From a virus (Duplodnaviria > Caudoviricetes): DNA of 55,666 nt. The DNA lies in the IMG/VR virus record IMGVR_UViG_3300018080_000024, positions 1-55,666 of that record; one strand, 5' to 3'. Positions 1-55,666 of the stretch are shown here, piece by piece (position 1 is the stretch's first letter; every line of letters starts with the position of its first letter). The position numbers and the translations under genes are program-made. Below the pieces are notes generated by a model, which was not told the DNA's origin, made no database searches, and saw only the letters and a list, made by a program, of their open reading frames with translations.

Positions 1-123
1 CCACTGGACGTCAAGCGGATTCACCAGCGGCCCCGGCGCGACGGTCATGGCGAACTGCGTGGCGGTGCTAGACGAGTCGCACTGGTTCGTCGGCTTTGAG
101 AACGGGGATGTGTACTACACCCG
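1..123. repeat. Terminal direct repeat (circular assembly overlap), left copy
   Basis: Bases 1-123 are identical to 55544-55666; the ORF starting at 54450 stays in frame through the join. Confidence 0.97.
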
Positions 124-448
124 CAATCAAGGCGCAGCCTGGGCAGAGCGAGCAATCCGCGTTCCCGCTAGCGGCACTCTCGTCACCGTTGACGACATCT
201 ATGCCCTGGACCGCTATGTGCTGTTCCTGGCCTTCGGCTACAGCATCAGCGGCCCGGCGTACTATGCGGGCATTCAGCGGTCGCGCAACGGCGGCATGGA
301 CTGGGACCTGTGGACGACACCGGACGCCCTGGACGACAACAGCTACTACCTCCCGGGCATGTACGTCTGTCACGCCAACCGGGCCCTTGCCGTGGGCAAT
401 ACCGAGACGACCAGCTACATCTTTGAAGTGGTCAACACCGTCGGCTAG
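2..448 (+). CDS. C-terminal part of probable major tail (tube) protein with Asp-box/BNR beta-propeller; continues from 54450
   Basis: In frame with 54450..55666 across the join; Asp-box-like motifs YTRNQGAAW and RSRNGGMDW; lies just upstream of chaperones and tape measure. Confidence 0.75.
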   Translation, partial: HWTSSGFTSGPGATVMANCVAVLDESHWFVGFENGDVYYTRNQGAAWAERAIRVPASGTLVTVDDIYALDRYVLFLAFGYSISGPAYYAGIQRSRNGGMDWDLWTTPDALDDNSYYLPGMYVCHANRALAVGNTETTSYIFEVVNTVG

Positions 449-455
449 ACGCGAC

Positions 456-561
456 GGGTTTGATAGGATGCGCTTCTAACGGCTACAAGGGCCAGCGCAC
501 CGGGGCGCCGCATCCCGCCTAACGGTCGTTGGCCCTTGAGCAAACCCCATGAAAGGATGCG
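456..561 (+). promoter_or_regulatory. Structured intergenic RNA leader (long hairpin with loop-flank pseudoknot potential) before tail chaperone gene
   Basis: Stems 456-462/541-547, 486-497/527-538, 499-502/523-526, 503-507/516-520. Loop CGCATCC (509-515) is complementary to GGATGCG at 466-472 and at 555-561, the latter overlapping the SD. Confidence 0.5.
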
Positions 562-567
562 AACATC

Positions 568-1311
568 ATGCCGAATCGCCGCGACCTAGAGAAAGAGATT
601 CGCACCAAGCCGGACCGCCTCCTCACGCACAGTGGCCTGGATCTCACGCTCAAGCCCGTGCCGCAGGTGGTCCTCCAAGCGTACCTGCTCAAGGCCGAAT
701 CGGAGGCGCGTGAGGCAGGCTGGGCCATCGATCCGCCGACCTATCAACTGACGGTGGGCGGCCCGCCGGAGTTTTATCAATCGAGGGGACAGCCAGTCCC
801 TGTCGAGGAGTACCCACACGCCTACGATCCCGAAAACGGCGTCAACACGCTCGATGTCGAGGACTCGGAGGAGACGCGGCGCAACTGGGCGGCGTGGCGA
901 GCACACCAGGACGCGCTCAAGCGACTGGAGGCCATCCAAGAGGACCGGGCAACCCTAGCCAATTATGTGTTCGGCGTGGACATCAAGCCCGACCAGATAC
1001 CGGACGAGGATGACCCCGAGTGGGTGAGCCTAGAGGACACGCTCGACATAATCGGCCTAGAGATGCCGGAGAAGCGCCGCGAGCGGCTAGGCTACTGGCT
1101 GCTGTACGGCGGCAAGATCGATCTGTTCGAGTCGCAGCTGATCCTCGCCAAGATTCAGTTCCTGACCATCGCATCGTCCGTGGAGCCGGACGATGTGACC
1201 TCGTTTCTACGACGCGTTACTGCCGCAATGGACCAGCGCGCGAAGGACGCCATGGCAGACGCGATTGCCGGCATCGAGTCGATCGTGGCTGATGCCGATG
1301 AGTCTGATTGA
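568..1311 (+). CDS. Putative tail assembly chaperone
   Basis: 247 aa acidic helical ORF with SD AAAGGA, between tail tube and tape measure genes (synteny). Confidence 0.55.
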   Translation: MPNRRDLEKEIRTKPDRLLTHSGLDLTLKPVPQVVLQAYLLKAESEAREAGWAIDPPTYQLTVGGPPEFYQSRGQPVPVEEYPHAYDPENGVNTLDVEDSEETRRNWAAWRAHQDALKRLEAIQEDRATLANYVFGVDIKPDQIPDEDDPEWVSLEDTLDIIGLEMPEKRRERLGYWLLYGGKIDLFESQLILAKIQFLTIASSVEPDDVTSFLRRVTAAMDQRAKDAMADAIAGIESIVADADESD

Positions 1312-1492
1312 GCTCAACACCATGAAGGCGCGGGGCTATCGTGACCCGCGTGAGTGGTGGGCACTACCGGCCTGGGTGCGAGCGCTGCTGATAGCGCACG
1401 AGCGAGTCCTTGCGGACATGGAGACGTGGGAGACGGAGCAGGCGCGCCGCGACGCCAAGAAAAGCCGCCCGCCGAGCGCGTCCTACTGGTAG
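1298..1492 (+). CDS. Putative second tail assembly chaperone (gpT-like position)
   Basis: 64 aa ORF (P-R-E-W-W-A-L-P motif) overlapping the chaperone stop, directly upstream of the tape measure gene. Confidence 0.5.
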   Translation: MSLIELNTMKARGYRDPREWWALPAWVRALLIAHERVLADMETWETEQARRDAKKSRPPSASYW

Positions 1493-1510
1493 CACGATCT
1501 AGGGAGTACC

Positions 1511-4500
1511 GTGGCACTTCAGAAAATCGGCCTCGCAACGGTCCTCGATGACCAGGGCTTTGGGAAGGGCTCCGCGGCCTACAACAAGGCCATAAAGGGC
1601 ATGGAGGAAAACACCGACCGTGCCGCCAAGGGCATCGGGGCGGGGCTCAAGAAGATCGCGCAATTCGCCGCTGGCAACCTCCTTGCGGGCGGCATCCAAG
1701 GCCTCGCGCAGCAGACGATTGAGATGGTGAAGGCGGCGGGGCAGATCCCCGGCGTCGCCGGTGCTTTCGAAGGGTTGGGCGGCTCCATCGAGCGGATGCG
1801 CGAAGCATCACTGGGCATGGTGACCGACATCGAGCTGATGAAGACGTTCAACTCCGCCGCCCAGCTCGTCTCCACCGACTTTGCCCAGAAGCTGCCCGAC
1901 GCCATGTCCATGCTGTCGAAGGTGAGCGCGGCCACCGGCGAGGACATGGGCTTCATGCTCGACTCGCTGGTCAAGGGCGTTGGGCGTCTGAGCCCGATGA
2001 TCCTGGACAACCTCGGGATCCAGGTCAACCTCACCGAAGCCAACGAAGCCTACGCCGCCTCCATCGGCAAGAGCGCCAAGGACCTGACCAAGGCCGAGCA
2101 GCAGACCGCTGTGATGAACATGACCATGGAGAAGCTGGCTATCAACACGGCCTCCATGCCCAGCATCGCCGGTACCGCCGGACAACAGATGGCCAGCTTC
2201 GGCGTCCAGGTCCAGAACCTCCGCAACGACATTGGCGTGGCGCTCCTGCCGGTCATGTCGGCGGTCATGAGCGTTATGGCACAGCTGGCGTCGAAGGTGT
2301 TTCCGCTGCTCGTGAAAGCCGCGCAAGGGCTTTCGTCGGCGCTCATGGCGGTGTGGAATGCTGGCTCACGGTTTGGCGGCCTAGTCGCTGAGATAGGCGG
2401 GTTGCTCCCCGGCTTCGTCAAGGAGTTCGTTGCCCTCAAGGACTCCGGCTTCGATCCGCTGCGCCGGGCGTGGGTCGCGTTTATCAATGTCCTTGGTGGA
2501 GAGCGCTTCTTCCAGCTCAAGGCGCATTTTGACGCGGCGCGCAAGTCAGTCGAGGAGCTGATCAGCAAGGCGCTGAATCCGGTACAGACGGCCTTTGAGC
2601 TCCTCGAGGGCAAGGTGCCAACGCCGGTGCTGTTCCGCCTCGCCCAGGCCGTCTATCGCGTCCGAGACGCATTCATCAATGCGGTGGGCTTCGCCAAGGA
2701 GTTCATAGGCTCGCTCGACATCACCTTGCCGCAGCTCCCGGACCTGAGCACGCTGTTCACGCAAGGCGCGTCAGCGGGTGGCGGCCTCATTGACGCCATC
2801 ATTGGCAGCGACCCGGCGCAGCTGCTCATGGATCGGTTGAGCGGGCTGGCCGAGCCGATCATCACTGCCGTCACCACCACCTTCGAGGAGGTCAAGGCCG
2901 CGCTATCGTCCGGCGATGCGGGCGGCGTCCTGGCCGCGCTCTTTGGTGGGGCGCAGGAAATCGGACCGCTCATCGCCGGACTGAAGCCCAAGCTCATCGG
3001 CGTGGCTTTTGAGCTAGCAGACAGCCTCGCCGTGGCGCTAGCTGAGGCGTTTCCCGACCTGGCCCCGACCATCGAGGAGTTCATACGTCCGGCGCTAGAC
3101 ATCGGCAAGCGCCTCGCCGGACTGTTCTTTGACGCCCAAAAGCTCGTCAAGGGCGCCGTCATGAAGATCGGCGAGAGCATCGGCGGCACGCTGCTCGAGA
3201 GCCTCCCCGACGTCATGAACATTCTCGGGAAACTGGGGACGCTGTTCGAGTCCACCTTCCGCTCCTTGCTCCCCGTCGTCACCACTGCCATCACCACCAT
3301 CGGCAGCATATTCGAGCGCGTGTTCCCCGTCGTTCTCAGCACCGTCCAGCGCGTCATCCCCGTAGTCCAGAGCATCATCGAGAACATGGCCCCCGTCGTG
3401 GTGAAGGCCATCCAGATCGTCGGCAACATCTTTGAGAAGGTCGTGCCCTTCGCCATGGACCTGATTGCTCGCATGGCGGAGTTCATCGGCTCTAAGATGC
3501 CCCAGATCGCAGCCATCATCACTGCGGCGCTCGAAGCCATCAAGATCGTCTTTGATACGGTTTGGCCCGCCGTCCAGGTCATCGTCGAGGTCGCGTGGAC
3601 GGCGATCCAGAGCCTCATCAGCGGCGCTCTCAACATCATCCAGCACATCATCAATACCGTGCTCGCCGTCCTCCAAGGCGATTGGGACGCAGCGTGGCAG
3701 GCGATCAAGCAGGTTCCGGGCGAGGTGCTCACGGCGGTCGCGGGCGTGCTGGGCGGCATCCTGGACGGCATCCTCAAGATATTCGGGACCAACAAAGAGG
3801 ACCTGTGGACGACCATCACCGAGACATGGGAAGGGCTCAAGAGCAAGATCGAGACCAAGGCCGGTGAAATCGTCTCTGCGATCACCACCAAAGTGGCGGA
3901 GTGGACGAAGCCGGTACGGAACCTAATCGCGACGTTCAAAGGGCTAGGCGAGGACATCATGGGCGGCCTGAAGGCGGGACTGGAGGCCGCATGGAGCAAC
4001 GTTGAGCAGGTGTTCACCAAGCTCATTGAGCTCCTCCCCGCGTGGGCACAGAAGTTGCTGAAATCGGAGTCGCCCTCGCAGGTGTTCTGGGACATCGGTG
4101 CGGACATCATGGAGGGGCTCGCCAACGGCATGAGCGACAGCGAGGCTAAGGTCCTCAAGATCATCGCCGATGCCGTTGAGGATTTCATCGAGGCGTTCGA
4201 TCAGTTTGTGCGCACGATTCAGCTAGCCCAAGACATGAGTATCGAGCCGGACAGCTTCTTTTCGTTGCAATGGCTAGAGAACTTCGCCGGGGCCATCACC
4301 TCCATCTTGGAGGAGGTCAAAAACGCCCTCGCGGCCTACAAAGAGGGCGACATCAAGCGCTGGAAGGGCAAGCTCAGTGAGCTCGTTGGCGTGATAGAGG
4401 CGCTGGCAAGCAGCATGGAGGCCATCGCCAAGATCACCGGCAATCTAGACCTCGACGCGAACGTATTCGACGAGGCATTTTTCACTGTCACGCTGTCCGG

Positions 4501-7042
4501 CCTACGCGACGATCTGGCACGTGTGGCTGGCATTCTTGCCGAGCTGACCACCACCGTCACTAACGAAACAGCGAAGGCGCAGGCGGAGTTCTGGGCTGCC
4601 ACAAACGCGCTCGTGACGAACTTTGTCGCCGGTGCCGAGGCATTAAGCCAGCTGGTCAGTCTGGACCTCGGCGTCGAGATGGAGGGCGGCTGGGAGGCAT
4701 TCGAGTCAGCGTTGCTACAGACAAAAGAGGATCTGGAGCGCGTCGCGGGCATGCTAGACGACCTGGCCACTACCACTGACACCAAGGCCACGGCAGCCGC
4801 TGGAGAATGGTACAACGCCATACAGGGCGCGATATCTGGGTTCCTCACAGCATTCGAAGGACTCAAAAGGCTCAGCGAGGTAGCGTGGGTCAGGCCATCG
4901 CAAGTGGAATGGCTCACCATGCAATTATCAATCCGTGCCATGAACCTATATCTAGAGGCCTTGGCTCCACTTTTGGATGCGGGCACAGAGGCGCTGACGG
5001 CCATCGTTACAAATAGTGCGGCATTCTATGGTGCCATCGCAGATGCCGTCTCCGGGTTCATCGCGGCATTTCAAGGGCTCTACAACCTGACCACAGCATC
5101 CTGGATGGGGCCGACACGACTTCAATGGCTCACCATGCAGCTCACGATTCGGGCTATCAAGGTCAATCTAGAGGCGCTCGTCCCGCTTTTGGAGGCCGGG
5201 ACTGAGGCATCGACTACCATCGCCACGACTAGCGGGGCCTTTTACTCTGCTGTTGACCAGGCCATATCCGGCTTCTTGGAAGCTATGGATGAATTGAAGG
5301 CGCTCACTGAAGCCGCTTGGATGGGGCCAACGCGCCTGGAATGGCTCACCATAGAGCTCACGATCCAGGCTATCAAGGTCAATCTAGAGGCGCTCGTCCC
5401 GCTTTTGGAGGCCGGGACTGAGGCGTTGACTACCATCGCCACGACTAGCGGGACATTCTATGGCGCCGTAAGCGGAGTGATAGAGGGGTTCCTCAGCGCG
5501 TTCGCCAATCTGAAGGAGCTTGCGAAGGCGGCCTGGATGGGGCCAACGCGTCTGGAATGGTTCACCATGCAGCTCACAATCCAGGCTATCAAGATCAATC
5601 TAGAGGCGCTCGTGCCGCTATTGGAGGCGGGAACTGAGGAGCTAATCACGCTGGCCACGGCATCGGCCGGATTCTATGACGCGGCCAACGCGGTCATTGG
5701 CGGATTCCTGGCAGCGTTCCAGGCACTCAAAGAGTTCTACTCTACCGATTATGCGCTGCCCAACGTCTTAGAGCGCAGTGGATGGATCGACGACCTGCGA
5801 CTGGCCATCGAAGGACTAGCGACTGGCCTGTCGACACTCAGCCCTGATCTTGACGTCGATGCCGTATCTGCTGCTGCGGAGTTTTATTCCGACGTTCAAA
5901 CCATCATCGGGATCGTCAAGCCCGCCCTTGAGGCGCTGCGCGCTCTGGCTTTGTACGTGCCCTATCTGAGGCTGCCCGAGGCGATGGAAAACTTCAAAAC
6001 CGACTTGACCACGCTGGTGACCAAGCTCAGAGAGGTGGCCGACAGTTTCATGGGTACCGGAGAGGAGCCGACCGGACCGATGGAGGCCTCGGCGGCTATT
6101 GCTACAGCCATCGGGACAATGATCGGGATCGTAAAGCCTGCCATCGACGCCGTGAAAGCGCTGCTTGGGTATACGTCGTCGGTGAATCTACCCCAGGAGC
6201 TAGCTGATTTTGAGGCGGACCTACGGCTAGTGATTGGCAGCATCAAGAGGCTCGCCGACGATTATCGGGACAGCCTGATAAATGCAGAAGCCTTTGCAAC
6301 CACCGCTGGCACGATCATCGGCCTTATCGAGCCTACGTTACAGGCGCTTGCGGCACTAGTCAGTCAGAACAGCGAGGACTACGAGGCCGCTATGGACACG
6401 TTCGAGCGGACCGTCGGCGACATTATCAATACCATCAATCGCGTCCAGGGCGACATGTGGACATACGGCGTGCCACATGCGAAGGCGTTCGAGGCCGCAG
6501 CATTGGCAGTCAAGAATGCCATCGAGAAGGCGCTGAGCTACCTCAACGTGACCTTCGAGCCCTTCTTCACCCGCGGCGCATCCAGCCTAGGGCACCTCAT
6601 CGCGTCACTGGGTGAGCTGGAGGACAAGGGCGGGGGCGCTCTCAAACGATTCCGCAATGGCGCCGTGAGTGATTTCAATGACATCACGACGGCTGTCCGT
6701 GCGCTCATCACCGAGGTCGGAGCGTTGAATAGGGCGCTAGACGACGTTGATGTGCCGCCAGAGCTCGAAGGGCACAGCCCGCCACCGCTCGCTGACTGGA
6801 TGGGCCAAGTGGCGGATCAGGCCGAGAGAGCAGGCTCGGCCATGCGTCGCCTGATGATGCCCCAGCCGATGCTCATCCCCGCCCGAGTCTACAGGGGCGC
6901 AGGCGCTGGCGGGGGAACGACTACGAACAACAATGCGGCGGTGAACATCTACAACCCCTCGATGAGATCCGATGCGGATATGGTGGCGATTGAGTCGCGA
7001 ATCGAGCACACGGTTCTGCGCGCTTTGAGGAGGAAGGTCTGA
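1511..7042 (+). CDS. Tape measure protein
   Basis: 1843 aa Ala/Gly/Leu-rich helical protein; TMP-like GVGRLSPMILDNLGI core, Trp/Phe-spaced repeats (GDWDAAW), SPS motif; position in tail module. Confidence 0.92.
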   Translation: MALQKIGLATVLDDQGFGKGSAAYNKAIKGMEENTDRAAKGIGAGLKKIAQFAAGNLLAGGIQGLAQQTIEMVKAAGQIPGVAGAFEGLGGSIERMREASLGMVTDIELMKTFNSAAQLVSTDFAQKLPDAMSMLSKVSAATGEDMGFMLDSLVKGVGRLSPMILDNLGIQVNLTEANEAYAASIGKSAKDLTKAEQQTAVMNMTMEKLAINTASMPSIAGTAGQQMASFGVQVQNLRNDIGVALLPVMSAVMSVMAQLASKVFPLLVKAAQGLSSALMAVWNAGSRFGGLVAEIGGLLPGFVKEFVALKDSGFDPLRRAWVAFINVLGGERFFQLKAHFDAARKSVEELISKALNPVQTAFELLEGKVPTPVLFRLAQAVYRVRDAFINAVGFAKEFIGSLDITLPQLPDLSTLFTQGASAGGGLIDAIIGSDPAQLLMDRLSGLAEPIITAVTTTFEEVKAALSSGDAGGVLAALFGGAQEIGPLIAGLKPKLIGVAFELADSLAVALAEAFPDLAPTIEEFIRPALDIGKRLAGLFFDAQKLVKGAVMKIGESIGGTLLESLPDVMNILGKLGTLFESTFRSLLPVVTTAITTIGSIFERVFPVVLSTVQRVIPVVQSIIENMAPVVVKAIQIVGNIFEKVVPFAMDLIARMAEFIGSKMPQIAAIITAALEAIKIVFDTVWPAVQVIVEVAWTAIQSLISGALNIIQHIINTVLAVLQGDWDAAWQAIKQVPGEVLTAVAGVLGGILDGILKIFGTNKEDLWTTITETWEGLKSKIETKAGEIVSAITTKVAEWTKPVRNLIATFKGLGEDIMGGLKAGLEAAWSNVEQVFTKLIELLPAWAQKLLKSESPSQVFWDIGADIMEGLANGMSDSEAKVLKIIADAVEDFIEAFDQFVRTIQLAQDMSIEPDSFFSLQWLENFAGAITSILEEVKNALAAYKEGDIKRWKGKLSELVGVIEALASSMEAIAKITGNLDLDANVFDEAFFTVTLSGLRDDLARVAGILAELTTTVTNETAKAQAEFWAATNALVTNFVAGAEALSQLVSLDLGVEMEGGWEAFESALLQTKEDLERVAGMLDDLATTTDTKATAAAGEWYNAIQGAISGFLTAFEGLKRLSEVAWVRPSQVEWLTMQLSIRAMNLYLEALAPLLDAGTEALTAIVTNSAAFYGAIADAVSGFIAAFQGLYNLTTASWMGPTRLQWLTMQLTIRAIKVNLEALVPLLEAGTEASTTIATTSGAFYSAVDQAISGFLEAMDELKALTEAAWMGPTRLEWLTIELTIQAIKVNLEALVPLLEAGTEALTTIATTSGTFYGAVSGVIEGFLSAFANLKELAKAAWMGPTRLEWFTMQLTIQAIKINLEALVPLLEAGTEELITLATASAGFYDAANAVIGGFLAAFQALKEFYSTDYALPNVLERSGWIDDLRLAIEGLATGLSTLSPDLDVDAVSAAAEFYSDVQTIIGIVKPALEALRALALYVPYLRLPEAMENFKTDLTTLVTKLREVADSFMGTGEEPTGPMEASAAIATAIGTMIGIVKPAIDAVKALLGYTSSVNLPQELADFEADLRLVIGSIKRLADDYRDSLINAEAFATTAGTIIGLIEPTLQALAALVSQNSEDYEAAMDTFERTVGDIINTINRVQGDMWTYGVPHAKAFEAAALAVKNAIEKALSYLNVTFEPFFTRGASSLGHLIASLGELEDKGGGALKRFRNGAVSDFNDITTAVRALITEVGALNRALDDVDVPPELEGHSPPPLADWMGQVADQAERAGSAMRRLMMPQPMLIPARVYRGAGAGGGTTTNNNAAVNIYNPSMRSDADMVAIESRIEHTVLRALRRKV
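4886..5749 (+). repeat. Four 216-bp (72-aa) tandem repeats inside tape measure gene
   Basis: Trp codons of WVRPSQVEW / WMGPTRL(Q/E)W at 4886, 5102, 5318 and 5534, exactly 216 bp apart; shared TCTAGAGGC (LEAL) segment. Confidence 0.9.
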
Positions 7043-9144
7043 TGGCCACACCGTTGCTAACGCTCACGGACGGGACGGTTCGCGTCGACCTGTTGCGGCC
7101 ACCGTTTCACGTTCGGGATGTGTTCCGCCAAGCACGCCCGCTATGGAAAGGCGGCGGAGCGTGGCGCGACTCGCCACTGGCAGACGGGCGATCCCTGGCC
7201 TCGCGACGGCTGACCAATATCACCTTCGAGATTCCGTTCGTACTCAATCGTGGCTGTGACGATAGCCTTTGGGCGGAGTGGGCGGCGTTGTTGGCCTTGT
7301 TGGAGAAGGGTGTCTCCTACTGGACCACGTGGCAGCAAGACGAGCCCGTCTGGTTGGAGCGGCGCTCTGGACGAGAGACAGGGATCGCCTACGCCATCAT
7401 CAAAGGGTTCGCGATCCCAGACGTGGACGATCCGGTCCATCTGTCGCAGACGTTCCGACAGCGGAATATCAGTTCCAGCCTCTATCTTGAGCTTGGAATA
7501 TGGCAGAGCGAACCGCCTGGCGAAGGCCACGCCATCGAGATCAGCAGTCGGTATACCGACCTCGACAGCAACACACAGGGCAGAGCGGCGACGACGTTGC
7601 CCGAGGTGTACGTAGGCAACAAACACGTCATGGCCAGCCTGACTGATATCTACAACTGGACGAGCCCTGGCGGGCCATTCTCAGCTAACCTGCTCGGAGC
7701 AGCGCTGCCCTTCGACATTTTCCCGGGCGGAGCGGCGGGACCGGGTAACGGCGACATCATGTACTTTGGGATCGACACGGTAACCTACGCCGACGCCGGG
7801 CCATTCGACTCGCTCGTGTTCGACATTCTCACTGCCGCCACGTATGGCGCTGGCGATTTCGTCACATGGGAATATTGGAATGGCGCGTGGGTAAATCTAA
7901 CCTCCCTCGACTGGACAGCGCATCCGAATGGGATCCTCGACGTCAGCGGGCCTGATACCCAACCATTCGTTGCTACAGGCACGGGGACAGTGGTTTGGTC
8001 TCCTCCGAGCGACTGGGCGACGGTTGCAGTGAATGGCGTGACCGGATACTGGGTGCGCGCCGTCGTAACAGAAGCTGCGGGTATCACGCGGGCGCAGCAA
8101 CAGAACCGCGATATCTACACCATCGTCAATCCATTTTTTGAGGTGGACGAAGCGCAAATCGACGGCGACTATCCTGCTCTGGCGCAATATATGATGCGAC
8201 CTCGTAGTGACTATTTGTCCAGCCTGGAAGGCTACTTCAATCGCATCATTCTTGGCGGCCGGAAAATGAGCCGAGGGGCCGCGTTCGACGCCTACCTAAA
8301 TCTGAGTGACGTGCAACAGCCGACTGGCCATACGGCCACGCTCAATGGAGCGGGAAGCTGTGCTTGGCAGAGTGACCCGCGAGCGCCTACAGGACGGTGT
8401 ATTCGTTATAATCCTGGCGGGGCAAGTGCTTGGTCCGGTGAATTTGATCATTCTCTGAGCAACGCCTTAGGGCCAGACTATGCCGGGCTTTTTCATGGGT
8501 TCCTACGATATAATCGAGGAGCTGGCGGCGTAAGCAGTGATATTCAGGCGAGGTTTTACACGGCGCTGGGGACCGGCGGATATACATTTTACGACTCCGG
8601 CATCATAGACGTACCCAGCGTAGCGACGTTCGCGGGTTTGCTCGCGTTTGGGCTCCTCGACCTGGGAGTGTTTCGGCTGCCTCCCGGCGCAAGCGTGCCA
8701 CAGGCCGGCCTCACCACGACATATCTGCGAATCGATCTGAAAAGCACAGGCGCGTATACGGCGGACTTTTACGATTTCATTCTCATGCCTGCTGATGAAT
8801 GTTTTATTGATACGCGCGACCCGGTAACATATTTTACTGGGTGCCAGTTCGGACTGACCCTGGGCAGCCTGACCGTACCGCGATCCACGGTAGAGTTGGA
8901 TCAGACCCTAGCATGGGATTCGAGCTCGGGAGCTTTCTACTCGCCCGAGCGGTGGTGGCGTCGATGGCGGGTAGACGCGGCGGTTCCGCTCGTGCTCCAG
9001 ACAGTAGCGGACCAGCGCATCTGGGTCCTGAGTCATAACCTCAATACGGCGGCCTTTACCGACATCCACGCTCCGCCGCACCTGGCCTTGGAGGTGAACG
9101 CAGAGGCCGCGGATCGATACGACGTGGCGCGAGGGAGCCGATAG
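7042..9144 (+). CDS. Tail protein (distal-tail position, with inserted beta-rich domain)
   Basis: 700 aa, coupled to the TMP stop (TGATG); beta-rich, Trp/Gly-rich, GYWVRA motif. Confidence 0.6.
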   Translation: MATPLLTLTDGTVRVDLLRPPFHVRDVFRQARPLWKGGGAWRDSPLADGRSLASRRLTNITFEIPFVLNRGCDDSLWAEWAALLALLEKGVSYWTTWQQDEPVWLERRSGRETGIAYAIIKGFAIPDVDDPVHLSQTFRQRNISSSLYLELGIWQSEPPGEGHAIEISSRYTDLDSNTQGRAATTLPEVYVGNKHVMASLTDIYNWTSPGGPFSANLLGAALPFDIFPGGAAGPGNGDIMYFGIDTVTYADAGPFDSLVFDILTAATYGAGDFVTWEYWNGAWVNLTSLDWTAHPNGILDVSGPDTQPFVATGTGTVVWSPPSDWATVAVNGVTGYWVRAVVTEAAGITRAQQQNRDIYTIVNPFFEVDEAQIDGDYPALAQYMMRPRSDYLSSLEGYFNRIILGGRKMSRGAAFDAYLNLSDVQQPTGHTATLNGAGSCAWQSDPRAPTGRCIRYNPGGASAWSGEFDHSLSNALGPDYAGLFHGFLRYNRGAGGVSSDIQARFYTALGTGGYTFYDSGIIDVPSVATFAGLLAFGLLDLGVFRLPPGASVPQAGLTTTYLRIDLKSTGAYTADFYDFILMPADECFIDTRDPVTYFTGCQFGLTLGSLTVPRSTVELDQTLAWDSSSGAFYSPERWWRRWRVDAAVPLVLQTVADQRIWVLSHNLNTAAFTDIHAPPHLALEVNAEAADRYDVARGSR

Positions 9145-10352
9145 TGGCAGACCTTTCCACGTTTTGGGACTCGCAAGGCTTGAGCGTCACGCTCTACCGG
9201 CCATCGGTAGCATTGACGCCGGGCAGCCCGAACACGGTCATTATCAATCCGCGGGGCCAGCTGCTCGACGATCAGTTTCAGCAACGCCTAACACTTTGGG
9301 AGCACGAAGCCGCGGCCGTGGGCGGATTCACACATGCTCGCGCTCAGCTAGAAATCCAGCCCACGGAAATGGATTGGTGGTTGCAACGACTACTCGGAGC
9401 TCACGTCGAAGTTACCTCCGGCGCAGGCGAGCGTGTGTGGGAGGGCTTCGTGGATCGCCTAGACGTTGTGGTCGGCGGCGCATCAATCACCTACGGTCCG
9501 CTCTCCGCCATTATGAATCGCATGCGGGTCATCTATCAGCGGATTGACACGAGCACCCAACCGCCAACTGGTTATGAACAAGTTATGACGGACCTGGCTG
9601 AGGACAGTGCAAGCCAGGCGCAATTCGGCATCTGGAAAGGCTACACGACCGGAGGCAAGCTGACGACGGCACTGGCGCAAAATCTACGAGACACAGCTTT
9701 GGCGGAGCTCGCATGGCCAAAGTTCAGCCAGAAGATCACCGTCGGCGAGGCGGGCTCAGGAGCCGTCTCGGTAGCCCTGGAGATGTCTGGCTATTATGCT
9801 TACTTGCTCTATCCGTACGAATCTACCACGACCGGGACACAGAACGTAGATACCAAGATCGCAGCGGTATTGGACGCTGATATCAACGGTTTATTCGCCA
9901 GCACGAACGCGATGCTTGCCACAAACACATTGGCGGTGCCTGCGTATGACCACGAGCGGCGGGCGGCGTGGACGGTGCTCAAGGAACTTGTTGGGTATGG
10001 CGACGCCAGCGCCAACGCCTATACGCTACAGGTGCGTGCGGACCGGCAAGTCATTTATGAGCAAGTATCTGACGCGGTAGCCTATGAATTCCGCATTGCG
10101 GCGGAAGCCCAAGAGGTGTTGACTAGCGATCAGACGCGCGTCGAGCTTTGGCAGGTCCGCCCCGGGCGGTGGATGCGCACGAGCGGGATGTTTGTCGGTC
10201 GGCACGATCTCGGGCCATCGCGCCAAGACGTGCGGTATGTCTACATCGAGGGGCTGACGTTCAGTGCCCCGGATCGGCTCGTGGTAAGTGGCGGCGATGT
10301 CGATACATTGCCTGCGATGCTATCCCGTCTCGGCTTGATCAACGCGAGGTAA
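9144..10352 (+). CDS. Tail tip / baseplate hub-like protein
   Basis: 402 aa with VWEGFVD and SQAQFG motifs typical of hub/Tal-position proteins; synteny. Confidence 0.6.
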   Translation: MADLSTFWDSQGLSVTLYRPSVALTPGSPNTVIINPRGQLLDDQFQQRLTLWEHEAAAVGGFTHARAQLEIQPTEMDWWLQRLLGAHVEVTSGAGERVWEGFVDRLDVVVGGASITYGPLSAIMNRMRVIYQRIDTSTQPPTGYEQVMTDLAEDSASQAQFGIWKGYTTGGKLTTALAQNLRDTALAELAWPKFSQKITVGEAGSGAVSVALEMSGYYAYLLYPYESTTTGTQNVDTKIAAVLDADINGLFASTNAMLATNTLAVPAYDHERRAAWTVLKELVGYGDASANAYTLQVRADRQVIYEQVSDAVAYEFRIAAEAQEVLTSDQTRVELWQVRPGRWMRTSGMFVGRHDLGPSRQDVRYVYIEGLTFSAPDRLVVSGGDVDTLPAMLSRLGLINAR

Positions 10353-10358
10353 AAGAGT

Positions 10359-11366
10359 ATGCCACAGCCACGGAATGATGAACGAAATACCTTGGTGGGT
10401 GCAGACTTGATGCCCAACCAGTTTGAAATGATGCACGAGCCCATCGGCGATTTTGGTATCTGGAATGGACAGTTTGAAATCGCCCAAGCGCTGAGCCACC
10501 CAGACGGCGTGCCCGAGGGGTGGTACAAAATCTACACCTGGAATGATGCATACGCGACAGTCCAGACCGGCGGCTGGGCCGGAGCCAATTGTATGCGCTG
10601 CGGGAGCACGGTGGCCGGGCACTCGGGGGGGGTCTTGACTAGCTTGCGCTATATCCCCGTCAGCGAGGATCGAGACTATTACGTCGGCGCGGCCATGCGC
10701 GGATCGAATGCAACGGTACAAGGGGGGCTAGCCGTTCGTTGTTACAGCGCCGCCAAAGCGCTGACGGGAACGGTTGGAATCGGCGCATGGGCTCCGGGTG
10801 TAAACTGGGTCCAGCGCCAGTATCGCATAGGCCCAGCAGGGGACGCAGCGTTCCCCGCCAACACGCGCTACTGCCAAGTGGAGCTGCGAGGCAACACAAA
10901 CAGCGAGACGAATCAATACGTCGAGTTTGACGACGTACAGTTCCAGCAGAGCAAGGTCAGCTACTCGCCTCAGATTCACCTCATTCACGATTATGTCAAT
11001 TCCGCAGTCAACTTTACCACAACGGTCAATGCGTGGACACAAGATCCTCAGTCAGTGATGACGCTTACGACGGAAGAGCCCGCGCATATTTGGGTGTGGT
11101 ACACGATTAACCATGTAAATCAGACCCGAGGAGCCATTTTCACGCATCAGTTCCGAATTTTTTGCGACGGCGTAGCTGTACCGATAAACCACTTTTCCGG
11201 TAGCCCCGCTGCAAACCATCTGTTGATCTCTGGTATTAGCTCACGGCTCGGGCCTGTGGCGCGGGGCGCTCATACGATAGACTTTCGTGTGTATGTGCAG
11301 AACAACGTTGACTCCGTAGTTGTTACGAACCGCACGGGATTTTGCTTTTACACCAGACAAAACTAG
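10359..11366 (+). CDS. Putative receptor-binding tail protein with CBM-like jelly-roll
   Basis: 335 aa with WNGQFE...EFDDVQF carbohydrate-binding-module-like pattern; last large tail gene; AT-richer 3' third. Confidence 0.55.
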   Translation: MPQPRNDERNTLVGADLMPNQFEMMHEPIGDFGIWNGQFEIAQALSHPDGVPEGWYKIYTWNDAYATVQTGGWAGANCMRCGSTVAGHSGGVLTSLRYIPVSEDRDYYVGAAMRGSNATVQGGLAVRCYSAAKALTGTVGIGAWAPGVNWVQRQYRIGPAGDAAFPANTRYCQVELRGNTNSETNQYVEFDDVQFQQSKVSYSPQIHLIHDYVNSAVNFTTTVNAWTQDPQSVMTLTTEEPAHIWVWYTINHVNQTRGAIFTHQFRIFCDGVAVPINHFSGSPAANHLLISGISSRLGPVARGAHTIDFRVYVQNNVDSVVVTNRTGFCFYTRQN

Positions 11367-11374
11367 GAGGGGCG

Positions 11375-11551
11375 ATGAAGCTGCTATTCTCAGTAGCGCT
11401 ACAAACAGACGGTGGGCAGACGCTATACGAAGAAAGCTTGGAGGTAAAGGCTAGCGCCGAGGTGCTCAGGGGGCAGCCCTTGGCGAGCATGGCGCAAGCG
11501 ATTATGAATGCGCTAGTACGACAAGCGGACGCCGCGACGCAGGACGCATAG
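11375..11551 (+). CDS. Hypothetical protein
   Basis: 58 aa ORF with SD GGAGG. Confidence 0.55.
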   Translation: MKLLFSVALQTDGGQTLYEESLEVKASAEVLRGQPLASMAQAIMNALVRQADAATQDA

Positions 11552-11561
11552 GAGGTGATGT

Positions 11562-11897
11562 ATGGCTATCCCCCCGGCCAACGGAAGCGGCAACGGCATG
11601 GTAACCTGGAAGGAGGTACAACGCTGGCTGACGATCATCGCGCTGGTCGTCACTGTCGTGGGCGCGATGTGGATAGTGCGCGTGGAGATCGCGACGGTCA
11701 AAGCGCAGCAGGATGACATAATCCGTCGTATGGGCGTCTTCGAGCAGCGCCTGGACCGGCTGGACGAGCGTGCTCGCGTGATGGACATAGAGCAGTTGAC
11801 GGCGATCAGCGAAATCCAGGCAGTGGTGGCTCGGATCGAAACGGTGTTAGACAGTGTAGCTGTACGGTGTGAACGGCTAGAAGGAGGGTCTGGATGA
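11562..11897 (+). CDS. Membrane protein with coiled coil (lysis-cassette position)
   Basis: One TM segment (WLTIIALVVTVVGAMWIV) followed by heptad repeats; SD GGAGGT. Confidence 0.55.
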   Translation: MAIPPANGSGNGMVTWKEVQRWLTIIALVVTVVGAMWIVRVEIATVKAQQDDIIRRMGVFEQRLDRLDERARVMDIEQLTAISEIQAVVARIETVLDSVAVRCERLEGGSG

Positions 11898-12250
11898 ACG
11901 GCATGGAGATGGTCCTACAGTATGTGCTGCTGGTCATCACCGGTGGCGGTGCAGGCAAAGTCGTAGAGTGGCTCATCGAGAAGCTGGACCTGAGCGCGTG
12001 GAGCACCTTGGCGAAGCGCATCTTTGCCCTGGTGGTCTCGGCGATCCTAGGCGTCGGGGCCTGGGCAGTGTTGGCGTTGCTGGGCTTGGCGGCCCGGCTC
12101 GACATCGGCCTCCCGAGCGGCAGCTGGCCACAAACGGGCGAGGAGTGGCTCGTGACCGTGATGATTATCATTGTGACCACCTGGACCTCATCGCAGATGT
12201 TCCACGCGGTCTCGCGGGACGCCAGGACGTCCGCGCTGCGGCGTCCATAG
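11894..12250 (+). CDS. Putative holin
   Basis: 118 aa with about three hydrophobic segments and a basic C-terminus; end of tail operon. Confidence 0.6.
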   Translation: MNGMEMVLQYVLLVITGGGAGKVVEWLIEKLDLSAWSTLAKRIFALVVSAILGVGAWAVLALLGLAARLDIGLPSGSWPQTGEEWLVTVMIIIVTTWTSSQMFHAVSRDARTSALRRP

Positions 12251-12279
12251 TGTAGCGGCCCCATCACCCCCATTTCCCC

Positions 12280-12305
12280 CCGCCCCGCCCTCACCGGCGG
12301 GGCGG
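12280..12305 (+). terminator. Repeated GC hairpin (terminator-like), copy 1
   Basis: CCGCCCCGCC-ctcacc-GGCGGGGCGG; same hairpin at 19486 and 41528, always just upstream of a promoter cassette. U-tract is weak here. Confidence 0.6.
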
Positions 12306-12317
12306 CTCTCGTTGGGC

Positions 12318-12456
12318 GGAATCTTTACGCAAAATTTACGCAATCTTTACGGATAGCTATAGACGTAGGCGGGAAACTATGCTATAATATCGTCGTAAGG
12401 TTAAGGACGGGGCGGCGATAGGGACTGCCCCCAGACACCCGAAGGAGACGAACGAA
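12318..12456 (+). promoter_or_regulatory. Repeated promoter cassette P1 (TTTACG boxes, sigma70 promoter, leader hairpin, RBS)
   Basis: TTTACG at 12324, 12335 and 12346; -35 TAGACG 12360-12365; 17-bp spacer; extended -10 TGcTATAAT (12383-12388); near-identical to P2-P4. Confidence 0.9.
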
Positions 12457-12756
12457 ATGGCAACCGACTTCCAAAAGATTGTGAAGGCTTTGCTTATAGA
12501 CTCCGACTTACGCATTAGCAAGATCGTTTGCAAGCGAAACGGGACCATTCATGTGATGCGCCGTACTAGCATGGGGACTACGAAGTCACTCAAGTCCTGG
12601 AATACGGATGTGTTCAAAGCCTTGTTCGCTCCTTTGAACGGGGACATTATGATCGACGGATATAACATGGTCAACACTGCAACGCTAGATGGCTACTTGG
12701 TTACCATTGTCGCACCCGCAGCGCCAGTGTATCTGCCATATATGAGAGCGGACTAG
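12457..12756 (+). CDS. Hypothetical early protein
   Basis: 99 aa ORF with SD AAGGAG directly after P1; AT-richer than the genome average. Confidence 0.7.
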   Translation: MATDFQKIVKALLIDSDLRISKIVCKRNGTIHVMRRTSMGTTKSLKSWNTDVFKALFAPLNGDIMIDGYNMVNTATLDGYLVTIVAPAAPVYLPYMRAD

Positions 12757-12764
12757 CCCAAGCA

Positions 12765-12828
12765 CGCGAAAGCCCGGGGCACACACCCCGGGCTCGCCGG
12801 GAAATCGGCCCGGCCTGATGAGCGGAGA
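12765..12828 (+). ncRNA. Type II hammerhead ribozyme HH1
   Basis: cgc-GAAA-stem III (GCCCGGGG/CCCCGGGC)-UC-stem I (GCCGGG aaatcgg CCCGGC)-CUGAUGA-gcg; complete catalytic core; predicted cleavage after C12795. Confidence 0.9.
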
Positions 12829-12848
12829 CAAACACACGGGAGGGCACA

Positions 12849-13058
12849 ATGGAGCGGCTTATGAACGGGCAGGCAGACGCGGTAGCAGTATTGCTCGACA
12901 ATCGCTGGACGATGGACGTATGCTGGAGCCACGAAGATCACTACACGGTTGTGCTCCAAAACGCCTCCCACGTGATCCTGGGCGTGGGCGATACGGTGGC
13001 CGACGCTACAGCAGCCGCAGAGCGCGACGCGCAGCGATGGCTCGACGAGAGGGCATAG
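12849..13058 (+). CDS. Hypothetical early protein
   Basis: 69 aa ORF with SD GGAGG after HH1. Confidence 0.65.
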   Translation: MERLMNGQADAVAVLLDNRWTMDVCWSHEDHYTVVLQNASHVILGVGDTVADATAAAERDAQRWLDERA

Positions 13059-13151
13059 CAACGAGCTCACCGACGTCCGGCAGATCGTCGCCGCAGTGGA
13101 AACCATCGGACGGGCGCTGGGATTGTCATTGCGTCGGTAATACATTCGCAC

Positions 13152-13179
13152 GGCTGGCGTGCTACCCGGCGCGCCAGCC
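13152..13179 (+). promoter_or_regulatory. Intergenic hairpin upstream of ArdC RBS
   Basis: GGCTGGCGTGC-tacccg-GCGCGCCAGCC, 11 bp including one G-U. Confidence 0.5.
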
Positions 13180-13197
13180 AACCCTTAGGAGGTCAGC

Positions 13198-14007
13198 ATG
13201 TCCAAGTACACGGTCAAGCAGTTAGCAGATCGCATCGCTGATGGCGCGGAGCAGTTGGTACAGGATGGTGCGTGGGACGAGTACCTGAAATTCATCTCGC
13301 GATTCCCCGGCTACAGCTTCGGGAACCTCATGCTCATCTACACCGCCCGGCCCGATGCATCGCGTGTCGCCGGATACCGCACGTGGCAGAAGATGGGCCG
13401 CCAGGTTCGCAAGGGTGAGAAGGGCATCGCGATCTTGGCCCCGCACCAGTGGAAGCGCAAGGACGAGGATGACGACCAAGACGTCTCGCGGCGGACCGGC
13501 GTCGGATTCCACGTCACCTATGTCCGGGACGTGAGCCAAACCGACGGCGACCCATTGCCTGAGATTGCTCCGCCGTTGAGCGGCGATGACCCCAACGGGA
13601 TCCTGGGCCAGGTCCTAGGTGCCATCAAGCGCCGTGGCCTAGTCGTCGAGTTCACCGACGAGATGGTCGCCGACGGGGCTACGAACGGGCGCACCGTCCG
13701 CCTCCACACGGAGCGGGCCGCAACGCACCAGGTCGCCGTCGCGCTCCATGAACTTGCTCACGTCATCCTCGGCCACACGTCCAATCGTCGTGATGTGCCT
13801 CAGGCAGCGATGGAGTGGGAGGCCGAGTCGGTGTCCTACGTCGTCTGCGAGCGGCTGGGGATAGACTCCTCGACCAACGCGCTGGGCTATGTCCTGTCGT
13901 GGGCACATGGCGATCCCGAGGCGGTCCGTGAATACATCGCCGAGGAGGGCAACCTGATCCTCACCGTCGCCAGTGAGATCGTCGAGGCCGTTGCCGTAAA
14001 CGCCTAA
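13198..14007 (+). CDS. ardC: ArdC-like antirestriction protein (ssDNA-binding N-domain plus zincin-like HExxH domain)
   Basis: YSFGNLMLI, VAGYRTWQKMGRQVRKGEKGIAILAP, DVSQTDG, HELAH and EWEAESVSY motifs. Confidence 0.85.
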   Translation: MSKYTVKQLADRIADGAEQLVQDGAWDEYLKFISRFPGYSFGNLMLIYTARPDASRVAGYRTWQKMGRQVRKGEKGIAILAPHQWKRKDEDDDQDVSRRTGVGFHVTYVRDVSQTDGDPLPEIAPPLSGDDPNGILGQVLGAIKRRGLVVEFTDEMVADGATNGRTVRLHTERAATHQVAVALHELAHVILGHTSNRRDVPQAAMEWEAESVSYVVCERLGIDSSTNALGYVLSWAHGDPEAVREYIAEEGNLILTVASEIVEAVAVNA

Positions 14008-14015
14008 GTGTCTCG

Positions 14016-14153
14016 GGAATCTTTACGCAAAATTTACGCTATCTTTACGGATAGCTATAGACGTAGGCGGGGAACTATGCTATAATATCGTCGTAAGGTT
14101 AAGGACGGGGCGGCGATAGGGACCACCCCCAGACACCCAGAGGAGACAGCAGA
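14016..14153 (+). promoter_or_regulatory. Repeated promoter cassette P2
   Basis: Three TTTACG boxes; -35 TAGACG 14058-14063; -10 TATAAT 14081-14086; no upstream terminator hairpin. Confidence 0.9.
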
Positions 14154-14363
14154 ATGGCCCGCCAGAATTATCCGCCCACCCACGTATACAAATTCGCCGC
14201 GCACATCTGCTTCGCTGATACCCGCGCCGAGGCCGACGCGATCAAAGCCGACGCCGACGCCTACATCAACGCGCAGCGGGCAAACCTGCGCCCCGCGACG
14301 ATCAAGAAGCTGGAGGGCATCATCAGTGACGCGATCCTCGACTGGGAGGATTTCAACAGCTAG
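14154..14363 (+). CDS. Hypothetical early protein
   Basis: 69 aa ORF with SD GAGGAG after P2. Confidence 0.7.
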   Translation: MARQNYPPTHVYKFAAHICFADTRAEADAIKADADAYINAQRANLRPATIKKLEGIISDAILDWEDFNS

Positions 14364-14365
14364 TA

Positions 14366-14429
14366 CGCGAAAGCCCGGGGCGCTTGCCCCGGGCTCGCCG
14401 GGAAATCGGCCCGGCCTGATGAGCGGAGA
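14366..14429 (+). ncRNA. Type II hammerhead ribozyme HH2
   Basis: GAAA 14369-14372; stem III GCCCGGGGC-gctt-GCCCCGGGC; UC 14395-14396; stem I; CUGAUGA 14416-14422; gcg. Confidence 0.9.
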
Positions 14430-14444
14430 GGAAAAAGGAGGAAG

Positions 14445-14771
14445 ATGACCAAGCGATGGAGTTGGGCTTACGCCACAGTGCTGTCGCCAGCGGCCAAGGC
14501 CGCTGGTGCGCACATGGCAGAGCGCGGCCGAGTGCGATTCCCCCGCACGAAATGCCAGATTGCCTGGCTGAACGACGCGGCAGGCTACCCGCGAAACGTT
14601 ATCGCCGTGCTGGCGAGTGACGAAGAGTGGGAAACGTCGGTGGAGGTCCGAGACCATGACCGTGTCGTTACCTGTGCGTTCGCGGATGGGGACGACGTAA
14701 TCATCCATGCACACGGAACGGCTGCGGTCGACTCCGTGAGCGTCCCGCGCGGGTGGACGCTGGTTGGCTAG
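14445..14771 (+). CDS. Hypothetical protein bracketed by two hammerheads
   Basis: 108 aa ORF with SD AAGGAGG, between HH2 and HH3. Confidence 0.7.
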   Translation: MTKRWSWAYATVLSPAAKAAGAHMAERGRVRFPRTKCQIAWLNDAAGYPRNVIAVLASDEEWETSVEVRDHDRVVTCAFADGDDVIIHAHGTAAVDSVSVPRGWTLVG

Positions 14772-14779
14772 AGGCGGCA

Positions 14780-14841
14780 CGCGAAACCTAGCGGATAACC
14801 GCTAGGTCGCCGGGAAATCGGCCCGGCCTGATGAGTGGAGA
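14780..14841 (+). ncRNA. Type II hammerhead ribozyme HH3 (variant stem III, GUC triplet)
   Basis: GAAA 14783-14786; stem III CCTAGCGG-ataa-CCGCTAGG (different sequence, fully paired); UC 14807-14808; CUGAUGA 14828-14834; stem II cgc/gug with G-U. Confidence 0.92.
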
Positions 14842-14863
14842 CAAACACACGGGAGGGCACACA

Positions 14864-15085
14864 ATGAACGAGTCATACGAGCTCTTTGTAGATCGTAGCG
14901 CAGATCCGGCGGACATCGCGGCTATGACCCAAGACGAAATCGAGAACGACATCGAGGCCATGGTCCGCGAGGGGTGCCTGGACAACGAGCCAGACGCGAC
15001 CGAGGCAGAGATCGGCCAAGCACGCGAGTTTGCAGCAGCAGAGATTCTGTCTGAGGCGAAACGTCTGGCGGGCATCGAGGACTAG
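14864..15085 (+). CDS. Hypothetical acidic protein
   Basis: 73 aa, very Asp/Glu-rich; RBS block shared with the gene at 12849. Confidence 0.7.
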   Translation: MNESYELFVDRSADPADIAAMTQDEIENDIEAMVREGCLDNEPDATEAEIGQAREFAAAEILSEAKRLAGIED

Positions 15086-15158
15086 CCACACTCGTGAGAA
15101 CCGGGCTACCTGTCCGGCGGCCCGGTCCGACGAGCGATTATCAATCACTGGAGGGACG

Positions 15159-15464
15159 ATGAACAGAGCACAAGACCTGCGAGACCTGAAGGCCGCCGCG
15201 GACTTTGAGCTTGTCTGCGCCGAGGCCGGCGTGAGGATCGGATATTGTGTGCTGCGCGAGGACTTGGGCGTGTTGACCGCAGGGTCCAAAGTGGCGATCA
15301 TAGACTTCTACGCCGAGGGCATCACGTTCACGCCGGAGGATTGGCAGGGTCCGTTGCCCCACCTGGACGACCCCGAGGACATCGGGAACACGACCTGGGT
15401 GGACCAATACGGACACCAAGGCGTTATTATGGGGTTCTTGCCGCGGTTATTGGATACGTACTAG
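15159..15464 (+). CDS. Hypothetical protein
   Basis: 101 aa ORF with SD GGAGG. Confidence 0.65.
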   Translation: MNRAQDLRDLKAAADFELVCAEAGVRIGYCVLREDLGVLTAGSKVAIIDFYAEGITFTPEDWQGPLPHLDDPEDIGNTTWVDQYGHQGVIMGFLPRLLDTY

Positions 15465-15476
15465 CCGCCACCACGA

Positions 15477-15514
15477 GCGCCGGGACTGCCAACCGGCGCG
15501 ACTTTATCACTGGA
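15477..15514 (+). repeat. Intergenic hairpin repeat, copy A
   Basis: GCGCCGG-gactgccaa-CCGGCGC then ACTTTATCACTGGA; related copies at 15738 and 20289. Confidence 0.8.
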
Positions 15515-15522
15515 GGGATGAA

Positions 15523-15723
15523 ATGGAGACCAAGTACCCGAATGTCACAGTCCGGTTGGTGGGGGAGGACGGGAATGCATTTGCCATCCTGGGCCGGGTT
15601 ACAAAGGCTATGCAGCGGGAGGGCGTATCGAAGGCCGAGCGCGACGCGTACATGGCGGAGGCTACGGCTGGCAGTTACGAAGAGCTGATTGCCACCACGA
15701 TGCGTTGGGTGAACGTCAGGTAG
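15523..15723 (+). CDS. Conserved small phage protein
   Basis: 66 aa with LVGEDGNAFAILGRV...SYEEL motif, recognised from small phage hypothetical proteins. Confidence 0.75.
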   Translation: METKYPNVTVRLVGEDGNAFAILGRVTKAMQREGVSKAERDAYMAEATAGSYEELIATTMRWVNVR

Positions 15724-15733
15724 CGGAATCTAT

Positions 15734-15775
15734 AGTGGCGCCGGTTGGCAGTCCCGGCGCCACTTTATCACTGGA
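15734..15775 (+). repeat. Intergenic hairpin repeat, copy B (loop inverted)
   Basis: GCGCCGG-ttggcagtc-CCGGCGC then ACTTTATCACTGGA; the loop is the reverse complement of the copy A loop. Confidence 0.8.
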
Positions 15776-15791
15776 CGAGGAAGGGACACCG

Positions 15792-16178
15792 ATGACGAAA
15801 CAGGCACGGCTACCGCTAGGCCCCGGCAAAGAGCCTACCCTGCCGGTCCGCCAATATACTGCCATGGCCGAGGAGTACCCAGACGCGATCTTGCTCATGC
15901 GCCTCGGGGACTTCTACGAGGTCATTGGGTGCAACGCCATCACCGTTGCAGAGCTGTGTGACGGGGTGCTGACATTGCGCCCAGATGGGAGCGTGGACAA
16001 GAGCAGCGTGCGCGGGCGGCGGGCTATGGTCGGAATCCCGGCAGCGGAGTTGGACCAGGCAGTGAGGCGGCTCGTGCGCTGCGGCTTCAAGGTCGCCATC
16101 GCCGAGCAGGTTGGGCGGCTACCTCGCGGCCAGATTGCCCGGCGCGTCGCACGGGTTCATCGTTGTGACGAGCAGTGA
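15792..16178 (+). CDS. Stand-alone MutS domain I (mismatch-binding) protein
   Basis: QY...YPDAILLMRLGDFYE...MVGIP...LVRCGFKVAIAEQ...RRVARV matches MutS_I, including the Phe-X-Glu motif; only 128 aa. Confidence 0.88.
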   Translation: MTKQARLPLGPGKEPTLPVRQYTAMAEEYPDAILLMRLGDFYEVIGCNAITVAELCDGVLTLRPDGSVDKSSVRGRRAMVGIPAAELDQAVRRLVRCGFKVAIAEQVGRLPRGQIARRVARVHRCDEQ

Positions 16179-16198
16179 CGAGAAACGGAGGTAGAGCG

Positions 16199-16447
16199 AT
16201 GACTTGCGAATGCTGTGACGGGTACGGATACGAGGACTATCCCTGCGAGACCATGGTGCCGGATGGAGACACCATGATCGCCATAGAGGGCATGGAGCGT
16301 GTCGAGTGTCCCGAGTGTGTCGGGCGCGATATCTGCCCGCAGTGTGGTTCGCCGGAGGGACTGGATGGCGTCGGTGACGACTATTGGTGTCGTGAGTGTG
16401 GCTGGGCCAGGAACTGGGAGACGGCGCCCGAGCACTTGGCCTTATGA
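16199..16447 (+). CDS. Zinc-finger protein
   Basis: 82 aa with CECCDG, CPEC, CPQC and CREC motifs. Confidence 0.7.
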   Translation: MTCECCDGYGYEDYPCETMVPDGDTMIAIEGMERVECPECVGRDICPQCGSPEGLDGVGDDYWCRECGWARNWETAPEHLAL

Positions 16448-16465
16448 GCAGAGGAGGGGCATAGC

Positions 16466-16867
16466 ATGAGGATACTGGAAGCAGCGCGAGTATTGGGCTT
16501 GTCGCCAGACCGGGTGCGCCGGTATATCCGTGACGGATACATCGAGGCGGATCACGGCGACAACGAGTGGAACCTGGACGTGAGCGCCGAGGAGCTGGAC
16601 CGGTTCTTGCGAGACGTGGTGCCTGTGATGCGCCACAAGGAGCCCGTCGAGGTTCCTGAGACGCCGACGGTATGGCGGGTGAACGAGGTCGGGGAGCTAT
16701 ACGACGTGGAGCCCGCGACGGTGCGCAAGTGGATCTATGACGGTGTCCTGCCGGCGCGCAAGGTTGGGTCGGAATGGAGCATCCGTCGTAAGGACCTGAT
16801 AAGGTTTCGCCCGCGTCGCCGTGGGCGGCCCTTTGCCTACGGAGTGAAGGAGGGAGAGTCACTGTGA
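16466..16867 (+). CDS. Tandem Xis/MerR-like (HTH_17, BldC-like) DNA-binding protein
   Basis: Two domains: EAARVLGLSPDRVRRYIRDGYIEA and EVGELYDVEPATVRKWIYDGVLPARKVGSEWSI; C-terminal RGRP. Confidence 0.85.
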   Translation: MRILEAARVLGLSPDRVRRYIRDGYIEADHGDNEWNLDVSAEELDRFLRDVVPVMRHKEPVEVPETPTVWRVNEVGELYDVEPATVRKWIYDGVLPARKVGSEWSIRRKDLIRFRPRRRGRPFAYGVKEGESL

Positions 16868-17013
16868 AGCTCGTTGAGCTCTATCGTCGGGAGCGCTGGG
16901 TCGCCTACGCGGTAGCCGCCGCCGTCACCATTGGCGCTGGCCTGATCGTTCGCCATCCCATCGCGACCATCGTATTGTCAATCACGATCCTAGCAGGTTT
17001 GGAGGAGAGATGA
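16864..17013 (+). CDS. Small membrane protein
   Basis: 49 aa GTG-start ORF with two hydrophobic stretches, overlap-coupled on both sides. Confidence 0.55.
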   Translation: MKLVELYRRERWVAYAVAAAVTIGAGLIVRHPIATIVLSITILAGLEER

Positions 17014-17765
17014 AACTGAGAGATTGGCCGGGAGACATCCCGTTCCGCATGATCCCGGAGCTCACCGATGCCGAACATGGCTGGTGGGCGTGTGAAGGCG
17101 GACTGTTCGTCGATGAGCCAGACGGGAGCCTGGATGACGAGGGCTTGTGGGAGGCATTCGAGCGATATGCAGATCGCCTCCAAGCCGTGAGCCGGGCCCT
17201 GCCCTGGGTGCTGGGCGACTTTTTCAATCTGGCCGAGACACGCTGGGGCGAGTCCTATGCGCAGCTAGCCGAGGCTACGGGCTACCACGAGACGACGCTC
17301 TACAACGCCAAGTGGGTGTGCTCTCGCGTGCCCATGGAGATCCGGTTCCACGCGCCGTCGTTCAGTCACGCCCAGGCCGTCGCGCCGTTGCCGGACGTGG
17401 AGATGCGCGAGGCCTACCTGCGCATGGCCGAGGACAACGGCTGGACCCGCGATGACCTCCGGCTAGCAGTGCGGGCGATCCTCAACGAGGCGACGCCGAA
17501 GTGGTCCGAGGAAGGCCCAGATGCCCACGATGGCGAGATAGTGCCCGTGGCGGCCATCCACAACCTGCCCGACGTGCGCCGGTCCTTGACGGCCTATCGG
17601 TCACAGTTTGAGCGACTGATCTTTGCGCTGGAGGACATGGTCGAGCTCGAGCTTGCCGATGACGTCCGTGATCTATGGGGCGCGCTGAATCGGCTGGTCG
17701 GGCGAGTAGACGCGATGCTTGAGGCCATGGACGCCGTTGAGAGCGGCCAGGCCTACCCAGACTAG
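17010..17765 (+). CDS. LmbU-like DNA-binding protein
   Basis: WVLGD...YAQLAEATGY...TLYNAKWV...SFSHAQAVA...WTRDDLR pattern of LmbU-type phage proteins. Confidence 0.6.
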   Translation: MKLRDWPGDIPFRMIPELTDAEHGWWACEGGLFVDEPDGSLDDEGLWEAFERYADRLQAVSRALPWVLGDFFNLAETRWGESYAQLAEATGYHETTLYNAKWVCSRVPMEIRFHAPSFSHAQAVAPLPDVEMREAYLRMAEDNGWTRDDLRLAVRAILNEATPKWSEEGPDAHDGEIVPVAAIHNLPDVRRSLTAYRSQFERLIFALEDMVELELADDVRDLWGALNRLVGRVDAMLEAMDAVESGQAYPD

Positions 17766-17775
17766 GAGGACACGC

Positions 17776-19473
17776 ATGAGCAGCATCATCGGGCTCCACA
17801 TCGAGCGACCGGACCGCCCTGACTGGCTCCTCGACGTCTTGCGCCAGGCGGGTCCGGCCATGCCCTACCAAACCTGGATCGTCCACGGCGGCGAGACGCT
17901 GCCGCGATATGAAGGGCAGACCAATATCGCCCGTCCGTGGATAGGTGGCGACACCGTGGAGCATCACCTGATCCGACAAGGACGGGCCGGGGGCGTCGCC
18001 TACGCCGAGCGCGTCCTGGACATCGCCCGAACCGTGGGCGAGGCCGACTATTGGCTCGGCCCCAATGAGCCGCCGGTGGAGATGCCAGAGCACCGACAGA
18101 ACCTCGTGTCGTTCTACCTTGGCTTCGCGGACAAGCTCCACTCCGCAGGCATCGAGATCGGCGGCCCGTGCGATGGCGTGGGGCGGATAGGGTCCGGCGA
18201 TCCCTACCTGGACGCCACATACCCGGACTGGCGAGATCGTGTCGGGGAGGCGGCGTTGGACCTGAAATCACTCTATGCCGTCGTGGACATCATCATGACC
18301 CACGCCTACCTCAAGCGCGCCGGGGCGGACTATGAGGAGGTGGACGGCTGGCTCCAGCGGAGCAAGTTCATCGTGACGGCGATCCCTGCGCTGTCACATC
18401 TGCCGTGGGTCGCAACGGAGACCGGCCTAGACATCGGCGGTGGCCTGAATGATGGCTGGCTCGGGCCCGGAGGCCCCGACCCGCTACGCTACATCGAGAT
18501 CATCCGCGACATCAACTGGCTGCTTCCAGAGTGGTTCGTGGGCGCGTGCCTGTTCGGATGCCTCCCCTACCAGCGGTGGGCGAAATGGGAGCTGTCGGAG
18601 GAGTTCTGCCGGCGCTATCTCCTGCCCTTCGTGGCGACAAACCCTCTGCGCCAAGGGTCCCCCGCTCCAACGGATCCGGTGATCCAGCACGAGCCCTTCG
18701 CGCTGGAGGATTGGCACGATGACCACAAAGGGCCGATGAATGTCCGTGAGTTCGCCATGTGGCTCAAGACGGTCGAGCCTGTAGCGCCGGTCCGCGAGCT
18801 ATGGCTACACCATACGGCGACGGAGGCTGTGCCGTGGAGCCGCGATACGATTTTCAATGTGCGAGACTACTATAACAGGCTGCTGTGGACTGACGCCGCT
18901 GGCCGCCAGCACCGAGGTTGGACGGCGGGACCGCACCTGTTCATCGGCGACGAGGGCATCTGGCCCTTCAGTCTCATGGACCGGGCCGGAGTTCACGCCA
19001 GGGGCCACAACACCGACGAGGCACGGGGAATCGAGATGATCGGCACGTTTGACGACGCCCCGCCATCACCGGACACGTGGCGTAACACAATGGCCGCGCT
19101 GGCCGTGATGTGTAACGTCTGGGGCCTGGATCCTGAAGAGGCGATCCACTTTCACCGCGACGACTCCGATAAGACGTGCCCGGGGAAGGCGGTCCACAAG
19201 CTCGACGTCATTTATGCGGTACGTGAGATCATGCGTGATGACCCGCTAGTCGGAGGCATGTCTCTTCCGACGCCGACGACAGAGGGCATGACGACGGTCC
19301 ACGAGCGTGTTCGAGCCGTCCGCTGGTACCTCGAGGAGCTAGTCCGTTGGCAGGAGCGGCTGCTGGAGCATCCGTCCAATAGCGATGACATTATCAATCG
19401 CCAGCGGGCCTACGTGCTACACCTCATCGACATCGCCTATCTGCTGGAGGATGATACGCGGGAGGAGGCGTAA
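17776..19473 (+). CDS. Putative endolysin: N-terminal clan-A-like glycoside hydrolase plus Amidase_2 domain
   Basis: GPNEP and ATETG acid/base and nucleophile-like motifs; amidase LHHTA...GVHARGHN...GIEMIG...HFHRD...KTCPG; SD GGAGG before ATG 17776. Confidence 0.8.
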   Translation: MSSIIGLHIERPDRPDWLLDVLRQAGPAMPYQTWIVHGGETLPRYEGQTNIARPWIGGDTVEHHLIRQGRAGGVAYAERVLDIARTVGEADYWLGPNEPPVEMPEHRQNLVSFYLGFADKLHSAGIEIGGPCDGVGRIGSGDPYLDATYPDWRDRVGEAALDLKSLYAVVDIIMTHAYLKRAGADYEEVDGWLQRSKFIVTAIPALSHLPWVATETGLDIGGGLNDGWLGPGGPDPLRYIEIIRDINWLLPEWFVGACLFGCLPYQRWAKWELSEEFCRRYLLPFVATNPLRQGSPAPTDPVIQHEPFALEDWHDDHKGPMNVREFAMWLKTVEPVAPVRELWLHHTATEAVPWSRDTIFNVRDYYNRLLWTDAAGRQHRGWTAGPHLFIGDEGIWPFSLMDRAGVHARGHNTDEARGIEMIGTFDDAPPSPDTWRNTMAALAVMCNVWGLDPEEAIHFHRDDSDKTCPGKAVHKLDVIYAVREIMRDDPLVGGMSLPTPTTEGMTTVHERVRAVRWYLEELVRWQERLLEHPSNSDDIINRQRAYVLHLIDIAYLLEDDTREEA

Positions 19474-19485
19474 ATCCCTAAGTGC

Positions 19486-19520
19486 CCGCCCCGCCATCAC
19501 CGGCGGGGCGGCGTCTTTGT
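19486..19520 (+). terminator. Repeated GC hairpin terminator, copy 2
   Basis: CCGCCCCGCC-atcacc-GGCGGGGCGG then cgtctttgt. Confidence 0.65.
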
Positions 19521-19525
19521 CCCGG

Positions 19526-19660
19526 GGAATTTACGCAATCTTTACGGATAACCCACAGTTGGTGGTAGACTGAATCCTGATTATATGCTATAATATCGTC
19601 GTAAGGTTAAGGACGGGGCGGCGATAGGGACCACCCCCAGACACCCAGAGGAGACGACAG
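19526..19660 (+). promoter_or_regulatory. Repeated promoter cassette P3 (variant)
   Basis: TTTACG at 19530 and 19541; -35 TAGACT 19566-19571; 17-bp spacer; TGcTATAAT (19589-19594); same leader as P2. Confidence 0.88.
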
Positions 19661-19858
19661 ATGGCAGACACGATGGCAATGGCGGTCAAAGATTTGGACG
19701 CGCGGTTAGCGGTAGCATGCAACAAGGCACCGAAGATGGATTTGGACGGAAGCCGCTATGACTGCTTCGCCCCAACGCTAGACTGGGTTGCGAGACAATA
19801 TGGGGTGAACGCTGGAGACCTGTATCTCGCATTTTGCGACACCTACGCCAACGACTAG
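19661..19858 (+). CDS. Hypothetical early protein
   Basis: 65 aa ORF with SD GAGGAG after P3. Confidence 0.7.
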   Translation: MADTMAMAVKDLDARLAVACNKAPKMDLDGSRYDCFAPTLDWVARQYGVNAGDLYLAFCDTYAND

Positions 19859-19864
19859 CTAGTA

Positions 19865-19928
19865 CGCGAAAGCCCGGGGCAAGCGCCCCGGGCTCGCCGG
19901 GAAATCGGCCCGGCCTGATGAGCGGAGA
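19865..19928 (+). ncRNA. Type II hammerhead ribozyme HH4
   Basis: GAAA 19868-19871; stem III GCCCGGGGC-aagc-GCCCCGGGC; UC 19894-19895; CUGAUGA 19915-19921; gcg. Confidence 0.9.
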
Positions 19929-19950
19929 ACACCCGAAGGAGACGAACGAA

Positions 19951-20280
19951 ATGCATTGGTATCAGCACACAGTCGACAGCCTGAGACGCGACATCGAGAC
20001 CAACCTGGACACCGCCGCCAAGGTCTGCCGTATGATCGAGGTCAACCAGACCCGCGACGAGCGCCGCACCGCCACCACCATCCACGACAACGACCAGGGC
20101 TTCAGCCAGGCCGACGCCCCGTACCTCCAGCCGATAGCGGACAAGCTGTGGACGGGGATGGACCCGCGAGACTTGGCCGGGCAGGAAAAGGTGATTCTCA
20201 AAGCGTACACCGCCAAGTACGCGGCGCAGTACCTGGAGTTCAGCCGCTACTACTACCGGCTCAACAACCCGATTTGCTAG
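19951..20280 (+). CDS. Hypothetical protein
   Basis: 109 aa; QTRDE...T.HDNDQGFSQADA motif seen in phage hypotheticals; RBS block identical to that of P1. Confidence 0.7.
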   Translation: MHWYQHTVDSLRRDIETNLDTAAKVCRMIEVNQTRDERRTATTIHDNDQGFSQADAPYLQPIADKLWTGMDPRDLAGQEKVILKAYTAKYAAQYLEFSRYYYRLNNPIC

Positions 20281-20288
20281 CATGACCA

Positions 20289-20311
20289 GCGCCGGGACTG
20301 CCAACCGGCGC
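20289..20311 (+). repeat. Intergenic hairpin repeat, copy C
   Basis: GCGCCGG-gactgccaa-CCGGCGC, identical to copy A. Confidence 0.8.
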
Positions 20312-20339
20312 ACTCACCCAATCAGACGAGGAGGCAACG

Positions 20340-20801
20340 ATGAACACCTATGCGATGTATCACAAGGCGGACACCGAGGACCTGCGAGTGCCCGAAGGCC
20401 AGGAGTGCCCCACGTGCGGGATCAGCCTGGCCGACGATCTAGAATGGACCGACCACAACACGGTCATCTGTGCCGGTTGCGGCACGGAGTACACGCCCGA
20501 GGCCGTACCGCCGCGAGGCATCAAGGCGCAAGAGGCCGCCTACGAGGCGCTGGACAAGATGGAGCGGTGGGGCGAGGCCGCCCTAGTACACTATGATGAT
20601 GGGAGCTTCGACGCCGTGCCCGCCGCGTACCTGACCGACGTCTCATGGTCGGGCAAGGGCCACGTGGACGGCTACGTCATCGTGTACGATCTAGTCGGCC
20701 TCAGCTGCGATGAGCGGAACTGGGGCGCGCTGTTCGAAATGGAGCGCCAATGGGCGGCTCGGCGTCTGGTAGAGCGGTGCTTGCGCTCAGCGATACACTA
20801 G
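20340..20801 (+). CDS. Zinc-ribbon hypothetical protein
   Basis: 153 aa with CPTCG and CAGCG; SD GAGGAGG. Confidence 0.7.
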   Translation: MNTYAMYHKADTEDLRVPEGQECPTCGISLADDLEWTDHNTVICAGCGTEYTPEAVPPRGIKAQEAAYEALDKMERWGEAALVHYDDGSFDAVPAAYLTDVSWSGKGHVDGYVIVYDLVGLSCDERNWGALFEMERQWAARRLVERCLRSAIH

Positions 20802-20825
20802 GAAGCGAGACGTGAAGCGTGTAGG

Positions 20826-20870
20826 CTCCCGGGTCGCCTCGCTCAGAAAGAGGTGGCCCGGGGGGCTTTA
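20826..20870 (+). terminator. Hairpin ending the early region
   Basis: CTCCCGGGTCGCCTC pairs with GAGGTGGCCCGGGGG (several G-U), followed by a short T run. Confidence 0.55.
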
Positions 20871-20895
20871 CGTTTGCGCGAAAATCGTATATAAT
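20867..20895 (+). promoter_or_regulatory. Sigma70-type promoter of replication operon
   Basis: -35 TTTACG 20867-20872, 17-bp spacer, -10 TATAAT 20890-20895. Confidence 0.75.
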
Positions 20896-20911
20896 AGAAG
20901 CGTCAGATCGG

Positions 20912-21068
20912 CCTGGGCACCCGGTCGCACCAGGACACAAGAGGCGAATCAAACACAGTGGAAGCTCCGGCTTTGAGCAAGGCGGCGAAAGCCGCTCGCC
21001 CGCGGCTAGGCCTTTGTTCCGCTGTGTTGTGGCCAGCCCGCCGCCTTGCTGAGAGTCGGAGTTTTGCT
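20912..21068 (+). promoter_or_regulatory. Long structured 5' leader of replication initiator
   Basis: Stems 20962-20974/21052-21064 (three G-U) and 20976-20987/21039-21050 (12 bp perfect), two inner hairpins, and a pairing 20952-20963/21017-21028. Confidence 0.6.
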
Positions 21069-21085
21069 TTGGGAGGATCGCGACG

Positions 21086-21457
21086 ATGACGGACGCGAGT
21101 GAGCGCACTATACCGTTCCTGCCTGTGTGTGGCCGGATCGCAGGACGGGCGGCCAACGGGCTCTTTCTGTCGCAGTTCGTGTACTGGACCACGCACTACA
21201 AGACGGACGACGGCTGGATTTTCAAAACGCAGGCCGAATGGGAGGAAGAGACCACACTCACGGTCAACGAGCAAAACACAGCCCGCCGCGAGCTCAAGCG
21301 GCTGGGGGTTCTAGAGGAGCGCCGGGCAGGAGTCCCGGCGCGTTTGTATTATAGGCTGGACCGCGATCGGCTCGCGGAGCTGATCCGCCAAGATCAAGCG
21401 GAGCGCGAGCGACGGCTGGCCTGTGGTCGCTGCGAGGAGGCGTCGGATGCTGAGTGA
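21086..21457 (+). CDS. Phage replication-initiator-like winged-helix protein
   Basis: LFLSQFVYW...GWIFKTQAEWEEET.LT..EQ.TAR..L...G.LEE...GVPA..YYR family pattern. Confidence 0.7.
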   Translation: MTDASERTIPFLPVCGRIAGRAANGLFLSQFVYWTTHYKTDDGWIFKTQAEWEEETTLTVNEQNTARRELKRLGVLEERRAGVPARLYYRLDRDRLAELIRQDQAERERRLACGRCEEASDAE

Positions 21458-22322
21458 AGGCTCCACCAAGCTCCTACAGACCTGGACCTTTGCGCAGCTC
21501 CCCGCTGCTGCCATCGTGGACCCCGAGCTGTCGTCGAGCGGGTTGCGCCTGCTCGCCTATATGTGCTGGAGACGGGGCCAGGATGGGACCATGTGGGCGT
21601 CCGTCGGGAGCATGGCCCAGGACCTCTCCGTGACGGATCAGAGCATTAGGAATTGGGGCCGCGAGCTCGTGGCGCGCGGCTACCTAGAAATTGATGCGCG
21701 CGAAGGACAGACGAATATCTATCGGCTCACGCGACGAGCAGCGGTTGGGAACATTATCAATGAGGGCGCCGCGGGGGGTACAACGTCGTTGGCCGAAGGG
21801 GGTCAAAAACTTTTGAAGGGGGGGGTCAAAGAATCTTTGGAGGGGGGGTCAAAAACTTTTGAGGCAAACGATATGCAAAGAACGACATGCAATAACGAAA
21901 CCTCCCCTACGGGGGCTACGCCCGAGCCTTCTGAGAGCATGATCGTACCTCAGAGCTACGACGCGTGGTGTGACGCGCTTGCGCAGACCAAGAACCCGTG
22001 CGCGGTGATGAAGTACATGATCGAGAGCCTGTACCCAGGCCGAGCTCCTCCGGACTATTCACGTATTGGCGGGGCGATGCGGACGACGGGCTCATGGCGC
22101 AACCTAGCGATGCGGGTATGGACGCTGGCAGCGCGACCGCCAGCGGGGGAGCTACTGGACTATATCCAGGCGGAGGTGTCACGCGCGCGTGAGGATCGGC
22201 GCAAAGGGCGGCGCAAGGGCGGCAATGGATCCGCCCCGGACCCGACGGACCTCAACAACCCGGACGTGTTGGCGGCTGCTATGAAGCGGTCAAAGGAGGC
22301 GGCGCATCAGCAAACGGCTTGA
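21447..22322 (+). CDS. Replication initiator (HTH_36-like N-terminus, internal iterons)
   Basis: DPELSSSGLRLLAYM...WASVGSMAQDL...IRNWGRELVARGYL; iteron block inside; followed by DnaC-like loader. Confidence 0.75.
   Translation: MLSEGSTKLLQTWTFAQLPAAAIVDPELSSSGLRLLAYMCWRRGQDGTMWASVGSMAQDLSVTDQSIRNWGRELVARGYLEIDAREGQTNIYRLTRRAAVGNIINEGAAGGTTSLAEGGQKLLKGGVKESLEGGSKTFEANDMQRTTCNNETSPTGATPEPSESMIVPQSYDAWCDALAQTKNPCAVMKYMIESLYPGRAPPDYSRIGGAMRTTGSWRNLAMRVWTLAARPPAGELLDYIQAEVSRAREDRRKGRRKGGNGSAPDPTDLNNPDVLAAAMKRSKEAAHQQTA
21795..21863. repeat. Iterons, probable replication origin
   Basis: GGGGGTCAAA at 21798, 21821 and 21844 (23-bp period), with near-palindromes TCAAAAacTTTTGA, inside the initiator gene as in lambdoid origins. 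Confidence 0.75.
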
Positions 22323-22403
22323 GCGTAGGCGACGCCTGCGCCGGACGGTCCGCCGGAGGGCCAGGGATCGCGACAAGGTGTACCGACACCCGAGGAGACG
22401 ATC

Positions 22404-23234
22404 ATGACCGACACTGCGCATAGCTATCGAGGACAACCGCCATGGTGGTCCGCTGCCGTGGCCTGGAGCCAAGAGAACATACGGAACTGTTCATGCGGCG
22501 TGAATGCGGACGGGACGCCGCGAGGGTTTGTGCGGGGCCGGTTTGAGGCCGGCCATCAACTGTTCGGCAAGAGCATCCCGTGTGTGTGTGCTCTAGATCG
22601 TTTTGCGCGATCCAAGGCCGAACGCCTGCGAGCGCTGAGCGGCATGAGCATCAGCGATTTCAACGCCTATCGGTTCACGACGTTTGGCCGCGACCAGGCC
22701 ATCAACGGAACCAGGCTCGCCGACGCCGACTTCCGGGCGCATCTGGACCACGTGGTGGAGCGGTGTATGGCCTACGCCCAGCGCCCCACCGATGGGTTCA
22801 TGATCCTCGTGGGGCCATACGGCGCAGGGAAAACGCACTTGGCCAAGGCCATCGTCAACGCGTGGATGGGCGGCGGCGGCGAGGTATACTTCAGCACCGT
22901 CCCGGACCTGTTGGACACCCTGCGCGAGGGCTACGACGTCGAGCGTGGCGGCGTGGCGCCGAGCTTCGAGCAGCGGCTAGAGTGGTTTCGCACCGTGGCG
23001 CTCTTGGTCCTGGACGATCTAGGCGCGCACCGGGCGACAGACTGGGCGGCTGAGAAACTTTTTCAGATTATCAATGACCGCTATGAGGCGCGCCGGGCGA
23101 CCGTCATCACCAGCAACCAGGACGTCCGCGAGAGCAGCGGGGGCATCGAGCCGCGCATTGCCTCGCGGCTGGCCGATGCGCGTCACGACTATCTAGTGTT
23201 GCCATGCGGAGACTATCGGAGGGGGGTGCGATGA
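22404..23234 (+). CDS. DnaC/IstB-like AAA+ helicase loader
   Basis: N-terminal Cys motifs, Walker A GPYGAGKT, Walker B LLVLDDLG, ITSN and RIASRL motifs. Confidence 0.9.
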   Translation: MTDTAHSYRGQPPWWSAAVAWSQENIRNCSCGVNADGTPRGFVRGRFEAGHQLFGKSIPCVCALDRFARSKAERLRALSGMSISDFNAYRFTTFGRDQAINGTRLADADFRAHLDHVVERCMAYAQRPTDGFMILVGPYGAGKTHLAKAIVNAWMGGGGEVYFSTVPDLLDTLREGYDVERGGVAPSFEQRLEWFRTVALLVLDDLGAHRATDWAAEKLFQIINDRYEARRATVITSNQDVRESSGGIEPRIASRLADARHDYLVLPCGDYRRGVR

Positions 23235-23410
23235 TGGCCGGGGGAGCAGAAATCTGGATGACGCCGGATGACGTGCGGGGCCACGGCACGACGATAACTC
23301 CACGGATAATGGTGCGGCACACGTGGCGTTTGCGGCTGGGGCTGTGGATCATAGCGTTTGGATGTTGGCTGGCGGGGATCGAGTTTGAGCCCGGGGGTGA
23401 CGATGACTGA
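23231..23410 (+). CDS. Small hypothetical membrane protein
   Basis: 59 aa with a hydrophobic C-terminal half; ATGA overlap. Confidence 0.5.
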   Translation: MMAGGAEIWMTPDDVRGHGTTITPRIMVRHTWRLRLGLWIIAFGCWLAGIEFEPGGDDD

Positions 23411-23603
23411 GCGAAAGTGGAGGCCTGAATGGGTGCGCCGCACCATCCGACAAGGGCGGGTCAAAGTGCTACACGACTGGTTCTACCCGGACCCGCGCTG
23501 AATGGAATACGACGGGCGCTTGGACGGGCAAGAGTGGCTGTTTGGCCTGTACTGGCGCGACGGACAGCGGGAGCCGTGCGGCGACTACAGGAGGGCGCGA
23601 TGA
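23403..23603 (+). pseudogene. Small gene interrupted by in-frame TGA (23499-23501)
   Basis: MTERKW...RRTIRQGRVKV...PDPR*MEYDGRLDGQEWLFGLYW reads as one coherent frame coupled to both neighbours. Confidence 0.45.
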
Positions 23604-24439
23604 AGGTCAGCAAGATCAGGTGGACAGATTATAGCGGCGGCGTGCTGAACTTTGCCTCGGGATGTACGCCGGTGAGTGAAGGGTGCGCCAACTGTTACGC
23701 CAAGGCCATTGCCGACCGGTGGGGCCGGTCCTTTGAGCCGACATGGGACAGGGCCAAGCTGAGCAAGCTGGCCACGTTGCGCTTCGCCGAGTACAGCCCC
23801 AAGCGCGGCGCGCCGCACCGCCCAATGGCGTTTGTGTGCGACACCGGCGACCTGTTTCACGAGGACATACCCGATAAGGTGATTGGTGATTTTGTCGATG
23901 TGTGTTGTGCCCGCGATGACGTGATTTGGCAGGTGCTCACTAAACGTCCGCGGCGGATGCATAGCCTATTCAATCGATGGTTTGAGTGGGAACCCGCCCC
24001 AGAAAACATCTGGCTAGGCGTCAGCGTCGAGAATCAGCGTGCTGCTGAGGAGCGTGTCCCCGTTTTGCTAAGGGTGAATGCGGCGCTGCGATTTGTCAGC
24101 GTCGAGCCGATGCTAGAGCAGATAGACTTGGAACGGTATCTTGTGGGCTGGCATGAAGACGTCGAGCCCCGTGTTGTAGGTGAGTGCGGCGGCGAGCTGA
24201 TCGTCGTGCCTCAGCAAATACAGGTACAGGACCCGTCCCTCGCTTGGGTGATCTGCGGCGGCGAAAGCGGGCCGAATCGCAGGCCCTTCGATATTGCATG
24301 GGCCCTGAGGCTGTATGAGCAGTCTCGTGACCATGGCGTACCGTTCTTTTTCAAGCAGGGCTCGAACCGCTTTCCGGGTCGCGATGATCGGTTGCCGGAG
24401 GGTGGAGAGGTCAAGGAATGGCCAGACTGGGAGGGGTGA
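23600..24439 (+). CDS. Phage Gp37/Gp68 (DUF5131) family protein
   Basis: SKIRWTD, GCTPVSEGCANCYA, DLFH, LTKRP, NIWLGVSVENQ, FVSVEPML, WVICGGESG and PFFFKQ motifs. Confidence 0.92.
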   Translation: MKVSKIRWTDYSGGVLNFASGCTPVSEGCANCYAKAIADRWGRSFEPTWDRAKLSKLATLRFAEYSPKRGAPHRPMAFVCDTGDLFHEDIPDKVIGDFVDVCCARDDVIWQVLTKRPRRMHSLFNRWFEWEPAPENIWLGVSVENQRAAEERVPVLLRVNAALRFVSVEPMLEQIDLERYLVGWHEDVEPRVVGECGGELIVVPQQIQVQDPSLAWVICGGESGPNRRPFDIAWALRLYEQSRDHGVPFFFKQGSNRFPGRDDRLPEGGEVKEWPDWEG

Positions 24440-24656
24440 TGGACGATGCCGTGGCGTTCGTGTGCCGTCTGGCTGAGGACTTAAGACGCAAAGGAAAGGA
24501 GGCGGAGGATCGACGCCGGGCCATTCGCGAGGATGCGCAAAAGCGACGGGGTGATCAGACGCCAAGGGTTGAAGCACAGGAGGAATGATGGGCGTCATGT
24601 ATCCTACTGATCGCCGTTCCTGCGGGCCGAGAGTTTGGGTTGTATAAGCGGAAGCT

Positions 24657-24702
24657 GTGAAAGGCCGGGGCTACCGATTTTGCATGGAGAGGAGAAAAAA
24701 AG
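24657..24702 (+). repeat. Duplicated leader/RBS element, copy 1
   Basis: GTGAAA..GGCC.GGGCTACCGA.TTT.CATGGAGAGGAGA, repeated at 25061-25106. Confidence 0.7.
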
Positions 24703-24945
24703 ATGGCAGCAGGGATGTGGAAGTGTAGCGAGTGCGGCGCAAAAGACGCCGAAATTTCGCGGCTGCTCACCGAGCTGCGGCGGCTGTGCTACCTGGTGCG
24801 GATGATGGAGACGATAGATGCCTCAACGTTTTCAGACTGCCCGTACTGCGGTGCAGAGCTGATTGTTGATGAGCCGCACTCTCCCGACTGTTTGTGGATT
24901 GAAGCAAACAGGCTTCTGGATGATGTGGAGGCGGACGATGAGTGA
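24703..24945 (+). CDS. Small zinc-finger protein, paralog 1
   Basis: CSEC, CPYC and H...CLW...LLDDVE motifs. Confidence 0.65.
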   Translation: MAAGMWKCSECGAKDAEISRLLTELRRLCYLVRMMETIDASTFSDCPYCGAELIVDEPHSPDCLWIEANRLLDDVEADDE

Positions 24946-25060
24946 GGGCGGGCGTGCCCCGGCTGCTCGCCGAGGTGCGGCGGCTGCGTGCAAGAACAAA
25001 GCGGCTGGAGCAGAAAGCGCGAGGGCTGCTGTCGTGCTGGCGTCATGATCTTGGCCCAGA

Positions 25061-25106
25061 GTGAAATAGGCCCGGGCTACCGACTTTTCATGGAGAGGAG
25101 AGAGGG
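25061..25106 (+). repeat. Duplicated leader/RBS element, copy 2
   Basis: Matches 24657-24702. Confidence 0.7.
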
Positions 25107-25400
25107 ATGGCATTGCACGGTAGTTGCGGTAGGCGTATCAGACCCGAGGAAGCGAGCCGCATGACAGCAGAATTCGAGGCGGCGGAACGCGCAACGCTGG
25201 AGAGGGAACGGCAAAAAGTTTATGAAGCGAAAAATGACCGCTTGCGTGATCTAGTGCGACGATTTGCGCGTTACGGTCCATGGACCACACCGGTACACGA
25301 CACGTTCTGCCGATACTGTAGCGCATCTTTTGGTGAGGAGCATGACGAGAATTGCCTATGGTTGAATGCGCTAGCGCTTTTGGATGAGGCGGAGGACTAG
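25107..25400 (+). CDS. Small zinc-finger protein, paralog 2
   Basis: LRDLVRR...CRYC...HDENCLW...LLDEAED. Confidence 0.65.
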   Translation: MALHGSCGRRIRPEEASRMTAEFEAAERATLERERQKVYEAKNDRLRDLVRRFARYGPWTTPVHDTFCRYCSASFGEEHDENCLWLNALALLDEAED

Positions 25401-25403
25401 GAG

Positions 25404-25748
25404 ATGAGGTCGATGTTGGGGATCAGGTGTGTGCGATGCGGCGTGTTTGAGCTCGTCTCAAGCCCGCCCAAAGGGGCCAATCGCAAATGGTGGATCAATC
25501 ATCAGCTATCCCGTCGCGGGTGGAAACTGTCGCCTTCGCGAGAGTATCTCTGTGTCAAGGCGCGAGAGGATGTACCCGCCCTGGCCGCTGAGGTGGAGCG
25601 CCTGCATGATCTGGTGCGGCGGCTGTTCGAGACGGGCGCGTGCAAACACCTAGGCTCGGGCGAAATCCCGGCGCGGTGTGACCTGTACACAACGGATGAT
25701 TGCCCGTGGTGCGAGGCGAGCGAGTTGCTGGATGAGGCGGAGGGCTAG
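25404..25748 (+). CDS. Small zinc-finger protein, paralog 3
   Basis: CVRC, AREDVPALAAEVERLHDLVRR and CPWC...LLDEAEG. Confidence 0.65.
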   Translation: MRSMLGIRCVRCGVFELVSSPPKGANRKWWINHQLSRRGWKLSPSREYLCVKAREDVPALAAEVERLHDLVRRLFETGACKHLGSGEIPARCDLYTTDDCPWCEASELLDEAEG

Positions 25749-25751
25749 GCA

Positions 25752-26348
25752 ATGCTGTACGCATTTGATTCGAGAGCGGCGGCGGCCATCGACAACACGC
25801 GGCCTGGCGATGCCCCTGGGCCGCTGGACGCAGAGCAGCCCTACTGGGCGGCTTGGGCGATTCCAGTGGTACCAATCATGGCAGGGCCGGTGCCGGTAGC
25901 CGGGGAGCGTGTCGTGCCCGTCTATCCCCACGTGATGCTCACGCCCCAAGAGTGCTTGATCCCCGACGCGGGCATCCTCATCCACCGTGACGACGGGCGT
26001 TCCAACGTCACGCCTGAGGACATCATCGAGCGGCTACACGAGGGTGCTGGACCGTTCCCGCTGCGGCCACCGATAGATCAACCGTCGTGGGCGCAGCTGT
26101 GGATATACGAGGTCCGTTGGGTCCAGCGCATGCGCCTCCACGACCTCGAGGTGGGGATGATCCGTGAGATGGGCGTCTATATCCCGGCCAACGTCGAGGA
26201 GCTCGCCCGTGAGGAGGATACGTCCGTGCTCGCGTGGACCAAGGCCAAGATGGCGCGCACCTGGGACAAGATGCTTGGCAACTACGACGCTGGCTCCTGG
26301 GACGACAACCCGCAGCTATACGTGGCACGCATGAAACGACTCACCTGA
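25752..26348 (+). CDS. ASCH/PUA-like hypothetical protein
   Basis: C-terminal VRWVQRMRLHDL...WD...SWDDNPQLYV pattern of ASCH-related phage proteins. Confidence 0.5.
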   Translation: MLYAFDSRAAAAIDNTRPGDAPGPLDAEQPYWAAWAIPVVPIMAGPVPVAGERVVPVYPHVMLTPQECLIPDAGILIHRDDGRSNVTPEDIIERLHEGAGPFPLRPPIDQPSWAQLWIYEVRWVQRMRLHDLEVGMIREMGVYIPANVEELAREEDTSVLAWTKAKMARTWDKMLGNYDAGSWDDNPQLYVARMKRLT

Positions 26349-26354
26349 AAAGGC

Positions 26355-26383
26355 TTTACTTTTTCAAAGAGGTATTATATAAT
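26355..26383 (+). promoter_or_regulatory. Sigma70-type promoter
   Basis: TTTACT 26355-26360, 17-bp spacer, TATAAT 26378-26383, in an AT-rich intergenic gap. Confidence 0.75.
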
Positions 26384-26506
26384 AGGTATGTAGGCTTTAC
26401 CGGCGAAGGCAAGGAGGAGGTGGGCCATGTGATCCCCAAGGACGGCTGCGAACGGGAGCGCCTCGATGAGGGCGGGGCGCTTCACCCTTAGACACCCATG
26501 GAGGCT

Positions 26507-26974
26507 ATGATGAGCGAAGACGGCGAACGATACGAAGTGGATCAAGAGACTGGCGAGGTACTGGAGGAACCACACGATGAACCCGAGATGGCCGACCGGC
26601 GGCTCCGCGTGCGATTGGTGTCGTACCGGCGCACCATCAATCTCGGCGACTATGAATCCGTCCAGTTGGAGGAGAGCGTCATTGTCCGGGCGGAAGGGCT
26701 CGAAACGGTGGAGCAAGCGATAGCGCTGGAGCAGGCCGCGTGGGACAAGGTGCGCGGCGACGTCCGCGAGCAGGCCACGGCGATCCTGGAGTGGCGACGC
26801 AAGCGCCGCGAGAACGCGCTCCGTGTTCAGCTAGCGAATCTGCCTCGGCATGTGAAGGCGGCGGCGCTCGACCTTGTGCGCGACTGGATCGACGAATTCG
26901 CAGATGTTCCAGAGACCGAGGACGTCCGGCGGGCGCTAGGCGCGGACGTGGCGCAGGAGGCGAGCAATGACTAG
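26507..26974 (+). CDS. Hypothetical protein
   Basis: VDQETGEV and RTINLGDYES motifs typical of phage recombination-region proteins. Confidence 0.7.
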   Translation: MMSEDGERYEVDQETGEVLEEPHDEPEMADRRLRVRLVSYRRTINLGDYESVQLEESVIVRAEGLETVEQAIALEQAAWDKVRGDVREQATAILEWRRKRRENALRVQLANLPRHVKAAALDLVRDWIDEFADVPETEDVRRALGADVAQEASND

Positions 26975-27485
26975 ACCAGTCATGGACTACCTGGGCAAGT
27001 GGGTCGCGATGGTGGATGGCCCGGTCACTGGCGAGACGGGACGGGTCATGTCCATCAAGAGCGAAGGGCCTCCGGCGAAGCCCCACGTGAGTGTGTTTGT
27101 GAAATCGCCGACGGCGCAATGGTGGGGACCCCTGAGCTTCCTGCGCCTCGCCCCAGAGGCCATCCCCGAAACGGTGCTATGGGATACGGTGAACCAGCAT
27201 GGAGGCGTCGACGAGTTGACCACAGTGCGCAAGCCGTACGTGATGACGCGCCTGTCTGCGACGCTCCCCGATTATGCCGGGGAGCCGGTCGTGATCGAAG
27301 GCGTCGGATTTGCCAAGTGGAACCCAAACGACAGAGGAGACCCGGCCTGGGACTGGAAAGAAGGGCGCGGACGGATTATCGCGCATCAGCGAGCTAGACT
27401 CGATATGCTGCGGCACCTGCGGCATGCGGTAGGATCGTGGCGAGTACCACTACATCCCAGGGCGATGGAAGAGCAGAATGACTGA
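26967..27485 (+). CDS. Hypothetical protein
   Basis: 172 aa ORF, SD AGGAGG, coupled to neighbours. Confidence 0.65.
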   Translation: MTRPVMDYLGKWVAMVDGPVTGETGRVMSIKSEGPPAKPHVSVFVKSPTAQWWGPLSFLRLAPEAIPETVLWDTVNQHGGVDELTTVRKPYVMTRLSATLPDYAGEPVVIEGVGFAKWNPNDRGDPAWDWKEGRGRIIAHQRARLDMLRHLRHAVGSWRVPLHPRAMEEQND

Positions 27486-27921
27486 GCAGCAGGACTATCT
27501 AAGCAAAATGGTGACGGCGGCCTTGGCGCTAGCGGAGGCCGAGACGACCTTGGGCATCCTGGAGGCGGACCGGCTCTATGCGGCGCATGAGGTATCACTG
27601 GCGGAAAGCGCCCTCGCCTACATCAAGGCGGACGTGCTCTATGAGGCCTACGAAGTGGGGGGCCTGGACGGCGGAAATGCGCAGACGCGCAGCATTGCCG
27701 CTGATGCCGCAGTGGAGACCAATGCGCGGTACATTGACGCGATGGCCGCGCTTCAGGCGGCTCGGCGACACTTAGCGTGTGCGGAGAAGGCGGCGGTGAT
27801 AAACAAGGGCGTGCGGAATGCCCGAGCCGCCGAACTTCGAGCCTATCAGACGGCGGTGAACGCGCTGGCGAACGTGATGCAAGCGGAAGCAGAGGAGGAT
27901 ACATGCCTGTTGGAGGGATAG
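27478..27921 (+). CDS. Hypothetical coiled-coil protein
   Basis: 147 aa Ala-rich helical ORF with GGNAQTR motif. Confidence 0.65.
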   Translation: MTEQQDYLSKMVTAALALAEAETTLGILEADRLYAAHEVSLAESALAYIKADVLYEAYEVGGLDGGNAQTRSIAADAAVETNARYIDAMAALQAARRHLACAEKAAVINKGVRNARAAELRAYQTAVNALANVMQAEAEEDTCLLEG

Positions 27922-29225
27922 TCAACGACGTTCGGCGCGGATGGCGCGTGCTGGGGCGCGTCAAAAAGGGCGCACCCAAAGGTCAAGGGCTCCACAACCG
28001 CAACTATTTCAGACTCGACACCAATGATGAGGATCTGCTTCACGCCTGGGCGGATGTCTATGGCGCGGAGCCACGCTCGCTGGACGTCACGCTGCCATAT
28101 GACCTACTGCGCGACAACTGGGATCAGTGGCTAGAGCTGTGGGGGGCCGGGGGCACGCTCAAGGTGCGATGTAACGGCACCGACTGGGTACAGTGGCGGG
28201 ACTCCCAGGGGGTTCTCCACAACGATCCTCGCCCTTGCCCGTGGTGTAGCGGGGAGCGAGCCAACGATCCCAACCAGCACCAACTCGTGGGGCGTCTGTT
28301 TGTGATGTCCCCGCCACTGCTGGAGCGAGGCTTCAGCGGCGTGCTGATGCTCGTCACCGGATCGTGGAATGACTGCCGCAACATCGAGCGCACCCTGCGC
28401 ACGGTGGACGACATCGTGGACGGAGAGCTTGGCGGCGTGCCGATGGTGTTGAGCCGGTCCTGCGAAAAGATCACGATGACCCGCGACGGCAAGCGCGTCC
28501 GCCGCGATGACTGGCTGGTGCGGCTAGACCCCAATGCCCAGTGGCTCCAGCGGCGCATGGAGCTCCAGCGGCTCCGAGCTATTGAGTCTCGTCCCCGCGC
28601 AACGGCGGCGGCGGGCGTGGCTCCGACGGGGGCCGATAGCAGTGACGACCAGATCCCCTTTGATGAGCCGCCTGTCGCTGAGGATGACTGGGACGGGCCT
28701 AACGGACCGTATGATGAGCCGCCTCCAGACGATGATGAAGGTGAGCCTATCTCGACGGGGCCGACGGACGCACAACAGGCCAGGGACAACGCCCCGCCAG
28801 CGTCAACGAGAGGCCGAGGCAATCCGTTGTACAAAGGAGACACCTCACCGCCCTCGCCTGGCGTGCGGTCACCGGAGACGGTTCAGAAGGAGCTCAAGGC
28901 GCAAGCCTGGGACCTGGACCACAAGGGCGTCGTGTTATCCGGCCAGCAGCGCGGCGCTATGGTCGGAGCCCTCAACACTCTTTTTCAAACTGAAGGGGCG
29001 AGCGCGGAGCGCATCGCGCAAGGGCGGCACCTTGTCCAGGACTATGTGTTCGGAAAGCCCAAATCAGAGGACCTGACGCCCGGTGAGGTGCTGTCGCTGC
29101 TGTGGTGGGCGCAGACCCGTACCGATGATGGAGGATACGCGCCGAGCCCCCAGGCGATGAAAGAGGCGCAGGTCATCGAGAAGGAAGCCCTCGCCGCTGG
29201 GGGCCAGGACGAAATCCCATGGTGA
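27903..29225 (+). CDS. Gp3-like (recombination directionality factor-like) putative recombination protein
   Basis: GRVKKG...YFR...YGAEPRSL...W...VRCNG...CPWC...GRLFV...LVTGSWN; acidic linker; C-terminal DEIPW. Confidence 0.6.
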   Translation: MPVGGIVNDVRRGWRVLGRVKKGAPKGQGLHNRNYFRLDTNDEDLLHAWADVYGAEPRSLDVTLPYDLLRDNWDQWLELWGAGGTLKVRCNGTDWVQWRDSQGVLHNDPRPCPWCSGERANDPNQHQLVGRLFVMSPPLLERGFSGVLMLVTGSWNDCRNIERTLRTVDDIVDGELGGVPMVLSRSCEKITMTRDGKRVRRDDWLVRLDPNAQWLQRRMELQRLRAIESRPRATAAAGVAPTGADSSDDQIPFDEPPVAEDDWDGPNGPYDEPPPDDDEGEPISTGPTDAQQARDNAPPASTRGRGNPLYKGDTSPPSPGVRSPETVQKELKAQAWDLDHKGVVLSGQQRGAMVGALNTLFQTEGASAERIAQGRHLVQDYVFGKPKSEDLTPGEVLSLLWWAQTRTDDGGYAPSPQAMKEAQVIEKEALAAGGQDEIPW

Positions 29226-29728
29226 AGGAGACACCGACCGCGATTATCAAGCGGTTGCGCAGAAACGCGCTGCTGAGTCAGTCGACCCTGGGGGAGGCCT
29301 TTGGCCTTTCCCCGGGAGGCATCGCCAGGATCGAAAGTGGGAGCCTGCCGTTGTCCAGGGCGAGGCGGGCAAACTTTGAGGCGTACCTCGTGCCGCGCTG
29401 GAGGGTGATGAGCGACATGCTGGACCCGGAGGGCGTGCTAGACGTGCGACAGCTGCGCATCGCGCATCGTGTCCTATCCGCCGTGCTAGCTATCGTCGCG
29501 GAGTCTGCTGATGGCGTGACCTCCGTCGATGAGCTGGCTGTCATGATCGGAAGTGGGCCCATGGCGACGCGCAACGCGCTCGATCATCTAGTCCGTGTAG
29601 GACTGGCCGAGGCCGTGTACAGCAAACAGGGCGTGGTGGTGGACGAGACGTCCGCCGGGCTGCGCTATAGAAGGGCGTGTGATGCCAAGACGTGGCTGCT
29701 AGAGAAGAGACAAGAAGGAGGGTTCTGA
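29219..29728 (+). CDS. XRE-family HTH protein with second winged-helix-like domain
   Basis: IKRLRRNALLSQSTLGEAFGLSPGGIARIESG. Confidence 0.7.
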   Translation: MVKETPTAIIKRLRRNALLSQSTLGEAFGLSPGGIARIESGSLPLSRARRANFEAYLVPRWRVMSDMLDPEGVLDVRQLRIAHRVLSAVLAIVAESADGVTSVDELAVMIGSGPMATRNALDHLVRVGLAEAVYSKQGVVVDETSAGLRYRRACDAKTWLLEKRQEGGF

Positions 29729-29953
29729 ATGGCACAACGAGCGGCATTGATGGCGTTGGCAGGAACGGCAACTGGACTGGTCATAGGACTAGCCGCGCTA
29801 GGCGTGGTGCTGATGGTCTATGCGCGCAAGCAAGCGGTTTCTGAGTCGCCCGCCGACCGAACTATGCGGAAGGCCATGGACACCGGACTCGTATTGCTGG
29901 CGATCCTCTTTGGCGTGTTCGGGGCGATATTGGGAACGGTGACATATGGGTGA
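29729..29953 (+). CDS. Small two-TM membrane protein
   Basis: 74 aa with two hydrophobic segments; SD AAGGAGG. Confidence 0.6.
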   Translation: MAQRAALMALAGTATGLVIGLAALGVVLMVYARKQAVSESPADRTMRKAMDTGLVLLAILFGVFGAILGTVTYG

Positions 29954-30044
29954 GCCAGTAGACTGAGCGCGATACGCGCACGAGCGGGCGCGGCGATATC
30001 AGAGCGTCGAGATGTATATGAACCTGTTGGGAGAGGACTAGGCG

Positions 30045-30371
30045 ATGAGGTCTGAACTTGAGCTTTGGTTCGCAGCCCAACTGCGAGATGCTGGGCTTAC
30101 AGAGGGAATGGAGGAGGAGTATGAATTTGAGCCAGGACGACGGTGGCGACTCGACTTTGCTTGGCCGGGGCAGCTCGTCGCCGTTGAAATCGAGGGCGGT
30201 GTGTGGAGCCGAGGGCGACACACTCGGGGAAGCGGATTCATTGGCGATTGTGAAAAGTACAACACCGCCGTCTTTCGTCGCCGTTGGGATACCATGTACG
30301 ATGCGCCATACGCCTGGGCGGACAACCCACTCGTAGTAGTAACTAGATTCAGAGTGATCGAGCATGGTTAG
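30045..30371 (+). CDS. Vsr/DUF559-like PD-(D/E)xK endonuclease, apparently chimeric C-terminus
   Basis: EYEF...RRWRLDFAWP...VAVEIEGG...GRHTRG.GF..DCEKYN, then an ASCH-like tail WD...WADNPLVVV. Confidence 0.65.
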   Translation: MRSELELWFAAQLRDAGLTEGMEEEYEFEPGRRWRLDFAWPGQLVAVEIEGGVWSRGRHTRGSGFIGDCEKYNTAVFRRRWDTMYDAPYAWADNPLVVVTRFRVIEHG

Positions 30372-30693
30372 ACCCAAGCATACTCGCAGGGATATGAATC
30401 ATGCGCGCATAGTCCAGGAATTGCGCGATCTTGGTGCTTATGTGGCGGACTGTGCGGATGTTGGAGGAGAGGTGCCAGACCTATTCGTTTGTTGGAGGGG
30501 CATATGCCGCCCCGTGGAGGTGAAGCAACGAGGGAAAGAACGCGATCTGACGGAGGGCGAGGCCAACTGTAAATGGCGGACTGCACGAGCGCATACGCCA
30601 CTGTTGGTAGTAACGTGTATCGAAGACGTATTGAATGCGTGGGCGAAGCTAATGAAGGAGGGAAGACAACCATGCGACGACGAGAGTTTCTGA
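30364..30693 (+). CDS. VRR-NUC-like nuclease / putative Holliday junction resolvase
   Basis: RRDMNHARIV...VPDL...VEVK...LTEGE PD-(D/E)xK pattern. Confidence 0.7.
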   Translation: MVRPKHTRRDMNHARIVQELRDLGAYVADCADVGGEVPDLFVCWRGICRPVEVKQRGKERDLTEGEANCKWRTARAHTPLLVVTCIEDVLNAWAKLMKEGRQPCDDESF

Positions 30694-31307
30694 CAGGCGG
30701 TACGGGGCTGTTGGCGCTCCTGATGGCCGACAAGCTGGCCCGACTTGATATGGGGCGAGCGCAGCCGCATCGGAAGCCGGAGTTCCCGTCCTGGGAGTGG
30801 GAAGGATTAACTGATACGGCTAGGCCGGGAGAGTTTTCGGGCGAGATGCCAATCAAGAACTTTGCCGAGTGCCCCGTTGTATTGGTCACCCCGCTTAACA
30901 AGCTAGCTGTGCAGATAGTGCGGGAGCCGGAGAATCAGCCTAATCAGTATGGGATAGTACCTGCGCCGTGCATATATGATCAGCTGACGGTGTGGCGCAA
31001 GATTGAGATAGGGGCGAGGGTGGCAAACGACATCGTTGCTAACAATCCGCTGCTAGTGCATCGAGATTGGGCGTGGAGCGGAAGCGGAGCCCCATTTCTT
31101 TTCGTAGTTACGCCTCGCACTGGGGCCCAAACGATGGAGCTAATAGCGCGCCAGATTGTGGACGAATTATGGCGGGAAGGATGGCTAACAGATGAGGAGG
31201 CAGTGAGCGGGTTGCGTAAAGCGGGAGTATTGGGCACTGGGGGCATCGGCGATCTAGGAGGCCGTTCAGATATACAGTTTGATAGTATGAGGGTTGAAAA
31301 GGAGTGA
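30672..31307 (+). CDS. Hypothetical protein with twin-arginine-like N-terminus
   Basis: MRRREFLTGGTGLLALL; 211 aa. Confidence 0.55.
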   Translation: MRRREFLTGGTGLLALLMADKLARLDMGRAQPHRKPEFPSWEWEGLTDTARPGEFSGEMPIKNFAECPVVLVTPLNKLAVQIVREPENQPNQYGIVPAPCIYDQLTVWRKIEIGARVANDIVANNPLLVHRDWAWSGSGAPFLFVVTPRTGAQTMELIARQIVDELWREGWLTDEEAVSGLRKAGVLGTGGIGDLGGRSDIQFDSMRVEKE

Positions 31308-31311
31308 CGAA

Positions 31312-31674
31312 ATGGGGCGTTATTATCAATCAAGAACGTGGATTCTAATCTTGTTAGTCGTGTCGTTGCTAGGACTGTGCTTGCTGATTGGCAAACGAGC
31401 GATGACCGTGGCTGCTACGTCTCGGGGCGTAGTATACGCTTACCCTTTGCCCGAACCGACGCCGACGCCCGGCCTTGCGCCCTATCCTGCGCCCGGGACG
31501 GTAAGGGTGCGATGGATCGTGGAGGGCGACGTGCCCGTCGCAGACGCGGCGGTGCTGGTGCCGGCCTATCGGGTGTATTGTCAAACCGGCGGGCGAGAAT
31601 ACGTGCTACGGCTAGTGCGAGCAAGGGGGACGGACACCGAGCACGAGGCCGTCTACACGCTCAAGTCGCGGTGA
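31312..31674 (+). CDS. Membrane-anchored or secreted protein with Pro/Thr linker
   Basis: N-terminal TM segment then AYPLPEPTPTPGLAPYPAP. Confidence 0.65.
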   Translation: MGRYYQSRTWILILLVVSLLGLCLLIGKRAMTVAATSRGVVYAYPLPEPTPTPGLAPYPAPGTVRVRWIVEGDVPVADAAVLVPAYRVYCQTGGREYVLRLVRARGTDTEHEAVYTLKSR

Positions 31675-31681
31675 TCCGATC

Positions 31682-32299
31682 ATGGCAAACGCTGATTCGG
31701 TAACCGATGACGAAGCGGCTCTGATGGTGCGGCTCTATGAGCAACAGAACTCCATGTCGGCGATCGGTCGGCTGCTAGGCCGGTCGCCGAACACCGTCAC
31801 ACGGTGGCTGAGGCGCAAGGGCGTGACGCTTCGCAGCAGCGGAGAGCAGCGCCACATCGACATCGCCACGGGCGTCTATACTCCAAGGCGCACCGAGTTC
31901 ACCGACGTCGAGCAAGAGGCGCTGGAGCGGATGTACCTGACGGAGAAACGCGACATGCGCTACTGCGCCCGCAAGCTCGGCGTGAGCGAGACGGTCATCA
32001 AGAAGTACGTCTACAAGCATTGGCCCGAAGAGGTGCGCGACAGCGGCCTCCAGCAGCGGATCAACGCGGAACGCAGGCGGAACGGGGATGATGAGGCCGA
32101 GCTTGCCACGGACAAGATGTGCGACCTGTGTGGTATCCTCATCGGCGAGGACGGCGACGACGTTCACCCCAATAGCCCGCCTTGGGCCACCCGCTGCTGG
32201 GCGTGTCGAGCGCAGTGGGGCAACGCGCCCGCCGAAGTAATAGAGGACATGCGCCTCCACAAGTATGAAGAGTGGGCGCGCCTCGCGGAACAGGCTTGA
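31682..32299 (+). CDS. Double-HTH plus zinc-finger regulator
   Basis: SMSAIGRLLGRSPNTVTRWL and CARKLGVSETVIKKY; CDLC and CWAC. Confidence 0.7.
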   Translation: MANADSVTDDEAALMVRLYEQQNSMSAIGRLLGRSPNTVTRWLRRKGVTLRSSGEQRHIDIATGVYTPRRTEFTDVEQEALERMYLTEKRDMRYCARKLGVSETVIKKYVYKHWPEEVRDSGLQQRINAERRRNGDDEAELATDKMCDLCGILIGEDGDDVHPNSPPWATRCWACRAQWGNAPAEVIEDMRLHKYEEWARLAEQA

Positions 32300-32311
32300 G
32301 GCGCATAGGGG

Positions 32312-32340
32312 TTGACACTTATTATGCCATGTGGTATAGT
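32312..32340 (+). promoter_or_regulatory. Sigma70-type promoter
   Basis: TTGACA 32312-32317, 17-bp spacer, TGgTATAGT (32335-32340). Confidence 0.85.
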
Positions 32341-32426
32341 GAGTCATCGAAACGCTGGCTCACCCGGGCAGCGCCGTCCCGGGCTCGATCACAGGCCATC
32401 ATCGCAAGGGACGGCGCGCGGAGGGA

Positions 32427-32615
32427 GTGGCAGTGACAGAAAGCGGACACGTGAGGCGCAGTGTCTATGTAGACCCGCGAGATTGGAAGCGCCTCAAGAT
32501 TGCATTGTTACAACGGGGCCTGACGCTCAGTGAGTGGTGCCGGAGCCGAGTGGCCCAGGACCTCGACGCGATGACTGACAACGGACATGATCGTGACGAC
32601 GGAGCGGACGCATGA
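32427..32615 (+). CDS. Ribbon-helix-helix (CopG/Arc-like) protein
   Basis: RRSVYVDPRDWKRLKIALLQRGLTLSEWCR pattern; first gene after the promoter. Confidence 0.65.
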   Translation: MAVTESGHVRRSVYVDPRDWKRLKIALLQRGLTLSEWCRSRVAQDLDAMTDNGHDRDDGADA

Positions 32616-32686
32616 GCAGGGGGCGTCCGCTCCGTCTTTGTGGGTACAGGCGGCGAATGCTCACGCGGGCGTGAGAATGGAGGGCA

Positions 32687-32881
32687 ATGGCCGTGGAGCC
32701 TATTCCGGACTATATTGTGACCCGAGACATCCAAGGGTGCGCGTCGTGTGGAGCAGACCATGAGCGCGTGACGTTCCGACTCTGCGGTGAGAGCCAGAGC
32801 GGGTTTCTGTACGTGAGCGAGTGCCCCGTGAGCGGGATGACGCTCTACATGATGTTCGAGGGAGGCGGCGAGGATGAATAG
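32687..32881 (+). CDS. Small Cys-rich hypothetical protein
   Basis: CASCGADH...ECPV; SD GGAGG. Confidence 0.55.
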   Translation: MAVEPIPDYIVTRDIQGCASCGADHERVTFRLCGESQSGFLYVSECPVSGMTLYMMFEGGGEDE

Positions 32882-33008
32882 GCGACGGTTTCTGGAGTTC
32901 GTACGTGATGGGGCGGTGGCGGCTATGCGATCTTCGACAACTTGGGCATTCAGATACCCATCGAGGAACTGGCAACACGATGCGGGCAAAGCGCTCGTGA
33001 GGGAATAG
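32874..33008 (+). CDS. Short ORF with twin-arginine-like N-terminus
   Basis: MNRRRFLEF..., 44 aa, overlapping the previous stop. Confidence 0.4.
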   Translation: MNRRRFLEFVRDGAVAAMRSSTTWAFRYPSRNWQHDAGKALVRE

Positions 33009-33048
33009 TGCGTCGCATGATAGAAAGCTTGCGCCGCAAGGCATAGGA

Positions 33049-33690
33049 GTGCCAGGTGAACATAATGTCACGAGCAGGGACCCGGGCATGACGACTAGCG
33101 GACTGGGGCGCTCCAACGCCTATCATCGATGGAGCATGGGCGCAACGGGGCTGCGCAAGCGGCGCGTGGCGACCCTTGTGGCTCGCGGCTATGATCCCTA
33201 TGAGATCGTCCAGCAGATGGGGACGCCGATGATGCCCGACCCGGCGATGCCTGGCGGCGAGCGGCCCAACCCGATGTACACCGTAAACCCCACGACCGGG
33301 GATGCCTATAGCGACTCTACCATCCGCCGTGACGTGGAAGAGATCATGGCCGCGTACAGCCAGTTCAACAGCGAGCGGATCGCCGAGGAGCGCGGGCGGC
33401 TAGTCCATGAGGTGGATGAGATTCGCCGGGGACTTTGGGCGCGCACCGGGACAAGTGGCCTGGAAGCCTACGAGCTACTGATGGAGGCGGTTCGGCTCAC
33501 GGCCAACCTCGCTGGAGCCAATATGCCCCTCGAGGTGCGCAGCCAGAACATCAACGTATCGGTGGCGGACCTGGCCGAGCTCTCCAATGAAGCGCTGGAG
33601 CGGATCGCCAACGGGGAGCCGGTGGAGGTGGTGCTCAGAGAGTGTCGGGACGGCTTAAATGTCGTGGAGGATATGGATGACCAACGATAG
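33049..33690 (+). CDS. Putative terminase small subunit
   Basis: RRVATL..RG, STIRRDV helix, C-terminal DLAELSNEALERIANG; upstream of TerL; start uncertain. Confidence 0.55.
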   Translation: MPGEHNVTSRDPGMTTSGLGRSNAYHRWSMGATGLRKRRVATLVARGYDPYEIVQQMGTPMMPDPAMPGGERPNPMYTVNPTTGDAYSDSTIRRDVEEIMAAYSQFNSERIAEERGRLVHEVDEIRRGLWARTGTSGLEAYELLMEAVRLTANLAGANMPLEVRSQNINVSVADLAELSNEALERIANGEPVEVVLRECRDGLNVVEDMDDQR

Positions 33691-34189
33691 CATCAAGGAC
33701 CTGCGGCCGGACCCGCAGAACGCTCGGCAGCACAACCCTCGGAACCTGGCGATGATCGAGGATTCACTGCGCCGCGTCGGGGCCGCACGCTCCGTTGTCA
33801 TAGACGACGACAACATCATCTTGGCGGGGAATGGCGTGGTGGCCGCAGCCGAGGCCGCCGGGATTGAACGCATACGGGTTATAGAGACGGATGGGGACGA
33901 GATCATAGCTGTGCGGCGGTCCGGACTCACCGACGAGCAAAAGCGCCTCCTGGCGTACTATGACAACCGCACCGCTGAGCTCGCCACTTGGAGCGCGGAG
34001 CAGGTGGTGGCGGACCTTGACGCCGGGCTGTCGCTGGAGGGCATGTTCTACGAGGACGAGTTGGCCACGATTCTAGGGAATGCGGCCGATGACCTAGCTA
34101 GTGTTGAGTTCCGCGAATATGATGAATCGGTGGCCGATGAGGTAGAGTATCTGACGTGCCCGGAGTGTGGACACCGATGGCCGAAATAG
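33677..34189 (+). CDS. ParB/Srx-like N-terminal domain protein with C-terminal zinc ribbon
   Basis: IKDLRPDPQNARQH...SVVIDDDNIILAGNG...DNRTAELATW; CPECGHRW. Confidence 0.8.
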   Translation: MTNDSIKDLRPDPQNARQHNPRNLAMIEDSLRRVGAARSVVIDDDNIILAGNGVVAAAEAAGIERIRVIETDGDEIIAVRRSGLTDEQKRLLAYYDNRTAELATWSAEQVVADLDAGLSLEGMFYEDELATILGNAADDLASVEFREYDESVADEVEYLTCPECGHRWPK

Positions 34190-35685
34190 ACTTGCATCCG
34201 GCGGCGGAGAGTAGGGCTATCAGCATAAGCACGGCATTGAATATTCCCGCGAACATGGGAACGCTAGAATATCGACGCAGCTATAAGGCAGGCGGTCAAG
34301 TAGAGGTAGCTCAATCGGGGTGTGATAGACCATCGCTTACAATCACCAAGGCGAGAAACTTTAGCGGCAAGCGATATGGAGACAAGGTCGCTAGTCTGGA
34401 CAAGCCTATCGGCACAATTACAAGGTTAAGCAGATGGTTTCTTACAGAACAGGAAGAGTTTAGCCTTGATGCGTATAAGCGATTGGCAAGCTATCCGGAC
34501 AGGTTTCAATTTATAGGGGAGAGCAGCGGCAAGTCACGCATCGGCAACAGCGTCCCACCTTTGTTCATGCGTGCCATAGCGGCAAGAATCAGCGAGAGGC
34601 TTTTTGGCAAGATGACATGGAAGCCAGAATACACGGGCGACTATCCGGCGCTTCTTGACGAAGCGTGGCAGCAGCACCTCGCGCCGCGAGAGCCAGACGC
34701 GCCGACGGTTATCAGCACCTTTGCGGGGTGCGGCGGTTCGTCGCTGGGCTATAGCATGGCCGGATACCGCGAGCTGTTGGCCGTCGAATGGGACGACAAT
34801 GCCGGGGCGACGTTCAAGCTCAACTTTCCCGGCGTGCCGGTGTATCACGGTGACATAGCCAAACTGAGCGTTGAACAGTGCCTAGAGATGGCGCAGATAG
34901 AACCGGGCGAGCTGGACGTGCTAGACGGTTCGCCGCCATGCCAAGGCTTCAGCACGGCGGGCAAGCGCGACATGGACGACGATCGCAACCAGCTATTCCG
35001 CGAGTACGCGCGCCTCTTGCGCGGGCTGAGGCCCAGGGCGTTTGTCATGGAGAACGTAAGCGGGCTAGTCAAGGGCAAGATGAAACTGATATTCGCCGAG
35101 ATCATGCGCGAGCTGAAGGCTAGCGGCTACAAGGTGTCATGCCGCCTGATGAATGCCATGTATTTCCATGTGCCGCAAAGCCGACAACGGCTGATCTTTA
35201 TCGGCGTGCGTGATGATCTGGCGGCAGAGCCGGGGCATCCGGGGGCGGGGGCAAAGCCGATCATAGTGAGGTGTGCGCTCAAAGGGTTGAATCAAACCAA
35301 AAAGAATGCGGCGCTAGGGCATTGCTGGATTGACGCGAAGCCCGGGAGCAAAACCGCAATGGCATTAGCGCAAACGCCAGAAGGGGCGCGGTTGCGCGGG
35401 TTTGCAATGGCGCGGCGTTTAGCGTGGGGACAGGTGGCGGGCACCATTCAGACCGGCGGGTGTGCTCCTGGCTATCCCGGTTCTTCTTGGCCATCCCATC
35501 CTACAGAGCCGCGAGGGATAAGCACGAGAGAGGCAGCCCGCCTAGCGTCATACCCGGATGCGTTTGAGTTTCGTGACTGGCGCGATGGGGCCAAGCGCAT
35601 CGGCAATAGCGTCCCGCCGCTTTTCATGCGGGCCATAGCGCAGCATGTGCGCAATGAGGTTTTGAACGCACACCGTGAACACTAA
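34177..35685 (+). CDS. DNA (cytosine-5)-methyltransferase with extra N-terminal TRD and motif IX/X copy
   Basis: Motif I FAGCGG, IV GSPPCQGFS, VI ENV, VIII QSRQR; RLASYPD...RIGNSVPPLFMRAIA occurs twice. Confidence 0.92.
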   Translation: MAEIDLHPAAESRAISISTALNIPANMGTLEYRRSYKAGGQVEVAQSGCDRPSLTITKARNFSGKRYGDKVASLDKPIGTITRLSRWFLTEQEEFSLDAYKRLASYPDRFQFIGESSGKSRIGNSVPPLFMRAIAARISERLFGKMTWKPEYTGDYPALLDEAWQQHLAPREPDAPTVISTFAGCGGSSLGYSMAGYRELLAVEWDDNAGATFKLNFPGVPVYHGDIAKLSVEQCLEMAQIEPGELDVLDGSPPCQGFSTAGKRDMDDDRNQLFREYARLLRGLRPRAFVMENVSGLVKGKMKLIFAEIMRELKASGYKVSCRLMNAMYFHVPQSRQRLIFIGVRDDLAAEPGHPGAGAKPIIVRCALKGLNQTKKNAALGHCWIDAKPGSKTAMALAQTPEGARLRGFAMARRLAWGQVAGTIQTGGCAPGYPGSSWPSHPTEPRGISTREAARLASYPDAFEFRDWRDGAKRIGNSVPPLFMRAIAQHVRNEVLNAHREH

Positions 35686-35770
35686 GCACCGCTCTCACCA
35701 GGCGATCATCGACCTGCGCCGTGTGCGCGTGGCGCGCAGCTGGTGTTTGCGGAAAGAGGGGGAATCCGTC

Positions 35771-37357
35771 ATGACGGTATCGGCCCCTGAGACGCTCGCA
35801 AAGGCGATCCTCGCTCGACGCAAGAAGGCGGGGCAATACGTCCTGCCGTCGGAACGCTACCGCGAGTTTGGGCGACGCTATTACAACCGTCGGGCCGACT
35901 TCATGCGCGACATCATCCGCTGGCCCAAGCCGACGGAGCAGTGGGCGGATTATCAATTGGATCTAGCGGCGACGCTGGACCACGAGGACTGGCTCGCCGC
36001 TCGCGGGTCACGAGGGCTAGGCAAGACGGCGGTGGAGGCGGCGCTGGTACACCACTTTGCGCTCACTCGTGACGCCCTAGAGCTCGACTGGAAGGGCATC
36101 ACCACCGCCTCCATCGGCCAGCAGCTCACGCTCTACCTATGGCCCGAGATTCACAAGCAAGCACGGATGATTGATTGGCGTAAGGTAGGACGGGAGCCAT
36201 ACCGAGACCGGGGCTCTCACATCGAGCTGATGAAGACCCAGCTGCGCCTCCGAACGGGCCAGTGGGCGTCAGTGATCAGTCCGGACGCAGACCGGCAAGA
36301 AGGCGCTCACGCCGACGAGATGATGCTCATATTCACCGAGGCCAAGATCATCCCGGCGGGCGTCTGGGACAGCGCCGAGGGCTACTTCTCTACCGATGGC
36401 GTAGGCAAGTGGATCGCCTTCAGCACACCTAGCGGCGGCTCCGGACGCTTCTATGAGATATTCCAACGACGGCCTGGACTCCAGCGCTGGGCCACGCGGC
36501 GGATCACGCTACATGAGGCTATTGCCGCTGGCCGGGTCAGTGCGGAGTGGGCCGAGAACCTACGCCTGCGGCTGGGCGAGGACCATCCCTTGTACCAGGC
36601 GCAGGTGCTCGGCGAGTTCGCGTCCGACGAGGAGGATGGGGTCATCCCGCTCATGTGGGTAGAGCAGGCCATCGAGCGGAACGATAGCAAGGACCCGGAG
36701 TCGCCGGTGGTCGCGCTGGCCTTTGACGTCGGCGGCGGCAAGGCCGGGAACGACGCCAGCACCATCGCCATGCTTACGGCGGACCGGCGGGTGCTACCGC
36801 TTGTCAAGATCGAGGCAGCCCACGATCCGTCGGTGGCGACCATGGAGCTGGTTGGGATCGTGGCCGGGCTGATCCGCAAACATCAAGCGACCTTGCGGCA
36901 CGCCAACGGCGACATCAACGGGATAGGGGCAGGCGTCGTTCACCGGCTCCGTGAGATGGGCTTTCGCGTCTTTGGCTTCAACGCCGCCGCTCGCACGGAC
37001 CGCATAGATGATGCTGGTATGCTCGGGTTCGCCAACGTGCGCGCCGGGGCGTGGTGGGCGACGCGAGAGCTTCTAGACCCACAGCAAGGCGCAAAGGTGG
37101 GGTTGCCCGATGATGACGACCTGAAGGCAGATCTAGTGTCCACGCGGCTGAAGCGTATCACCTCGGCGAGCCGTCGAGTCATGGAGGACAAGGATGCGAT
37201 CCGCAAGCGCATTGGACGATCCCCGGATGCCGGTGACGCCGTTGTCCAGGTACTCACGGGGGTGCTGTTTGAAGAGGAGGCTATGGCCGGACAGAACGCT
37301 GGGCCGGTAGAGATATACCGGCGAGGGCTGGAGCGCGGGCCTAGCCGTGGATACTGA
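35771..37357 (+). CDS. terL: Terminase large subunit
   Basis: Walker A RGLGKT, Walker B-like LIFTEA, STP coupling motif, QVLGEF, nuclease AFDVG...ND, DINGIG.GV and SPDAGDA. Confidence 0.9.
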   Translation: MTVSAPETLAKAILARRKKAGQYVLPSERYREFGRRYYNRRADFMRDIIRWPKPTEQWADYQLDLAATLDHEDWLAARGSRGLGKTAVEAALVHHFALTRDALELDWKGITTASIGQQLTLYLWPEIHKQARMIDWRKVGREPYRDRGSHIELMKTQLRLRTGQWASVISPDADRQEGAHADEMMLIFTEAKIIPAGVWDSAEGYFSTDGVGKWIAFSTPSGGSGRFYEIFQRRPGLQRWATRRITLHEAIAAGRVSAEWAENLRLRLGEDHPLYQAQVLGEFASDEEDGVIPLMWVEQAIERNDSKDPESPVVALAFDVGGGKAGNDASTIAMLTADRRVLPLVKIEAAHDPSVATMELVGIVAGLIRKHQATLRHANGDINGIGAGVVHRLREMGFRVFGFNAAARTDRIDDAGMLGFANVRAGAWWATRELLDPQQGAKVGLPDDDDLKADLVSTRLKRITSASRRVMEDKDAIRKRIGRSPDAGDAVVQVLTGVLFEEEAMAGQNAGPVEIYRRGLERGPSRGY

Positions 37358-37411
37358 GAACGTGGGCGACGCGGAGCATGATTGTGTGGAGTTGGAGGCG
37401 GGGGTGGCGGA

Positions 37412-38164
37412 GTGAGGGCGGAGATGGTGTGCGGCGACTGTCTGGATCTGATGCGGGACATGTCCGATGGGTCGGTGGATGCCGTGATCGCCGATCCGCC
37501 GTATGGGATCGGTTTCCAGTATAGCCAGCACGATGATACTCCGGACGGATACGGCGAATGGTTGTGGAAGTGCATAGAATTGGCAGAGAGCAAGTGCAAG
37601 CCAGGCTCACCGGTTTTCGTTTGGCAGGCCATGCCAAACGTACGGCTTTTGGCCGCATGGTTCCCGCGCAAATGGCGACTGTTCGCGGCCTGCAAAAACT
37701 TTGTACAGATGCGGCCAACGGTCATGCAATATGCTTTTGACCCGGTCGTGGTCTGGTGGACTGCGGGAGATACATACAGCGCAGGGACGCTGAGCCGCGA
37801 CTGGCATATCGGGAACACGGCCAACACCATCAACCGTGGCGCGGGCAATGCCGGAGGCCATCCGTGCGCTAGGCCGCTAGGGCAGGTTACACACATCGTG
37901 AACCAGTGGGTTCGGCCAGGCGGCACGGTGCTCGATCCATTCATGGGCTCCGGCACCACCGGCGTCGCCTGCGTGCAGACCGGGCGCTCATTCGTCGGCA
38001 TGGAGATTGACCCGGCCTACTTTGAGATTGCCCAGCGTCGCATCGCCAAGGCGCAGATGCAACCGCTACTAACCGGCATCACCGACCCGAAAGAGCTGCG
38101 CAAGGCAGCGGGGCGTCTGGAGTCGCTGCCACTGCTAGAGATGATGGAGGCGAATGAGACATGA
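37412..38164 (+). CDS. DNA N6-adenine/N4-cytosine methyltransferase (beta class)
   Basis: GDCLDLM, DPPY, HPCARP and VLDPFMGSGTTG motifs. Confidence 0.92.
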   Translation: MRAEMVCGDCLDLMRDMSDGSVDAVIADPPYGIGFQYSQHDDTPDGYGEWLWKCIELAESKCKPGSPVFVWQAMPNVRLLAAWFPRKWRLFAACKNFVQMRPTVMQYAFDPVVVWWTAGDTYSAGTLSRDWHIGNTANTINRGAGNAGGHPCARPLGQVTHIVNQWVRPGGTVLDPFMGSGTTGVACVQTGRSFVGMEIDPAYFEIAQRRIAKAQMQPLLTGITDPKELRKAAGRLESLPLLEMMEANET

Positions 38165-38334
38165 AGACCTGTTGGCTCGTATCGCTGACGACGCTGTTGG
38201 TGGCGGCGTTGCTTGTCTGGGCAGTAGCGACAGAGCGGTTGAGCCCTCCGCCGATTCCTATCACGCCGGTCCCCACGGCGTATCCGCAACCCATACGGAC
38301 CGCCACGCCGGGAGTCGTGACGCCGTATCCGTAG
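38161..38334 (+). CDS. Small membrane peptide with Pro/Thr-rich tail
   Basis: MKTCWLVSLTTLLVAALLVW...PITPVPTAYPQP...TPYP, 57 aa, ATGA-coupled. Confidence 0.55.
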   Translation: MKTCWLVSLTTLLVAALLVWAVATERLSPPPIPITPVPTAYPQPIRTATPGVVTPYP

Positions 38335-38359
38335 GCGATTATCAATCAGGAGGTGAGGC

Positions 38360-40168
38360 ATGGCGTCCATACTGAGCAAGGCGTGGGACCGGGTAAGCGG
38401 CAACAAAGGGCTGCGCGATGAGCTAGGCGAGGCGATCCGCATTGCTGAGGCCCAGCGCGACTTCTACCGTGACCTCCAGAGTGCCTACCCGATGTCGTTG
38501 GTGCCTGGCGAGATGCGGGACCGGCTGACGGAGATGCGCGAGACCGGGACGCTGGCCCAACGCCTGCGGTACCAAAGCGACGAGTGGGAGGTGGTGGCGT
38601 CGTTGGGCGGGTCCCCTCTGAATATGCACGAGCGCCTCAAGCTAGTGCGCCTGTGCCGCGTCCTGTACGCCAAGTGCGGCAATGCTCGCGGAACGATCCG
38701 CACCTGGACCAACTTCGGCTTCGGCCACGAGCTCGATGTCACGGCCCATGACGTGCGGCTGGCTCAGGAACGGGCGGCAGCGAGAACGCGAGCCATGTGG
38801 CGGGGCGCGGGACTATCCGAGGCCAGCACGACCACGCGCAAGCGGATCGTTGAGGCCGAAGCTGACGCAGATCCGGTATCCGCCTGGTGGGGCGAGTTCT
38901 GGGGGGCGACGCGAAACCGTCCGTGGCTGGGCTCGCATCGGCGATACCTCCTGAGCGACAAGCTCCTGACCGACGGGGAGTATTGGCTCATCGTCTTCAC
39001 CAACAAGGCCACCGGGCGCTCTACGTTGCGGCTCGTGCCGTGTGACGAGATCACGGAGATCGTCACCTCACCGGACGACCCGGACATGGGCCTGTGGTAC
39101 AAACGCGAGTACACTGACACGAACAATGTCCGCCAGTGCGTCTACTATCGCGACTGGAAGGTGCCACCACCGGACGTTGACGAGGAGTCGCCGCTATTGG
39201 TGGTGGAGGCAGACGACGCCCTGCCCAGTGATGCAGTGCGGGCGGACCTCCAGAATCCTGACGTTGACGTTTGCGCGATACATGTGGCCTATGAGATCGT
39301 GGAGGGACGCGGGAGCCCGCTGCTATCGTCGAGCGTGTACTGGCTCATTCAGTACGAGGACTTCGCCCAAGACCTCATGTCGCTGGCGGCAGCCAACGCC
39401 ACCTATGCGCGGTGGCTCCAGCACAAGGGCGGATCGCGAGCGACAGGGGCACTTCAACAGCTTCTCAACAGTAGCCTCGTCGCAGGTGGAGCGTCGGGCA
39501 CGGGCGAGACCAACCCGCGGCCTATCGCTGGATCCACGGCCATCAGCAATGAGGCCGTGGATATGCGCGAGGCCCCCATCAGCCGGGCAGCGTCGGAGGC
39601 GACGTCAACACGCGACATGGCAGCAGCGATGGCCGCGTTCGGGGCTGGGCTGTTCCCGCACTGGTGGGGCCTCGGTGACGCCTACCGTCTTGCGACGGCG
39701 ACGGCGATGGAGGTGCCGCTGCTGCGCAACTTCGAGCGGTACCAAGCTTTCTGGCGATCCGTGTTCACCGACTTGGTCAACGTCGTGCTGGATCAGGCCG
39801 CGCGGTACGGTGGCCTCGACAGCCCCCAGGACAGCCGAGACGTGGACACCTCGATGCGCGCTTTGCTGGACACTGACCTCGGGCAGTTCGCATCAGCCAT
39901 CCAAGCCTTCGCCGACTATCTGCCCGAGGACATGATCCGCAGGCTGGCGCTCCAGGCGCTCAACGTCCCGAACGCCGAGGACATACTGGAGCAAGTAGAC
40001 GTTGATGCCGCCACGCAGGACCAAGCAGCGGAACGGTTGGCCACGGCGATCCACGATGCAACTCACATGCTGGAGGACCTAGCGAATGAGACCAACGGTG
40101 ACGATGATCGTGAAGCTGTCAAGATGGTTGCGGCGGCCCTCCGACGGTATAGCGGAGAGCACGACTGA
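38360..40168 (+). CDS. Portal protein
   Basis: 602 aa after TerL; DGEY, GRGSPLL, LFPHWWG and ATATAME motifs; synteny. Confidence 0.8.
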   Translation: MASILSKAWDRVSGNKGLRDELGEAIRIAEAQRDFYRDLQSAYPMSLVPGEMRDRLTEMRETGTLAQRLRYQSDEWEVVASLGGSPLNMHERLKLVRLCRVLYAKCGNARGTIRTWTNFGFGHELDVTAHDVRLAQERAAARTRAMWRGAGLSEASTTTRKRIVEAEADADPVSAWWGEFWGATRNRPWLGSHRRYLLSDKLLTDGEYWLIVFTNKATGRSTLRLVPCDEITEIVTSPDDPDMGLWYKREYTDTNNVRQCVYYRDWKVPPPDVDEESPLLVVEADDALPSDAVRADLQNPDVDVCAIHVAYEIVEGRGSPLLSSSVYWLIQYEDFAQDLMSLAAANATYARWLQHKGGSRATGALQQLLNSSLVAGGASGTGETNPRPIAGSTAISNEAVDMREAPISRAASEATSTRDMAAAMAAFGAGLFPHWWGLGDAYRLATATAMEVPLLRNFERYQAFWRSVFTDLVNVVLDQAARYGGLDSPQDSRDVDTSMRALLDTDLGQFASAIQAFADYLPEDMIRRLALQALNVPNAEDILEQVDVDAATQDQAAERLATAIHDATHMLEDLANETNGDDDREAVKMVAAALRRYSGEHD

Positions 40169-40880
40169 GCCGACCGCGACGGATGCGCTGCGCCACGCCG
40201 CCCGCTACGGAGAGCTACTGCGCTGGAGCCTGCGCGAGGCAGTGGGCGACACCGCCTTCGGCAACTATGCGCGCCGCACCAAGGAGGAGTACTGCGAGCG
40301 CCTCCAGAAGGCCTTCCGCGAGGGCTGGTACGGGTTCGATGACATCAGTGTGTTCATCGATGAGGTAGAGCGCATGGCGGGCGCGTTCCTGTACGCCGCG
40401 TTCCTCCAGGGCTTTGAGGCCGAGGGTATCAAGCCTGACGAGCTTACCGTCACCGAGCTCGCTATCATCGAGCAGTACCTGGCTGAGCAGATTGCACACC
40501 TTCCAGCAACAGCCGCCTGGCTGGAGGCCGGCCAGGTCCAGTACTTCAACCGGGATGGGCCACAAGGCGGACACTCGCGAACCGCCGTGGATGCGCGGTC
40601 ACAGATGTGGTGTAACCGATGGAACGACGCGCTCAACCAAGGCCGGTTGCTAGGGGCCAAGGACCAAAAGCTCATGTGGCACCTTGGCCCCACCGAGCAC
40701 TGCTCGGACTGCCTCAGCTATGATGGGCGGGTGTACCGAGCGAGCACCTGGGCACGCTGGGACATTCGGCCTCAGCATTCTAGCCTGGCCTGTCACGGGT
40801 ACAATTGTCAATGTCGGTTGGTATCCACCGACTCCCCCATAACACCCGGACGACCACCTAAGATGACGGGAGGAGCATGA
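40086..40880 (+). CDS. Head morphogenesis (MuF-like) protein
   Basis: W.LGPTEHCSDC...GRVY...LACHGYNCQCRL; follows portal; start uncertain. Confidence 0.7.
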   Translation: MRPTVTMIVKLSRWLRRPSDGIAESTTEPTATDALRHAARYGELLRWSLREAVGDTAFGNYARRTKEEYCERLQKAFREGWYGFDDISVFIDEVERMAGAFLYAAFLQGFEAEGIKPDELTVTELAIIEQYLAEQIAHLPATAAWLEAGQVQYFNRDGPQGGHSRTAVDARSQMWCNRWNDALNQGRLLGAKDQKLMWHLGPTEHCSDCLSYDGRVYRASTWARWDIRPQHSSLACHGYNCQCRLVSTDSPITPGRPPKMTGGA

Positions 40881-41278
40881 TGAGAGCGTTGAGTGGGTTG
40901 AGCGCCGTGCTAGGCCGTTCCACCAAAACGGCGCAGAGCGGGGCTACAGCGACGGCGGCCCAGAAAGCCGCAGCCCTTCAGAAGGAGCGCACGGACCGGG
41001 TGCTGGCTCTACTCGATGCGGTCAAGGGGAGCTCTAGTCCAGACGACCTCCACCGCGTAGGGGTCCTGGCGGCGAACGACGAGGCATACGACAACCTCAA
41101 AGCGGCTGCGGCCACGTTGGGGCTGATTTTACGGGACGCGATCCCGCCCCAACTCCGGACCTTGCGCGAGGCGATGGACGGATTGGTCGACATCTTCGGT
41201 AGCCTACTCACGGTAGCCTATGCTGCTGGCGCGATACGAGCATCACGACGACGCTCCACGAAACGGAGGCGGCGATGA
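40877..41278 (+). CDS. Hypothetical protein
   Basis: 133 aa, ATGA-coupled. Confidence 0.55.
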   Translation: MMRALSGLSAVLGRSTKTAQSGATATAAQKAAALQKERTDRVLALLDAVKGSSSPDDLHRVGVLAANDEAYDNLKAAAATLGLILRDAIPPQLRTLREAMDGLVDIFGSLLTVAYAAGAIRASRRRSTKRRRR

Positions 41279-41508
41279 GCGCAGTGAGCGAGGCCATAGC
41301 CCGGCGCATCGACCAGTTCGTCTGGGACCGCTGTCAAGGACCCGGGGCCAAGGTGATCGAGCTCCGCGTGCTGGTCGTCGGGGGCTCAGTGTACAAGTGG
41401 CGGCACCCTGAGCGACGGTCGTGGGAGCCCAGTGGTTACGATGCGTCGCAGACTGAGGCGGTCATAGATGATGAGCACGCAGTCTTGCTCCTTACAACGG
41501 CTCCATAG
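41275..41508 (+). CDS. Hypothetical protein
   Basis: 77 aa, SD GGAGG, ATGA-coupled. Confidence 0.55.
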   Translation: MSAVSEAIARRIDQFVWDRCQGPGAKVIELRVLVVGGSVYKWRHPERRSWEPSGYDASQTEAVIDDEHAVLLLTTAP

Positions 41509-41527
41509 TACGTACTCAGTACGTACA

Positions 41528-41564
41528 CCGCCCCGTTCTCACCGGCGGGGCGGCGTCTTTGTTT
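41528..41564 (+). terminator. Repeated GC hairpin terminator, copy 3
   Basis: CCGCCCCGTT-ctcacc-GGCGGGGCGG (two C-to-T changes keep G-U pairs on the + strand), then cgtctttgttt. Confidence 0.7.
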
Positions 41565-41566
41565 CG

Positions 41567-41704
41567 GGAATCTTTACGCAAAATTTACGCAATCTTTACG
41601 GATAGCTATAGACGTAGGTGGGAAACTATGCTATAATATCGTCGTAAGGTTAAGGACGGGAACGGGGATAAGGACCGCCCCCAGACACGCAGAGGAGACG
41701 AACA
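41567..41704 (+). promoter_or_regulatory. Repeated promoter cassette P4
   Basis: Three TTTACG boxes; -35 TAGACG 41609-41614; -10 TATAAT 41632-41637; near-identical to P1. Confidence 0.9.
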
Positions 41705-42010
41705 ATGAGCGCAGCATACTTTGAGACACTCAGCGAAGGTAAGACGCTCAAGCAAGCATTCGATGCTGCAACGAGCAAGGCCAAGATGTTGTACGGGGCA
41801 GGTGGGTACACTGGGACGGTTGCCGAGAAGCGCACGGTTGTTGAGATCACCGAATATAAAGGGCGCGCAGAGAGCACCGCCCGCACGTTCGCTCGCAAGC
41901 TCATCGCCGACGACGACTCTCGAGTAGACGATAAGTGGGGCCCGGCGGGCGCGATTTGTTACAGCAAGAGCAAGGGCAAGTGGCTAATCTTTGGATGGGC
42001 TAGTTCGTAG
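41705..42010 (+). CDS. Hypothetical protein (moron-like stand-alone unit)
   Basis: 101 aa with YG.GGYTGTVAEK...DKWGPAGAI...WLIFGWASS, a conserved-looking phage pattern; own promoter and terminator. Confidence 0.8.
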   Translation: MSAAYFETLSEGKTLKQAFDAATSKAKMLYGAGGYTGTVAEKRTVVEITEYKGRAESTARTFARKLIADDDSRVDDKWGPAGAICYSKSKGKWLIFGWASS

Positions 42011-42028
42011 TGCTGACCCGAGAAAACG

Positions 42029-42057
42029 AGAAGCCGCCTTCGGGCGGCTTCTTTGCT
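42029..42057 (+). terminator. Intrinsic terminator
   Basis: AGAAGCCGCC-TTCG-GGCGGCTTCT then TTGCTT; cUUCGg tetraloop. Confidence 0.85.
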
Positions 42058-42064
42058 TGAGTGC

Positions 42065-42093
42065 TTGCGTTCCGCCAAACAATCTGGTATACT
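42065..42093 (+). promoter_or_regulatory. Sigma70-type promoter for head/tail operon
   Basis: TTGCGT 42065-42070, 17-bp spacer, TGgTATACT (42088-42093). Confidence 0.7.
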
Positions 42094-42274
42094 GGAGACG
42101 TCATCGAGAAGCGTCCCACACTGCTTCATCGTGACCTCCAAGGGTGGCCCCGCCAACCGGCGGGGCGGACAATATCAAGGCCGAACGCCTCGCGACTGAC
42201 TATAGAGTGTCTGGGTAGGAATAGCCCAGGGCGTCTAGTGGACGCCCTGGGCTATTGTGTTGTTGGAGGGGAGC

Positions 42275-42733
42275 ATGCCGCTACACGTCGGTGTTCCGTA
42301 TCAGCAGGTGCTCAGGGCGTCCGCAGCTTTGCCTGCTGCGGGCGCGTGGGATGCGACGCCGACGGAGGTATTCGTCAGTGGAGCCGCCCACCTCACATTC
42401 CACCTCGCCTACACTCGCGGCGCTGCTGGCGGCGCGTTTGATTTTCAATGCTGGTACAGCCCGTACAGCGTAGCAGCGAACGTTCCGACTGGTGCGGAAG
42501 AGTGGCTGGCCATGGCGCTCTATGCGCCAGGCCTGGTCGCCGCAGGTGTCGACTCTCAAAGCCGTGAACAGCGCGAGTATGTGACGTATCAGGCCACCGC
42601 CGCACCTGTTGAGGCTATCGAGTTCGGCCCTGTCAATGTGGGAGGGACCGTAGAGCGAGTGCGGGTCCGAGCACGTGAGAGCGGCGCGGTCGGCAATCCG
42701 GGAACGCTACAGATCGAGCTGACGGCGAGGTAG
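42275..42733 (+). CDS. Putative virion (beta-rich) protein
   Basis: 152 aa from ATG 42275 after SD GGAGGG; Ala/Gly-rich jelly-roll-like composition. Confidence 0.55.
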   Translation: MPLHVGVPYQQVLRASAALPAAGAWDATPTEVFVSGAAHLTFHLAYTRGAAGGAFDFQCWYSPYSVAANVPTGAEEWLAMALYAPGLVAAGVDSQSREQREYVTYQATAAPVEAIEFGPVNVGGTVERVRVRARESGAVGNPGTLQIELTAR

Positions 42734-42742
42734 GAGACGGGC

Positions 42743-43363
42743 ATGCTTCAACCAACAAACCGTGCTGATCGCGAAATCACTGAGACTTTGGATGCGGACA
42801 TTAACCTCGCTGAGGTATCGGGCGCGGCTATCGGCGCGGCCAACCCGGTACCTGCTGCGCCCATCGTAGCTGGAGCCGCGGTCTCCTCCACCAACCGTTT
42901 TCCCGTGACGTCCACGGGCAGCAGCGTTACCGTCTCACAGACGCCGACGATCACCGCTGGCGCGTACGCTGCCGGGAAAGCCGTGGGCGGCAAGCTCACC
43001 TTTGCGAACATGGCGCGGGAGGCGGGCGGCGTCGTCACCCTCCAGAGCGTGACGATCCTGGACAAGGCAGCGCAGTCGGCGCACTTGGTCCTGGTGCTGT
43101 TTGACCGCGACTTCACGGCGACAGCTGATAACGCAGCGTTTGACCCGAGCGATGCGGACCTTGCGCACGTCGTGGCCATTGTCCCTGTGTTCACCTCGGA
43201 CTATCAAGAGTTCGCCGACAACGCCGCGGCCACGGCGAGCAATTTGGGCATCGTCGTCACGCTCAATGGTACGTCGCTATACGGGCAGATGATGTGCGTT
43301 GGCGCACCGACGTATGTCTCGACCAGCGATCTGACCGTCATCGTCAGCGGCTATCAGGACTAG
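42743..43363 (+). CDS. Putative virion protein
   Basis: 206 aa; TPTITAGAYAAG..VGG.LTF...DNAAF...DAD pattern seen in phage structural regions. Confidence 0.6.
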   Translation: MLQPTNRADREITETLDADINLAEVSGAAIGAANPVPAAPIVAGAAVSSTNRFPVTSTGSSVTVSQTPTITAGAYAAGKAVGGKLTFANMAREAGGVVTLQSVTILDKAAQSAHLVLVLFDRDFTATADNAAFDPSDADLAHVVAIVPVFTSDYQEFADNAAATASNLGIVVTLNGTSLYGQMMCVGAPTYVSTSDLTVIVSGYQD

Positions 43364-43367
43364 CGCC

Positions 43368-44402
43368 ATGCTGAGACACAGAGGCGGATACGCGTCAAAC
43401 GCAAACAAGCTCCGTCTGACCGCGACGACGGCAGGCGCAGGCCAGACGGTGACGCTACAACGGATCACCCACTCTCGTCCGTCAACAGTCCAGTGGGGCG
43501 ACGGGGCCGTCGACAGTCACGGCGCGGACTATACGGGGCCCTGGACGCACACGTATACCGATGCGGGGACGTACGAGGTCTGTGTCCACCATGCGGACCG
43601 GATCACCGGCGTGGACCTGCGCGACAGCAAGATCAGCGGACTCAACACCGTGCAGCTGCGGCGGTCGGTACTAACGCGGTTCTGGGCCACTGGTCTAGAC
43701 GCAACTACGGCCAATGTCATCAGGTCCGCCGACATGATCAACTGGCGACCGACGCTCTGGTATCTGTATTCGATGCCCGCGGGGGCGTACGACATCGACT
43801 CCGCGCACATGGTCGACTGGCGACCGACGCTCTGGTCTCTGCGCTCGATGCCCGCAGGGACGTACGACATCGACTCCGCGCACATGGTCGACTGGCGACC
43901 GTTGAGCTGGTATCTGTTTTTGATGCCCGCAGGGACGTACGACATCGACTCCGCCGACATGGTCGACTGGCGACCGACGAATTGGCGGTTGTACTCGATG
44001 CCCGCAGGGACGTACGACATCGACTCCGCCGACATGGTCGACTGGCGACCGCTGTACTTGTGGCTGTACTCGATGCCCGCGGCAGGATCGTCCTACGCGT
44101 TTGCGGCGACGTGCATGCGCAACTGGACGGGGGCGGAACTTATCTACTGCCAAGACCTCGGGCTGCTACAGGCCACGGTGGACGCGATTATCGCCGACGT
44201 CTGGGTGGGGCGCGCGGGGTATACGTACGCCACGCCAGAGCTCAATGTGGGCGGCACCAACGCGACGCCGACGGGCGTGTATCAGGACGGCTACCCGCTG
44301 CCGCTCACGGCGCTAGAGGCTGTGCACGATCTTGTCAACGACGACGATGCGGCGGGGATCAATACATGGTCGGTGACCTGGAATGGCGGTAGCGCACCAT
44401 GA
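43368..44402 (+). CDS. PKD-like plus LRR-like repeat protein (putative virion adhesin)
   Basis: VQWGDG...THTYTDAGTYEV (PKD-like), then five 25-aa repeats. Confidence 0.7.
   Translation: MLRHRGGYASNANKLRLTATTAGAGQTVTLQRITHSRPSTVQWGDGAVDSHGADYTGPWTHTYTDAGTYEVCVHHADRITGVDLRDSKISGLNTVQLRRSVLTRFWATGLDATTANVIRSADMINWRPTLWYLYSMPAGAYDIDSAHMVDWRPTLWSLRSMPAGTYDIDSAHMVDWRPLSWYLFLMPAGTYDIDSADMVDWRPTNWRLYSMPAGTYDIDSADMVDWRPLYLWLYSMPAAGSSYAFAATCMRNWTGAELIYCQDLGLLQATVDAIIADVWVGRAGYTYATPELNVGGTNATPTGVYQDGYPLPLTALEAVHDLVNDDDAAGINTWSVTWNGGSAP
43725..44081 (+). repeat. Five 75-bp tandem repeats
   Basis: Units start at 43725, 43800, 43875, 43950 and 44025; consensus SA(D/H)MVDWRPxxWxLxSMPAGTYDID. Confidence 0.95.
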
Positions 44403-45172
44403 GAATCAAGACGACGGCTCGCCCGCGGCTGTACACGCTGCTACACGACGGCGAGGTGGTGACTAGCGGCGTGCTACACGCTGGCGACTATATGGCCACC
44501 AGCCTGGACGCGGTACACGCCGAGGACGAGGGCGAGTATCTGGCGTCGCTGGCGCCGGTGCGCGCTGCGTTCCCACCGCTGCCAGACTCTGGTCGCGTCG
44601 AGGCCAACGTCATCTACCAACACGGTGACCAGGTGGTCATGGTCAGACAGCCGCATGATCGCGGCGTGTACGGCGATGATCCGAGCTCGTATCCGACACT
44701 GTGGCTGGTGTACCGTGAGGACGCCGCCGATGTGCTACCGTGGATCGCTGGCGAGCAGGTGTGGCGCGGTACGCGGCGCGTGTACGACGACGTGACCTAC
44801 GAGGCCGTCCAGGACCACGTGACCCAGAGCGATTGGACGCCGCCTGCTACGCTGCTCACGCTGTGGTCGGTGGTTGACGATGAGGAGCCGCCGGACGAGC
44901 CGCAGCCGTGGGCGCCTAAGGTGTATGCGCTGGACGATTTGGCGACACACCTGGGGCGCGTGTGGCTATCCCTGATGAACGGGAACGGCTACGAGCCGTC
45001 CAAGGCGGGCACGTGGCGTGATCAAAGCGATCCACCGATGTGGGTAGCGCCGTCTGGGGCTATCGGCGTGTGGAACGAGGGCGATGTGGCGACCCACGGC
45101 GGCCAAACTTGGCGGAGCGAGATTGACAACAACGTCTGGGCTCCGGGCGAGTATGGTTGGGCGGCAATATAG
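44399..45172 (+). CDS. Carbohydrate-binding (CBM5/12-like) repeat protein
   Basis: Trp-rich modules: YEAVQDHVTQSDWTPP, THLGRVWLS and GDVATHGGQTWRSEIDNNVWAPGEYGW. Confidence 0.7.
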   Translation: MRIKTTARPRLYTLLHDGEVVTSGVLHAGDYMATSLDAVHAEDEGEYLASLAPVRAAFPPLPDSGRVEANVIYQHGDQVVMVRQPHDRGVYGDDPSSYPTLWLVYREDAADVLPWIAGEQVWRGTRRVYDDVTYEAVQDHVTQSDWTPPATLLTLWSVVDDEEPPDEPQPWAPKVYALDDLATHLGRVWLSLMNGNGYEPSKAGTWRDQSDPPMWVAPSGAIGVWNEGDVATHGGQTWRSEIDNNVWAPGEYGWAAI

Positions 45173-45175
45173 GCT

Positions 45176-46192
45176 ATGCCCTATGATGGGAAGGACGATC
45201 CCGGGCTGCCGGATCGCGTGAAGGCGTGGTCTGAGGATCGACGCATCACCTGGGTGCGAGCGTGGAACCGCAGCTTTTCGGCTTGTCGGCGCGACGGCGG
45301 GGACAACAGTGAGTGTGAGGGGGAGGCGTTCCGTATCGCCTACACCGCAGCGAACGCGCAAACACGTGAGGCAGTGGTCGAGCTAGAGTGGATCGACGCT
45401 CTCACAGAAGGCGGCCCAGGCTCCGGCAACTGGGGGCACAAAGGGATCAAGGGGCGGCGGGGCGGGAGCGCGCCTAGGGGCGGCGGAGGGGTTGCCGGAC
45501 AGTATCTGCGAGCCAACTATATCGGCGCCGAGCCGCCTTTATCAATGTGCGGGCTAGACAAGTTCGCGGGCGAGGTCGACCCATTCAACCCAACTCACTC
45601 GGAAGACCTTGTGCTGAAGGAGATTCTCCACGCGCAAGGATTCGATGGTCTCCCACAGGTTGTCGATGAGTTGGCGGTTCCAGAGGGTGGCGTAGAGCTT
45701 TGGCGCGGAGTCGCGACGGGGGAACAGGCGGAACAGTTTCGTAGCGGCGATCTCTATTCAGGACGAGGTGGTGGCGGATCAGGCACTTATACGACGACCG
45801 ATCAAGGATACGCACAGAACTACTCCGGTGGGACACCTGATGCTGTGGTTCACATGGCCTTGCGGCCAGGAGCTAAGACAATCACGAATGACGAGCTCAG
45901 AGAGATACGCGCTCAGTATAAGGAGCGGCTCGCTGGGCGTCCGAGCCCGGAGGAGCAGAAACAGCTATTCACGCAATATAGACGGGCGCAGCGAGAGGGG
46001 CGCCAGGCCGATGCCGACGAGTATATGAAACGTCTTGATGGGAGCCCGCATCCGCAACGCGAACAGCTGGAGCGGGCATACGCGGACCCTGGGAGGCTCG
46101 CCGCCGCGATGGGCTATGACGCCATCGATCAAGGCTTTGACGTCTATTTGATCCTGAATAGGACCGCACTGATCGTCGAGGCGGGGCAATGA
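45176..46192 (+). CDS. ChaB-like N-terminus fused to putative ADP-ribosyltransferase-like domain
   Basis: MPY...LPDRVK...W..AWN...E.EAFRIAY; GGPGSGNWGH.G..G.RGGS linker; LWRG...GSGTYTT...AQNY...GYDAI...YLILNR. Confidence 0.55.
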   Translation: MPYDGKDDPGLPDRVKAWSEDRRITWVRAWNRSFSACRRDGGDNSECEGEAFRIAYTAANAQTREAVVELEWIDALTEGGPGSGNWGHKGIKGRRGGSAPRGGGGVAGQYLRANYIGAEPPLSMCGLDKFAGEVDPFNPTHSEDLVLKEILHAQGFDGLPQVVDELAVPEGGVELWRGVATGEQAEQFRSGDLYSGRGGGGSGTYTTTDQGYAQNYSGGTPDAVVHMALRPGAKTITNDELREIRAQYKERLAGRPSPEEQKQLFTQYRRAQREGRQADADEYMKRLDGSPHPQREQLERAYADPGRLAAAMGYDAIDQGFDVYLILNRTALIVEAGQ

Positions 46193-46470
46193 TCACTCCA
46201 GCGCTCAGTCGGCGGCTTGCTGTAGTGCGTCCTTTCGCTCCGTTTGAACAGATGGATGACCGTGAATGGGAGCGCTTCCTTACCCGCGCTCAGACAGCCG
46301 AAAGATTCGAGGCGCTGCGTGACGAGGATCAAGGGGCGGTGATTCGAGCGGAAGCGCAGATGCCCGCCATTCTCAGGACGCGATGGAAGAGGATCGAGCA
46401 AGAGCGGAAGCCCCAATTCACAGTGGTCGAGATCGAGTGGCCCCGTGATGACGGGCCCGCGGCCGAGTAG
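46189..46470 (+). CDS. Small hypothetical protein (possible immunity partner)
   Basis: 93 aa, ATGA-coupled to the ART-like gene. Confidence 0.5.
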   Translation: MITPALSRRLAVVRPFAPFEQMDDREWERFLTRAQTAERFEALRDEDQGAVIRAEAQMPAILRTRWKRIEQERKPQFTVVEIEWPRDDGPAAE

Positions 46471-46478
46471 GAGGTCAT

Positions 46479-47852
46479 ATGGCAAGCAACCTGTACCTGC
46501 GGATCGATGACCAGCGAGTTGCTATGCAAGAGCTCGTTGACACCTGGCGTGAGGTCCACGATGTCCAGGAGGCGGCGACGGTCAAGGCCCAGGCGCAGGC
46601 GCTCATGCGCCAACTGACCTCGTTCCTCAAGGACCGCACGATCCCTGAGGCGCTGCGCAAGGAAGTCGAGGACGTGCGCGTGGCCTTGCGGCGCAAGTGG
46701 GAAGACCTCGAGGCGGAAGCCTCGGCTGGCGTAGAGGAGCCGAGCGAGGAAGGCCCGGGCGTGCCGTACACGGACCTGCCTTGGATGAGTGCGGAGACCG
46801 CTGAGGCCGCCGGGCCCGTGACTTTTGCTGAATCGGCGTCGGCGCGGATCGTGGACGTGGACTTGGGCGAGGCGGCCCCCGGCGACGATGAGCCGCTGGT
46901 GTACGTGGACTTTGTAGTCATCGAGCCAGGCTGGGGCAACACCCGCGACAACAACTACTACTCGCCCGAGATGGTGCGGGAGTATGCACACAAGTTCCAG
47001 GGTGCGAAGATGTACCCGACAGAGCACGACTCTCGGGCCAAGACCGTCGAGCGCGAGTGGGCAGAGATTATCAAATGCCCTGTGGACTTTACGGAGACGG
47101 GCGCCCCTATCGGGCGTGCCGCCGTCTACAACAAGGACATGGCGTACAGTGTGCGCCAACGCGCCAAGGCCGGGCGGCTCGAATCGCTCCAGTGCTCGAT
47201 CCACGCGGTAGGCGACGTGGAGCGGGGCTACAAAGCGGGCGGGCGCTCGGGCAACAAGGTCAAGAGCATCAAGCACGTCGAGTCGGTGGACCTCGTGTCG
47301 CGCGCTGGGGCAGGTGGGCGGGCGGTGGCGATGTTCCAGGAGGATTCAGGAGGGATTATCATGAGCGATGCTGAGCGAGTGACTGAGAACGATGAGCCGG
47401 TTGTGGAGATACAGGAGATACATGAAGCCGAGGCCGCCGCGACGCCTACCGAAGCGGCAGAGACGTCGGTGACGGAGGATCAGCCGACGGAGGTGCTGAC
47501 CGCATCGGACATCGTGACCGCGCTCACGGAAGCCAGCCTGCCAAACGCAGCGATGGTCGCCTTGTCCAAGCGGACGTATGATACGCGGGAGGAGCTCGAC
47601 GCGGCCATCGCGGAAACCCAAACCATCATCGACGCGGTGGTGGCGGAGGCCAGCGTTGCGTCGGGCAAAGGTCCTGCTAAGGCCCAAGCGCCAGAGGCCA
47701 ACAAGTGGCGCCGGTTCAGCGAAGGTTCAGCGGCCTTCGGGCTGGGCACCGCAACGCCGCCAGATCAGAAAGGCGCGACAGGCACACTGAACGTCGCCGA
47801 GGACCACGGCAAGAACGTGGACGCAATCTTTGAGAAGTGGGGCACCGCCTAG
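46479..47852 (+). CDS. Prohead protease / scaffold fusion
   Basis: IEPGWGN..DNNYY, MYPTEH, CSIHA.G and SVDLVSRAGAGG; acidic Ala-rich C-terminal scaffold. Confidence 0.8.
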   Translation: MASNLYLRIDDQRVAMQELVDTWREVHDVQEAATVKAQAQALMRQLTSFLKDRTIPEALRKEVEDVRVALRRKWEDLEAEASAGVEEPSEEGPGVPYTDLPWMSAETAEAAGPVTFAESASARIVDVDLGEAAPGDDEPLVYVDFVVIEPGWGNTRDNNYYSPEMVREYAHKFQGAKMYPTEHDSRAKTVEREWAEIIKCPVDFTETGAPIGRAAVYNKDMAYSVRQRAKAGRLESLQCSIHAVGDVERGYKAGGRSGNKVKSIKHVESVDLVSRAGAGGRAVAMFQEDSGGIIMSDAERVTENDEPVVEIQEIHEAEAAATPTEAAETSVTEDQPTEVLTASDIVTALTEASLPNAAMVALSKRTYDTREELDAAIAETQTIIDAVVAEASVASGKGPAKAQAPEANKWRRFSEGSAAFGLGTATPPDQKGATGTLNVAEDHGKNVDAIFEKWGTA

Positions 47853-47897
47853 GCTGCGCCCCGACCATACGCCTAGACGGCAGCAAGGAGTCAAACG

Positions 47898-48467
47898 ATG
47901 ACCACTGAATTCAGCAGCGGATCGGACTGGGAGCAGAGCAGCGGCCCGCTCATTGAGCGTAACGCGCTAGAGGCAGACTGCTGGCCCAACAGCAACGATG
48001 TCGCAGGGAAAGATGATCTTGCGCCAGGACTCCATCCCATCCAGGCCATCGGCCCCAAGGCGGATCGGCCAGAATTGGTGTGTGGGGTGCTGGTGAGCTA
48101 CAACGCGACGCTGGACCGCGGCGTGCTCAACATCGCACCGGGGTTTATCAGTCGGCACTATATCGCCAACGTGCTTACCTACAATGCCGGCACCCCGAAC
48201 ACATGGAGTGGTACGCTGACGGCAGGACAGGTCGTGTACGTCGACGACTCGGATGACTTGGCCGCAGGGGTGACTCTGAGCCTGTCGCCATTGAATGACG
48301 CGGGCGCAGCCAACCCGATTGCAGGTGTTGTGTGGCGTTGTCAAGATGAAGAGCCGGACGCGGACATCGGCGGGGCCAATACGGACCCTTACCCGCGCTC
48401 GTTCACTGGCAACGACGCGACATACTACCTCGAGGCGTGTGTCATGCTGTGGCCCGCCGCCAGCTAG
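47898..48467 (+). CDS. Putative head decoration/cement protein
   Basis: 189 aa between scaffold and major capsid genes; AGQVVY motif. Confidence 0.6.
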   Translation: MTTEFSSGSDWEQSSGPLIERNALEADCWPNSNDVAGKDDLAPGLHPIQAIGPKADRPELVCGVLVSYNATLDRGVLNIAPGFISRHYIANVLTYNAGTPNTWSGTLTAGQVVYVDDSDDLAAGVTLSLSPLNDAGAANPIAGVVWRCQDEEPDADIGGANTDPYPRSFTGNDATYYLEACVMLWPAAS

Positions 48468-48536
48468 ACTAGGCCGCCGCTAGAGGTCGTGACGTACTAT
48501 GCGCACGGCACAGAGCGGGGCAGACAAGGAGACATC

Positions 48537-49679
48537 ATGCGACACATCGTAGGCACTATGATGGACCTGGCGACCCTTCGCCTAGAAGAGAGCGGCCAGC
48601 CCCAACGGATCAGCGAGGTCCGGGATATGTTCGGCGCATTCGACTTGGCGCTGAACGGCGTGCGCACGGTAGGCCGCGGCTATGAGGGGCCCGAGAGCCT
48701 CATCACCGAGGTTATGACCACCGCCGACTTCACCTATGCCCTGGGCGAGTTCGTCCAGCGGCAGATCATCCCGGGGTATCAGCAGAAGCGGTTTGAGTTC
48801 GAGCCGCTCATCAAAGAGGATCGCCTCCCGAACTACATGGTGGCGACTCGGTACCAGCGCCGGAGCGAACTCGACGACCTCGAGTACGTGGGCGAAAAGG
48901 GCGAGGCGCGTCCGGGCAGTGTAAACGACGCGACGCCGCGTGAGTATCAGGTGTACGACTGGCAGAAGCAGTTCGACTTCGACTTCCACGCGCTCGTGAA
49001 CGATGACCTGGGCTACTTCCAAGACCAAGGCCGGATGATGGGGCGCAGCGCCCGACGGACGCTCGAAAAGTTTGTCAGCCGCATGTACACCAACGCCACC
49101 AGCATCGCCAGACTCACTGGCCTGGGAGCGCTCTACTCGCAGACCGGACGCCTCACGTCAACGCGCATCAGCGAGGCCCGCATGGCCTTCGCACAGCGCA
49201 CCGACGCCCGGGGCGAGCCGATCATGGTTTCGCTGCGCTACCTGGTCCACCACACGGGGCTCATTGATCAGGTGCGGGTCATCCGCGCCAGCCAGCTCAT
49301 CCCCGAGCTCGCGACCAATGCGGCCAACGTGATCAGCGGCGACTTCACGCCCATCGAGGACCCGTACATGGCGGGGACCGCGCCAAACCTCCCATGGTAC
49401 TGCTTCTCGAATTGGCAAGAGGACAACGTGGTGCCGCTGGTGCTGGCTCGGCTACAGATGCTCCCGGCCCCGCAGCTGATCCGCAAGCGCAGCGACATGG
49501 AGACGTTCACCAGCTTCCAGGCTGGCGGGTCGCCGCTGTCGCCGATGCTGGGCGACTTTGCGACGGGCAACGTGGTCGTCAAGGTTTGGGACGTCTGGGG
49601 CACCTACATGGACACGGTGACTGAGGGCAATCTGTTTGACTTCCGTGGCGCGTACTACAGCGCCGGGACCGCTCCATAG
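48537..49679 (+). CDS. Major capsid protein (HK97 fold, Mu gpT-like)
   Basis: 380 aa; MTTADF..AL, LEYVGEKGE and ALVNDDLG...GRSARRT motifs; synteny. Confidence 0.85.
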   Translation: MRHIVGTMMDLATLRLEESGQPQRISEVRDMFGAFDLALNGVRTVGRGYEGPESLITEVMTTADFTYALGEFVQRQIIPGYQQKRFEFEPLIKEDRLPNYMVATRYQRRSELDDLEYVGEKGEARPGSVNDATPREYQVYDWQKQFDFDFHALVNDDLGYFQDQGRMMGRSARRTLEKFVSRMYTNATSIARLTGLGALYSQTGRLTSTRISEARMAFAQRTDARGEPIMVSLRYLVHHTGLIDQVRVIRASQLIPELATNAANVISGDFTPIEDPYMAGTAPNLPWYCFSNWQEDNVVPLVLARLQMLPAPQLIRKRSDMETFTSFQAGGSPLSPMLGDFATGNVVVKVWDVWGTYMDTVTEGNLFDFRGAYYSAGTAP

Positions 49680-49713
49680 ACTGAGGCAACTATACGACAC
49701 GGAGGATGCGATC

Positions 49714-50031
49714 ATGAGGAGACGGACAACGGTGGCAGCGAATCGGCGGCCAGACTACATCGAGCGTGGAAGCGACCAGCACGCGGGACTCCTCGGCCTG
49801 CGCAAGGCGACGGAGGACGACGGCGATCTAGTCTATGAGGGCTGGACGCTCCAGGACCCTAACATGCTCGGACCGACAGCGACTGAGCGAGCGATCAGGA
49901 CGGTGCTGAGGCAGAAGGTGACGGAGCTCAAGCAGCCGATGCCGGATTATCAAAGCGATGATCCGACAGCGCCGTTCTACGCCCCGCCGATGATGCTGCC
50001 ACCGAAGATAAGGGCGCAGCAGGAGGCGTGA
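49714..50031 (+). CDS. Hypothetical protein
   Basis: 105 aa, SD GGAGG. Confidence 0.6.
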   Translation: MRRRTTVAANRRPDYIERGSDQHAGLLGLRKATEDDGDLVYEGWTLQDPNMLGPTATERAIRTVLRQKVTELKQPMPDYQSDDPTAPFYAPPMMLPPKIRAQQEA

Positions 50032-50032
50032 C

Positions 50033-51028
50033 ATGAATGTGATGGCTGAGCAGATGGTCGGGCGCCCGACGATCATGCAGCGCGAGCCGCAGTTCTTTGG
50101 CGGGCAGTTCGGGGTGAAGGGCTCCGACAGCCCCCTAGGATGGCGCACCCATCCTGATGCGGTCATACTGTACGTGGACAGCGGGCATCCCAACGCCCTG
50201 GACACCAACGACGGTACGGACCCGACGGCGCCCTTGGCGACCGTCCAGGCCGCCGTCAACTCAAGCCTCCTCACGCCCTACAGCGAAATCAGGGTGAGCG
50301 GTGAGGTGGCCGAGGACGTCGTCACGCCGGACTATGCGACAGGCCCGAACTATGTCTGGATCCGCGGCAACGGCATCAGTCGCTACAGTCCGGCATGGAG
50401 CGGCGACGATGCGGACACGGCCAGCCTAGACATGCGAGCCGTTGGCTGGCGTGTGAGCGGCTTTCGCTTCTATGGCAAGACAGGGGCGTCCTGCCTCGTG
50501 TTGCGCCACACGGATAGCGGGGCCAACGACATCGCCATCCGGACGGTCGTCCACGACTGCTACTTTGACGGGCTGACCACGGGGCTGCGCGGCATCGAGT
50601 CGCACGGCTGCTATGACGTCTGGGTCGTCAACTGCACGTTTGCCCTGTTCAACAACGTGGGCAACACTGCGTTTTGCATGGAGACCACCACGACCCCGCT
50701 GGCGATTCCGTACCGCAACTACATCCTCGGCTGCTACTTCCACGACTCGGACAACGGCGTGGAGTGGAGCATGAATGGCAGCTTCATCCTCGGTTGCCTC
50801 TTCCAGCCTACGGGCTACGCCTATGCTATGATCCAGGTGCTCAACACCTCGACGGTGGCGAACCCTGGTGATGACAACATCGTGGCGGAGAACGTGTTCC
50901 CGGGCGACTATAGCATTGCGGGCGGCTATCGCCCCGGCGCTGCTGATGCCTGGCTGGGCAACTGGGCCGACGATACGGCGGAGGCTGAGGTCGGGGACAA
51001 CGGCATCACCATCGCCCGACCAACGTAG
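50033..51028 (+). CDS. Right-handed beta-helix (pectin-lyase-like) protein, paralog 1
   Basis: LYVDS...DGTDPTAPLATVQAAV cap, then repeated VHDCYF, VVNCTF, ILGCYF rungs. Confidence 0.7.
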   Translation: MNVMAEQMVGRPTIMQREPQFFGGQFGVKGSDSPLGWRTHPDAVILYVDSGHPNALDTNDGTDPTAPLATVQAAVNSSLLTPYSEIRVSGEVAEDVVTPDYATGPNYVWIRGNGISRYSPAWSGDDADTASLDMRAVGWRVSGFRFYGKTGASCLVLRHTDSGANDIAIRTVVHDCYFDGLTTGLRGIESHGCYDVWVVNCTFALFNNVGNTAFCMETTTTPLAIPYRNYILGCYFHDSDNGVEWSMNGSFILGCLFQPTGYAYAMIQVLNTSTVANPGDDNIVAENVFPGDYSIAGGYRPGAADAWLGNWADDTAEAEVGDNGITIARPT

Positions 51029-51036
51029 GAGGACAC

Positions 51037-51330
51037 ATGCCTGAGTATGGCCGATTCGAGAAAGTAGAGACACTCCTTGAGCGTGTTGAGGAGGACATGC
51101 GCGCAGCCATTGCCAACGGTGATGGTGACGCCATGGGCGCTATCCGGCGAGAGAAATCGGCGGCGATCCGACGCATCTTGGCCCCCGTCATCGAGACCCA
51201 GGAGGGCTGCTCCAATATGGCTGAGCTTTGCGCCGTCATGAAGGAATGTTCGGCTGCGGAGCGGGCGGTCCTGACGCCGTTCACTAAGGTGGCGACAGAC
51301 CGCATCATCCGAGAGACCGCCGGGGTGTAA
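51037..51330 (+). CDS. Hypothetical protein
   Basis: 97 aa, SD AGGAGG. Confidence 0.6.
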   Translation: MPEYGRFEKVETLLERVEEDMRAAIANGDGDAMGAIRREKSAAIRRILAPVIETQEGCSNMAELCAVMKECSAAERAVLTPFTKVATDRIIRETAGV

Positions 51331-51359
51331 GGGGACGCATCGGGCGATAGGAGATCACT

Positions 51360-52343
51360 ATGCCAGCAACTGATGTTCGTGTCCCATCCTGGTCGCTCCA
51401 GAGGCTCAAGCCCTGGTACCCATCGCAATATGGGGTACCGGGGACGGACCTGACGACTGGGCTCCGGCGCTACCCAGACTCCAAGGTGCTCTATGTGGAC
51501 CCCAACGCGACCGGGGTGACGGACCAACGCGACGGGACGGACCCCGATGCTCCGCTAGCGACTGTGGCGGCGGCTATCACCAAGTGCCGCTCGTGGCATG
51601 GCGACATTATCATTGTCCGTCACATGGACGCGTGGCAGTACGCGCCGCAGACGGAGACGCCCATCCAGGAGAGCGTGACCGTGGACAAGCACGGGATCGC
51701 CATCCTGGGCGTCTCGCCGGGGTCGCCGCTAGGCCCTGTCTGGCAACCCGGTGGAGCTGGCGAGACGGCCATCACCGTTGCTGCCCTAGACGTGCGCATC
51801 GCCGGATTCTGTTTCGGGGCTCCTCTCGGGGGCAACGCGATCTATTCCGAGTGGGACGGGGCGACGCTGTGGGGCGAGAACCTGGTCATTGAGGATTGCT
51901 TCTTTGACGACGAAGTGGACATCGCCATTCAGCTCGAATACTCGTGGAACTGCTGGATCAGGCGCTGTGTGTTCCAAGAGTGCGATGCGTACGGCATCTA
52001 CATCGACCCAGCAGGGAGCGGCATAGACTATCTCCACGTCAGCGACTGCGAGTTCCGTGACGTGGGGACAAGTGCCATCTCGGGTCGGGTGCTAGACAGC
52101 AGCGAGATACTGCGCTGCCGAGTGTGGAACAGCAATGCCTACGGCGCGGCGGCAGCGACTGACGAAGGGTTTGATCTGGCGGGAGGAGACGAAAACATCA
52201 TCGCCGACTGCTGGTTTTCATGCCTGCTACCTGTTCCGGCCAACGGCGACTGGGATGATCTCAACAGCGACGGTGCGCCCGCGACGAGTGCCTGGATCGG
52301 CAATTACTGTATGGACGGGCTCGCTGTCACGAATCCAACGTAG
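51360..52343 (+). CDS. Right-handed beta-helix protein, paralog 2
   Basis: LYVDP...DGTDPDAPLATVAAAI; IEDCFF, IRRCVF, VSDCEF, IADCWF rungs; ends AWIGN...NPT like paralog 1. Confidence 0.7.
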   Translation: MPATDVRVPSWSLQRLKPWYPSQYGVPGTDLTTGLRRYPDSKVLYVDPNATGVTDQRDGTDPDAPLATVAAAITKCRSWHGDIIIVRHMDAWQYAPQTETPIQESVTVDKHGIAILGVSPGSPLGPVWQPGGAGETAITVAALDVRIAGFCFGAPLGGNAIYSEWDGATLWGENLVIEDCFFDDEVDIAIQLEYSWNCWIRRCVFQECDAYGIYIDPAGSGIDYLHVSDCEFRDVGTSAISGRVLDSSEILRCRVWNSNAYGAAAATDEGFDLAGGDENIIADCWFSCLLPVPANGDWDDLNSDGAPATSAWIGNYCMDGLAVTNPT

Positions 52344-52351
52344 GAGGTGCT

Positions 52352-52546
52352 ATGGCTGCTCAGGAGGACAAGCTGGTGCATCTTGGCGCGTCAGCAGAGA
52401 CGGCTGCGGCGTTGGTCGCGGCGGGATTGGGCCTTCCGGCGGATATCGCCAACGCATCGGAGGAAACGCTGGAGACGGTCCTCGGCGAGGAGTGGGCGAG
52501 CCTCATCGACTCGCGTATCTCACGCTCGCGTGAGGATCAGGAGTAG
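52352..52546 (+). CDS. Small HhH-like hypothetical protein
   Basis: 64 aa; TAAALVAAGL...DIANASEETL. Confidence 0.55.
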   Translation: MAAQEDKLVHLGASAETAAALVAAGLGLPADIANASEETLETVLGEEWASLIDSRISRSREDQE

Positions 52547-52551
52547 AGCGG

Positions 52552-53205
52552 ATGAGTTGTACTGGCCGCTTCGCTGAGGCCTACGACTATGTGCGCTTCG
52601 GCTGCCTGGACCATGACCTTGTGGTCGGGTTTGATGATGGCGGCGGCGTCGCTGTGGCAACGCTCCAGGACCTTGCGCAGGACTTTGTAGCGCTGGGGAC
52701 TGAGGTGGGAATGCCGGTCAAAAACGCCACGACTGGTACGCTCGGCAAGGTCACCAACGTCGCGACGAACGTGCTCACGACGAACATCACGTGGAGCGAC
52801 GGTGACGAGTACCGGCTGCTGATCATGGACGTAGAGCTGGTCGCCATTGTCGAGGAGGAGCTGGACCGGGCCGCTGGCGACATCCACGAGGCCATGATGG
52901 CGGCCAACGCCTGCGACTGTACGCTCAGCGCGAGTTCACGGACCTACCTCAACAAGCTCAACGTCATCGACGCGGCGATCTGGCACAACTGCCCGTGTGA
53001 GAATCCGAACCTAAGCGACGAGCGCAAGACGCAGCTGAGCATGTGGATCACCGAGCGACTCACGGCTATTGCGGACGGACGCGTGGAGCTCTGCCAAGGG
53101 CACACCGGTACCTTGTGGCCATCGTTCGGAGCAGCGCAGCAGGTCCATACCGTCTGGGACGCCGAAAAGATCATCTATGACGCCGAACTGAGGGAGTCGG
53201 GATAG
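52552..53205 (+). CDS. Putative head-tail adaptor
   Basis: LDRAAGDI and WITERLTAIADGRVEL (gp36/gp6-like C-terminal pattern); synteny. Confidence 0.6.
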   Translation: MSCTGRFAEAYDYVRFGCLDHDLVVGFDDGGGVAVATLQDLAQDFVALGTEVGMPVKNATTGTLGKVTNVATNVLTTNITWSDGDEYRLLIMDVELVAIVEEELDRAAGDIHEAMMAANACDCTLSASSRTYLNKLNVIDAAIWHNCPCENPNLSDERKTQLSMWITERLTAIADGRVELCQGHTGTLWPSFGAAQQVHTVWDAEKIIYDAELRESG

Positions 53206-53465
53206 TGGGTTGAGGCGGTTCACGGCGGCGCAGTAGCGGCGCAACGACTCCCCGGCCTGTCGTGTTTGGCGAGGTCGGGACGGTGCTGGCGAGATACCAA
53301 GGTGCCCGAGGCGGCAAATTTCGCGGCTCGGTGACCTGTCAGTGGTATCCGGTGCGCCCAGGAGGTCTTGTGGTGCTAGACGCCCGAGACGTGCCTGTGA
53401 TCATGGCCGCCAAGGACGAGGATGGGCGACCATACTTTGAGGCGGGAGGAGTGCCGCGTGGCTAG
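53205..53465 (+). CDS. Small neck-region protein; best start has in-frame TGA at codon 3 (alternative start 53262)
   Basis: GTG 53205 overlaps the previous TAG with SD AGGGAG; reads MG*GGSRRR..., then open through VLDARDV. Confidence 0.45.
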
Positions 53466-53988
53466 GCCGCTTTGTAAGGCGATCAAACCGCCCAAGCTCA
53501 ACATGGACGCGGTGCGCCTGGAATTGCTGAACGAGCTGCGCAAGGAGGCCCGGCGGATCGTTCGCGAGGACCTCAACGCCACGGTCCGCACGTGGGACAC
53601 CGAGGTGGAGTTTTCATTCAGCATCAGCCTACGCCAGCCGGGGCCGCAGGTGGATTTTTTCACCGACAATCAGGTTTGGAACTGGGTCAACGAAGGGACC
53701 CGCCCGCACGACATCTGGGCGGGCTACTACACCGGGAAATCGAACAAGCGCACGCTGGCCTTTCCGTCCGCGTTCAGCCCCAAGACGCGACCGGGAAAGC
53801 TCGCGTCAGGTACGGGGCGCAGCGGCGGCCCCACAGTCTACACGCCGCACGTCCGGCACCCAGGCACTAAGGCGCGGAACTTTATCAAAGCCATCGTCAA
53901 GAAGCGGCAGAAACTGTTCAAACGTGCGATGGAAAAGGCTATGGTTCGTGGGGCGAAGAAGAGCGGTCACTATGCGGGCCGCAGCTAG
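53458..53988 (+). CDS. HK97 gp10-like neck/tail-completion protein
   Basis: WVNEGTRPHDI...LAF...VRHPGTKARNF; basic protein. Confidence 0.7.
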   Translation: MARPLCKAIKPPKLNMDAVRLELLNELRKEARRIVREDLNATVRTWDTEVEFSFSISLRQPGPQVDFFTDNQVWNWVNEGTRPHDIWAGYYTGKSNKRTLAFPSAFSPKTRPGKLASGTGRSGGPTVYTPHVRHPGTKARNFIKAIVKKRQKLFKRAMEKAMVRGAKKSGHYAGRS

Positions 53989-53995
53989 GAGGGAT

Positions 53996-54448
53996 ATGAG
54001 TGACGAGCTAGAGAGGATCGAGGACGGGGAGCAGCCTGAGCCAGAGCCACCCGAGCCCGTCACGCCGCCTCTCCAGATGATCTCGGTGCGCGTGATAGAC
54101 CGGGCCGGTACCAGCGCCCAAGGCGCAGCGTTGGTCGAGTACGGGTCCTGGGCGAAAGGGACCGTCGAGCGCTGCTACGTCCCGCGTGATGCGCTAGAGC
54201 GCGACGGTGAGGCGGTCGCGGTACGTGAGGACATTCTGGATGCGGGACCGCCCTATGGCATCCCATGGCATCGCTTCGCCAAGATCAAGGTCAGTGCTGA
54301 TGATGTTGAGCTCGAGCTACGGAAGCGCGGTGTGTGGAGGCTGGAGGACGCCACTGACGGCAATAAGGTCATGGCCGCCGTCCTAGCCGCTATCAAGCCT
54401 GCCGTCCACGAGATGATGAGGGCGGCGCAAGAGTGGATGGAGGAATGA
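53996..54448 (+). CDS. Hypothetical tail-region protein
   Basis: 150 aa, SD GGAGG; PYGIPW motif. Confidence 0.6.
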   Translation: MSDELERIEDGEQPEPEPPEPVTPPLQMISVRVIDRAGTSAQGAALVEYGSWAKGTVERCYVPRDALERDGEAVAVREDILDAGPPYGIPWHRFAKIKVSADDVELELRKRGVWRLEDATDGNKVMAAVLAAIKPAVHEMMRAAQEWMEE

Positions 54449-54449
54449 G

Positions 54450-55666
54450 ATGACGGACCGACGACAGAATCAAACCGTCAAGGACGAATGGACCACGGTA
54501 TGGATTCAGCCCGATGGCCCCAACACCACCGTGTACCGGCTAGGCTGTGCGAACATCGACAGCGTGACCGATCCGCGAGGCTCGGTGGAGCGGACCAACT
54601 GCTACAACCCGGTCACCGGCAAGTACGAGGTGACCTCACGGCGCATCCAAGCGCCGGACGCCCCGACGCTGAGCGTCGAGGAGTTGACGCCAAAGATCCA
54701 GTCGTACATGGAGCGCGTCGTGGAGCGCGGGTGTCCGGCGGGGTTGTATGTGAACTTCACAAACTGCCCGCCCCGCGACACGTTCAACCACTATGACCGA
54801 TCCGAGGTGTACGAGGACTCCATCGCGACGCAGATCACGCTCAATCAGATCAGCAACCGCGAGTCAGGCCAGGACGTGATGGACAGTGTGGACTGGGACC
54901 TGTTCAAGCGACTGGCGATCTTTGAGCTCGGCAAGTATCGTCGCACCACCTCTAACGCGGACCCGCTTCGAGACATTGCCGGGTGCGGTGACGACGTTTG
55001 CGGGGACGGCTGCGGAGCGGCAGAGGAGCACTGTGACAACCTCTGGGCAGTCGGCAACGCCGATGGCGTCGGTGGTAACGCGCCGGTACTCTACTCTACC
55101 GACGGCGGCATCACCTGGGCGCAGACAGCGGCAGATCCGTTTGCAGCCGACGAGGACATCAACTCCGTCGTGTGCTTCCCCATCTCCGAGGGCACCTGGC
55201 GCGTCGTGGTCATGCGCGGCACCACGGATGCCGCGAACCCTGGCGAAGTGGCCTACAGTGACGATGGTGGCGCGACCTGGACCACGGCCAACCTCGGCGC
55301 GGTCAACGCCAACTTTGGCCTCCACAGTGGTGGCCTTTGTAACGTCGGCAAAGAGGTTTGGGCCGTTGACGATCAGGGCGACATCTACTACAGCAGCGAC
55401 GGGGCCGAGACATTCGCCGATCAGGTGAGCGGCAATGCAGTCGCGCTCCGTTACATCCGCATGATCGACCGCAAGGTTGGCGTCGCGGTGGGCGGGGCCA
55501 CTGGCGCGAGTCAGGTGTGCCTCTACACCGTCGACGGCGGCCTCCACTGGACGTCAAGCGGATTCACCAGCGGCCCCGGCGCGACGGTCATGGCGAACTG
55601 CGTGGCGGTGCTAGACGAGTCGCACTGGTTCGTCGGCTTTGAGAACGGGGATGTGTACTACACCCG
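54450..55666 (+). CDS. Probable major tail (tube) protein with Asp-box/BNR beta-propeller; continues at 124..448 (about 513 aa total)
   Basis: Open from ATG 54450 to the window end (absent from the ORF track because there is no stop); YSTDGGITW, YSDDGGATW, YSSDGAETF and YTVDGGLHW Asp-boxes. Confidence 0.75.
   Translation, partial: MTDRRQNQTVKDEWTTVWIQPDGPNTTVYRLGCANIDSVTDPRGSVERTNCYNPVTGKYEVTSRRIQAPDAPTLSVEELTPKIQSYMERVVERGCPAGLYVNFTNCPPRDTFNHYDRSEVYEDSIATQITLNQISNRESGQDVMDSVDWDLFKRLAIFELGKYRRTTSNADPLRDIAGCGDDVCGDGCGAAEEHCDNLWAVGNADGVGGNAPVLYSTDGGITWAQTAADPFAADEDINSVVCFPISEGTWRVVVMRGTTDAANPGEVAYSDDGGATWTTANLGAVNANFGLHSGGLCNVGKEVWAVDDQGDIYYSSDGAETFADQVSGNAVALRYIRMIDRKVGVAVGGATGASQVCLYTVDGGLHWTSSGFTSGPGATVMANCVAVLDESHWFVGFENGDVYYT
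55544..55666. repeat. Terminal direct repeat (circular assembly overlap), right copy
   Basis: Identical to 1-123. Confidence 0.97.

Follow-up and report, generated by a model that had tools for sequence, protein, structure and literature searches.

The window, that is, the whole stretch of DNA that was analysed, is a complete phage record of 55,666 bp. It contains exactly four type II hammerhead motifs (HH1–HH4), all on the + strand, and four promoter-like units (P1–P4) of 132 nt each with an extended -10. The features of these regions are listed below.

12318–12449, + strand: promoter unit P1, whose 5′ leader is conserved; -35/-10 at 12360–12388; repeat families D3 and D6
12457–12756, + strand: gA, 99 aa, no family match; opens P1 and precedes HH1
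12762–12828, + strand: HH1, type II hammerhead; predicted cleavage after C12795
12849–13058, + strand: gB, 69 aa, no family match; opens the predicted 3′ product of HH1
13198–14007, + strand: gC, 269 aa, ArdC-like anti-restriction N-domain and metallopeptidase, on the predicted HH1 3′ product
14016–14147, + strand: promoter unit P2; -35/-10 at 14058–14086; from repeats, promoter scan and alignment
14154–14363, + strand: gD, 69 aa, no family match; opens P2 and precedes HH2
14363–14429, + strand: HH2, type II hammerhead; predicted cleavage after C14396
14445–14771, + strand: gE, 108 aa, lone ORF between HH2 and HH3; no family found
14777–14841, + strand: HH3, type II hammerhead; predicted cleavage after C14808
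14864–15085, + strand: gF, 73 aa, no family match; next ORF downstream of HH3
19524–19655, + strand: promoter unit P3; -35/-10 at 19566–19594; from repeats, promoter scan and alignment
19661–19858, + strand: gH, 65 aa, no family match; opens P3 and precedes HH4
19862–19928, + strand: HH4, type II hammerhead; predicted cleavage after C19895
19951–20280, + strand: gI, 109 aa, first ORF after HH4; weak match to phrog_21015 (E 1.4e-4)
41567–41698, + strand: promoter unit P4; -35/-10 at 41609–41637; from repeats and alignment; the sole unit without a hammerhead
41705–42010, + strand: gJ, 101 aa, first ORF of P4
42029–42052, no strand assigned: GC hairpin after gJ, at the position occupied by a hammerhead in P1–P3

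The hammerheads and their flanking genes are on one strand. HH1, HH2, and HH4 follow the first small ORF of P1, P2, and P3, so that each of gA, gD, and gH has a promoter unit on its 5′ side and a hammerhead on its 3′ side. HH3 follows the second ORF of the P2 unit, and gE stands alone between HH2 and HH3. The gaps between the stop codon and the CGC of the motif are 8, 2, 8, and 6 nt (HH1–HH4), and those between GAGA and the next ATG are 20, 15, 22, and 22 nt. An earlier note, made from the sequence alone, had placed each copy about 10 nt or less past a TAG stop and just before the next gene, which agrees with these gaps of 2–8 nt and 15–22 nt and with a TAG stop at all four copies. The upstream TAG carries no weight, because TAG is the commonest stop in this genome (42 of 80 crude ORF calls). 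The note had also described three of the four promoter units as having their first gene followed directly by a hammerhead, and the fourth as using a terminator instead. The former was found. In P4, the first ORF is followed by the GC hairpin at 42029–42052, which the scan rated terminator-like on the - strand only; the + strand then reads TTTGCTT. P1 scored 10 of 12 in the promoter scan and has a TG extension. A GC hairpin (12280–12320) precedes P1, and a terminator-like hairpin (19486–19511) precedes P3. The 25-nt leader of gI is identical to the P1 leader (repeat family D10). The product of gC matched PF08401 (E 2.3e-13), PF06114 (E 2.2e-05), and the anti-restriction protein phrog_7245 (E 2.3e-16).

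The window had four matches to the conserved-core pattern CGAAA..TC..CTGATGAG, each of them on the + strand. For dinucleotide-shuffled sequences the mean was 0.07 matches, and four were reached in 0 of 100 shuffles. HH1–HH4 are paralogues, and the four matches are not four independent events. The Infernal search against the Rfam type II hammerhead model RF02276, which the note had suggested as a check, gave a divided answer: all four copies were detected, but only HH3 (41.2 bits) passed the gathering score of 37 bits. HH1 (35.6 bits), HH2 (33.0 bits), and HH4 (30.2 bits) were 1.4–6.8 bits short of it. In this one-genome search, the E-values ranged from 1.1e-8 to 8.9e-6 for the four copies and from 3.3e-7 to 8.9e-6 for the three below the gathering score. 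Our own model R1 was seeded with HH1, HH2, and HH4, whose scores (99.5, 100.1, and 100.4 bits) are high by construction; HH3, which was outside the seed, scored 73.5 bits. With R1 and the filters off, a fifth hammerhead was not found in the window, and the next best match reached 13.4 bits.

The catalytic core is intact in all four copies and in two metagenome relatives (L005 and L007): the CUGAUGA and GAAA boxes, A15.1-U16.1, and C at position 17 are all present. These copies share with the RF02276 class the invariant core CUGAUGA ... GAAA with A15.1-U16.1 and C17, and the topology in which loops cap stems I and III and the short stem II (3 bp) is open; in the alignments, their stem I sequence is also close to the consensus. 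Element mapping reproduced exactly the order that had been described beforehand (cgc-GAAA-stem III-UC-stem I-CUGAUGA-g(c/u)g-GAGA), and C17 mapped to the cut positions proposed there, C12795, C14396, C14808, and C19895.

The minimum free energy (MFE) and centroid structures of HH1, HH2, and HH4 were the hammerhead three-way junction. In the corresponding structures of HH3, stems I and III were kept and stem II was moved by two bases to CAC/GUG. The folding Z-scores of the copies ranged from -2.2 to -3.2. A stretch of 40 nt spanning stem I, loop I, and the core is identical across HH1–HH4, and stem III is identical in three copies. Stem III of HH3 has another sequence that is fully paired, and its stem II contains one G-U pair, both as previously remarked. 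Loop III of HH2 is inverted relative to that of HH4. In contigs of four other runs that contain HH3, the only internal difference listed was 14798 A>G in loop III. The runs listed as containing the stretch did not include an RNA run.

For the covariation analysis, six sequences (HH1–HH4, L005, and L007) were aligned, with the alignment fitted to the model structure. A pattern that fixed the core and the tail had 11 metagenome and 5 genome matches, of which L005 and L007 alone were true relatives. In the hammerhead register, all 18 pairs formed in all six sequences (standard pairs in 108 of 108 pair cells), with double-sided changes at 8 of the 18 pairs. When the 3′ partners were slid by 1–3 columns as a control, 27–52% of cells paired, and the observed covariation score was reached in 0 of 500 shuffles. 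The core was invariant, and variation was confined to loop III and compensated stem positions; HH3, L005, and L007 differ at 8 of the 18 pairs as well as in loop III, with zero core changes. Such divergence around a constant core would be surprising unless catalysis were selected for. The compensatory changes point to selection on the RNA fold, beyond the DNA alone. In L005 and L007, the stop-hammerhead-RBS-start layout is repeated beside unrelated genes. Taken together, core, topology, Infernal scores, and covariation bear out the initial reading of four intact type II hammerheads.

A pseudoknot of at least 4 bp between loop I and the 3′ tail could not be drawn in HH1–HH4, where conserved complementarity reaches 3 nt at best and overlaps with stem II. 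As described in PMC3088659, such a pseudoknot with nucleotides 3′ of stem II is possible in the majority of type II members but is not obligatory; its loss in one mutated hammerhead with a short stem II lowered the rate 20- to >100-fold, and 4 of 18 consensus-conforming candidates were inactive in vitro. Instead of the pseudoknot that most RF02276 members can form, the present copies have a conserved loop I, (A/G)AAUCGG, and a 5′ flank GYA, both of which recur in L005 and L007 despite changed stems. Tentatively, HH1–HH4 and L005/L007 could form a subtype with another tertiary contact (loop I (A/G)AAUCGG with flanks GYA and GAGA) that the phage would use as a portable module, which would end an RNA without terminating transcription, insulate the leader of the next gene, and be installed in a systematic way behind the opening ORF of every repeated promoter unit. 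The pair around gE may also release a 412-nt single-gene RNA with ligatable ends. This extended proposal is doubtful.

The best joint explanation of these data, to which we assign a probability of about 0.7, is that all four elements function as type II hammerhead ribozymes, which would cleave + strand early transcripts and let neighbouring early genes be set separately. Most likely, they would cut polycistronic early transcripts while these are being made, giving mRNAs that end in hairpins. The motif, the fold, the covariation, and the placement were observed, and from them we infer cleavage, its timing, and its effect on stability. Polycistronic + strand transcripts starting at P1, P2, and P3 would include all four hammerheads. 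Each motif (65–67 nt) would fold on leaving the polymerase, form the three-way junction, and cleave after C17. The upstream RNA would carry gA, gD, or gH (gE for HH3) and end with a 2′,3′-cyclic phosphate right after the GC-rich stem III hairpin (9–10 bp), 12–18 nt past the stop. The downstream RNA would start with a 5′-OH on a base already paired in the 6-bp stem I hairpin, with the RBS and start codon ~52–58 nt from the new 5′ end. The hammerhead would thereby act as a terminator-like hairpin that does not stop transcription, and would give the next gene a defined, context-free 5′ leader, so that the phage could tune the stability and translation of adjacent early genes separately. Synthetic insulators of the RiboJ type, which were built from the hammerhead of a plant satellite RNA, with a different topology, and are placed between promoter and RBS, use self-cleavage to strip the upstream context and leave a hairpin-led standard leader. 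The elements described here would work alike, but are natural and sited between ORFs. Upon cleavage, the predicted accessibility of the RBS increased in three of four cases (0.40 to 0.82, 0.51 to 0.83, and 0.40 to 0.53) and decreased in one (0.61 to 0.51). Self-cleavage as a dedicated processing system had been put forward in the earlier note. The anatomy fits this proposal, with a 5′ product ended by stem III and a 3′ product led by stem I, but the idea is not new: a transcript-cutting role was already proposed for clustered prophage hammerheads by Perreault et al. in 2011 (PMC3088659), and the text of a review also mentions an earlier suggestion that polycistronic transcripts are processed into RNAs differing in stability (PMC6765202).

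The effect of the 5′-OH on stability can go either way, because the 5′-OH product of the glmS ribozyme is degraded by RNase J1 in B. subtilis, as reported in PMC3328962. The hammerheads might accordingly cleave to lower the expression of distal genes, with the 5′-OH 3′ product passing to a 5′-3′ exonuclease of the RNase J type and only the first small ORF per unit accumulating. Such a function would suit the position of three of the four hammerheads, immediately behind the opening ORF of their promoter units, as well as the fourth unit, which simply ends with a hairpin there. However, the 3′ product would start within the 6-bp stem I and have zero single-stranded 5′ nucleotides, and a paired 5′ end should hinder the entry of 5′-end-dependent RNases. 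Moreover, the downstream genes have strong ribosome-binding sites and, including the ArdC-like gene and the whole early region, are presumably needed by the phage. We consider this explanation improbable.

Conditional cleavage is quite unlikely. Here, the hammerheads would be slow or regulated switches that respond to ribosomes terminating 2–8 nt upstream, to Mg2+, or to a phage or host factor replacing the pseudoknot. Regulated cleavage of phage hammerheads was raised by Perreault et al. (PMC3088659), and the missing canonical pseudoknot would leave room for it. The conservation of loop I and GYA where the stems changed points to a specific contact or ligand, and a ribosome at the stop codon could probably reach the 5′ strand of stem II. 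Against this, the minimal motif has no aptamer-like added domain in its sequence, and the MFE fold is the active junction in three of four copies.

It is very unlikely that the elements are mainly an intergenic module, portable or selfish, that has spread by recombination, or a hammerhead pair that releases RNA for circularisation (the 412-nt RNA of gE between HH2 and HH3, predicted at 14397–14808). Modules of hammerhead plus leader do recur before unrelated genes (repeat families D4 and D10), the subtype lies beside unrelated genes in L005 and L007 as well, all four copies share the 40 identical nt of stem I, loop I, and core, and HH2 and HH4 differ by the loop III inversion; but the compensatory changes show selection on the RNA fold and not on the DNA alone. 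The ends of the released gE RNA would be suited to RtcB-type ligases, which join such cleavage-product ends. However, when the termini of the 412-nt RNA are made to form a hammerhead-like stem II, the energy is 5 kcal/mol higher than the MFE, and the account of the prophage clusters in PMC3088659 states that spliced or circular products were sought there and none were detected. Finally, it is extremely unlikely that the copies are inactive look-alikes, i.e., GC-rich hairpin repeats serving as RNA stabilisers or protein-binding sites with a core kept by recent duplication only, because the divergence of HH3, L005, and L007 around an unchanged core would be unexpected without selection for catalysis, even though the copies are paralogous with stem III identical in three, three of four fall under the Rfam gathering score, and some consensus-conforming candidates (4 of 18, PMC3088659) are inactive.

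With transcript processing as the preferred reading, the four-hammerhead arrangement is a well-formed further example of the prophage arrangement described in 2011, and not a new kind. According to PMC3088659, hammerheads clustered in prophages lie on either side of individual genes, one of which is the anti-restriction gene ardA, and their cleavage was observed both in vitro and in E. coli. In those clusters (the Agrobacterium tumefaciens triple around ardA, Clostridium scindens, and Azorhizobium caulinodans) and in the present phage, co-oriented hammerheads border individual genes or short gene blocks, one of the released fragments (predicted here) bears an anti-restriction gene (ArdC-like here and ArdA there, which are different families), and the proposed role is alike, namely the conversion of long phage transcripts into gene-length mRNAs. 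The known clusters are in prophages and their cleavage was demonstrated, whereas the present one is in a free complete phage record and its cleavage is predicted from the sequence (PMC3088659). In addition, all copies here belong to one near-identical type II subtype, and for three of the four the preceding gene is the opening ORF of a repeated unit of promoter and leader. In Desulfovibrio vulgaris, three type II hammerheads located close to phage-like genes, two of them ~300 nt apart, were reported to cleave in vivo and in vitro (cyPhyRNA-seq, PMC8782182); the phage-like context, likened by description, is common to both cases, but cleavage was demonstrated there and is predicted here. In the haloviruses HF1/HF2, as described in PMC3088659, a hammerhead variant lies 13 nt upstream of an early helicase gene, and a mapped 5′ end is at most 3 nt from the cleavage site. 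Both this variant and the present elements lie just before an early-gene start codon in a polycistronic transcript, but the former has a variant core and belongs to an archaeal virus, whereas the latter have a canonical core and four copies.

What hammerheads do biologically in bacteria and phages is still unproven according to a review (PMC6765202). The conserved loop I without the canonical pseudoknot poses a small structural question that is tractable in vitro. Otherwise, the finding is an added example that leaves existing knowledge unchanged. The genome is nevertheless a tidy natural experiment, with four near-identical ribozymes, four near-identical promoter and leader units, and a hairpin that replaces the ribozyme in one of them. 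This layout suits a direct test of whether adjacent early genes, the ArdC-like gene among them, owe their relative stability and translation to self-cleavage.

The window contains four type II hammerhead motifs, HH1–HH4, present as an earlier note on this DNA had described them. The core pattern CGAAA..TC..CTGATGAG was matched four times in the window, always on the + strand, compared with 0.07 matches expected. Parsing of the matches upheld the element order cgc, GAAA, stem III, UC, stem I, CUGAUGA, g(c/u)g and GAGA, and placed C17 at positions 12795, 14396, 14808 and 19895. The earlier note had proposed a comparison with Rfam by Infernal. All four elements were assigned to Hammerhead_II (RF02276), and no other family of Rfam release 15 was matched, but only HH3 reached the gathering score of 37, with HH1, HH2 and HH4 a little under it:

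14779–14846, + strand, RF02276 match of HH3, 41.2 bits
12764–12833, + strand, RF02276 match of HH1, 35.6 bits
14365–14434, + strand, RF02276 match of HH2, 33.0 bits
19864–19933, + strand, RF02276 match of HH4, 30.2 bits

When folded alone, HH1, HH2 and HH4 adopted the hammerhead three-way junction as both the MFE and the centroid structure. For HH3, both predicted structures kept stems I and III, with stem II shifted by two bases to CAC/GUG; the hammerhead register of stem II was thus absent from these predictions, which counts against this copy. The fold Z-scores of the hammerheads ranged from -2.2 to -3.2. A covariance model (R1) with HH1, HH2 and HH4 as its seed was applied to the window with all filters disabled and scored HH3 at 73.5 bits and everything else at ≤24 bits. 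The matches near 20–24 bits arose from stem III, a palindrome, on the opposite strand. No fifth hammerhead copy was found in the window by this search, where the best other full-length match scored 13.4 bits.

Three exact hammerhead words from the window had no matches in IMG/VR or in the JGI metagenomes. A degenerate pattern in which the core boxes and the tail were the only fixed parts was searched in IMG/VR, JGI metagenomes and GTDB genomes and gave 0, 11 and 5 matches, respectively. Hammerheads were present at only two of these 16 loci, both from metagenomes:

733–797, - strand of locus L005, hammerhead, 63.1–63.2 bits with R1
443–507, + strand of locus L007, hammerhead, 66.2 bits with R1

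Twelve of the 14 other loci were re-scored, with L012 and L015 omitted as repeats of the L006 and L013 sequences. These 12 loci were treated as chance matches because they scored low (11.6–20.4 bits at the pattern site) and their stems were broken or replaced by gaps. The RF02276 match in the TurkishDelight record (L018, 1501–1565, - strand, 25.9 bits) was rejected as a false positive, with both the GAAA and the CUGAUGA boxes missing. The phiAsp2 record scored 13.2 bits against RF02276.

Within the window, the differences between HH1, HH2 and HH4 are confined to loop III and one flanking base. The stem III of HH3 has another sequence and is fully paired, and stem II contains one G-U, both as first read. 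The HH2 stem-loop III (14372–14395) is the exact reverse complement of the HH4 stem-loop III (19871–19894), and these two copies therefore differ by loop inversion of a palindromic hairpin. When L005 and L007 were included, all 108 of 108 pair cells were standard pairs, and 8 of 18 pairs were changed on both sides (6 in stem III and 2 in stem I), in a small set of six sequences that includes four paralogues, and in an alignment (A5) fitted to the model. This alignment was used for the count because the MAFFT alignment was wrong in stem III of the shorter copies. The covariation score of the six sequences, of which L005 and L007 had been found through a pattern with core and tail fixed, was reached by 0 of 500 shuffles. 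In a control where the 3' partners were slid by 1–3 columns, pairing fell to 27–52%. By core, topology and covariation, the window elements belong to RF02276, with borderline scores for three copies.

Related strains offered a further view of HH3. Contigs from four other DNA runs, which gave only partial cover of the region, show ≤4 differences across 14403–14841, and the only difference listed inside HH3 was 14798 A>G, in loop III. The runs listed for 12300–15100 included no RNA run. A 991-nt contig from run X2 aligns with 12794–13062, from U16.1 of HH1 through the small ORF gB, and shows 9 differences there. Upstream of 12794, the final 28 letters of the contig cannot be matched to the window; the strain it comes from may have another stem III or another gene upstream. 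Runs X2 and X5 also yielded contigs in which 13676 is joined to 17796, with 23 additional letters between them and 4119 nt skipped. This join may originate from another organism, because its shorter side is only 21 letters long and the likeness threshold was 80%.

Most type II hammerheads are described as able to form a pseudoknot in which loop I pairs with the 3' tail, and in the case that was tested the speed of the ribozyme depended critically on it (PMC3088659). Such a pseudoknot of ≥4 bp cannot be drawn for the hammerheads studied here, and a complementarity search found no conserved pairing of ≥4 bp for loop I, whether with the tail or with the 5' flank. In L005 and L007, the 5' flank GCA and the loop I sequence (A/G)AAUCGG are kept, although neither was fixed by the pattern. 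The conserved sequence of loop I suggests another tertiary contact. In the assays of Perreault et al., 4 of 18 consensus-conforming candidates were inactive (PMC3088659).

The placement of the hammerheads follows a set of repeated promoter units. Four 132-nt units, P1–P4 (at 12318, 14016, 19524 and 41567), share a -35-like TAGACG, an extended -10 (TG-n-TATAAT) and a conserved 5' leader. In P1, P2 and P3, the first small ORF is followed by a hammerhead (gA, 99 aa, by HH1; gD, 69 aa, by HH2; gH, 65 aa, by HH4), and HH3 comes after the second ORF of P2, gE (108 aa). This part of the earlier claim, made for three of the four units, stood. The terminator that P4 was said to use instead is listed only on the - strand:

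42029–42052, GC hairpin after gJ, the first ORF of P4; terminator-like on the - strand only, followed by TTTGCTT on the + strand

The distance from stop codon to ribozyme is 2–8 nt and that from ribozyme to the next start codon is 15–22 nt, which agrees with the closeness to both neighboring genes reported earlier. The TAG stop before each hammerhead was ruled out as meaningful, since TAG is the commonest stop here and ends 42 of 80 crude ORF calls. One common GC hairpin precedes three of the units, and two of its copies are labeled terminator-like by the scan. Each unit also carries three TTTACG words, ~11–12 nt apart, just upstream of the -35 (12318–12360, 14016–14058, 19524–19566 and 41567–41609); P3 differs in TTTACG spacing and in the -35 flank. 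These words may serve as binding sites for a regulator or as an UP-like element.

No paralogy was found among the flanking small ORFs, and 8 of 10 small proteins scanned had no Pfam or PHROGs family, the exceptions being the ArdC-like gC and gI, which had a weak PHROG match. The protein atlas gave no usable match for gE or gA. The leader after HH1 (12829–12851) is identical to that after HH3 (14842–14866), and the P1 leader (12435–12459) is identical to that after HH4 (19929–19953; repeat family D10), with unrelated genes behind them in both cases. The L005–HH1 match extends ~15 nt beyond the ribozyme. Because of these identical leaders and the extended match, the intergenic module seems to move independently of the surrounding genes, with modules apparently shuffled apart from the ORFs.

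The window spans an entire IMG/VR virus record (55,666 bases), which is rated complete and has direct terminal repeats of 123 bp and a GC content of ~58–64%. All plausible genes are on the + strand by a crude ORF call, and they include those for the large terminase, portal, protease, capsid, replication initiator, DnaC-like loader, DNA methyltransferase and amidase. Among 50,697 phage records, megablast and blastn found no near match to 12000–20500; the sole matches were three of 108 nt within the ArdC-like gene. No relative of the large terminase was found in IMG/VR. The best terminase matches by tblastn, ~40% identical, come from Streptomyces phage TurkishDelight and Actinoplanes phage phiAsp2, so an actinobacterial host is a reasonable guess and no more. 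The early region encodes a 128-aa ORF (15792–16178, + strand) that corresponds to the mismatch-binding MutS domain I only (PF01624, E 1.4e-19). ORFs of the structural region contain tandem direct repeats (43718–44092 and 4879–5676), one set with a 75-nt unit in 4 overlapping copies and the other with a 216-nt unit in 4 copies.

Natural type II hammerheads, often in a prophage context, were described by Perreault et al. in 2011. In some of the arrangements they reported, several hammerheads flank one gene or a short block of genes, and in one of these three hammerheads are arranged around ardA; spliced or circular products were sought in that study and none were found (PMC3088659). Three type II hammerheads near phage-like genes of D. 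vulgaris cleave in vivo (PMC8782182). The present case is therefore an RF02276 member and adds another example to the clustered arrangement already known from phages. Three features distinguish it: where three of its four ribozymes sit with respect to the repeated promoter units, how nearly identical the four copies are, and the conservation of loop I and flank without the canonical pseudoknot. Keyword searches of open-access text found no paper on such a promoter-unit/ribozyme grammar; the supplements of PMC3088659, outside this scope, may list the loop I subtype.

From the motif, fold, covariation and placement, we infer cleavage during transcription with an effect on RNA stability. From the geometry of a hammerhead, cleavage after C17 would leave an upstream RNA whose 3' end is stem III (9–10 bp, GC-rich) followed by UC, which bears a cyclic phosphate. 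The downstream RNA would start directly at stem I, its first base already paired and bearing a 5'-OH. Both gB and the ArdC-like gene (anti-restriction and metallopeptidase) would lie on the 3' product of HH1. The predicted accessibility of the RBS after cleavage increases for three of the hammerheads and decreases for the fourth, a mixed result that gives weak evidence in either direction. The effect of the 5'-OH, stabilizing or destabilizing, depends on the host RNases; in the glmS ribozyme precedent, the 5'-OH product was destabilized (PMC3328962). Processing with differential stability is already in print as a hypothesis, repeated in a 2019 review that called it unproven (PMC6765202), and it is plausible for this phage. 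The best reading, in which we place a confidence of 0.7, is that processing is constitutive and co-transcriptional: in each unit, the first ORF would gain a terminator-like 3' end with transcription not stopped, and the next gene would gain a defined leader led by a hairpin.

Follow-up and report, generated by a model that had tools for sequence, protein, structure and literature searches.

The presence of a hammerhead ribozyme on each side of a single gene in a DNA phage raises the question of what becomes of the RNA that would be released between the two cleavage sites. In the viral record IMGVR_UViG_3300018080_000024, two such motifs enclose a short gene, and an initial annotation proposed that the freed RNA could be closed into a circular mRNA. 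The window analyzed here is the complete record (55,666 bp), which carries direct terminal repeats. From its sequence, the hammerheads probably cut a polycistronic early RNA into linear mRNAs with hairpin-protected ends. The role of many hammerheads in phage genomes has been a question since 2011, when arrangements of this type became known; the present phage adds an example, not a new mechanism.

Layout of the Early Region

The early region contains an ArdC-like anti-restriction gene (13198–14007, plus strand) with ArdcN and M78 peptidase domains. Beside it lie genes for a MutS domain I protein, an HTH protein and an amidase-domain protein, together with several orphans, and farther on are genes for a DnaC/IstB-like ATPase, a DUF5131 protein, a cytosine methyltransferase and the capsid protein. 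No tRNA genes were found in the record. Megablast of positions 12000–16000 against phages gave no match, and no relatives were retrieved with the capsid protein from genome_contigs or with the ArdC-like protein from viral_contigs.

Three copies of a 132-nt module (repeat family D1) are present on the plus strand, each with a TAGACG/T-17-TGcTATAAT promoter sequence, three TTTACG repeats and a shared leader. In P1 (12318–12449), the promoter sequence is TAGACG-17-TGcTATAAT (12360–12388), and the shared 5′ UTR with its ribosome-binding site leads into a 99-aa ORF (12457–12756) that the module would drive. P2 (14016–14147), 95% identical to P1, and P3 (19524–19655) are placed in the same way ahead of ORFs of 69 aa (14154–14363) and 65 aa (19661–19858). 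One layout is therefore repeated three times in the window, with a promoter followed by one short ORF, a hammerhead and then more genes. A GC-rich hairpin precedes P3 (19485–19512, plus strand) and a nearly identical one precedes P1 (12279–12306), although the scan rated only the former as terminator-like. The absence of an upstream terminator hairpin at P2, on which the initial annotation had based possible read-through from P1, was confirmed.

Four Type II Hammerheads

Four elements with the sequence of type II hammerheads were located on the plus strand: HH1 (12764–12833, cut after 12795), HH2 (14365–14434, cut after 14396), HH3 (14779–14846, cut after 14808) and HH4 (19864–19933, cut after 19895). 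HH1, HH2 and HH4 are the ones that follow the 99-, 69- and 65-aa ORFs. HH3 scored 41.2 bits against the Rfam Hammerhead_II model (RF02276), above its gathering score of 37 bits, whereas HH1 (35.6 bits), HH2 (33 bits) and HH4 (30.2 bits) fell below it, with E-values of 3e-7 to 9e-6 when one genome was taken as the search space. An Rfam scan of the whole window with an E-value threshold returned HH3 only; the other three were found in a 4-kb scan and in the genome search. HH4 is a fourth copy that had not been listed in the initial annotation.

All four copies contain the core CUGAUGA ... CGAAA ... UC|G, with GAAA, the A15.1–U16.1 pair and C17 in place. The acceptance rules described in the methods of Perreault et al. 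(2011; PMC3088659) are the core bases, together with standard pairs next to the core. The core bases sought for type II were C3 U4 G5 A6 U7 G8 A9, G12 A13 A14, A15.1–U16.1 and H17 at the cut. The adjacent pairs (10.1–11.1, 1.1–2.1 and 15.1–16.1) are standard, and loops close both stem I and stem III while stem II is open. Stem I is 6 bp long and has a stem and loop variant of its own (GCCGGG-AAAUCGG-CCCGGC); stem II has 3 bp (CGC with GCG or GUG) and stem III 9–11 bp.

A 27-nt block comprising stem I and CUGAUGAG is identical in HH1–HH4, with four occurrences against none in 100 shuffles. A looser hammerhead pattern likewise occurred four times in the window, compared with a shuffle mean of 0.19. 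No exact copy of the 27-mer occurred in viral_contigs or metagenome_contigs, nor did a looser 29-mer occur in genome_contigs, and HH3 found no phage match by blastn. The four plus-strand elements, whose recurrence exceeds chance, can very probably be taken as genuine hammerheads of type II.

Stem III Covaries across the Class

Within the motif, HH1, HH2 and HH4 vary in the loop of stem III only. In HH3 the sequence of stem III is wholly different, but the pairing is kept. When the motifs were folded in isolation (76 nt for HH1), the hammerhead three-way junction was the minimum free energy (MFE) structure of HH1, HH2 and HH4, and the centroid of HH3 contained stems I and III. Both of these stems are predicted to be very stable local hairpins.

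Additional members of the class were collected with a pattern in which the core and stem I were fixed and stem III was left free, which matched 62 viral contigs; a narrower pattern matched eight metagenome contigs. Among the 51 distinct stem III sequences from these loci and the window, each of the first five pairs of stem III from the junction was standard in 46–51, whereas sliding the partner by one position lowered this to 19–34. Pair 2 alone was G-C in 26 sequences, C-G in 24 and A-U in one. Since stem III lay outside the selection imposed by the search, these exchanges amount to strong covariation.

Placement between Genes

Each hammerhead of the window begins 4–10 nt 3′ of a stop codon and is followed, 22–29 nt farther on, by the next start codon. 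The units that they bound, of 1601, 412 and 5087 nt, contain different genes. This placement is a property of the class: of the 61 hammerheads in the window and the fetched loci with enough flanking sequence to judge, 54 lie between the end of an ORF (at most 30 nt upstream) and a ribosome-binding site with a start codon (at most 70 nt downstream), as compared with 17 of 355 random positions. Single ORFs bracketed by two hammerheads were seen in the viral contigs L017 (611 nt, 186-aa ORF), L041 (369 nt, 105-aa ORF) and L038 (239 nt, 53-aa ORF). The viral contig L006 has five hammerheads that delimit units of 414, 291, 715 and 815 nt, with pentapeptide-repeat proteins encoded in two of them. 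The bracketed genes vary from contig to contig.

Such variation could also be read as a sign of module boundaries, and the hammerheads might then be mainly duplicated intergenic modules that provide homology for the exchange of gene cassettes between phages, with cleavage incidental or weak. Indeed, the identical block travels with other repeats, the tail of HH1 being the same as that of HH3 and the tail of HH4 the same as the P1 leader. The sequencing runs listed for the region 12300–20100 were two DNA runs, X1, which may be the source, and X2 (share, 0.05), and no RNA run. One contig of X2 resembles the window from position 12794, which is no more than 2 nt from the HH1 cut, to 13062. This breakpoint, however, comes from one contig. 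Differences among HH1, HH2 and HH4 that are confined to a loop, and a stem III in HH3 that stays paired despite a different sequence, together with the covariation of this stem across the class, point to selection on the RNA fold and not on sequence identity alone. The strict coding-strand placement between stop codon and ribosome-binding site in 54 of the 61 cases also fits a role at the level of RNA. Recombination as the main function is, in our judgment, unlikely.

The Unit between HH2 and HH3

Cleavage after 14396 and 14808 would release positions 14397–14808 of the plus strand, a predicted product of 412 nt with a 5′-OH on the stem I hairpin at one end and a stem III hairpin bearing a 2′,3′-cyclic phosphate at the other. 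Its only sizeable forward ORF (14445–14771, plus strand) encodes 108 aa, is preceded by an AAGGAGG ribosome-binding site and has the highest GC3 in its frame. The initial annotation had described HH2 and HH3 as enclosing this ORF and its ribosome-binding site alone, and the sequence bears this out. The coordinates and lengths that it assigned to the two products, 412 nt and 1601 nt (12796–14396), are likewise exact as read from the sequence; the larger piece, the HH1–HH2 interval, does include the ArdC-like gene, and the letters that it quoted for a junction between the ends match positions 14799–14808 and 14397–14431.

The release of a 412-nt single-gene RNA is thus well supported at the level of sequence by intact cores, compensatory changes in stem III and an intercistronic placement seen throughout the class. 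The second step of the same proposal, its conversion into a circular mRNA, found no support: the ends are predicted to fold into separate hairpins, the chimeric stem II is improbable and the phage has no ligase of its own (see below).

Probable Processing into Linear mRNAs

In the processing scheme that we favor, host RNA polymerase would start at the sigma-70-like modules P1, P2 and P3, and each hammerhead would fold as it emerges during transcription and then cut itself, splitting the polycistronic RNA into separate linear mRNAs. A downstream piece would begin with a 5′-OH on the 6-bp G+C hairpin of stem I, with CUGAUGAGCGGAGA, a ribosome-binding site and a start codon next in order. An upstream piece would end with the G+C hairpin of stem III, one C and a 2′,3′-cyclic phosphate. 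The 412-nt piece would be a monocistronic linear mRNA for the orphan 108-aa protein.

According to the general picture of bacterial RNA decay, ends made by a ribozyme are expected to be poor substrates for the 5′-monophosphate-dependent entry of RNase E/J as well as for 3′ exonucleases and poly(A) polymerase. The lifetime and translation of a cistron would then be uncoupled from those of its neighbors, which is the likely benefit of the arrangement. The sequence itself shows the motifs with their structure, covariation and placement, from which we go on to infer cutting in the infected cell and, by way of the general picture of RNA decay, more stable messages. A comparable principle is used in synthetic biology, where the RiboJ insulator, a hammerhead followed by a hairpin, trims off the upstream RNA, whatever it may be, and gives the downstream gene a fixed 5′ end. 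RiboJ is an engineered part derived from a satellite RNA, whereas the element in the window is natural and is present in four copies.

The closest natural parallel is provided by the prophage clusters of Perreault et al. (2011; PLoS Comput Biol, PMC3088659), in which several hammerheads flank single genes, including ardA. According to these authors, three clusters were cleaved at all sites in vitro, the ardA cluster of Agrobacterium (A. tumefaciens) was also cleaved in E. coli, and processing into single-gene mRNAs was proposed. A 2019 review lists the processing of polycistronic transcripts as a suggested, unproven role. As in those clusters, several type II hammerheads of the window lie on one strand between genes, bracket single genes or short blocks, and are found in an early or accessory region of a phage beside an anti-restriction gene, which is ardA in the clusters and ardC in the window; the role proposed, the cutting of a polycistronic RNA, is also the same. 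What sets the window apart from the clusters is its own variant of stem I and loop, a stem II of 3 bp and the lack of an evident pseudoknot; in addition, its array goes together with three copies of a single promoter module, the gene between the two hammerheads is an orphan, and the arrangement is known here from sequence.

These differences bear on how readily the hammerheads would cut. A pseudoknot of four or more pairs is described for the majority of type II hammerheads, as a common and not an obligatory feature (Perreault et al., 2011; PMC3088659), and a complementarity of at least 4 bp between loop I and the tail was found in 48 of 62 members of the present class. In HH1–HH3 no such pairing of at least 4 bp was found, the best complementarity being 2 bp; HH4 reaches 4 bp, farther downstream. 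The hammerheads may therefore cut slowly at the Mg2+ levels found in cells. In the equilibrium fold of an 808-nt precursor, the pairing probability of the 3-bp stem II was ∼0, so that activity would depend on folding during transcription. On these models, hammerhead activity would rest on co-transcriptional folding and possibly on an unrecognized tertiary contact.

Possible Conditional Cleavage

The absence of the known tertiary contact could also mean that cleavage is conditional and that the hammerheads serve as a timer or switch for genes lying downstream of each early promoter, an idea that seems improbable for this array. Regulated cleavage was suggested for slower phage variants by Perreault et al. 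(2011; PMC3088659). With stop codons 4–10 nt ahead of the motif, the 5′ strand of stem II, along with part of stem III, would lie beneath a terminating ribosome; alternatively, Mg2+ or a protein might be needed. Neither form of control appears likely: no ligand-binding or switch element is visible, and the great local stability of stems I and III argues against conditional cleavage. In any case, such control would be a refinement of the processing model and would require no separate mechanism.

Possible Circularization of the 412-nt Product

The remaining alternative is that the 412-nt product is joined, either by a host RtcB-type ligase or by reversal of the hammerhead reaction, into a translated, exonuclease-resistant circular mRNA. 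The 5′-OH and 2′,3′-cyclic phosphate left by cleavage are the ends that RtcB joins (2019 review; PMC7229834), and RtcB was present in 10 of 14 control genomes. All four hammerheads share the same stem II, so that a chimeric HH3/HH2 core could form. The initial annotation had pointed out that joining the ends would rebuild a complete hammerhead; geometrically this is true, but because it holds for every pair of tandem ribozymes that share a stem II, it is not evidence for a circle. The initial annotation also stated that no reverse transcriptase (RT) or RNA ligase gene is visible, and searches of the phage record agreed with this: no RtcB, RNA ligase, T4-type Rnl1, 2′-5′ ligase or RT was found, nor any match to RVT_1. 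The phage thus encodes no detectable ligase for 2′,3′-cyclic phosphate and 5′-OH ends.

The predicted structure of the 412-nt unit is also unfavorable. In its MFE fold the first 60 nt formed no pairs with the last 60 nt, the two ends lying in separate hairpins, and the energy of an end-to-end duplex was no better than that of shuffled sequences (z = +0.64). In the circular fold, the chimeric 3-bp stem II had a probability of ∼0.0006, and enforcing it cost +5.9 kcal/mol. Across nine hammerhead-bracketed units, the z-scores of the end-to-end duplex ranged from −1.31 to +0.64, and none was better than shuffles. End-to-end MFE pairs numbered 16–19 in four units (three from L006 and one from L041) and 0 in both units of the window that were tested. 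The L006 array would be the better candidate if any phage unit circularized, as the MFE structures of three of its four units keep and extend a 4-bp stem II, which was inspected directly in two of them. Equilibrium folding of RNAs of this length does not decide between the readings, because the 3-bp stem II is equally disfavored in the precursor and in the circle.

A circle, once formed, could cut itself again, since the whole hammerhead, including its strong local stems I and III, would be part of it. In the linear fold, however, the 3′ strand of stem II (nt 27–32) pairs with nt 336–341, which could slow re-cleavage. The topology of type II hammerheads is a further consideration. The upstream product is held by stem II alone, and both strands of any pseudoknot are on the downstream product, an anatomy that would suit product release and not re-ligation.

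In engineered Tornado RNAs, most of each ribozyme is discarded, whereas in a circle from the window a whole hammerhead would stay. The two share a ribosome-binding site, coding region and stop codon between two self-cleaving ribozymes, with RtcB-compatible ends, and native RtcB in E. coli is reported to circularize ribozyme-flanked coding RNAs of the Tornado kind (PMC12628768). The ends of the engineered RNAs are described there as made ready for ligation ("sticky ends"); those of the 412-nt unit lie in separate hairpins, with no ligation stem of this type. Retrozymes and viroid-like RNAs offer a natural comparison, in that two hammerheads free a piece of a few hundred nucleotides with 5′-OH and 2′,3′-cyclic phosphate ends that could rebuild the ribozyme (PMC7229834; PMC7761336). 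As described in these sources, they are tandem repeats of one non-coding unit with type I or III motifs, are circularized by tRNA ligase and are copied through RT or RNA replication, whereas the units of the window are unique and protein coding, belong to a DNA phage, carry type II motifs and show neither an RT nor end-to-end pairing. Even in retrozymes, hammerhead self-ligation is reported to give a low yield of circles, 1%–3% as against 30%–80% with RtcB (PMC7229834).

Spliced or circular products of hammerhead clusters were proposed by Perreault et al. (2011; PMC3088659), whose text states that they were sought and not detected, with the data not shown. We found no natural phage circular mRNA derived from hammerheads in the literature, and the supplementary figures of Perreault et al., with cluster maps and gels, may hold closer precedents. 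The idea of a circular mRNA is legitimate, testable and old, but for the 412-nt unit the models disfavor it structurally. Joining of this product by either route seems very unlikely, and we regard as similarly unlikely the more general proposal that a host RtcB-type ligase closes it and similar units, such as those of the L006 array, into translated circular mRNAs. If such circles did exist, they would be a natural phage counterpart of engineered ribozyme-assisted circular mRNA and could keep early or anti-defense messages alive under host RNases or RNA-targeting defenses.

For linear processing and circularization alike, the phage offers a clean bench case. With three copies of the promoter module, short gene and hammerhead, and one gene placed between two hammerheads, the layout would allow both the effect of ribozyme-made ends on mRNA life and translation and the circular-RNA idea to be measured.

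The 108-aa Protein and Its Occurrence Elsewhere

The 108-aa protein had no family in Pfam or PHROG and no relatives in viral_contigs. A search of 5.8 billion clusters retrieved only the protein itself, and a scan of 1.84 billion representatives returned itself and one 795-aa protein that matched in nine short stretches, a match taken to be low complexity. The ESM Atlas gave nothing usable, the protein's own model having a pLDDT of 0.47.

At the nucleotide level, contigs of X2, a seawater run from a second study, match positions 14403–14665 with one change and 14675–14841 with two. The change in the first piece (C>T at 14450) is at the third base of codon 2 of the 108-aa ORF and is synonymous by our reading. 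One of the two in the second piece (A>G at 14798) is located in the stem III loop of HH3. The near identity of these contigs indicates that the 108-aa gene, together with the hammerhead downstream of it, is in circulation outside the sample of origin as well.

Repeated Modules and Possible Mosaic Exchange

A module of 132 nt, made up of a promoter and a leader, is present in three copies in the window, at 12318-12449 (P1), 14016-14147 (P2) and 19524-19655 (P3); P2 shares 95% and P3 76% identity with P1. Within each module, TTTACG occurs three times at a spacing of ∼11–12 nt, upstream of TAGACG-17-TGcTATAAT, and these repeats resemble regulator-binding sites. Downstream of every module lies a single short orphan ORF, and a hammerhead comes next. 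Two further elements recur between genes: a hairpin, GCGCCGG...CCGGCGC, is found 3′ of two different genes (15473-15499 and 20285-20311), and a leader with the 3′ end CACTGGAGGG lies ahead of two genes (15493-15514 and 15754-15775). The intergenic regions of this phage seem to be assembled from few modules.

Parts of the window also occur in X2, a seawater metagenome run from a different study. It contains near-identical pieces of the 108-aa orphan gene together with hammerhead HH3 (window 14403-14841), and the 69-aa gene that follows hammerhead HH1 is present there in a more diverged form (window 12794-13062). The likeness of the latter starts no more than 2 nt from the predicted HH1 cut, and the stretches neighboring the matched pieces are either absent from X2 or unlike, which together suggests mosaic exchange bordered by hammerheads.

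A TAG stop ends 10 of the 15 window genes checked, including all genes directly upstream of hammerheads; judged by eye, this share looked high for a genome with 62% G+C. Between HH3 and HH4, among early genes, a 128-aa protein is encoded (15792-16178) that consists of MutS domain I, the mismatch-binding domain, alone (Pfam E = 1.4e-19).

Hammerhead Units and Variants in Other Contigs

Five type II hammerheads are crowded within 2.3 kb (10790-13087) of L006, an IMG/VR contig of 13,115 bp. They enclose four single-gene units, and two of the four bracketed genes encode pentapeptide-repeat proteins. The predicted folds contain 16–17 end-to-end pairs in three of the four units; the end-to-end pairing in L006 was not above that of shuffles (z −0.5 to −1.3). 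In both units inspected (10829-11242 and 11534-12248), the predicted fold keeps the 4-bp stem II and extends it into a long-range helix that closes the gene. At another locus, L041, a hammerhead-bracketed unit of 369 nt lies on the reverse strand (4734-5102 in oriented coordinates), and in its predicted fold GCCUCCU near the 3′ end pairs with the ribosome-binding site AGGAGGC. This modeled pairing may be an anti-Shine-Dalgarno interaction or may be due to chance.

A sub-family of type II hammerheads is formed by the metagenome loci L067 and L070-L074 and the viral locus L015, which have in common ACGCGAAA, a stem I of GCCGGG/CCCGGC, the loop AAANNGG, the tail GCG(A/G)A and a stem II of 3 bp. 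The pseudoknot is not evident in these members. In loop I, the conserved AAA may engage in a different tertiary contact.
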